A stretch of DNA of 31,324 bases from Candidatus Hydrogenedentota bacterium (GTDB lineage Bacteria; Hydrogenedentota; Hydrogenedentia; Hydrogenedentales; SLHB01), in assembly GCA_963668025.2 (NCBI GenBank), contig CAXXTH010000004.1:1-31324 (forward strand), written 5' to 3'. Below are positions 1 through 31,324 of the stretch, piece after piece. The notes under the pieces are model-generated. The model was given only the letters and a program-made list of their open reading frames with translations. It searched no databases and was not told the DNA's origin. Every line of letters starts with the position of its first letter. Position 1 is the stretch's first letter. A program made the translations under genes and the position numbers.

Positions 1-2
1 CG

Positions 3-410
3 CGCATCGAGGTGCTTGCCCGGTCGCGGTGTTATGAAACCGAGCCGGTAGGCAAGGTGGACCAGCCTGCGTTTCTGAATTTGGCCGCCGAGATCGAGAC
101 GGACTTGGCTCCGCTTGAACTCCTGAACGCGGCCAAGGATATCGAAACTGGGCTGGGCCGGACTCCTTCGGAGCGGTGGGGGCCGCGCGCCATCGACATT
201 GATATCGTCTTATGGGGCGATCAGGTGTTGGAGACGGAGCGCCTCACGCTGCCCCATCGGGAGTTTCGCCGCCGCGCCTTTGTCTTGATTCCGCTCGCGG
301 AGATCGCTTCGCTCGCGCGTGACCCGGTGACGGGCCTTACGGTGCGGGAATTGGCGGAACGCGTATCGGCGGCGGATGGCTGGGTCCGGCCGGTTTCCGA
401 GGACCACTGA
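3..410 (+). CDS. folK: 2-amino-4-hydroxy-6-hydroxymethyldihydropteridine diphosphokinase (5' truncated by window edge)
   Basis: HPPK motifs YETEPVG..DQPAFLN, RWGPRAIDIDIVL and LPH..RRAFVLIPLAEI; frame is open to the window start; directly upstream of panB. Confidence 0.95.
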   Translation, partial: RIEVLARSRCYETEPVGKVDQPAFLNLAAEIETDLAPLELLNAAKDIETGLGRTPSERWGPRAIDIDIVLWGDQVLETERLTLPHREFRRRAFVLIPLAEIASLARDPVTGLTVRELAERVSAADGWVRPVSEDH

Positions 411-468
411 ACCGCTCCGCTTGGAGCCCAATTGGGACCGGGACGGCAACACGTCACGGTTCAGGAGG
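407..468 (+). promoter_or_regulatory. Putative multi-stem RNA structure between folK stop and panB RBS
   Basis: Outer stem CTGAACCG (407-414)/CGGTTCAG (457-464) encloses three short hairpins; it overlaps the folK TGA and the first bases of AGGAGG (463-468). Confidence 0.4.
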
Positions 469-478
469 ATGAAATGCC

Positions 479-1276
479 ATGCCACGCGTACGAACGACCA
501 CCTTGTTGAAGCGCAAGCAGGAAGGCGAGAAGATCACCGTCCTGACGGCGTATGATTACCCTTCCGCCCGCATCATGGACGCTTGCGGCATGGATGTGCT
601 CATGGTGGGAGATTCCCTGGGCAACAATGTCATGGGATTGCCGGATACGCTGGGCGTCACCATGGAGCACATGCTGCATCACACCGCCATGGTGTCCCGC
701 GCCGCCGAGAGCGCACTGGTGGTGGGCGACATGCCCTTCATGTCCTACCAGGTGAACCCGGACGAGGCCGTGCGCAATGCGGGCCGCTTCATCGCCGAAG
801 CGGGCGCGCATGCGGTCAAGCTCGAGGGCCCCGCCAGCCGGTTTGGCGAGACTATCCGGCGCATCATCGGCACGGGCATTCCGGTCATGGGCCACATCGG
901 CTTAACGCCGCAGTCGGTCCATCAGATCGGCGGCTATAAGGTGCAAGGGCGAGGGGAAGAAGCGGCCGCGCGGCTGAAGGAAGAGGCCATGGGCCTCCAG
1001 GAAATCGGCTGTTTCGCCATCGTGCTCGAACTGGTCACGGTGGACGTGGCGGCGGAGATCTCGTCGATGCTGTCCATCCCGACCATTGGCATCGGCTCGG
1101 GCGCGGGATGCGACGGCCAGGTGCTGATTATGCACGACATCCTTGGCTTCAACGAGCAGCGCCGTTTCTTTAAGATATTTGGAAACGCCCGGGAAGTGTA
1201 CGAGCAGGCGTTTCGCGCCTATATCGAGGAGGTGAAGGCGGGACGGTTTCCCGCTGAGGAGCATGGGCACACATGA
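479..1276 (+). CDS. panB: 3-methyl-2-oxobutanoate hydroxymethyltransferase
   Basis: LTAYD, MVGDSLG, GDMPFMSY, AVKLEG, GHIGLTPQS, GIGSGAGCDGQVL motifs; AGGAGG RBS. Confidence 0.97.
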   Translation: MPRVRTTTLLKRKQEGEKITVLTAYDYPSARIMDACGMDVLMVGDSLGNNVMGLPDTLGVTMEHMLHHTAMVSRAAESALVVGDMPFMSYQVNPDEAVRNAGRFIAEAGAHAVKLEGPASRFGETIRRIIGTGIPVMGHIGLTPQSVHQIGGYKVQGRGEEAAARLKEEAMGLQEIGCFAIVLELVTVDVAAEISSMLSIPTIGIGSGAGCDGQVLIMHDILGFNEQRRFFKIFGNAREVYEQAFRAYIEEVKAGRFPAEEHGHT

Positions 1277-2109
1277 GGATCATAGGTAACGCCGAAGAGA
1301 TGCGCGCGTGGTCGCTTGCGCACCGGGCGGAAGGCAAGGCCGTCGGCTTCGCGCCCACCATGGGCGCGTTGCATGAGGGGCATGCGAGCCTGTTGCGGGC
1401 TTCTGTGGCGCAGAATGATGTGACGGTGTTGAGCATCTTCGTGAATCCCACGCAATTCGCGCCCACCGAGGATTTTGACCGGTATCCACGCACCTTCGAG
1501 GCCGATTGCGCGTTGGCGGAGTCTATCGGCGCGGACGCGGTATATGCGCCCAAGGCGTCCGGCATGTATCCCGACGGCTACGCCACCTACGTGAACGTCG
1601 AGCGGCTAACCCTGCATTTATGCGGGGCGTCGCGGCCCCATTTTTTCCGGGGCGTATGTACGGTGGTGGCGAAGTTGTTCAACGCCGTTCAACCGCATCG
1701 CGCGTATTTTGGCCAGAAGGACGCCCAGCAGGCCGCCGTGATCCGCCGCATGGCGCGCGATTTGGATACCGGCGTCGAGGTGGTGATCTGCCCCATCGTA
1801 CGTGAAGCGGACGGCCTGGCCATGAGTTCGCGCAACCAGTATCTCAGCGCGGAAGAACGCCAGCGGGCCTTGCATATCATCCAAGCGCTTACGCGGGCGA
1901 AAGCGTTGTTTGACGGCGGGGAACGCAAGCCCGAGACGCTCAAAGCGGCCGTTCGTGAAACGATGGGCGCGCTTAGGATAGACTATGTGGAATTAATGGA
2001 TGTGGAGGCTATCGAGCCTGTCGAGGCCATCCAAGGCCCCGTGCTTCTGGCGGTGGCGGCTTGGGCTGGTGAAACGCGCCTGATTGATAACATCGTGCTC
2101 GGCGCATGA
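1273..2109 (+). CDS. panC: Pantoate--beta-alanine ligase
   Basis: PTMGALHEGH, SIFVNPTQF, FGQKDAQQ, READGLAMSSRN, RLIDN motifs; ATGA overlap with panB. Confidence 0.97.
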   Translation: MRIIGNAEEMRAWSLAHRAEGKAVGFAPTMGALHEGHASLLRASVAQNDVTVLSIFVNPTQFAPTEDFDRYPRTFEADCALAESIGADAVYAPKASGMYPDGYATYVNVERLTLHLCGASRPHFFRGVCTVVAKLFNAVQPHRAYFGQKDAQQAAVIRRMARDLDTGVEVVICPIVREADGLAMSSRNQYLSAEERQRALHIIQALTRAKALFDGGERKPETLKAAVRETMGALRIDYVELMDVEAIEPVEAIQGPVLLAVAAWAGETRLIDNIVLGA

Positions 2110-2137
2110 AACGCGGAAGACAAGGAATCGTAAGACT

Positions 2138-2512
2138 ATGCTGATAAGCATGTTGAAGAGTAAAATACACCGCGCGACGGTGACAGAGGCGGATCTGCAT
2201 TATGTGGGCAGCCTGACCCTTGATCAGGATTTGATCGAGGCGGCGGGCATGTTGCCCTACGAACGCATTCAGGTGTTGAATGTCAACAACGCGGAACGCT
2301 TCGAGACGTATATCATCGAAGGGGAGCGCGGCAGCGGCGTGGTGTGTCTCAACGGCCCCGCCGCCCGGCTCGGTGTGCGCGGCGATATCATCATCGCCCT
2401 CACCTATTGCCAAATGGAGCCTGAAGAGGCCCGGGGGCATGTGGCGCGCACCGTCCATGTGGATGAACATAACCGCATCACCAGCGTAGAGCCTTGCCAC
2501 GAAAGCGATTAA
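2138..2512 (+). CDS. panD: Aspartate 1-decarboxylase proenzyme
   Basis: MLKSKIHRATVT, YVGS self-cleavage site, ERFETY, LNGPAAR; ATG at 2138 preferred over the track start at 2084. Confidence 0.96.
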   Translation: MLISMLKSKIHRATVTEADLHYVGSLTLDQDLIEAAGMLPYERIQVLNVNNAERFETYIIEGERGSGVVCLNGPAARLGVRGDIIIALTYCQMEPEEARGHVARTVHVDEHNRITSVEPCHESD

Positions 2513-2594
2513 GCAGCGCCGGGCGGGGGCGGCGATTAACGAGCAGCAAACGCAGGACGCCCCTGCTGTGTTTGGCTGAATATGGAGAAGATGC

Positions 2595-4079
2595 ATGAAT
2601 ACTGTTCGCGTACGCATTGCGCCGTCGCCGACCGGTTTTTTCCACATTGGAAACGCCAAGACGGCCCTCATTAACTGGCTGTTCGCCCGCAAGATGGGCG
2701 GCACGTTCATCCTCCGTCTTGAAGATACGGACACCGAACGCAGCAAGCCCGAGTATTCCCATATCATCCTCGATGCGCTTGCGTGGCTGGGCATCAATTG
2801 GGATGAAGGCCCCGGCATCGGCGGCGAGCCCGAGCGGGGTGAATATGGCCCATACCGCCAGGCGTTGCGGCGCGACATCCATGTCCATGAAGCGGAGCGC
2901 CTGATTGCCGAGGGTAAGGCGTACAAATGCTTTCATTCGCCGGAAGAACTCGAAGCTCAGCGGGAGCAGGCCCGCGCCGAAAAGCGCCCTCCGCGTGTTA
3001 TCAGCAAATGGCGCGACGCCAGCCCGGAGGAAGTCGAAGCCATGGGCGATGCGCCGTATGCCATCCGTTTCCGCGTGCCCGAGGGCGAGACGGTCATAAA
3101 CGATTTGGTGCAAGGCCAGGTCCGCTCGAACAACAAAGAGTTCGACGATTTCGTCATCGTGAAGCCCAACGGCGACCCGATTTTCCACCTGGCGGTCGTG
3201 GTGGATGACGGGCTGATGAAAATCACCCATGTCATTCGCGGCGATGACCACCTGACGAACTGTTTCCGCCATATCATGCTCTTCGAGGCCTTGGGCTATG
3301 AATTGCCCTTATTCGCCCATCTGCCCATGGTGGTGGACGAGGCGGGCAAGAAATACAGCAAACGCCTGCACGGGGCGAATCTGCTCGATTGGCGGGATGA
3401 CGGCTATCTACCTGAGACGCTGCTCAATTATCTCGTGTTGCTTGGCTGGACACCCGCCGAGGAAGGGCGCGAGATCTTCACCAAGGATGAATTGGCGGAG
3501 GCCTTTGACATCAGCCGCTTGGGCAGTTCGCCCGGCAAGTTTGACCGCAAGAAACTCGATTGGCTGAATGGCCAGCATATCCGGCGGCTCACGCCCGTCG
3601 CCCTGCGTGATCGCGTGCTGCCTATCTTGCACAAAGCGGGATTCGATACATCCAAACGCACCCCGGAATGGCTCGCCCGCATGGCGCAGATCTGCCAGGA
3701 AAAAATCCCCACACTGAATGATATCGTGGCCTACACGGACTTTTTCTTCGTGGAACCGGAGGTTTACGAAGAGAAAGGAGTCGAGAAGCATTGGCGTAAA
3801 GAAGGAGTTATTGCGCGTCTCGAAAGCGTGTATGACATGCTGGAGAGTGCGGCCCCGTTCACGCATGAGGCCATAAAAATTAAGTTCGAGGCCAAAGCCA
3901 GCGAAACTGGCGGGTCTTTCGGGCAATATGTGCATCCCACACGCCTGGCCTTAACGGGCAAGAGTGTTGGGCCAGGCTTGTTTGAATTGGTGGAATTGCT
4001 GGGGCAAGATGCCTGTTTGCGGCGCGTATCCAAGGCGATAGACTTTCTGGAGCAAATGGAGGATGGCACGGTTGAGTGA
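2595..4079 (+). CDS. gltX: Glutamate--tRNA ligase
   Basis: RIAPSPTG-FHIGN (HIGH-like), LRLEDTD, ITHVIRGDDH, KYSKR (KMSKS-like); full length with C-terminal anticodon domain (RLALTG..GPGLFE). Confidence 0.95.
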   Translation: MNTVRVRIAPSPTGFFHIGNAKTALINWLFARKMGGTFILRLEDTDTERSKPEYSHIILDALAWLGINWDEGPGIGGEPERGEYGPYRQALRRDIHVHEAERLIAEGKAYKCFHSPEELEAQREQARAEKRPPRVISKWRDASPEEVEAMGDAPYAIRFRVPEGETVINDLVQGQVRSNNKEFDDFVIVKPNGDPIFHLAVVVDDGLMKITHVIRGDDHLTNCFRHIMLFEALGYELPLFAHLPMVVDEAGKKYSKRLHGANLLDWRDDGYLPETLLNYLVLLGWTPAEEGREIFTKDELAEAFDISRLGSSPGKFDRKKLDWLNGQHIRRLTPVALRDRVLPILHKAGFDTSKRTPEWLARMAQICQEKIPTLNDIVAYTDFFFVEPEVYEEKGVEKHWRKEGVIARLESVYDMLESAAPFTHEAIKIKFEAKASETGGSFGQYVHPTRLALTGKSVGPGLFELVELLGQDACLRRVSKAIDFLEQMEDGTVE

Positions 4080-5046
4080 GTTGTTGATTGGCGTGGATCT
4101 GGGCGGCACGAACATCAAAGCTGCGGTTCTCACCCGGGATGGAGAAGTGCTTCGGAGGAATTCCCGGCCTACTTGCGCGGAACGCGGCCCCGAAGTGGTG
4201 ATCGCCGCCATGGTGGAAGCGATTCATCAAACTCTATCCGAGGCGGGCGCTTCGATCAAAGATGCGATGGTGGTCGGCATAGGGTCGCCGGGGCCGTTGA
4301 ATTGGCAGACCGGCACGATTTACCGCACGCCCAATATGCCGGGTTGGGAAGACGTGCCCCTCGCACAGATCATGCAAGAACGCCTGGGCGTGCCTAGTTT
4401 TCTGGACAACGACGCCAATGTGGCCTGTTATGGCGAGTTTTGGCGCGGCGCGGGGCGCGGCGTGGAAAACATGGTCCTTCTGACATTGGGCACGGGCGTG
4501 GGCGGAGGTATCGTGACCATGGGACGGCTATTGCGCGGGCCTGACGGCACGGCCGCGGAAATTGGCCATCTATGCGTCAAACGCGATGGCCGCCAGTGCC
4601 CCTGTGGCGCAAAAGGCTGCCTCGAACGCTATGCCTCCGTCACCGGAATGCTCCGCACCGCCATAAAAGGTATTGAAGGGGGCCACCACACGGTGCTCAC
4701 TTCCATGTGTGGCGATGACCTCTCGAAGCTCACGGGCAAGATGATCTCGGACGCCGCCGCCCAAGGGGATGGATTCGCCCGGTGGGTCATACAGGAGACC
4801 GGCGTCTGGCTGGGGATCGGCATTGGAAGCCTCATCAACTTGCTTAATCCGGATAAAGTGGTGTTGTCGGGCGGCATGATCGATGCCGGTGAAATGCTCT
4901 TCAAGCCCATCCGCGAGACCGCCCGCGCCCAGTCGTTTCCGGAACCCGGGAGCCGCGCGGAGATCGTGGCAGCTGCGCTCGCGCCGGATTCCGGCGTGAT
5001 CGGCGCGGCGGGATGCGCCCTGCAACGGCTGGAAGAGAGGAAATGA
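4063..5046 (+). CDS. ROK family sugar kinase (glucokinase-like)
   Basis: GVDLGGT, NDAN, TLGTGVGGGI, EIGH and Zn motif CPCGAKGCLE; no N-terminal HTH. Confidence 0.92.
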   Translation: MARLSELLIGVDLGGTNIKAAVLTRDGEVLRRNSRPTCAERGPEVVIAAMVEAIHQTLSEAGASIKDAMVVGIGSPGPLNWQTGTIYRTPNMPGWEDVPLAQIMQERLGVPSFLDNDANVACYGEFWRGAGRGVENMVLLTLGTGVGGGIVTMGRLLRGPDGTAAEIGHLCVKRDGRQCPCGAKGCLERYASVTGMLRTAIKGIEGGHHTVLTSMCGDDLSKLTGKMISDAAAQGDGFARWVIQETGVWLGIGIGSLINLLNPDKVVLSGGMIDAGEMLFKPIRETARAQSFPEPGSRAEIVAAALAPDSGVIGAAGCALQRLEERK

Positions 5047-5290
5047 TAGTATACTATTTAACCACAAAGGCACTAAGACACAAGGAAATATGACTTCAGC
5101 TACAACCATAAGAAGAAGATGCTTCAGAACGGTTCAAGATGGTATGTGGCGAGACAGCGGGCTTTGCCTTGTCTTGTTGCGTTTCAGCGTTCTGGTGCGC
5201 CACATTCCATGTCAGGCCGCACTCGCCAGCCATTCGTTTTCGTGTTGCTCCCAGAGCAGCGTATTGCGCCATACAAAGCTGAACCGTTTT

Positions 5291-5345
5291 AGATCCCGTG
5301 GCATGGGCGTCCCGCCCATGCGCATGGCCGGGACGCCCAGGCCAC
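5291..5345 (-). repeat. REP-like palindromic repeat, copy 1
   Basis: Reverse complement GTGGCCTGGGCGTCCCGGCCATGCGCATGGGCGGGACGCCCATGCCACGGGATCT aligns without gaps to the copies at 12054 and 21753; internally palindromic; intergenic. Confidence 0.85.
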
Positions 5346-5409
5346 TGGAGGGGGAAAATCATTCTTCTTGCTACATCTAATCTTGAACCGCTCCAAGTCC
5401 TGTTTTTTT

Positions 5410-6120
5410 TCAAATATCGATGCCTAACTGATACAGCGCCTTTTCCATCGCCTCCGGCCAGCCGCGATTCGCAGCGGGGCTGGCGGGGCTGGGGTGGGGC
5501 ACGCGGCCCATCGTGCAGGAGTTGCCGGGCAATGCGGCGCGGATGCGGTTTTCCGCGAATGCGCCCACGCCCAGCATGTAACGCGGGCGCAGGCATTCGG
5601 CTATGCGCGCCAAGGCGCGATCACAAGCGTCGAATAAGGGGCCGCGTTCTCCCGCAGGGAGCTTGTCGGGCGTTAAGTTGCGGCCCGAGTCTTCCATGAA
5701 ACAGAGCGGGCAATAATTCACGACGAAGAACCGGGCGAAGAATGCCTCGGGCGCGCCGAATCGTGCGCGCGCCCATCCCCATAACCGCGCGCCGCTCACC
5801 TCGCTTCGGGGGCACTGGAATCCTTGAATGGGCCGCTTAGGATGGGTGTGCGCGGGCGCGCCCACGGGCGCTTCGATGCCCATCCAATCGCGCACCATCG
5901 CGATATCGCCGAAAGGCACTCCTGTTTGGGCCATGCCGAAAGGCCCGGGATTCATCCCCACCAGCACGATCTCGCGAGGACCGTTTCCGAATCGTTTAAG
6001 GTAAATATCATGCGGTTCGCGGGCGTATAGCAGGGGGTTATACGCATACGCCACGGGAGGCTCGAAGCGCAACGGTTCGAGCGCGTGGATAAGGTCGTCG
6101 GTGATGGATTGCAGGGTCAT
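5410..6120 (-). CDS. SMUG1-type (family 3) uracil-DNA glycosylase
   Basis: GMNPGPFGMAQTGVPFG, SEVSG.RLW, NYCPL and HPSPASP.AN motifs. Confidence 0.93.
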   Translation of the reverse strand: MTLQSITDDLIHALEPLRFEPPVAYAYNPLLYAREPHDIYLKRFGNGPREIVLVGMNPGPFGMAQTGVPFGDIAMVRDWMGIEAPVGAPAHTHPKRPIQGFQCPRSEVSGARLWGWARARFGAPEAFFARFFVVNYCPLCFMEDSGRNLTPDKLPAGERGPLFDACDRALARIAECLRPRYMLGVGAFAENRIRAALPGNSCTMGRVPHPSPASPAANRGWPEAMEKALYQLGIDI

Positions 6121-6129
6121 GACGCTTCC

Positions 6130-7374
6130 CTAAGAAATCGTGATGTCCGCGAACGATACAAGCCCGCCAGCGGGATCTGGGGCGTAGCCGTAATGATGCA
6201 ACTGGGCTTGTTGGGCGTGGCCTTCGATACATTTCAAGGTGCTGTAAATGGCGTTGACGCCGCAGACGCGGCGCTCGTTCGAGTCTTTCATGACGGATTG
6301 ATACCATCCCGCCGCATCCAGGCCGAAGACATGACCCAAATCTTCGCGGTCGCGTGCAGCGACCGCATTGATTGCGGTCTCGTCTATCTCGAAATCGTCG
6401 CCGAAACAGGGGCCGACATGGGCGAGGTCCGCTCCCGCGATAACGCATGCCGCGCCATCTTGTTCCTCGATGATCTCGCGGCAGGCATGCAGGAATGCCT
6501 CGGGCGCTGTGGGCGGACCGGAGGGATCATCCTGCAAAAACGCGCCGCATAGAACCGGCACGATGCGCACGCTGTCGCCCAGCACATGGGCGAGGAGCAG
6601 CGCTTGAAACTCGATGCTATGCTCCGTGCGGTGTACGAGTTCATATGCAAAGGGATCCCACGAACAGGCGGCGGCCAATCGTTCCACGAGCGCGCCGTCC
6701 GTCTCCATGACGCCCAGCGGCGTATCGAAGTCTTTTTTCGTCAGAATGTAAGGCACAGGGGGCGTATCGTGGGCCACGCCAAAAATGAATACGGTTTTGG
6801 GCGGCGGCGATTGCGCCAAACGCAGATATCCGTGGGCGTATGAGTGCCCGCCCCGCTCGAAATCGATATGGGGCGCGATAAGGGCGCACAACGGCGCTTC
6901 GCTTGGCTGGGCTTGGCCGGGCAATGCGCCAGGCCCGCCTTCGCGCGTAAACAGCCCATCCAAGTACGTGCGCAATTCCCCGGGGTCATCCGGGTAGGAA
7001 CGCCCCGCCATAGCGGCTGGCCGCGTGTCCGAAGCGTGGAACGCCGCGCGCATCGCTTCCTGCATCCGCGCGAATCGCGGGGACAATAGAAAGCCTTGCT
7101 CGTCCAGGTAATCCACGAGTTCCTGGACCTCAGCCGCGCCAATGGTCTGGCCGTCGGTCTCCCGGTGATATTCAGATTGGATATCGGCAATGCCGTGTCG
7201 GCCATCCAACAGCGTGGATATATACATGGCGGCGGGGCTCAGCAGGATGGCGGCGTCCACCACGTTCGAGGGATCGCGCAGGAGAAAGAGGGTTTCACCA
7301 TCCTGTTCCACCTGCTGGACATCGAGTACGCGGATGGGCGGAATATTTCTGTTCGTTTTCATGCCCAATAGCAT
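6130..7374 (-). CDS. amrB: AmmeMemoRadiSam system protein B (MEMO1 family) with N-terminal extension
   Basis: RPAAMAGRSYP, APHIDF, GVAH, EHSIEFQ, ADLAHVG, VCG motifs; start may be 7362. Confidence 0.88.
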   Translation of the reverse strand: MLLGMKTNRNIPPIRVLDVQQVEQDGETLFLLRDPSNVVDAAILLSPAAMYISTLLDGRHGIADIQSEYHRETDGQTIGAAEVQELVDYLDEQGFLLSPRFARMQEAMRAAFHASDTRPAAMAGRSYPDDPGELRTYLDGLFTREGGPGALPGQAQPSEAPLCALIAPHIDFERGGHSYAHGYLRLAQSPPPKTVFIFGVAHDTPPVPYILTKKDFDTPLGVMETDGALVERLAAACSWDPFAYELVHRTEHSIEFQALLLAHVLGDSVRIVPVLCGAFLQDDPSGPPTAPEAFLHACREIIEEQDGAACVIAGADLAHVGPCFGDDFEIDETAINAVAARDREDLGHVFGLDAAGWYQSVMKDSNERRVCGVNAIYSTLKCIEGHAQQAQLHHYGYAPDPAGGLVSFADITIS

Positions 7375-7711
7375 GCCGCAAGCGGCGCTTTACTGCAAGT
7401 CTTAGGATATCTTTCTAAAATATAATATTATACATATTGTATTAATAAAATATCGTAACACTTTAACTGTTAACTTGGAGTTGAGCGCCACAGCTACGAT
7501 GAAAAACCATCTATTATCACACTCTCTTAATCTGCCGGAAAAGTATCTGTAACTAACCCATTTGATTTAAGTTCTTTTACAATTTCCCTAACATCATCAT
7601 CTTTGAGTTCAGACAGAAGGCATACTTTGTTGCCAATACCATTCATTGATGTGCCTATGACTAAGCCTTTTTTCCTATCTACTATCCAAAAGCGATCGTG
7701 AAACAAGTTAC

Positions 7712-9081
7712 GGGTGTTCCCGCAGAATGCTAAAGAAATCCTCGTGTCGGGTCGATAAGTATGCCGGACCCTTAACGGAGGAAGACCGATGGCAGCGATG
7801 GTGACAAGGCGCGACGGCGACACGTTCGAGGTGAGTTTCTCGCTGAGGCTGCGTGGTTCGATGCTCGATATGGAGGAGGCGGTCCAGGAGGCCCTGAACG
7901 GGGTGGGGCGCGCAGTCATGGCCGAGGCCCTGGCCCGTTTCGACACAGACGGCTCGCCCATCCGCGTCGGCGCCACCACCTTCAAAACCAAGGGGCGCTT
8001 CGGCCAGACCTACGAGACGCCCCACGGCCCGGTCCGCGTCGAGCGGCACGTCTACCAGAACACCGCCACGGGCGGGCGCACCTTCTGCCCGCTGGAGCGG
8101 GACGCGCGAATGGTCATGAACGCCACGCCGCGCTACGCCCGGATCGTCAGCGGCAAATACTCCCGCATGGGCGCCGATGTCATGCGCCGCGACCTGCTCG
8201 AGTCGACAGGCCGCGCAATCTCGCGCGACTATGTGAAGAAGATCGGCGATTTTGTGGGCGCCCTGGCGCAGGCCAGGGAGGAGACGTGGGAGTACGAGCT
8301 GCCGGAATTGGACAGGCCGGTCGCGTCGGTGGCCGTGGGCCTGGACGGCACCTGCATGCTGCTCAGGGAGGACGGCTGGCGTCAGGCGATGTGCGGGTCC
8401 ATCAGCCTGTACGACAAGGACGGGGAGCGGCTGCACACGATCTACGCGGGCGCATCGCCCGAGTACGGCAAGCAGACTTTCCTCGAGCGCTTCGGCCGCG
8501 AGGTGGAGCGCGTGAGGGCGAGGCACCCGGCGGCGCTGTATATCGGCCTGGCCGACGGCGCGCCGGACAACTGGAAGTTTTTGACGCCGCGCACGGACCG
8601 GCAGATGCTGGATTTCTATCACGCGCGGGAATACGTGGGGAAGGCGGCGGAGGCGATTCACGGTCATGGCGCGCGCCGCCGGGAGTGGGAGGCGGACTGG
8701 AGTCACCGGCTGAAGCACACGAGGGGCGCAGCCGGACGCTTGCTGGAGGAGATGAAGGCGAGCTTGCCAAGCGTGCGCGCCCAGGCTTGCCGCGAGGAAC
8801 TCGGCAAGGCGATCACCTACTTCGGCAATCACCGCTCGAAGATGCAATACTGGCGGCACACGGCGGAGCGCCTTCCCATCGGCAGCGGAGTGACGGAGGC
8901 GGCGTGCAAGACGCTGATCAAGCAACGCCTGGCATGCTCCGGGATGCGGTGGAAGGAAGCGGGCGCGAGCGCGGTGATCGCGCTCAGGTCGCTGGAGATG
9001 ACCGAGGGCCGTTGGGACCAGTTCTGGCAACACGTGGCCCGCCACGGGGTCAATTGAGGTTATCATATTGAGGGAGCACCC
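7712..9081 (+). mobile_element. ISKra4-family insertion sequence, 1370 bp
   Basis: Terminal IRs GGGTGTTCCCGCAGAATGCTAA / GGGTGCTCCCTCAATATGATAA (17/22); 8-bp direct repeat CAAGTTAC at 7704-7711 and 9082-9089; sharp GC contrast with flanks. Confidence 0.92.
7789..9057 (+). CDS. ISKra4-family DDE transposase
   Basis: GLDGT, LADGA.DNW, LDFYHA.EY and PIGSGVTEAACKTLIKQRL..SGMRW motifs; GGAGG RBS. Confidence 0.9.
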   Translation: MAAMVTRRDGDTFEVSFSLRLRGSMLDMEEAVQEALNGVGRAVMAEALARFDTDGSPIRVGATTFKTKGRFGQTYETPHGPVRVERHVYQNTATGGRTFCPLERDARMVMNATPRYARIVSGKYSRMGADVMRRDLLESTGRAISRDYVKKIGDFVGALAQAREETWEYELPELDRPVASVAVGLDGTCMLLREDGWRQAMCGSISLYDKDGERLHTIYAGASPEYGKQTFLERFGREVERVRARHPAALYIGLADGAPDNWKFLTPRTDRQMLDFYHAREYVGKAAEAIHGHGARRREWEADWSHRLKHTRGAAGRLLEEMKASLPSVRAQACREELGKAITYFGNHRSKMQYWRHTAERLPIGSGVTEAACKTLIKQRLACSGMRWKEAGASAVIALRSLEMTEGRWDQFWQHVARHGVN

Positions 9082-9792
9082 CAAGTTACTTTGTTTCACG
9101 TCAATAATCAATGTTTTATTGATCTTCTTGAGTCCATTTTCTATCTCTTGTTGGAGTCCATCATTGTTTCCTATAACAAAGACTACTCTCTGAATGTGTT
9201 TCGCTGTGGTCGCAAGGATCTCTAGAACGCCATCTACATGATCGAGTTCTTTGCTGCGCGCAAAAAAATATGGGTCGGTGATTATCAGTTCTTTTTGTGC
9301 AGAGAGCCTGTCAAGATGATCTCTGACAAGTGATCTGAGCAACGATTTCGGTTGTCCGGGGCTTAAGACTTCTTCCATCAATATTGTAGATTCGCAATAA
9401 GGAACGCCATTAGCTTTTATATATTCCAATACTTTTATTCTTTTGTCGGACTCAGAATCCCATAGATTTCCCTGGTCAATCTCAACGTCCACAACATCAG
9501 TTTTTTTTGTTATTTGGTGAAGAATATCTGACAATTCTCTATCATTTGGATATATCAGCTTACATTTTGGGCTTTTAGTCATATTTCTTATCATCTTTCT
9601 AGCTTCCTTATGTCGTGTCTGCCTGCATCATAAATCTCGATATGAAATTCATTTTCAAGTGATAATATCACGTCTTTCTCTTACATAGGCATAAAAATAG
9701 TGGGTAGAACGTCCACGATCATGTACAATTCGAGATGCCACATCTCCCGATCCCGGCATCACTCCTGGAAACCAGAGACCCGAGCCCCGAAC

Positions 9793-11632
9793 TCACTGCG
9801 CCGCAGGCTCCGGTGGCGGAACTGGCTCGGAGAACACGTAGAACGCGGGCCGAAGATTCTCGGGATTTTTCAGGCTTCCAGCGGCTTGAGACGAAAGCTG
9901 AGTGGAAACGAACTCGCAGGTGGAATTGCCTTCGCTATCCATTGCAACCACAAGGCTTTCCACGGGGTCCTCTGGGCTTGCGTTAGATAGTATAGAAGTC
10001 AGATCAAACACAAACCATGCCGAGGACTCTTTGGACGTGCCAACTGGCCGTATAGCCGTGGTGACATCGACTTCGTAGGGCTGGCCAGAGTCTTCCTCGT
10101 TGAGACCAGAGAACTGGCTCAAGTCTTCGCACTTGGGAATGGCGTCCCAGGACGCTTTCAGCGGCAACACCATAGGCTCAGCATGGTCGCTCCCGGATTG
10201 CCCGTACAGGGCAAGCAGGCACCGCTCCCCATTGGACGCCAAACCATTCTGTAGTTGCTTCGGCACCAATAAGAGGCCGCAGTGCCGCCAGTTGCCCCGA
10301 AAAGAAAGAGATTCCGAACTCGCCACGAGCATTTGGTAGGCATACATGCCTTTCACCCGGTTTTTTGAGATCACTCCCTGTCCGGCCTCCGGCACGGGGA
10401 ACACTTCCGGACACGAAGTGTTTTCAGGGAGGGAAGCCATCGCCATCGCGAGTCCTGGTTCACGAAGGGAATCGCATTCCAGCAGCTTGCATACCCGTGG
10501 TTCCAACGCGGTAATCTGCTGCAAGGAGGAACTCAGCGGAACCACAAACGTGTTCTGTTCCGACAAATGGAAGGTATGAGATTGACTGGCTTGGGTAGCA
10601 GACAGGAAGAACTTGTCTGGGAGTTTCTCGAGATAATCGCGGGGGTTGCTGTCGGGCAATCCAGAAGTCAGAACCCTGCCGGCAACCTGCACCGATATAT
10701 CTTGTGCAATAACCTCAAAGACAGCGGGATTCTCCGCCCTTCTGTATACCCGATATTCGTCGCCGAGCGGTCTCCCCCATGCATCCGCCGGAACGCGTTC
10801 CAGATCCTGGATCTCTTCAAGTTCCCACATGCCCGTAGCGCCGAGGAGGAGATTCACATAACGGCTCCATTGACGCCCCATATAATCGTTGGTCCATGAG
10901 GCTACAGCGGTAATGAGCTGGTGGGCGTCGTCTGAAGAAGGAGGCATATCCGCGCGAAGCTCCACCTGGACCGGTTTGTTTTCTGGAACGATAATGGCCT
11001 CCTCTTTCTCACCGGCGAACAGGGTGATTTCAGAATTGATGCTCAGCTTGGTCTCCGGATCGACGAAATTGAGGTAATACTGGCCTGGCCGGATGGGCCC
11101 GAAAACAGCCTTTCCTGATGCATCCAGCGGTGTATTTATCTCTCGGGGCATCTCTTCTCCGTCGAATGCGTGGCCCGACAGGCTGATCTCCTGGCCGGTC
11201 ACGGCAGGGCCATCCGCGGAGCCGCGCCGCACTTCCACCTTCAAGGTGGCTAACGTGGCCTCTTGCGGTTTTTGTTGGGCAAGGAGTGCTTGGAGCGTCT
11301 GATTGGTCGCCTGTATCAGCCGGTATCCGAACACGGCGCATATGGCGACCACCGCCACGCCGACTACGACCACTCCCGTATGGATCCATTCGCGCATGAT
11401 CTGCTCCCTCATCGCGTCCCACCATAACTGCCGGGCCACGCGGTTTGGGTCGCCGAATCGCTCGACGACCCGTTTCCATACCGTTTTTTTCATCCTCGAT
11501 GCCCGTCCGCCGTTCCCGTTCCGCCGCCAAGGCGAGATGGTCGGCCAGTTCGTCGAGGATATCGTTGCGCAGGGTTGCGGGTTCGCGGGTTCGCCGTGGC
11601 AGCACTTCCTCCGCGTCTTCACGCCATGACAT
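9793..11632 (-). pseudogene. PadR-associated membrane-anchored protein (permease-prefix-like N-terminus, one TM, carboxypeptidase-regulatory-like domain, possible DNRLRE-like C-terminus), frameshifted at an A7 run
   Basis: N-terminus MSWRED..DILDELADHL in one frame, VWKRVVERFGDP..VARQLWWDA in another; deleting one T of the T7 run at 11484-11490 fuses them into 612 aa; may be a sequencing error. Confidence 0.7.
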
Positions 11633-11957
11633 GGGCTTGGACCCCGAGCACGCCGTTGATGGCCCCCACGAACTCCTGCCACTCCTCCCGCTTCTCCGCC
11701 AGCGCCTCACCGCCTTTGGCGGTGAGCCGGTAGTATTTCCTTCGCCGTCCCGACTCGAGTTCGACCCAATATGAATCGAGGAGCTTCGCCCGCTCCAACC
11801 GATGCAGGGCGGGATACAAGCTGCCCTCTTTCAGTTCAAAAATTCCCCGAGAACGTTCCAGCGTTTGCTGGGTGATCTCGTATCCATACGTCGGCCCCGT
11901 GCTGATCACTTGCAAGATCAACATTTCAACGGTGCCGCTGAGCAATTTGGAGTCCAT
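11619..11957 (-). CDS. PadR family transcriptional regulator
   Basis: GTVEMLIL, YGYEI, KEGSLYPALHRLE, RRRKYYRLT.KG; ATG at 11957 with purine-rich RBS. Confidence 0.95.
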   Translation of the reverse strand: MDSKLLSGTVEMLILQVISTGPTYGYEITQQTLERSRGIFELKEGSLYPALHRLERAKLLDSYWVELESGRRRKYYRLTAKGGEALAEKREEWQEFVGAINGVLGVQAHVMA

Positions 11958-12012
11958 CTTCCTTCTCCCGAGTGCGTGCCTAGGAGCCCTTTGGCATAGG
12001 CGATTTAGGTGA

Positions 12013-12041
12013 AATGTAGCACCACATCGAATTTTTGTCAA
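12013..12041 (-). promoter_or_regulatory. Sigma70-type promoter of padR
   Basis: TTGACA (12041-12036), 17-nt spacer, extended -10 TGcTACATT. Confidence 0.7.
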
Positions 12042-12053
12042 GGGGTTCTTTTC

Positions 12054-12107
12054 GTAGCATGGCCGTCCCGGCCATGCGCATGGGCGGGACGCCCATGTTA
12101 CGGGATC
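12054..12107 (+). repeat. REP-like palindromic repeat, copy 2
   Basis: GTAGCATGGCCGTCCCGGCCATGCGCATGGGCGGGACGCCCATGTTACGGGATC; just past the stop of the SGNH gene. Confidence 0.85.
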
Positions 12108-12117
12108 GCGCGATGAG

Positions 12118-14085
12118 TTACGGTTTGCCCGCCGCGATGCGCCGGATCTCGGGTTTCGTCAACGTGCGGTCGTAGATGCGGACATCGCGAATGCATCCAT
12201 GGAAAAAGCGAACGTCATTCTCTCCGTTGCTGCCGATGCGGGTGGCGCTGTTGAATGCCACCGGTTCATGCCGGGCAGTGTGGGTGGCGGAACGGAGCAT
12301 GCCGTTCTGGCTGAGATACAATGCAGCCTGGCCGGGGGCGACGGTGAGGGCGGTAAAGCACCATGTTTCGTCGGGAAGAAACAGTCCGGGATGCCAGGTC
12401 CAGTAGAGGCGGTTCCAGATATATCCCAGTTCATGGTTGGGCTTCCATCCGGGGCCGCTTCCCAGGCCGAGGCCGGTCGAGGCGTCCCCATCGACGCAAT
12501 GCACAATGCCCGCATAGATGGGCGGCGCGCCGGTCCGTTTCACCCAGGCGGTGATGGTGAGGTGATTCGAATTCAGATTCAGCGGCGGGATGGATACATA
12601 ATCGTCTTTGCCGTCGAACTGGAGACCCTCGGCGGTCCAGGCGGAGGCGTCCATGTTTTCGAGCTGGCCGTCATGTCCGCCGCCCGATGCATCCACAGCC
12701 ACGACGCCTTCACCCGAATCGAGCTTCCACCACGCCACGGGCGATTGATGGCCCATCCATATCGTGACGGTGGCGGGCTGGCTCTCCTTATGGCCGTCGT
12801 GGAGGGTGTATTGAAACTGGTCTTGCCCCGCGTAGGCCTGCCCGGGGGTATACTGGAACGAGCCATCGGGACGGAGATCGAGCTGTCCGTGCTGGGGAGC
12901 AGCCGCCAAAGACGCTTTTGAGGGTTTCTGATAGTACACGTCGTTGGATAAAACGCCTTGACGCGCGCATACGTCGAGCGGCTGGCCCTGCGTCGTGGCA
13001 TAACCATCGTTCATGCCTACGGGGGCGTTGCCGCCGACCTCGATGAAGACGGGGCATGGAGGACTCTGCTTGCCCTTTGCTTTTGCGCAGTACTGAAACT
13101 GGTCGATGCCGGTGAAGCTGTCTTCCGGCATGTAGCAGAAGCGTCCGTTGGCGTGCAGGGATACGGTTCCATGCTGGGGCTGCCGTGCCAGCGCCGCATC
13201 GAGGCGCTTATCGCTGGGATAGTAGTCATTGGCGAGCACGCCGGTTTCCGTGCTGGTTTCGAGCCGATACTCCTGGACCGTGCGGTAGTGGTCTTCCCGG
13301 GGAATAGGCGTGCCGTCATACAACAGCGCATCCGCCCATCGCCGCGCCATCTTTGCTTCACCCGAGGCGTTGGGATGGACATCGTCGTAGGTGTCTTGAG
13401 CGGCGTCGAAGTCCGTGTATTGGTCCACGATGATGACCTGGGAATCCGTGGTGCGCATGGCTTTGGCGATTTCATCCATGTGTGCGTTGAGCTCGATGAT
13501 GCCCGGATTGAATTCCTCCGCCCATTGGCCGCACAGGGGAATGATCTTCGCCAGGTAAACAGCCACCTTCGGATTCGCCGCCTGGAGCAGCCGGATGATG
13601 GATTCAATGTCACGAATGCTCTTTTCGATGGGAATGGCGTGGAACACATCGTTGGTGCCGATGTGGAGCAGCACGATATCCGGCGTGTATTGTTTCAGCC
13701 ATTCGGGCAGCGCGCCTTTGTCCAAATCCCAGCTACAGCCATGCAGCAGATCATCGGCGGTCCATCCCGCATGCCCCTCGTGGTCGTAGTCAAAGGAATG
13801 GCCCTTGTACTCCGGCCAACTGGGCTGTCCTTCGCCCATGGGCGCGGTCATCGAGCCGATGAAATCGAAGGCCATTCCCGCGTCGAGCAGCCGTTTCCAC
13901 AAAAAGTACCTATATCCAAGCTGGCTGGCGTCGGCCTGGGTGATCGAATCACCCAGCGGCAAGATGCGCACGGGATGCGTATCGTCTTCGGCATAGGCGG
14001 CGCGGAAAACGCCCGCGCCGCTCATGCCGAGAGACAACCCGATGAACAGCAGCAATGTGAACCATTGTCCGGTGGCGCGCCTCAT
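12118..14085 (-). CDS. Secreted SGNH/GDSL hydrolase with two Ig/cadherin-like (tandem-95-type) repeats and a C-terminal LamG-like domain
   Basis: Signal peptide; LGDSIT, HEGHAGW, HIGTND, DDVHPN; two GVL.ND...P.HG...G.F.Y.P...G.D.F.Y repeats; WWKLD..DASG..FDGKDDY..G.IRDVRIYDRTL. Confidence 0.88.
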   Translation of the reverse strand: MRRATGQWFTLLLFIGLSLGMSGAGVFRAAYAEDDTHPVRILPLGDSITQADASQLGYRYFLWKRLLDAGMAFDFIGSMTAPMGEGQPSWPEYKGHSFDYDHEGHAGWTADDLLHGCSWDLDKGALPEWLKQYTPDIVLLHIGTNDVFHAIPIEKSIRDIESIIRLLQAANPKVAVYLAKIIPLCGQWAEEFNPGIIELNAHMDEIAKAMRTTDSQVIIVDQYTDFDAAQDTYDDVHPNASGEAKMARRWADALLYDGTPIPREDHYRTVQEYRLETSTETGVLANDYYPSDKRLDAALARQPQHGTVSLHANGRFCYMPEDSFTGIDQFQYCAKAKGKQSPPCPVFIEVGGNAPVGMNDGYATTQGQPLDVCARQGVLSNDVYYQKPSKASLAAAPQHGQLDLRPDGSFQYTPGQAYAGQDQFQYTLHDGHKESQPATVTIWMGHQSPVAWWKLDSGEGVVAVDASGGGHDGQLENMDASAWTAEGLQFDGKDDYVSIPPLNLNSNHLTITAWVKRTGAPPIYAGIVHCVDGDASTGLGLGSGPGWKPNHELGYIWNRLYWTWHPGLFLPDETWCFTALTVAPGQAALYLSQNGMLRSATHTARHEPVAFNSATRIGSNGENDVRFFHGCIRDVRIYDRTLTKPEIRRIAAGKP

Positions 14086-15605
14086 CTGGAGGCTCCCGGC
14101 TCATGCGCGCCGATGGTGGGTTTGCCCTCTTTCGCAACCGGATTTCCCCAGAAATCGCGCCCGCCGTTATCTTCGATGGGCACGCCCGCGCCGATACAGG
14201 AAGAGCCATGTTTCAAGTGGTATTCCTTGAGCGCGGCGAGGTCCGTGGGTTTGGTGCAACTGGCTTTACCCATCCGCACGAGGCGGGGGGCCGCCCACTG
14301 TCCAACCAACACGCCGTTGACGCGCTCCTGCCCCGTGGCGGCGCTCCAGGCTTCGAGGCTGTCATATCCGTCCACGGAGAATTTGCCGCCATCCAGGAGC
14401 CAGTAGAGATTGCCCTCGAACCGGACCTTAAATGCATCGCCAGAGATCAATCGTTTTGCGCCCACGAGGATGTTGTTGCGGAACACGAATCCGGGCGCTT
14501 GGTCGCCGGTGATGTCAATAGCGGGGCCGAATTTGTTGTATACCGTGTTGTTATACACTTGCGCGTCCGACATGCCTTCCATCCAATTGATGCGGATGCC
14601 GCCGCATTGCTCGTTTTTTAGCCCGTCGTTCTGGCTGATGTTGTAGCGGATGATGTTGTTCTTCCAGACCGGCGACGGCCAGTACATGCACATGAAGTAG
14701 CCTGGGCCAATATTGTTGTATGACAGATTATATTGCATGACCGAGTTGGTCACGCCGCCATCGAGGTCAAAGCCGCCGCCGTCCCAGCTTGGGCTTTTGT
14801 TGTCATGGGAGATGCAGAACTGGATGGTGACGCGGTCGGCGTTCCATGCCCAGATACCCACGGGGCCGTTGCCCTCGCGGGGCATGTCCCAGCCGTTGTT
14901 CATGGCTTCGCAATACTCGATGATGCAGCCGCGCACCGAACCTACGACAATGCCGTTTCCGCTGTGGTTGTCCAGGTTGAGCGGGTCGCCGGGATTGTTT
15001 TCCGCGACGCAGTAGCCGATGTAGACATTCGTGGACCACTGATCGCCCACGCCGATGCCCGCCGCGCCATTGTCATGCGCATACACATGCGTGATGCGCA
15101 TGTCGCGGACGCCCTGTACGGTAACGCCGCACAGACGGAAGCCTTGCGCCTCGACTTGGTCAATCGAGGAGCCGATGCAGTTTTGGATGTCCACGCCGGA
15201 GCCATTGCTGCCTTGCTTGCGTCCCGAGCCTTTGAAGTTTATGTTTTTGACCACGAGACTGTCACAGCCATCGGCTTTCAACCCGGTGTCGTTGCCCGCG
15301 TCAATAGTGGCGCGGCCATCTCCATACGAGGAAATCGTGACCGGGTTGCCTGGCATGCCGGTGTCAAGGCCGTCGAGGCGGATTGCGCCCGGATAGGTGC
15401 ATCCGCCCTCGAATAGAATCTGGTCGCCGGGCTGGAAGTCGGTTTTATTTATTTTTTCGATGGATTTCCAGGGAGTAGAAAACGCGCCCGGCGCGGCGTC
15501 ATCGCCCTTCGGGCTGACATGATAGGTTTCGGACCATGCGGCATGGGTGGCCAGCAATAATGCGGGCAGGAATAACGCGTATCTCGCCATGTCTAGTTTT
15601 TTCAT
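14082..15605 (-). CDS. Secreted right-handed parallel beta-helix protein (polysaccharide lyase/hydrolase-like)
   Basis: Signal peptide; TYHVSPKGDD..PWKSI..PGDQILF, DGGGFDLD, repeated Asn ladders, C-terminal DFWGN..P.IGAHE; ATGA overlap with SGNH gene. Confidence 0.85.
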   Translation of the reverse strand: MKKLDMARYALFLPALLLATHAAWSETYHVSPKGDDAAPGAFSTPWKSIEKINKTDFQPGDQILFEGGCTYPGAIRLDGLDTGMPGNPVTISSYGDGRATIDAGNDTGLKADGCDSLVVKNINFKGSGRKQGSNGSGVDIQNCIGSSIDQVEAQGFRLCGVTVQGVRDMRITHVYAHDNGAAGIGVGDQWSTNVYIGYCVAENNPGDPLNLDNHSGNGIVVGSVRGCIIEYCEAMNNGWDMPREGNGPVGIWAWNADRVTIQFCISHDNKSPSWDGGGFDLDGGVTNSVMQYNLSYNNIGPGYFMCMYWPSPVWKNNIIRYNISQNDGLKNEQCGGIRINWMEGMSDAQVYNNTVYNKFGPAIDITGDQAPGFVFRNNILVGAKRLISGDAFKVRFEGNLYWLLDGGKFSVDGYDSLEAWSAATGQERVNGVLVGQWAAPRLVRMGKASCTKPTDLAALKEYHLKHGSSCIGAGVPIEDNGGRDFWGNPVAKEGKPTIGAHEPGASR

Positions 15606-15783
15606 GAGTTCGATTCCTTTTTAGGGGTGCAGTTCCGTCGTCACCGTTCCATTCATCTTAGCGAGGCATATCCGCAACCCAATCGGAGCCGTTCTTGGGC
15701 GCGCGAGCAAATGCAAAATGCATAGTGAGCTTGCCCCACCGCGTAATAACATCTGTTGTATAACCCCCCATAATCTACCTTGT

Positions 15784-15849
15784 TGTCATTCCCGCGAAAG
15801 CGGGAATCCAGTGAAAATGCCCTGGATCCCCGCTTTCGCGGGGATGACA
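15784..15849. repeat. Palindromic dispersed-repeat element (GTCATTCCCGCGAAAGCGGGAATCCAG type)
   Basis: TGTCATTCCCGCGAAAGCGGGAATCCAG followed by an inverted copy CTGGATCCCCGCTTTCGCGGGGATGACA; each half is itself a hairpin. Confidence 0.85.
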
Positions 15850-15930
15850 GATAAGTGGTTTTGCGTTATTCATTGAGTATATACGCACAATACATTCTTC
15901 CAGGAGCGCTAATAGCAAAACTGCACTTTA

Positions 15931-15973
15931 AGAACTAAAATGCGGCCCCACGGCAAAACATGCCGCAGGGCCG
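15931..15973 (-). terminator. Rho-independent terminator-like hairpin after DUF1559 gene
   Basis: Minus-strand 13-bp stem CGGCCCUGCGGCA/UGCCGUGGGGCCG (two G-U pairs, so strand-specific) followed by CAUUUUAGUU. Confidence 0.65.
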
Positions 15974-15988
15974 GTGGCAGGGAGAATC

Positions 15989-17095
15989 TTATTCGTAGCC
16001 GCCAAAGTACATGTTGTACAGGTGCGGGTAGGTGCCCGCGGGTACTGGCGCAGTGGTGATATCAAGCGATTGGCATGGGAATGCATTGGGATAGCGGCAG
16101 TATTCTACATGTCCATCCATGAACAATGCGTTGGCGCCGCCGGGGATGTGGTTAAAATAGGAGACAACGCCCGTACCGAAGTCACTGTTACTTGAATTCC
16201 AGGCGTCATACATGACGGGGAGCTTGCTTTGCGCCGTCGACCCGCTGGCAGGGTTGTTGATATCCGTGATAAAGAACCGTTCGACGCCTTCACGAAGCCG
16301 ATAATACTGATCCGGCAGTTGTTTTTGATTATCATCGTAGTACCATGCAGCGGCACCTTTCCAGACGCCTTTGCCTAACGCATCTGTAATGGCGGATGTC
16401 ATGTCTACTTCGTTCACGCCGTTTTTATACTGTACTGCGCCAAAATCTTTACAACCGTATTTGTCCAGTGTTCCAGCCGCATAGCTGGCGACAATTTCCT
16501 GATCGGATGCTTTTTCCCATCCACCCCAGCCATACACATCGGTTTTCATGCCCAGCATTGCCAGTAATTGGCTGCATGTGCTCACGGCATAGCCGGTGTA
16601 TATGTAGGAAACTGGAATGGACAGCTTGACATTCACGCAGAGTTTTGCTGCGGTGGTGCTGTCGCCGAGCCCGGCGACACGTTGGATTTCTTCCGGATAA
16701 TCTTCGTTATTAATTAGGCCGCCGCTAGGCCATTTGTCGAATGCGGTCATTTCACTAATCTTGGAGCGGGAATCCGAGGGGCATATGGCAATGCTCGGGT
16801 CATTCCAATAATCCGGATAGAGCGATTCCCCGCTCACTCCGCACATGATTTTTGGAGATGATCCGCCAGCAAGAACCGGGAAGGTCGTAGTTCCCGGCGG
16901 GAGCGAACCGCCTCTGTTCTCGTTGCTGTACATCTTGCAAATGATACCCCATTGCTTGAGGTTGCTCGAACAAGAAGCCCGGCGGGCGGCTTCGCGTGCG
17001 CGAGCCAGCGCTGGCAGCAAGATCGCCGCCAAGATGGCGATGATGGCGATCACCACCAGCAGTTCGATGAGGGTGAAACCGGTTGACTTTCGCAT
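15989..17095 (-). CDS. DUF1559-family prepilin-type N-terminal cleavage/methylation protein with H-X9-DG motif
   Basis: [39 protein letters not shown]; CPSD; C-terminal [15 protein letters not shown]; AGGAG RBS. Confidence 0.93.
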
Positions 17096-17220
17096 GGTAG
17101 ATTCTCCTTAGATAGAGTTGCCCAAACCTGAAGAGTGAAAATGTTGAGTGCGAATTAAGGCATCGATTCAACTGTCAGCCATTCCCAAGCATGGCTGTGT
17201 ATTTCATGAGGACATGTGTC

Positions 17221-19248
17221 TCACGCCTTGCATATGCTTGTCTGGGTTTGATGCGTTCCGATTCCGTGAGGGTTCATGGCGCACTCGTATAGGCCCACCC
17301 CATAGGCGGGCAGCGTGATGGAGCCGTTTTCCGGGGCGTTCCCGAGGAGCGCGGTGAGTCCGCCTGGCACGGCGGCTGTCCGCTCCGAATCATTGAAATT
17401 CATGAGAAAGAGATATTTTTGCTTGTCTTTTTCGCGCCAGGCCGCCTCCATGCCCTCGGGCAGTTCCATAAGCCCCTGTATTTCCGATTCTTCGAGAATC
17501 CGGCCGAGCAGGGCGTCATACAATGCCGGTTCGGCAAAGACGCCGAAGTAATACGCCGCGCCAGAGCCGTAATGATGCCGCGTGATGGCGGGTTCGCCAG
17601 TAAAGACGGAGCCTGCATGCCAGGCGATGGCGTCCGCACCATGAAGCTGCAACAAATCCGCCCAAACCGAGGTGGCGTATTTTTGCCCGCCGGCGGTTTG
17701 GATCGAGGATTCATCTTTCCCAAGGGCGTCATAATCGTCCACTTCGACACCCGCCAGTTCCCGTAATAAGGATGGCAGAGGCGCTTCGTAACAGGCATTG
17801 TCGGCATTCTTCACGCCGGTGCGCGGGCTGAGTATCAGCGTGCCGCCCTGCTGTACATAATCAATGAAGCAGGCGGCGTCTTCTGGCGTGAGGATATACC
17901 AGCTCGGCGCGATAACCAGCTTATAGGCATTCAGCCCCGCCGATAATGGGACCACGTCCACGTTCAAGCCGCGCGTTTGCAGGGCGCGATAATAATGGGC
18001 GGCTTGGTCCCAGATGCCCAAGCCTTCCGCCTGGGGCTGGATGTCCATGGCGAAATGCTGCTCATAAGCATTCACAATCGCCACCTCGCTGCGCGGGGCG
18101 GTGCCGTCCAGCATGGGGGCGAACTGCTGGATTTCCTTGCCGAATGCGGCGACTTCGCGGAATCTCCGGCGGGGAACCCCATCGTGGTTGATGACGCCAT
18201 GCCAGAACTGTTCCGTGCCGTAGCAGGCCGTCCGCCAGCGGAAAAAAACCACGGCGTCCGCGCCATGAGCGACAGCTTGCCATGCGGCGCATCGCAGCCA
18301 TTCGCCCGAGGGACGCCTGCCCATGGTGTTCCATCCGGTAATGCCGTTGATTTGCTCCATGACCCAGACGTTGCGCTGCTTGATGCCGCGCATAACATCG
18401 GCGGCGAGGGGGGAGCCGAAAGGCGATTCGCCCCAGGGCGTAATGGGGTAATTGTCCCACGAAACGAAATCGAGCTCTTTGCCCAATTCATAGCAATCCA
18501 AGGAATTATGCAGCCCCATCATGTTGTGTGTGATGAAGTGGCGTGGAGCGAGGCGGCGGAGCAGGGCGATTTGTTCGCGCTCGAAATCGATGGTTGCTTG
18601 GGATTGAAAGCGCCGGAATTCGAGTTGCAGCGACGGATTATGGAACACGCCGCCCTTCACATGCCACGGCAGCGGAATCTGCGCCCAATCCGAGTATTCC
18701 TGGCTCCAAAACGAGGCGCCCCATGCTTGATTGAGGGCGTCGAGGGTGTTGTATTTGCCCTGAAGCCATACGTGGAATTTCTCGTGGCAGATGGGGCAGT
18801 AGCAGAGGTTCGCGGACAATTCATTGTCGATTTGCCAGCCGACGACGGCGGGATGCTCCGCATACCGCCGCGCCATGGCCTCGATGATACGCTGTCCATA
18901 CGCCCGCATGTTGTCATTATTCAGGCAGCGCTGTTCGCGGATGCCGAAGCCCAGGCGGTATTTTCGCTGGTCCATTGGGTAGATGTCTGGATACCGGGCA
19001 TGCAGCCATGCGGGCGGCGTGGCGGTAGGCGTGCCCAAGACCGCTTGTATGCCGCCTTGATGCAGCAAATCGAGGATGCGGTCCAGCCACTCGAAAGCAT
19101 ACTGGCCTTCGGCGGGCTCCATGCGCGACCAGGCGAATTCGGCCATGCGGACAATAGAGACGCCTGCTTCGTTCATGAGGGCCACATCCGTGGGCCAGCA
19201 CGATTCCGAGCATTGCTCGGGGTAATAATCCGCACCGATTTGCAGCAT
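17221..19248 (-). CDS. Beta-galactosidase, glycoside hydrolase family 42
   Basis: GADYYPEQ, EFAWS.MEP.EG, WQIDNE (acid/base), CYC..C Zn motif, SWDNYP, WVMEQ (nucleophile), EQFWHG. Confidence 0.93.
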   Translation of the reverse strand: MLQIGADYYPEQCSESCWPTDVALMNEAGVSIVRMAEFAWSRMEPAEGQYAFEWLDRILDLLHQGGIQAVLGTPTATPPAWLHARYPDIYPMDQRKYRLGFGIREQRCLNNDNMRAYGQRIIEAMARRYAEHPAVVGWQIDNELSANLCYCPICHEKFHVWLQGKYNTLDALNQAWGASFWSQEYSDWAQIPLPWHVKGGVFHNPSLQLEFRRFQSQATIDFEREQIALLRRLAPRHFITHNMMGLHNSLDCYELGKELDFVSWDNYPITPWGESPFGSPLAADVMRGIKQRNVWVMEQINGITGWNTMGRRPSGEWLRCAAWQAVAHGADAVVFFRWRTACYGTEQFWHGVINHDGVPRRRFREVAAFGKEIQQFAPMLDGTAPRSEVAIVNAYEQHFAMDIQPQAEGLGIWDQAAHYYRALQTRGLNVDVVPLSAGLNAYKLVIAPSWYILTPEDAACFIDYVQQGGTLILSPRTGVKNADNACYEAPLPSLLRELAGVEVDDYDALGKDESSIQTAGGQKYATSVWADLLQLHGADAIAWHAGSVFTGEPAITRHHYGSGAAYYFGVFAEPALYDALLGRILEESEIQGLMELPEGMEAAWREKDKQKYLFLMNFNDSERTAAVPGGLTALLGNAPENGSITLPAYGVGLYECAMNPHGIGTHQTQTSICKA

Positions 19249-19286
19249 ATGCAACGCCTTCGCTTTCTATACATGCGCCCTGCGGT

Positions 19287-20300
19287 TTACAACGCGCGCA
19301 CGGATTCCCGTTCAATCAATTTGTGTTCAATGAGTTTTTCCAAATAACCTTGCCGCCCATTGCCATTGTTTAGGATATGCAAGAGCATTTCGGCCGCCGC
19401 CCGGCCGATTTCGCGTGGAAACACGGAGAGGGTGGTCAGCGGGGGGCCCATGACTTCGCCCATGTCGATCCCGTCGAAGCCCACGATGCTGATGTCATTG
19501 GGTATATGCATTCCCAATTGGTGGGCTGCTTTATAACAGCCAATCGCCACCAGGTCATTGCAGCATAATAGGGCCGTCGGCCGCGCCTTGGGATCGGAAA
19601 GCACTTCCATGGCGGCTTTGTATCCGTCTTCCGAAGTGTCGCCAGCCCGGACCGTCATGAAGTCATGAAACTCGACTTCGTGGGACACCAGGCTTTCGAT
19701 GAAGCCCATGATGCGTTCCTTAGCGGTCGCCGAGCGGACAGGCCCCGTGAGGCAGGTAATGCGCCGGTGGCCTTTGCTAATCAAATAATCGGTCGCGTCG
19801 CGGCTGCCTTGCCGGTTGTCGAAACGCACGGTATGGGTTTGGATTCCAGGCGCTTCCATGATCGTGACCACGGGCCGCTTCGATTCCACGAGATGGCGGA
19901 TATGTTTTTCGTATTGCTCCGCTTCACCGGCGGAGATGATGTAGCCGCGCAATTCATATTGCCCCAGCGCCTCGAATTCCTGCACGCCTTCCTCGGGACG
20001 ATCTTCCGTGCCATGGTGCAGCATGTGGTGGTAGCCATTCTGGCGCAGGACCGCATGAATTCCGGAGACCACTTCCGTATAGAAAGGATTATTAATGTTG
20101 CCAATGACCACGCCGATCATTTTAGAGACTTCACTGACCAACGACTTCTGGACGAGGCCCGTTTCATACCCGTGTTCGCGAATCGCCGCCCACACGCGCT
20201 CCCGAGTCTTTTCACTGACGCCAGGCTTGCCTTTGACGACAGCAAAGACCGTGGTGCGGGAAACGCCGCTTAATTCAGCTATATCTCTTGCGGTTACCAT
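19287..20300 (-). CDS. LacI family transcriptional regulator
   Basis: N-terminal TARDIAELSGVSRTTV HTH; NPFY, CNDLVAIG, IPNDISIVGFDG, LIERESV. Confidence 0.95.
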   Translation of the reverse strand: MVTARDIAELSGVSRTTVFAVVKGKPGVSEKTRERVWAAIREHGYETGLVQKSLVSEVSKMIGVVIGNINNPFYTEVVSGIHAVLRQNGYHHMLHHGTEDRPEEGVQEFEALGQYELRGYIISAGEAEQYEKHIRHLVESKRPVVTIMEAPGIQTHTVRFDNRQGSRDATDYLISKGHRRITCLTGPVRSATAKERIMGFIESLVSHEVEFHDFMTVRAGDTSEDGYKAAMEVLSDPKARPTALLCCNDLVAIGCYKAAHQLGMHIPNDISIVGFDGIDMGEVMGPPLTTLSVFPREIGRAAAEMLLHILNNGNGRQGYLEKLIEHKLIERESVRAL

Positions 20301-20356
20301 GTTGGTTCCAGCTCTCCGTATATGTTAGGACGAAAAGAATAATGTAATCTGACTGA

Positions 20357-20386
20357 AGCTTACACCAATGCGGGTTAAAAAGTCAA
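20357..20386 (-). promoter_or_regulatory. Putative promoter of the lacI-like gene
   Basis: TTGACT, 18-nt spacer, TAAGCT on the minus strand in an AT-rich divergent intergenic region. Confidence 0.45.
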
Positions 20387-20594
20387 GCTATAATTCAGAT
20401 TAATTAGCATTAAAAAAATAATTTTGAACTAAAGTACAATATATTTGTGTTGCTAAGAAAATTTATGGTGCAATCGGAATGAAAATTCTTTGAAATATCC
20501 GTTATTAATAGATTTATCTTTTAATTCTCATCCGGGAGTTTGCAATGGTGGGGCTTGGCTGGGTGGTGCGGCTAGGCGGGTGTATAGAATAGGC

Positions 20595-20623
20595 TTGACT
20601 TTCGTTCAATGTTATGTTTAAAT
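20595..20623 (+). promoter_or_regulatory. Putative promoter of the 20760 gene
   Basis: TTGACT, 17-nt spacer, TGtTTAAAT; the -10 is imperfect. Confidence 0.35.
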
Positions 20624-20759
20624 AAAAACACGTGATGGTTCAATGGCAAGAAGTCCTTGTGCGGGCGAAGGCCCGCGCGCTTCATCCCGCAAGGGGGGAT
20701 GGGCGAAACGCAATGTGCAGTCATGAACGAATGGATGAGGAACTTAGGAGGTATGAGCG

Positions 20760-21740
20760 ATGAGCAAAACGGTAGGGCTAATACTGGTCTGTAGTGTGGC
20801 CGCTCTGTTAAGCGCGCCATCCGCGTTTGCAGGCACGGCGACTTTTGCGGGCTCCGTGAACGACACGGACGCCCAACTCGCAGGCACTTGGGTGGATTAT
20901 GAGCCGTATTACATTACGAATCCATGGCTTGGAACAAATCCGGGCGCGGAGGCGGATGGGGTCACGACCAATCTGACTACGTTGTGTGGTTCGAGGACCT
21001 TGGCGGATCTGGGCGCCATGACCATGGCTATCACCCAGCCCAATTGGGATTGGGCGGATTATTGGTGGGGCGCTTGGCTCGAAATTCACTTCACCGTTGT
21101 TGGGGAAGAGAAGATCACCGTGGGCATTGGCTCTCCTTATAACTGGGGCGATTATTATTGGGTATACATCCAGTTCGGCACAGATGATAGTACCCGGATT
21201 GGCTGGGATGAGGTCTATTTTGGCGGTGTGGGCAATGAACCCCTTGGCGTCCGCCTGGTGTCGGATGGCACGAATATTTCGCTGGAAGCGAGCTTGGACC
21301 GTGTTACATATACCGCGCTCACCGACGGGTCTTGGCCGATAAATGCCCTCCCCGAAATCGGTGATCTCAGTTCGCAAGTGTTGGATTGCGAAATCGCCGT
21401 GTATGGCCCCTGTGCGCCAGTCCGCAGTTTTTCCTGGACCGCTGCGACGGTTCCGGATTTGAATGGAACAAATGTCCTTGACGCCGATGAAGATGGTTTA
21501 AATGATAATGTGGAAACCGACACCGGCGTGTATGTGGACGCCAACAACACGGGCACGGATCCCTACATTGCGGATACGGATGGCGATGGCGTATCCGACG
21601 GTGATGAAGTGTCGCAAGGTTCGAGTCCGCTAGATCCGAATGATCCCGTGAACACGGTGCCCGTGGCGGGCCTGCTGGGCCTTGGATGCCTGGCTGCCGC
21701 CTGTCTGGCGGGTGGCGCACGCCTGTTGCGTAAAAAGTAA
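20760..21740 (+). CDS. Secreted/surface protein: Trp/Tyr-rich domain, TSP3-like Ca-binding repeats, C-terminal sorting tail
   Basis: Signal peptide ending AFA; DADEDGLND, GTDP..ADTDGDGVSDGDEV..GSSPLDPND; C-terminus VPVAG + hydrophobic helix + RLLRKK; AGGAGG RBS. Confidence 0.85.
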   Translation: MSKTVGLILVCSVAALLSAPSAFAGTATFAGSVNDTDAQLAGTWVDYEPYYITNPWLGTNPGAEADGVTTNLTTLCGSRTLADLGAMTMAITQPNWDWADYWWGAWLEIHFTVVGEEKITVGIGSPYNWGDYYWVYIQFGTDDSTRIGWDEVYFGGVGNEPLGVRLVSDGTNISLEASLDRVTYTALTDGSWPINALPEIGDLSSQVLDCEIAVYGPCAPVRSFSWTAATVPDLNGTNVLDADEDGLNDNVETDTGVYVDANNTGTDPYIADTDGDGVSDGDEVSQGSSPLDPNDPVNTVPVAGLLGLGCLAAACLAGGARLLRKK

Positions 21741-21752
21741 TATGCATTTTCG

Positions 21753-21807
21753 GTAGCAAGGCCGTCCCGGCCATGGGCATGGGCGGGATGCCCATGCCAC
21801 GAGATCT
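21753..21807 (+). repeat. REP-like palindromic repeat, copy 3
   Basis: GTAGCAAGGCCGTCCCGGCCATGGGCATGGGCGGGATGCCCATGCCACGAGATCT, 12 nt after the stop of the 20760 gene. Confidence 0.85.
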
Positions 21808-22055
21808 CACCAAATAGGTGGGATGGAGCATGACCGCGCTGCCGAATGAATGCATGTGAATATATGAGGCATTTGTATGCACATGTTTTCTGAGCATCTC
21901 ATTCATCCGGCGATTTAGGTTCAGCGCGGGAAGGCTAAGAGTGTTATAGTAGAGACGGCGGCCGCTGGCGCATTGCCGGCGGCCTTATTACTGCCACGGA
22001 TGCACCCGCCTGGTGGTGTTCCGCTGGGCTCGCGGAAATGGCGTGTTTTCTGTAA

Positions 22056-24716
22056 GTGGTTGTCCGACATATCAATACGAGGGCTGATGCGTTGGCGCAT
22101 GATAAGACACACCTGCCCGGCATAACCATCCGCTCGGTTGCAGCCATCCTCTTCGCCATGCTTCTCATGGCGGCCATGCTGGTTTTCGGAGAGACCATCG
22201 ACGGTACGGGATGGTTCTTCGGCATGCATATTCTTGCTATCCCCGCCATCGTAGGTTTCCTGATATTGGCCGCGCTCGCGGCGGGCGCGCACGGCCTGTT
22301 GCGGATTCGATTGCTTTCGCGGGCGGAAATGGCCTGCGCACTTTTTTGCCTGCTCACCGCCGCGCCGGTCATGGGATTGGGATTTTGGACGAATTTTATC
22401 TGGCTCAGCTCGACTATTCCGTCCCAAGGCGATTTTGAAAAACTCGATGCGGTGAACGATAAATTGTGGCCTCACGGCCCCAACCTGCTCGATGGGGCGT
22501 TTGCCCCCGATTCGCATGTGCTCGCCGCCAGCCCGGAAGGCATCGAGTGGCGGGAATCAACGGGAGATGATGGAAAGCAGGCCGTTCTTTCCGCACTCAT
22601 CAATAACGGTCCAGGCAGTGCTTCGTGGATACGGGTGCGCGTGCCGCTGGAGAAGGACGGAAAGGCCATCCTAACCACTGGCGAGCGGTATCTGCTGTGC
22701 ATACTGGGCCGTGGCTCGGATATGGGGCCGGACTCCGCTTTATACTGCCGCGCTTACTACGATGGCCATCCCGCTTTTGATGTCGAGGCGTTTACAGAGC
22801 CGCGCCCGATGTCGAAAACCACGGCGCTGCATCCCACGGGCTTTGTGCGGTATGGCGTGTATGGGCTCGAGTTCGCCTCTTCGATCCAGGAGTATGTGGA
22901 TATCGAGTTCCGGCTGGTGGGAGAGGGGGCGCTCGAACTGGCCGATCCCAAACTGATGTGTGTTTCCGCGTTCGAGCAGATTTTTACGGGCCGCCAATTG
23001 GTTCCTGAACAGGAATACCGGGCGCTACGCCCGAGCGAACAAGCCGCGTATGTCATGCAGCCGGATTCGCTCTGGAGTTGGGCGGGGTTTCAATCCATCG
23101 TATGCGGGCACATCCCCATTCAGCAATGGCGGCAGCCTGCATGCGCATGGCTGGGATTCATCCTGCTCCTGCTGCTGGCGACATTCGCCGTGGCCCTCAT
23201 CATGCGGCGCCAATGGGTGATGAACGAACGGTATCCGCTGCCTATTTCCCGTATCCCCGCCGCTTTGCTCGGGCTGGATTACGATGGCGCGGGGGCATTG
23301 CCGGGGATCTGGAAAAACCGCATGATGTGGCTGGGCTTCGGCGTGTGCTTCGCGTGGTGCCTGCTGCGCGCCTGGCATGAATACAATCCCAATGTGCCGA
23401 ACCTCGGCATCGGCGTGAAGCTCAAGCCCTACTTCGATTCGCCAAGCTGGGGCGGCATGTGGAACAGCGTCGAATTCAGTATCAGCGCCATCATTCTCAG
23501 CGTCGCGATATTCATGGAACTCAATATCCTCATGAGCCTGGTGATAGGCTTTTTCTTATACCGCTCCCTGTTTTGGCTGGGAGAAGCCACGGGGTGGAAC
23601 ATCGCCAGCGCGGGCAAATACGGCATCGGCTCGTATCCCTACGGGGCCGAGCAAATGATCTCCGCCTATCTCACCTACGCCGTCTTGACGCTGTTCTTCA
23701 CGCGCAAATACTTGTGGGGGACGCTCAAGAGTGTGTGTACAGCGCAGCCAAACGCGGGAGATTACGAATCGCGCCCGCCCCGCATGGCGTTTTTGTTGCT
23801 GCTCCTGGCATTTGTGGGCGCGGGGCTCTGGGGCGGCTGGGTGGGTGTCAAGCCGCAGGCCATGCTGGTTTTGTTTGGGGCGATGGTGCTGATCGGATTC
23901 GTCGCCATGAAGCTGCGGGCCGAATGCGGCACGCCGTTTGGCTGGTTCACGCCAGGTACGATCTTGCTGATCCCGTTACTGGGCGGCATGGCGTTTTTCG
24001 GCGCGCAAGGAACCATGTTTTCCTCCTGGACCTCGCTGGGCATGGCCATGCTCTTTATCATTCCAGGCCTGCAACTCGAGTTCATCGAGATCGCCCGGCG
24101 CGCGCATGTGCATCCGCGCCATGTCTTTTATACCGTGGCCCTGGGGATTACCGGCGGCATGCTCATTGGCGGATGGTTTTTTCTCTCGAGCATGTACGGC
24201 GTGGGCGCGAATAACTCGGGATTCGACTATTGGTTCACGGCCCGGCCTTGGGAGTTCTTCCCCTACGTCGAATACCAGCAGGCGGCCGATATGGCGTTGA
24301 ACGCTTCATCTGGATTGGCGGCGGAAGGTGCGGTTGCCGCCAAGAGCGGCGGAATCAATCCCTCCACCTGGGGCTACATCGGCGCGGCCATCGCGACTGC
24401 GGCCATCACGTTATTGCGCCAGGCATTCCCCGGATTCTGGCTCCACCCCATCGCGGTAGTGCTGGGCGCTACGGGAGATGGGCTGGGCATGATGATGTAT
24501 TGGTCCTTCAATTTATGGGGCAGCTTGCTCGCCGCGTGGGCCATACGGCTCACGGTGCTTAAAATAGGCGGTGCCCAAGCCGTGCGGACGAAATTATTCC
24601 CCTTTTTCATCGGCGTCTTCATTGCGGCGGTCGTGGCGCAAGCGCTCTTCTTCGGCTTGAATACATATCTGTATTTCTTTGACATCACGATAACCCGGCA
24701 GGATCTGTTGTTTTGA
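22056..24716 (+). CDS. Polytopic membrane protein, DUF6785/DUF6784-like (OPT-superfamily-like), with soluble insert
   Basis: Many hydrophobic segments; IMRRQW..NERYPLPI, KLRAECG.P, F.GFWLHPI, KIGG..A.R..PFFIG; start may be TTG at 22092 (GAGGG RBS); DUF names recalled, not searched. Confidence 0.75.
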   Translation: MVVRHINTRADALAHDKTHLPGITIRSVAAILFAMLLMAAMLVFGETIDGTGWFFGMHILAIPAIVGFLILAALAAGAHGLLRIRLLSRAEMACALFCLLTAAPVMGLGFWTNFIWLSSTIPSQGDFEKLDAVNDKLWPHGPNLLDGAFAPDSHVLAASPEGIEWRESTGDDGKQAVLSALINNGPGSASWIRVRVPLEKDGKAILTTGERYLLCILGRGSDMGPDSALYCRAYYDGHPAFDVEAFTEPRPMSKTTALHPTGFVRYGVYGLEFASSIQEYVDIEFRLVGEGALELADPKLMCVSAFEQIFTGRQLVPEQEYRALRPSEQAAYVMQPDSLWSWAGFQSIVCGHIPIQQWRQPACAWLGFILLLLLATFAVALIMRRQWVMNERYPLPISRIPAALLGLDYDGAGALPGIWKNRMMWLGFGVCFAWCLLRAWHEYNPNVPNLGIGVKLKPYFDSPSWGGMWNSVEFSISAIILSVAIFMELNILMSLVIGFFLYRSLFWLGEATGWNIASAGKYGIGSYPYGAEQMISAYLTYAVLTLFFTRKYLWGTLKSVCTAQPNAGDYESRPPRMAFLLLLLAFVGAGLWGGWVGVKPQAMLVLFGAMVLIGFVAMKLRAECGTPFGWFTPGTILLIPLLGGMAFFGAQGTMFSSWTSLGMAMLFIIPGLQLEFIEIARRAHVHPRHVFYTVALGITGGMLIGGWFFLSSMYGVGANNSGFDYWFTARPWEFFPYVEYQQAADMALNASSGLAAEGAVAAKSGGINPSTWGYIGAAIATAAITLLRQAFPGFWLHPIAVVLGATGDGLGMMMYWSFNLWGSLLAAWAIRLTVLKIGGAQAVRTKLFPFFIGVFIAAVVAQALFFGLNTYLYFFDITITRQDLLF

Positions 24717-27700
24717 ACCGGCATGGCGCAGTGCATCACCCGCGTATGGCCACCAGGCTGCTCACGAGCCTGGCGGCGGCGGCGTTCTTTTTGGCGTTGG
24801 CCTGGGCCACCGCCGTGATGATGCTCCGCGTGTTCGAGCCCAAGCCTCGCTTGGAGCCTATCGTCCCCTTTAAAGGGTACAGCCTGGACGCCATGCAGCG
24901 CGCGATAGCCCCTGAACGAGTCCAGGCGGAACTGGACCGTATCTTGGCGATGGGTTCGCGGTTCATGGGGCAGCCGGGATGCAGCCAGACGGCGGCCTAC
25001 ATTCGGGAGCGCTTCCAGCAAGCCGGGCTGGAAGTACACGAACAAACGTATCGGACCGCCGCGCCCCGCACCTTGCGGCGTGAAATATACGTGGAGGATG
25101 CTGCGGCGGGCGCTCCCGGATTCCGGAAGCCAGATCAGGCTGAGGTGTATCCCTTCTGGCCCAACCACATGCAGCCCATGAACACACCGCCGGAAGGGCT
25201 TGTAGGGGAATTGACGCTGGCCTCGGAGGATTTGCTCCACACGCGCGGCGATTTTTCGGACTGCATTGCACTCGTGGACGCCAGCAGCGGGCAAGTTCCA
25301 GAAAGCTGTGGTTTTGACTGGGCTTCGTATGCCGCCATGGGGTTCCGCGCGGTGATCATCGCGCATCCCGATGGACTGGAGGCCATGCCTTGGCCGCGCA
25401 TCATGGGCAATCGCGACAATCCGGCGGGGGGATTCATCAATGGCGGCATCCCCGTAAATTTCGTGCGCCTGGCGGCCACGCCGGGCATCTTCGCGCTGGC
25501 CGGACGCCGGATCAAGCTGTGCGTGAAAACCCGCTGGGAAAATGTCTTGAATACGTCCGTGTTCGGCATCCTGCATGCGGCGAAATCCGCCCACGAGGCG
25601 CTCGTGCTCGCATCCGACTATGATGCCTGCGCGATTCTCCCAGATTTGGCCCCCGGCGTCTTGCAAGCTTATGAGCCCGCTACCCAATTATGCCTGCTGG
25701 ATGGATTGCTCGAATACCGCCAATCGCTCCAGCGGGATATCGTGTTCGCCGCGTTTCCAGGACGCGCCATGTCGGACGACGGCGTGAACAACCTTCTCCG
25801 CGTGCTGGGCCCTAGCCGGGCCAGTGCGCAGGAGAATCGATTATTGGCGGCTTTCGGCAAAGGAATGCGTGAAGAGCCGGGCTCCATGGAATCACGGGAA
25901 AAAGCGCGGCTGGAAACACGCATGGCCCCCATTCAAACGCGCATGGAGCAGAATACAGCGCGGCTCGATATGCTCGGACGCCTTGACGAGGCTTTCCAAG
26001 ATCCGGACTTTTTCGTGGAGCCTTCTCGAACAGAAGCGGCCATCGAGGATGGGGACTCAGCCACTCGCGCATTCTTGACGGAACAATACCGGTATGTCCT
26101 TAGCACGCTCGTGTTTGAGCGGTCCGAAGAGGCGCTTCAGGCGAAACTCGCCTTCGAGCGGACGCCGGGCGCGCGCCTCGATGGCCCCGAGTTCCAGGCC
26201 TATTTAAAGGTGAAGCGGGAGTATGACGAGGCTCAATCGGCGACGGGATATGGGCTTTCCGGATTGCTGCGGGATAAGCAGGCCTACGCCGCGCGGTATG
26301 AGGTGCGCTCGCGGATGCGGGCGCGCTTCGAGGAATTGCTCGCGTATCACCAGGAGCGCCAGCAATCGTTTGAGCAAGACGCGGGCATTGTCCGCGCCTT
26401 AAATCCGTATAATGAATGGGTGGCGGTCCTGCCGGGATTCGCACCATCGAGCCGCCCCGGCGATGCCGCCGAAACGGCCAGTTTTTCCGGCGGCTCTTAT
26501 CTCATCCAAACACCGGAACGGGTGTTCGAGGCCCTTCTTGCGTCATCCCGCCAGCAAGCCGGGCTGGCGGGCGTCTTGAATCTCCCCAAGGTGGACCGCT
26601 GGCATGACGCGGCGGTGCAGCGGGAACTGGGTGCGATGACGCCGTATGGCCCCACGGACGCCTTCCGCGCTTACGGCTATCAAGCATTCCGGCTGGTGAA
26701 TTTCGGGCGTGCGGAATCGTATAACGATTTCAGCATACCGGCCGGGAAGCCCTACATGCGCAATGCGGAGTCGATGCGCCATTCGCTGCTGCTGGCGGGC
26801 GATGCGGCCTTGGCCCTGGCACACGGCGTGGGCCGGTTCCCGTCCTTGGTGGGCAATGCGTATGATTTTAAAGGCCGGGTGCTGGCGTCGAATGTCGGCC
26901 AGTCCGTTGTGCCAAATTATCCCCTTAAAAACGCCTTGCTCGGCACGCGCTCGAGAATGAATCCCGTGCAGTTCTCCGCGCCGGGCTATTTCGACATTCC
27001 CTTCGCATTCGCGGACCCCTATGGCCAATTTGATTTCTATAACAGTAGCGCCTCCAACCGCGCCTTTATCAATCTTCCGCTCAGCAAGGATGATGGAGTG
27101 GGCTATTCGCCGATGGCTTGCGCGTTTGGAGAAGACGGTCTGATCTCCTATATGAAAGATGAAGGCGAAGAAGGCCAGCGGCTGTTCAAGTCATCAGGCC
27201 TGCTCTGGAATGATCGCGAGCGGTTCCGGGATCTGACCATCATCACGTTCCGCAGTGCGCCCGTCACGATGCTGGACCTGGAAAATCCCCAAACCGGAAG
27301 CTTGTATGGATGGGTGGAACTGCTCGACCGCAACGGGCTGTCCCCGCTGGGCAAGCGATGCGCGTTCTCGCTTAAAAATGCGTTCACCACGTTTTGCACG
27401 CCGGACAAGCGGTTGTTTGTAGAATTGATGGCGGGTTCGCCGGAAAATCCGCTCGCCCTCACGACCCGCGCGTTCATGCTAGGCAATACAAATGGAGCGG
27501 ATGTTGATCCGAGGAAAGAGATCGATGGCTCGGGCTATCTGGCGGCGGACACGCATATCGTGCCGGATGTGCCCGCCCGGATTGCTGAGTCCATGGATTA
27601 TGTGAACGGCAAGCGTATCGCGTTGCTAAACCAGCACGGCATGGCGGATGAACGCGCGAATGAATACCAGCAAAAGGCGGAAGCCTTGTTCGCCAGCAGC

Positions 27701-29935
27701 CGCGAGCCAGGAAAGCCGTTCCATGAAGCGCGCATCGAAGCGCGCGATTCCGTGACGTATAACGAATTGAATCATCCGGTGCTGCGCCGCCAAATCTCGG
27801 AAGCGGTCATCGGTATTCTGTGGTATCTTGGGCTGCTTGTTCCATTCTGTTTCTTCTTCGAGAAGCTGGTCTTCGGTTATGCGGACGTACGCAAGCAGCT
27901 TGCCGCGCAAGCAGTCATCTTCTTAATCGTGTTTGGGTTGCTGCGGGTGTTCCATCCGGCTTTCGAGATGATCCGCTCCTCGCTGATGATCTTGCTTGGC
28001 TTTATCATCATCCTGGTTTCTTCGGGCGTCACGCTGCTCTTTTCGTCGAAGGCCAAGGAAAACTTGGAGGAAATACGCCGCCGCCAGGGGAAAGTGCGCG
28101 CGGCCGAGATCAATGTGCTTGGCGTGATGGCCACCGCGTTCTTGCTGGGGCTGAACAATATGCACCGACGACGGGTGCGGACGGGACTAACCTGTGGCAC
28201 GCTCGTGTTGATGACCTTTGTAGCGATTTGCTTCACCTCGGTTCAAACCGGCATCGTGGACGAAGCCATAGCGATCTCGAAAGCGCCCTATCCGGGCATT
28301 CTCGTTAAGAACAAGGATTTCGAGCCCCTTGATGCCGTATCGGGGATCGTGAATGAGTATAGCGGGCGCTATGCTCTGTGCGAACGGGAGATGTATCTGG
28401 GAGAACAGTACCAGGGCCAGTCGTACAATCCCTCGTTGCTGATCGCCTTCGAGCCGGAAGGCGCCCCCACGCGGAGCCTGCGTTTTAACTCGATTGTGAA
28501 GCTGGCCGCCGCGGAGCCTATGCAGCGCGAATTGAAATTCCTCACCCATACGCCGTGGTTCACGCCCGAACAGGAACGCGATTCCGGCGAGGCCTGCCCC
28601 GCGTTTATTCCAGACACGATTGCGCAGAAGCTAGGCATCACACCTGCGCGCGTCGAACAGGGTGATTGCATGGCCCGCATCAACGGGCGTGATTTCCGTA
28701 TTCAGGGCATTTTCTCGGCGGAATCGTACAACGCACTTCAAGACCTGGATGGCCAGCCGCTGCTTCCTTTCGACATCGAGGCAATGGCGAACGTGGCCGC
28801 CATGGAGAATAATGTCGTGCTGGCCAAGGACACCGATCCCCGCATTCCCGCGCAGCAGATCGTACTCTGCCCCGCGAAGCGCGACCTCCAGCTCCAACTG
28901 CAATATGGAAAACCGCGCCGGGTGTCCATGGCCATCAGCATGCCCCATGCGCCATATAAAGAAGCGAAGGCGGTGATCGATTCCTATCTCGAACGCAAAG
29001 CGGAACTGGTGTTCTATGGAATCAACGGCGTCGCGTATCGCGGCCAGCGCACCCGTGAGACCAGCATGGCGGGCATGATCGACCTGCTGCTGCCGCTGAT
29101 GATCGCCGCGCTGACCGTGCTGAACACCATGAAAGGCTCGGTGTACGAACGGCGGGATGAAATCATGGTGTATAACGCCGTGGGGATCGCTCCGCGCTAT
29201 GTGTTCTTCATGTTTTTAGCGGAGGCGGCGGTCTACAGCGTCGTCGGTTCGGTTCTCGGATATCTATTGAGCCAAGGGGCGGGGCGGATTTTGGCTTTCT
29301 GGGAAATCTCGGGCGGGATGTCCACGTCATTCACCTCGATCAATACGATCTACGCCTCGCTGGCCATCACCGCTGCTACATTTATATCCACCTATTTCCC
29401 TGCACGGTCGGCCATGCAAATCGCCACCCCCGCCGAAGAAGCCGGGTGGCGTTTGCCGGAGCCGGAAGGGGATGTGCTGCGGTTCCGGCTGCCCTTTACG
29501 TTTAGCGTGGAAGACCGCATCGCTATCATGGCCTTCTTCCACCGCTATCTTCAGGATCATGGCGAGGGAAGCGCGGAACGCTTTTTCGCCACGGGCCCGG
29601 AAATGGGGATCCGTGAGGAGTGCGATGCGTTGGCCGATGGCGCGTATATTCCGATGATCGCTTGTACGGTCTGGCTGAAGCCATTTGACCTGGCGGTGTC
29701 GCAAGAAATGTCCTTATCGGCGCCCACGGACGAAGAGACGGGCGAATATATCGCGGAGATCTCGCTTAAGCGCCTTTCCGGAACCCGTGAATCCTGGCTC
29801 CGCTTGAATGTGGGATTCGTGCGGCAAGTCCGGCGGCATTTATTGCATTGGCGCGCCGTCAGCTCAGAAGAACGAGCGGAGATGTTCGTCGAGGGAAAAG
29901 AGGCCATGGAACAATGCGTTACGTTAGCGCCCTGA
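24713..29935 (+). CDS. M28 peptidase-fold / MacB-FtsX-like permease fusion, 1740 aa
   Basis: N-terminal anchor, GSRFMGQPGC..A.YI, VLASDYD, DIVFAAF (M28 fold); TM cluster; NMHRRRVRTGLT (MacB-like first TM); SVYERRDEI.VYNAVG..FLAEA (FtsX signature); alternative ATG at 24746. Confidence 0.85.
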   Translation: MNRHGAVHHPRMATRLLTSLAAAAFFLALAWATAVMMLRVFEPKPRLEPIVPFKGYSLDAMQRAIAPERVQAELDRILAMGSRFMGQPGCSQTAAYIRERFQQAGLEVHEQTYRTAAPRTLRREIYVEDAAAGAPGFRKPDQAEVYPFWPNHMQPMNTPPEGLVGELTLASEDLLHTRGDFSDCIALVDASSGQVPESCGFDWASYAAMGFRAVIIAHPDGLEAMPWPRIMGNRDNPAGGFINGGIPVNFVRLAATPGIFALAGRRIKLCVKTRWENVLNTSVFGILHAAKSAHEALVLASDYDACAILPDLAPGVLQAYEPATQLCLLDGLLEYRQSLQRDIVFAAFPGRAMSDDGVNNLLRVLGPSRASAQENRLLAAFGKGMREEPGSMESREKARLETRMAPIQTRMEQNTARLDMLGRLDEAFQDPDFFVEPSRTEAAIEDGDSATRAFLTEQYRYVLSTLVFERSEEALQAKLAFERTPGARLDGPEFQAYLKVKREYDEAQSATGYGLSGLLRDKQAYAARYEVRSRMRARFEELLAYHQERQQSFEQDAGIVRALNPYNEWVAVLPGFAPSSRPGDAAETASFSGGSYLIQTPERVFEALLASSRQQAGLAGVLNLPKVDRWHDAAVQRELGAMTPYGPTDAFRAYGYQAFRLVNFGRAESYNDFSIPAGKPYMRNAESMRHSLLLAGDAALALAHGVGRFPSLVGNAYDFKGRVLASNVGQSVVPNYPLKNALLGTRSRMNPVQFSAPGYFDIPFAFADPYGQFDFYNSSASNRAFINLPLSKDDGVGYSPMACAFGEDGLISYMKDEGEEGQRLFKSSGLLWNDRERFRDLTIITFRSAPVTMLDLENPQTGSLYGWVELLDRNGLSPLGKRCAFSLKNAFTTFCTPDKRLFVELMAGSPENPLALTTRAFMLGNTNGADVDPRKEIDGSGYLAADTHIVPDVPARIAESMDYVNGKRIALLNQHGMADERANEYQQKAEALFASSREPGKPFHEARIEARDSVTYNELNHPVLRRQISEAVIGILWYLGLLVPFCFFFEKLVFGYADVRKQLAAQAVIFLIVFGLLRVFHPAFEMIRSSLMILLGFIIILVSSGVTLLFSSKAKENLEEIRRRQGKVRAAEINVLGVMATAFLLGLNNMHRRRVRTGLTCGTLVLMTFVAICFTSVQTGIVDEAIAISKAPYPGILVKNKDFEPLDAVSGIVNEYSGRYALCEREMYLGEQYQGQSYNPSLLIAFEPEGAPTRSLRFNSIVKLAAAEPMQRELKFLTHTPWFTPEQERDSGEACPAFIPDTIAQKLGITPARVEQGDCMARINGRDFRIQGIFSAESYNALQDLDGQPLLPFDIEAMANVAAMENNVVLAKDTDPRIPAQQIVLCPAKRDLQLQLQYGKPRRVSMAISMPHAPYKEAKAVIDSYLERKAELVFYGINGVAYRGQRTRETSMAGMIDLLLPLMIAALTVLNTMKGSVYERRDEIMVYNAVGIAPRYVFFMFLAEAAVYSVVGSVLGYLLSQGAGRILAFWEISGGMSTSFTSINTIYASLAITAATFISTYFPARSAMQIATPAEEAGWRLPEPEGDVLRFRLPFTFSVEDRIAIMAFFHRYLQDHGEGSAERFFATGPEMGIREECDALADGAYIPMIACTVWLKPFDLAVSQEMSLSAPTDEETGEYIAEISLKRLSGTRESWLRLNVGFVRQVRRHLLHWRAVSSEERAEMFVEGKEAMEQCVTLAP

Positions 29936-29944
29936 GGCAACCGC

Positions 29945-31324
29945 ATGCGTAAGATGGATAACGATATCGAAACGTACAGGGAAATCCTCCAGCCCGCATC
30001 GGAATACAAGGACGGGTTCGGATGGAACACCGTCGTGGGGATATTTTTCTGCGGCCTCATCATGATGCCGGGCGGCATCTATTTAGGATTGATGACAGGC
30101 GGAAACCTCGGCCCAGCGGCTTCGTGGGTGACGGTGATCCTGTTCATGGAGATCGCCCGGCGGGCCATGAAGCCCATGTCGAAGCAGCACCTGGTGATTC
30201 TGCTTCATGCGGCGTCCATCATGATGATAGCCAATGTCTTGATGCCCGGCGGGCCGCTCGGGTGGCTCGTGTACCGCGCGTATCTAACGGGGAGCGACGC
30301 GGTCCGGGACGCCGGAATGGCGGGCGCTTTTCCCAAATGGTTCTGCCCGCCCCCAGACAGCCCCGCGATTTTGGACCGGACGTTTTTCCACAAGGATTGG
30401 CTGATTCCGCTGGGCCTGGTGCTGTTTGGCATGGCCACGGAACTCGTGTCGAAATACAGTCTTGGCTATGTATTCTTCCGCCTCACCTCCGATATCGAAA
30501 AGCTGCCATTCCCACTGGCTACGGTGAGCGCGCAGGGCGCGATGGCCTTGGCGGAAGCGGATGCGTCGAAAACAGAGGAGGGCGAAAAAGCCGCTCCGGC
30601 CAAACAGAAGAGCCTGCGTTGGCGCATCTTTTCCTTCGGGGCGACGCTGGGCCTGGTCTTCGGCATGCTGCAAGTGGGCATTCCCACGATCACGGGATTG
30701 TTCTTGTCCAAACCGTTCTACCTCATCCCGTCGCCGTTCGTGGACACGACAGTGCTTACGGAATCCTTGCTGCCCGCCACGGCCACGGGCATGGCGGTCG
30801 ATCTCGGCATCGTGCTTCTCGGATTCGTGCTGCCGTTTTGGGCTGTCATGGGCACGTTCACCGCCATCGTGCTGACGGCCATTCTCAATCCGGTGCTATA
30901 CCATTATGGCGTATTGCATACCTGGCAGCCCGGCATGGATACCGTGAATACTACCTTCTCCGCCAACATGGATTTCTGGCTGAGTTTTGGCATCGGCTCC
31001 GGCCTGGGCATCACGCTGGTGTGCCTGTTTTCGACATTCCGCGATATCCGCTCCCAATGGCGGGCCGTGGCCTTGCGCCGGAAAACACAGCCGGAAACGC
31101 GGGATTTATGGGCGGCTCCAAATACCGGGCGCGGCGATTGCCCCATCTGGCTGGCGATAGCCGCATATGGCCTGGCGTCAACCGCTTTGATTATTATTTG
31201 CTATATCGTGCTGCCTAAATCAATCAGCATCTTGTTCTTTCTGATCTTTTTCGCTTTCGGCTTTACGCCGCTAATCACCTACGTCAATGCCCGGCTGCTT
31301 GGTATCGCGGGACAATGGGTCGAG
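29945..31324 (+). CDS. OPT-superfamily-like membrane transporter (3' truncated; absent from the ORF track)
   Basis: Open frame from ATG 29945 to the window end (460 codons): MRKMDNDIETYREIL..DGFGWNTVVGIFFCGLIMMPGGIYLGLMTG..AASWVTVILFMEIARR..SDIEKLPFPLA; many TM segments. Confidence 0.85.
   Translation, partial: MRKMDNDIETYREILQPASEYKDGFGWNTVVGIFFCGLIMMPGGIYLGLMTGGNLGPAASWVTVILFMEIARRAMKPMSKQHLVILLHAASIMMIANVLMPGGPLGWLVYRAYLTGSDAVRDAGMAGAFPKWFCPPPDSPAILDRTFFHKDWLIPLGLVLFGMATELVSKYSLGYVFFRLTSDIEKLPFPLATVSAQGAMALAEADASKTEEGEKAAPAKQKSLRWRIFSFGATLGLVFGMLQVGIPTITGLFLSKPFYLIPSPFVDTTVLTESLLPATATGMAVDLGIVLLGFVLPFWAVMGTFTAIVLTAILNPVLYHYGVLHTWQPGMDTVNTTFSANMDFWLSFGIGSGLGITLVCLFSTFRDIRSQWRAVALRRKTQPETRDLWAAPNTGRGDCPIWLAIAAYGLASTALIIICYIVLPKSISILFFLIFFAFGFTPLITYVNARLLGIAGQWVE

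Follow-up and report, generated by a model that had tools for sequence, protein, structure and literature searches.

A widely conserved bacterial operon predicted to couple a MacB/Lol-type motor and a receptor domain with two transporter-fold proteins

The three large membrane-protein genes at the end of this Hydrogenedentota contig form the start of a larger conserved operon, the remainder of which lies beyond the contig end. They represent a widely conserved but unstudied bacterial machine, in which a MacB/Lol-type motor with a receptor domain is combined with two transporter-fold proteins; a literature search found no published characterisation of the system, in agreement with the original prediction that the combination lacked experimental work. 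Our preferred reading, tentative and at a little under even chances, is ATP-assisted uptake of an oligomeric nutrient, which could be a sugar chain or a peptide.

Locus layout

The analysed stretch of 31,324 nucleotides (the window; Table 1) is the entire contig G000:C4, and gene 3 is therefore incomplete: its orthologues measure 690–700 aa, so that about one third of W3 is absent from the window. In public run X1 the contig DNA extends at least 3.1 kb past the window end. The tight coupling of the three genes, as first described, can be read directly from the sequence. Genes 1 and 2 overlap by 4 bp (TTG at 24713 against TGA at 24714–24716), which presupposes the TTG start of gene 2, the in-frame GTG at 24731 or ATG at 24746 giving instead a gap of at most 29 bp; genes 2 and 3 are separated by 9 bp (stop at 29933–29935, ATG at 29945), with a GAGG 7 nt 5′ of the gene 3 ATG. 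Farther upstream, beyond the regulator and the β-galactosidase, the Pfam scan placed GDSL/Big_9/Laminin_G and beta-helix proteins.

Table 1. Features of the window and of the proteins W1 to W3
Feature	Position	Strand	Basis and remarks
GH42 beta-galactosidase	17221..19254	-	Pfam Glyco_hydro_42, 42M, 42C; downstream of LacI; context
LacI-family regulator	19287..20300	-	Pfam LacI + Peripla_BP; divergent from operon side; context, regulation putative
Gene 1 (W1)	22056..24716	+	ORF, 886 aa
W1 insertion, residues 113-352	22392..23111	+	240 residues, after third helix
Gene 2 (W2)	24713..29935	+	ORF and translation, 1740 aa
W2 ectodomain, residues 43-1026	24839..27790	+	periplasmic; predicted PA/M28 fold, helical domain and beta-rich domain
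W2 three-helix membrane bundle, residues 1018-1125	27764..28087	+	hydropathy
W2 MacB/LolC-type module, residues about 1155-1570	28175..29422	+	Pfam, NCBIfam and PDB sequence matches, hydropathy
W2 cytoplasmic C-terminal domain, residues 1575-1740	29435..29932	+	many invariant residues (W-type alignment)
Gene 3 (W3)	29945..31324	+	ORF, 460 aa, 3′ end open at contig end

The three window proteins

Gene 1 encodes a polytopic DUF6785/DUF6784 membrane protein that is a distant homologue of gene 3 within the OPT-fold superfamily. W1 scores 178 bits against Pfam DUF6785 (cut-off 25) and 30.6 bits against DUF6784 (cut-off 26.4), the Atlas clusters for gene 1 carry the label ‘DUF6784/DUF6785’ at 0.97, and alignment of the gene-3 profile with the gene-1 profile by hhalign covers 400 columns with a probability of 89% and an E-value of 2.4e-6. 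Its long insertion, predicted to be periplasmic by the positive-inside rule, is confined in the gene-1 alignment to the long (W-type) form, namely P0001 and two W-type relatives, and is kept in 54 further W-type loci; it matched nothing in Pfam or among PDB sequences. A CBM_4_9 look-alike score of 0.80 for this insertion is a lead only, and the carbohydrate-binding identity found no confirmation in those same searches.

Gene 2 encodes a giant anchor/receptor/FtsX protein, whose homologues of 1650–1830 aa occur in many phyla under the source name ‘ABC transporter permease’. An anchor helix is followed by the ectodomain, a three-helix bundle, the FtsX module and a cytoplasmic tail. The AF2 model of the ectodomain (pLDDT 90.6, pTM 0.91) retrieves the aminopeptidase PaAP (8ACK) as the top Foldseek match in the PDB at 5e-14, with 2EK8, BSAP 6HC6, transferrin receptor 1DE4 and GCPII also matching, all at probability 1.0. 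Judged from this model, the outer domain of about 980 residues has a PA/M28 aminopeptidase-like (transferrin-receptor/GCPII-like) fold; its sequence similarity to PA/M28 peptidases is marginal (E 0.004–0.44). In the profile alignment with 2EK8, which is weak, W2 has neither the metal-ligand His nor the Glu-Glu pair, and the ectodomain thus appears to be an inactive peptidase-like domain devoid of catalytic residues. The membrane bundle that follows is the most conserved part of the protein, with a mean column identity of 78% over 31 sequences and invariant charged or polar residues inside it; considered as a possible relative of FtsX TM2-4, it proved unrelated (hhalign probability 0.9%). By hydropathy the MacB/LolC-type module consists of one TM helix, a periplasmic domain of about 265 residues and three TM helices. 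Residues 1462–1570 match Pfam FtsX (E 4.8e-14), NCBIfam contributes partial MacB, FtsX and LolC matches, and among PDB sequences MacB 5GKO is found at 1.6e-8 together with YtrF and LolC. The C-terminal domain matches no Pfam family.

Gene 3 is the most conserved of the three across 41 of 41 loci, the median identities to the window proteins being 38.8% for gene 1, 42.6% for gene 2 and 55.0% for gene 3. W3 is cut by the contig end; the fold was assessed on P0004, a full-length orthologue with 62% identity to W3. The P0004 model (pLDDT 78, pTM 0.79) has a sole Foldseek match in the PDB, barley HvYS1 (7WST/7WSR; E 2.6e-10 and 2.6e-9, TM 0.56/0.63), at only 13–14% identity, and the model thus assigns the gene-3 family to the OPT/Yellow-Stripe transporter fold. 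At the sequence level gene 3 has no match in the PDB even with a profile, PF03169 matches none of the window proteins, and a precomputed PF03169 match exists for 3 of the 120 listed gene-3 homologues. The OPT-like and M28-fold assignments made originally from the letters are accordingly borne out by structure prediction and Foldseek, though Pfam is blind to both in the window proteins.

Conservation and the putative downstream motor

The conserved gene order anticipated for this cluster was recovered: of the 51 related loci for which 3 kb or more of upstream sequence is available, 50 have gene 1, and of the 56 with 2.5 kb or more on the downstream side, 49 have gene 3. The order is repeated across many phyla with overlapping or near-abutting frames, and is the same in three other subtypes of the family. 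Downstream sequence of 5.5 kb or more is available for 41 W-type loci; gene 3 occurs in 37 of these, and in 35 it is joined by an FtsX-like subunit of about 350 aa and an ATPase; the ATPases number two in 34, and 4 loci contain neither gene 3 nor motor inside 10 kb. A PqqD-like gene accompanies the two ATPases in 29 of 38 loci, lying between them in 28, and all four proteins tested matched Pfam PqqD, three of them above the cut-off. An ABC ATPase and small accessory genes, which the original prediction proposed to look for downstream, are thus found in relatives. Of the two closest, G035 carries the gene-3 end, then FtsX, ATPase, PqqD-like and ATPase genes, and L142 has a gene 3 that is 77% identical, with an FtsX-like gene 19 bp after it. 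The two ATPases both retain Walker A, LSGGQ, Walker B and the H-loop. The nearest named families of the operon ATPases are LolD, MacB, YbbA and FtsE, with the FtsX and ATPase matches to equivalog models all falling far below cut-offs.

The system looks modular, with variable genes 1 and 2 and a conserved gene 3 plus motor that is sometimes placed elsewhere. Several divergent copies of the system occur per genome. Four genomes have a stand-alone gene 1-2 pair, and each holds exactly one gene 3 elsewhere, followed by FtsX and ATPase genes, a second ATPase in three of the four and a PqqD gene in one. No gene 1 or 2 was found upstream of these detached loci, although the sequence available on that side is shorter than 10 kb in three of them and under 2 kb in two of those three. 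The gene-2 copies per gene 3 in the four split genomes are 3 (plus a fragment), 2, 2 and 1, the sharing of one engine being deduced from gene counts in incomplete MAGs.

Genomic context and substrate

Apart from the PqqD-like gene, no flanking family occurs in more than 4 of 80 loci, and a LacI HTH was found in none of the 98 nearest-neighbour ORFs. The LacI/GH42 adjacency is kept in neither of the two relatives with upstream sequence, G035 and G056. The CAZyme/LacI linkage, an enrichment that the original prediction expected, is therefore not general. In Sumerlaeota, in a Puniceicoccaceae MAG and in this window the operon does border on sugar-sensing regulators and cytoplasmic glycoside hydrolases or phosphorylases; the enzymes in several lineages are GH130, GH94, GH2 or GH42, and relatives are accompanied by GntR/Peripla_BP_3 regulators, a GH2 beta-galactosidase, GH130 and GH94. 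Given these neighbours, the substrate may still be a glycan, as first proposed. The folds (OPT, dead aminopeptidase, PqqD) hint at a peptide, the context of several lineages points to a sugar, and the two disagree.

Proposed mechanism and its rivals

In the uptake reading, a type VII ABC motor would be built from the gene 2 FtsX module together with the small FtsX subunit and both ATPases, and its ATP-driven movements would be relayed to the periplasmic receptor domain of gene 2. Genes 1 and 2, which vary, would provide a capture and channel module specific for the substrate; gene 3 and the motor would be the conserved engine able to serve several gene 1-2 pairs, and an oligomeric nutrient (oligosaccharide or peptide) would pass from the periplasm through the OPT-fold proteins. 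Capture followed by translocation, part of the original proposal, is likewise something we infer. Import as the direction is suggested by the flank survey, which showed no recurrent membrane-fusion or outer-membrane-channel gene next to the operon, by the sugar-sensing regulators and cytoplasmic glycoside hydrolases of several lineages, by the several divergent copies per genome, and by the characterised OPT members (family TC 2.A.67), which are importers. Against it counts that, to our knowledge and in the part of the literature available to us, the characterised type VII ABC systems all work at the periplasm or outer leaflet, where they extract or expel substrates or activate enzymes; importers are not among them.

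That precedent feeds a fairly unlikely alternative, an envelope-maintenance or export machine whose motor acts on material already in the periplasm or membrane, for instance hydrophobic or lipid-linked molecules, pieces of the cell wall or exported peptides. In this view a regulated or holding role would fall to the pseudo-peptidase domain, and the OPT-fold proteins would act as exporters or flippases or serve purely as a scaffold. The families nearest to the FtsX module and the ATPases are MacB, LolC/LolD, FtsE and YbbA, and the named type VII systems (MacB, LolCDE, FtsEX, YbbAP-TesA), as far as the available sources describe them, work that way; a paralogous copy in the same genome lies among the housekeeping genes PhoH, YbeY, CorC and DUF502, and three related loci adjoin YceG(MltG), RuvX and AlaS, likewise housekeeping contexts. 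PqqD-type proteins bind peptides bound for modification or export, which also fits. However, beside the missing adaptor and channel genes, the flank survey found no recurring precursor peptide or modifying enzyme, divergent copies with variable receptors on one engine fit nutrient specificity better, and several lineages have sugar-catabolic neighbours. An improbable variant would restrict the system to uptake or processing of oligopeptides, with the dead aminopeptidase domain holding peptide N-termini, the OPT-fold proteins carrying peptides, and the PqqD-like protein binding them in the cytoplasm for hand-over or feedback on the ATPases. Three independent peptide-type folds (OPT, PA/M28, PqqD) and the name ‘peptide transporter’ given by sources to gene-3 homologues speak for it; yet such names are automatic, no peptidase or peptide-catabolic gene recurs nearby in the flank survey, and the transferrin receptor is an example of a dead M28/PA domain with a role other than peptide binding. 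It also overlaps the uptake reading, whose substrate is an oligosaccharide or a peptide.

The machine originally predicted, a self-sufficient three-protein secondary importer of galactose-containing glycans under LacI control that lacks an ATPase, with M28/MacB domains for glycan capture and the OPT pair for translocation, is now very improbable. LacI and GH42 genes do lie divergently upstream, and with 17 LacI HTH matches in the 6.1-Mb genome (the window regulator among them) chance adjacency would amount to a few per cent; as originally stated, no conventional sugar importer was found on the 31-kb contig, since of the 17 main window ORFs scanned, 4 of which matched no family, none matched a SusC/D, MalFG-type, MFS or PTS family; relatives are adjoined by the glycosidases, phosphorylases and regulators listed above, and variants without an adjacent ATPase exist (type B; 4 of 41 loci). 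Set against this are the FtsX and ATPase genes of the 35 loci and of both closest relatives, the DNA continuing beyond the window, the LacI/GH42 adjacency not being kept in G035 or G056, the peptide-type folds and the unconfirmed carbohydrate-binding lead. The window has no ATPase because it ends too early. Least probable of all is that the genes are neighbours with separate functions and no common complex. Gene 3 and the motor are sometimes apart from genes 1 and 2, and a weak search found no fused forms of the genes; but many phyla show this same arrangement of genes, with frames that overlap or nearly abut, three other subtypes keep the order too, and genomes that split the operon still keep both halves.

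Several observations count against the uptake reading as well. Gene 3 of G056 has an unrelated ABC exporter behind it, with the motor on a different contig; four of the 41 loci have neither gene 3 nor motor within 10 kb; the fetched flanks of ten same-order three-gene or partial relatives (type B) gave no FtsX or ATPase match; and the flanks are otherwise unrelated. Besides the lack of an ATPase in the window, no W-type FtsX or ATPase was found on the other contigs of G000, and about 50 BPD_transp_1 matches in this genome imply that conventional ABC importers are present.

Comparison with known systems

Type VII ABC systems (MacAB-TolC, LolCDE, FtsEX-EnvC, YbbAP-TesA) show the same FtsX-type four-helix module, in which TM1 and TM2 flank a periplasmic domain, and the separate FtsX-like subunit and two LolD/MacB/FtsE-like ATPases of the relatives resemble the LolC/LolE/LolD2 layout. 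FtsEX-EnvC and YbbAP-TesA, from the available part of their description, likewise place a periplasmic enzyme-like element on the motor. By contrast, W2 adds an anchor helix, the 980-residue PA/M28-like ectodomain, the unrelated three-helix bundle and a cytoplasmic tail, the operon also encodes two OPT-fold proteins and a PqqD-like protein, and no adaptor or outer-membrane partner recurs beside it. With OPT/Yellow-Stripe-like transporters (PF03169; barley YS1, PDB 7WSR/7WST) the gene-3 family has the fold in common, but known OPT proteins work alone as secondary carriers and those considered here come as two distant paralogues linked to a putative ABC motor. W2 shares the protease-like M28 domain, the inserted PA domain and the helical domain with transferrin receptor, GCPII and the aminopeptidases PaAP, BSAP and 2EK8. 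Its catalytic residues seem to be lost, as in the transferrin receptor, and by this analogy it would be a binding domain; unlike all of them, it is fused into a polytopic ABC-type membrane protein and is much larger, with extra helical and beta-rich domains. Although membrane, energy source and folds all differ, TonB-ExbBD offers a functional analogy, with one energy module per genome and several variable receptor modules, much as the gene-2 to gene-3 ratios of 3:1, 2:1 and 2:1 in three MAGs suggest for a putatively shared engine.

Layout of the gene cluster

The three co-directional open reading frames that occupy the last 9.3 kb of the window appear to belong to a type VII ABC machine whose partner proteins are without precedent, a system that joins two transporter classes with no known joint action. 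Gene 1 (W1, protein P0001) encodes a DUF6785/DUF6784 membrane protein, gene 2 (W2, P0002) a giant membrane protein, and gene 3 (W3, P0003) a membrane protein cut by the contig end. Read directly from the sequence, the TTG start of gene 2 overlaps the TGA stop of gene 1 by 4 bp, with AGGA nine bases upstream, and a 9-bp gap containing GAGG separates the gene 2 stop from the gene 3 ATG, the same tight coupling of three genes that the original prediction had described. Were gene 2 to begin at one of the alternative in-frame starts, GTG 24731 or ATG 24746, the gap to gene 1 would be at most 29 bp.

The window is one complete contig of a 6.1-Mb assembly in 24 contigs (G000), and gene 3 is shortened by assembly, not by biology. 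A 9602-nt contig of the public sequencing run X1 matches window positions 27000-31324 without a difference and continues about 3.1 kb past the window end. Searches of the other G000 contigs (tblastn, with genes 3-5 of a paralogous locus as queries) recovered neither the rest of gene 3 nor any FtsX or ATPase gene of the long, W-type subtype to which the window system belongs. In another run, X3, the contigs are broken at several points within gene 2 and have loose ends; related strains or paralogues may have confused that assembly.

Promoter and terminator scans upstream of the LacI/GH42 genes and of gene 1 brought up a single feature, a GC-rich 11-bp stem-loop with a T-poor tail that lies past the TSP3-repeat gene, 70 nt upstream of gene 1, and might serve as a terminator or as a regulatory hairpin. 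Inverted- and direct-repeat scans of these upstream regions yielded no convincing LacI-type operator shared between them. Farther away, two reading frames of 628 and 629 aa match no Pfam family and are mutually dissimilar, and the first is overlapped by a 422-aa reading frame on the plus strand.

Coordinates of the features discussed (window positions unless another contig, a locus or gene 2 residues are named)
Feature	Position	Strand	Remark
Gene 1 (W1)	22056-24716	+	886 aa
Gene 2 (W2)	24713-29935	+	1740 aa
Gene 3 (W3)	29945-31324	+	460 aa; open at contig end
TSP3-repeat protein	20760-21740	+	between LacI and gene 1
LacI-family regulator and GH42 beta-galactosidase	upstream of gene 1	opposite	
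GDSL/Big_9/Laminin_G, beta-helix and DUF1559 proteins	upstream of LacI/GH42		
Stem-loop	21960-21984		
Reading frame without Pfam family	7708-9594	-	628 aa
Reading frame without Pfam family	9793-11682	-	629 aa
Gene 1 insertion	22392-23111		240 residues
Gene 2 helix	residues 12-42		hydropathy
Gene 2 outer domain			980 residues; hydropathy
Gene 2 three helices	residues 1027-1115		then short cytoplasmic linker; hydropathy
Gene 2 helix	residues 1155-1183		then ~265-residue outer loop; hydropathy
Gene 2 three further helices	residues 1449 to about 1570		then 165-residue tail; hydropathy
Gene 2 three-helix bundle, conserved stretch	27764-28087		residues 1018-1125
Gene 2 cytoplasmic tail	29435-29932		
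Paralogous five-gene copy	G000:C10:1304143-1314442		locus L002 8144-18446
Sumerlaeota synteny	L083 6229-7239		
Sumerlaeota synteny	L118 3278-4231		
Sumerlaeota synteny	L077 1439-2623		
Sumerlaeota synteny	L097 5861-7090		
Sumerlaeota synteny	L062 3749-4948		
IS200-like transposase gene	L044 7011-7457		G002:C35
Further subtype	L036 (G056:C18:6000-25999)		

Architecture of the gene 2 protein

The last four-helix unit of the gene 2 protein is an FtsX domain (PF02687 at residues 1462-1570, E 4.8e-14), matched in the PDB by chains of MacB, YtrF and LolC. Taken with the hydropathy profile, these matches show the type VII ABC topology of TM1, a periplasmic domain and TM2-4; in this class, ATP-driven movement is transmitted mechanically to the periplasmic domain.

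The outer domain, modelled from 61 sequences with a pLDDT of 90.6 and a pTM of 0.91, is predicted to have an M28/PA fold. Foldseek retrieved PaAP, the M28 aminopeptidase 2EK8, BSAP, the transferrin receptor and GCPII at E 5e-14 to 1e-10, bearing out the M28 fold that had been proposed for gene 2. Pfam searches matched the M28 family (PF04389) neither in P0002 nor in its ectodomain, and assigned no family to the ectodomain, to a sub-piece of it or to the C-terminal tail. The two-zinc ligand set and catalytic glutamate of M28 enzymes are spread over the motifs H-x-D, D, E-E, D/E and H. In a weak profile alignment to 2EK8, which covers the first three motifs only and is not significant alone (E 0.44), the first zinc-ligand His is replaced in P0002 by Asp, at a position that varies within the family, and the catalytic/ligand Glu-Glu pair by Arg-Ala, which suggests that the ectodomain may be a dead peptidase.

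Conservation in gene 2 peaks in its three-helix bundle, where the mean column identity is 78% and where Glu, Lys, Asp, Gln and His are invariant, and an Arg nearly so, at positions within or close to the membrane; the bundle may provide a docking site or a path for ions. The 165-residue cytoplasmic tail is strongly conserved across phyla, again without a Pfam family. The idea that gene 2 holds two FtsX units in tandem was discarded, the bundle being unlike FtsX TM2-4.

Genes 1 and 3 as a predicted OPT-fold pair

Gene 1 scores above the Pfam gathering cut-off for both DUF6785 (178.1 bits, cut-off 25) and DUF6784 (30.6 bits, cut-off 26.4), and is placed in the same families by Atlas clusters, whereas the gene 3 protein matches neither of them, nor any other Pfam or NCBIfam family. 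Since the window copy of gene 3 is without about a third of its length, its fold was modelled on P0004, a full-length orthologue from the same order that is 62% identical, using a 34-sequence alignment (pLDDT 78, pTM 0.79). The only significant PDB matches of this model were to barley Yellow Stripe 1, HvYS1 (7WST and 7WSR; E 2.6e-10 and 2.6e-9; TM 0.56/0.63), the next following at E 0.03 and TM 0.1, and the gene 3 family is thus predicted to share the fold of a solved OPT/Yellow-Stripe member. Members of this class (TC 2.A.67) import oligopeptides or metal chelates by proton coupling. A profile-profile comparison of the gene 3 and gene 1 families by hhalign gave a probability of 89% and E 2.4e-6 over 400 columns, and it is solely through this link that gene 1 would be tied to the OPT fold.

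The two "OPT-like" proteins of the original prediction are therefore correctly named as far as fold and remote homology go, given the HvYS1 match and the profile link, but not by the standard of the Pfam OPT model (PF03169), which neither P0001 nor P0003 matches at E <= 1 and the full-length gene 3 orthologue likewise does not match. Sequence-only PDB searches returned nothing for P0001, the gene 3 orthologue or the gene 3 profile. As weak evidence, no fused gene 3 form occurred among the longer proteins.

In its long form, gene 1 is extended by an insertion of 240 residues, probably periplasmic, to which a Pfam search assigned no family. Its look-alikes in the Atlas are CBM_4_9 clusters only, at a weak score of 0.80; none of the 55 members matches a CBM family in Pfam, and the insertion profile has no PDB match. 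A carbohydrate-binding module here is an unconfirmed lead.

A putative motor encoded downstream in relatives

The family is large: one gene 3 query found at least 810 proteins at E <= 1e-5 among 8000 candidates scored, ranging over Hydrogenedentota, Sumerlaeota, Verrucomicrobiota, Kiritimatiellia, Lentisphaerota, Planctomycetota, Myxococcota and others. A scan taking one genome per species collected 80 W-type loci from many phyla, in which the three genes recur as had been anticipated, gene 1 being present in 50 of the 51 loci with at least 3 kb of upstream sequence and gene 3 in 49 of the 56 with at least 2.5 kb downstream.

No ATPase gene lies in the window, which ends with its contig. Of the 41 W-type loci that extend 5.5 kb or more downstream, 37 carry gene 3, 35 have gene 3 together with an FtsX-like protein of roughly 350 aa and an ATPase, and 34 have two ATPases. 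These ATPases are nearest to LolD, MacB, YbbA and FtsE and keep all catalytic motifs. A PqqD-like gene of about 140 codons accompanies 29 of 38 two-ATPase loci, lying between the ATPases in 28; all four tested match Pfam PqqD, three above cut-off.

The two closest relatives of the window system both continue into the FtsX-like gene. In G035, a genome of the same family whose gene 2 is 53-63% and gene 3 76% identical to the window, a single contig runs from the gene 3 C-terminus through FtsX, ATPase, PqqD-like and ATPase genes; on the metagenome contig L142 (gene 3 77% identical), the FtsX-like gene follows gene 3 by 19 bp. An exception is the related genome G056, where an unrelated ABC exporter follows gene 3 and the FtsX-ATPase-ATPase block lies on another contig.

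A proposed variable and a proposed conserved module

Genes 1 and 2 stand alone at four loci for which 10 kb of sequence downstream was available. Each of these four genomes carries exactly one gene 3 elsewhere, followed by FtsX and ATPase genes, with a second ATPase in three of the four and PqqD in one, and with no gene 1 or gene 2 upstream (9.6 kb seen in two loci, less than 2 kb in the other two). Their gene 2 copies number 3 (plus a fragment), 2, 2 and 1; since the genomes are MAGs, these counts are lower bounds, possibly distorted by missing contigs. Across 41 three-gene loci, the median identity to the window proteins is 38.8% for gene 1, 42.6% for gene 2 and 55.0% for gene 3, and gene 3 is the most conserved of the three in every locus. 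Given the split genomes, the gene 2 counts and this gradient, genes 1 and 2 would form a variable module, and gene 3 with its motor a conserved module that may be shared.

Genomic neighbourhood

The original prediction had also expected a conserved linkage to carbohydrate-active enzymes and sugar regulators, and this was not found. The nearest-neighbour survey took in 98 reading frames (50 upstream, 48 downstream) at 80 loci, at E <= 1e-12. By raw counts, five belong to glycoside hydrolase or phosphorylase families (GH130 twice, GH94, GH116 and GH2), two are GntR/Peripla_BP_3 regulators, two ROK proteins, two sulfatases and one a fucose isomerase; none carries a LacI HTH, and the remainder are unrelated or without family assignment. 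Apart from the operon's own PqqD-like gene, no flanking family is shared by more than four loci out of 80.

Within Sumerlaeota only, the linkage is real. There, the operon is preceded by DUF2961 and a GntR/Peripla_BP_3 regulator, and at two of the loci also by a GH130 phosphorylase, the GH130 stop abutting gene 1 by -4 and +2 bp; the loci are kin and so amount to about one event. Mixed neighbours are likewise seen at loci of other subtypes from the same taxonomic order as the window, some of them GH families, and three of these loci lie beside YceG-RuvX-AlaS. With 17 LacI HTH matches in the G000 genome, the LacI gene beside the window operon is unlikely to be there by chance, and with about 50 BPD_transp_1 matches the organism is not short of ordinary sugar ABC importers.

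Possible uptake or envelope role

Folds, gene order, the ATPase module of relatives, the split arrangement and the conservation gradient are the grounded parts of the picture, onto which a mechanism can be sketched. The FtsX module of gene 2, the small FtsX subunit and the two ATPases would pair as in LolC/LolE/LolD2, ATP-driven movement would be transmitted to the transferrin-receptor-like domain, genes 1 and 3 would supply the membrane path, and transport would run inward. The inward direction is the tentative element, and we give uptake somewhat less than an even chance. It is favoured by the known direction of OPT carriers, which work as importers, by the lack of adaptor or outer-membrane partner genes in the 80-locus flank survey, by the several divergent copies per genome and by catabolic genes that adjoin the operon in some lineages. 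The record of the ABC class itself speaks against it, since no type VII ABC system is known to import. The same record would suit a role in the envelope or in export, which we consider rather unlikely. As to the substrate, the folds point to peptides, the OPT fold, the aminopeptidase-like receptor and PqqD all being peptide-handling, and sources label gene 3 homologues "peptide transporter", whereas the sugar-type hints of the neighbourhood point the other way.

A fuller proposal, speculative and improbable as a whole, would be a new modular hybrid inner-membrane importer, in which type VII mechanotransmission drives the uptake of oligosaccharides or peptides and several gene 1-2 modules work on one shared engine. 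Its receptor-plus-channel module would consist of gene 1 (OPT-fold) and gene 2 (an FtsX base bearing a transferrin-receptor-like ectodomain), its engine of the OPT-fold gene 3 protein, the small FtsX subunit, the two ATPases and PqqD, and its carriers would be PVC-type bacteria, Sumerlaeota, Hydrogenedentota and related diderms.

Should the machine turn out to be an importer, it would be the first type VII ABC system with that function, and bacterial OPT-fold proteins would gain a role. A full-text literature search, with subscription journals outside its reach, found no publication on the system, in agreement with the earlier statement that no experimental characterisation of this combination was known. 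The system may bear on how oligomers enter polymer degraders of the Planctomycetota type. A "selfish" uptake mechanism was reported in 2024 for fucoidan-degrading Planctomycetota, in a paper that treats transporters as optional in defining utilisation loci (PMC11685898). A hybrid importer, if true, could be the missing import route for "selfish" polymer uptake without SusCD.

Subtypes and paralogues

Of 61 genomes from the same taxonomic order, G000 among them, 22 have a giant-gene match at E <= 1e-30. The fetched same-order loci include a five-gene form with FtsX and ATPase genes and a three-gene form with no FtsX or ATPase match within the fetched flanks; the W-type form is also found in G035, G056 and, as a fragment, the related genome G002. 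G000 itself has a paralogous five-gene copy on contig C10, directly after PhoH, 7TM-HD, YbeY, two CorC/CNNM genes and DUF502. Its genes follow the window order, with a DUF6785/6784 protein of 669 aa, a giant of 1547 aa and a third protein of 728 aa that are 22-39% identical to those of the window, then a 228-aa FtsX protein and one ABC ATPase. The giant of this copy has a weak partial Pfam M28 match (30 bits, residues 245-317).

At a three-gene relative in G002 (L044), an IS200-like (Y1_Tnp) transposase gene separates genes 1 and 2. A further subtype, in G056, combines a 725-aa DUF6785-like protein, a 1741-aa giant and a 664-aa third protein with a 222-aa FtsX protein and two ATPases, and this genome carries at least three or four systems of the same family.
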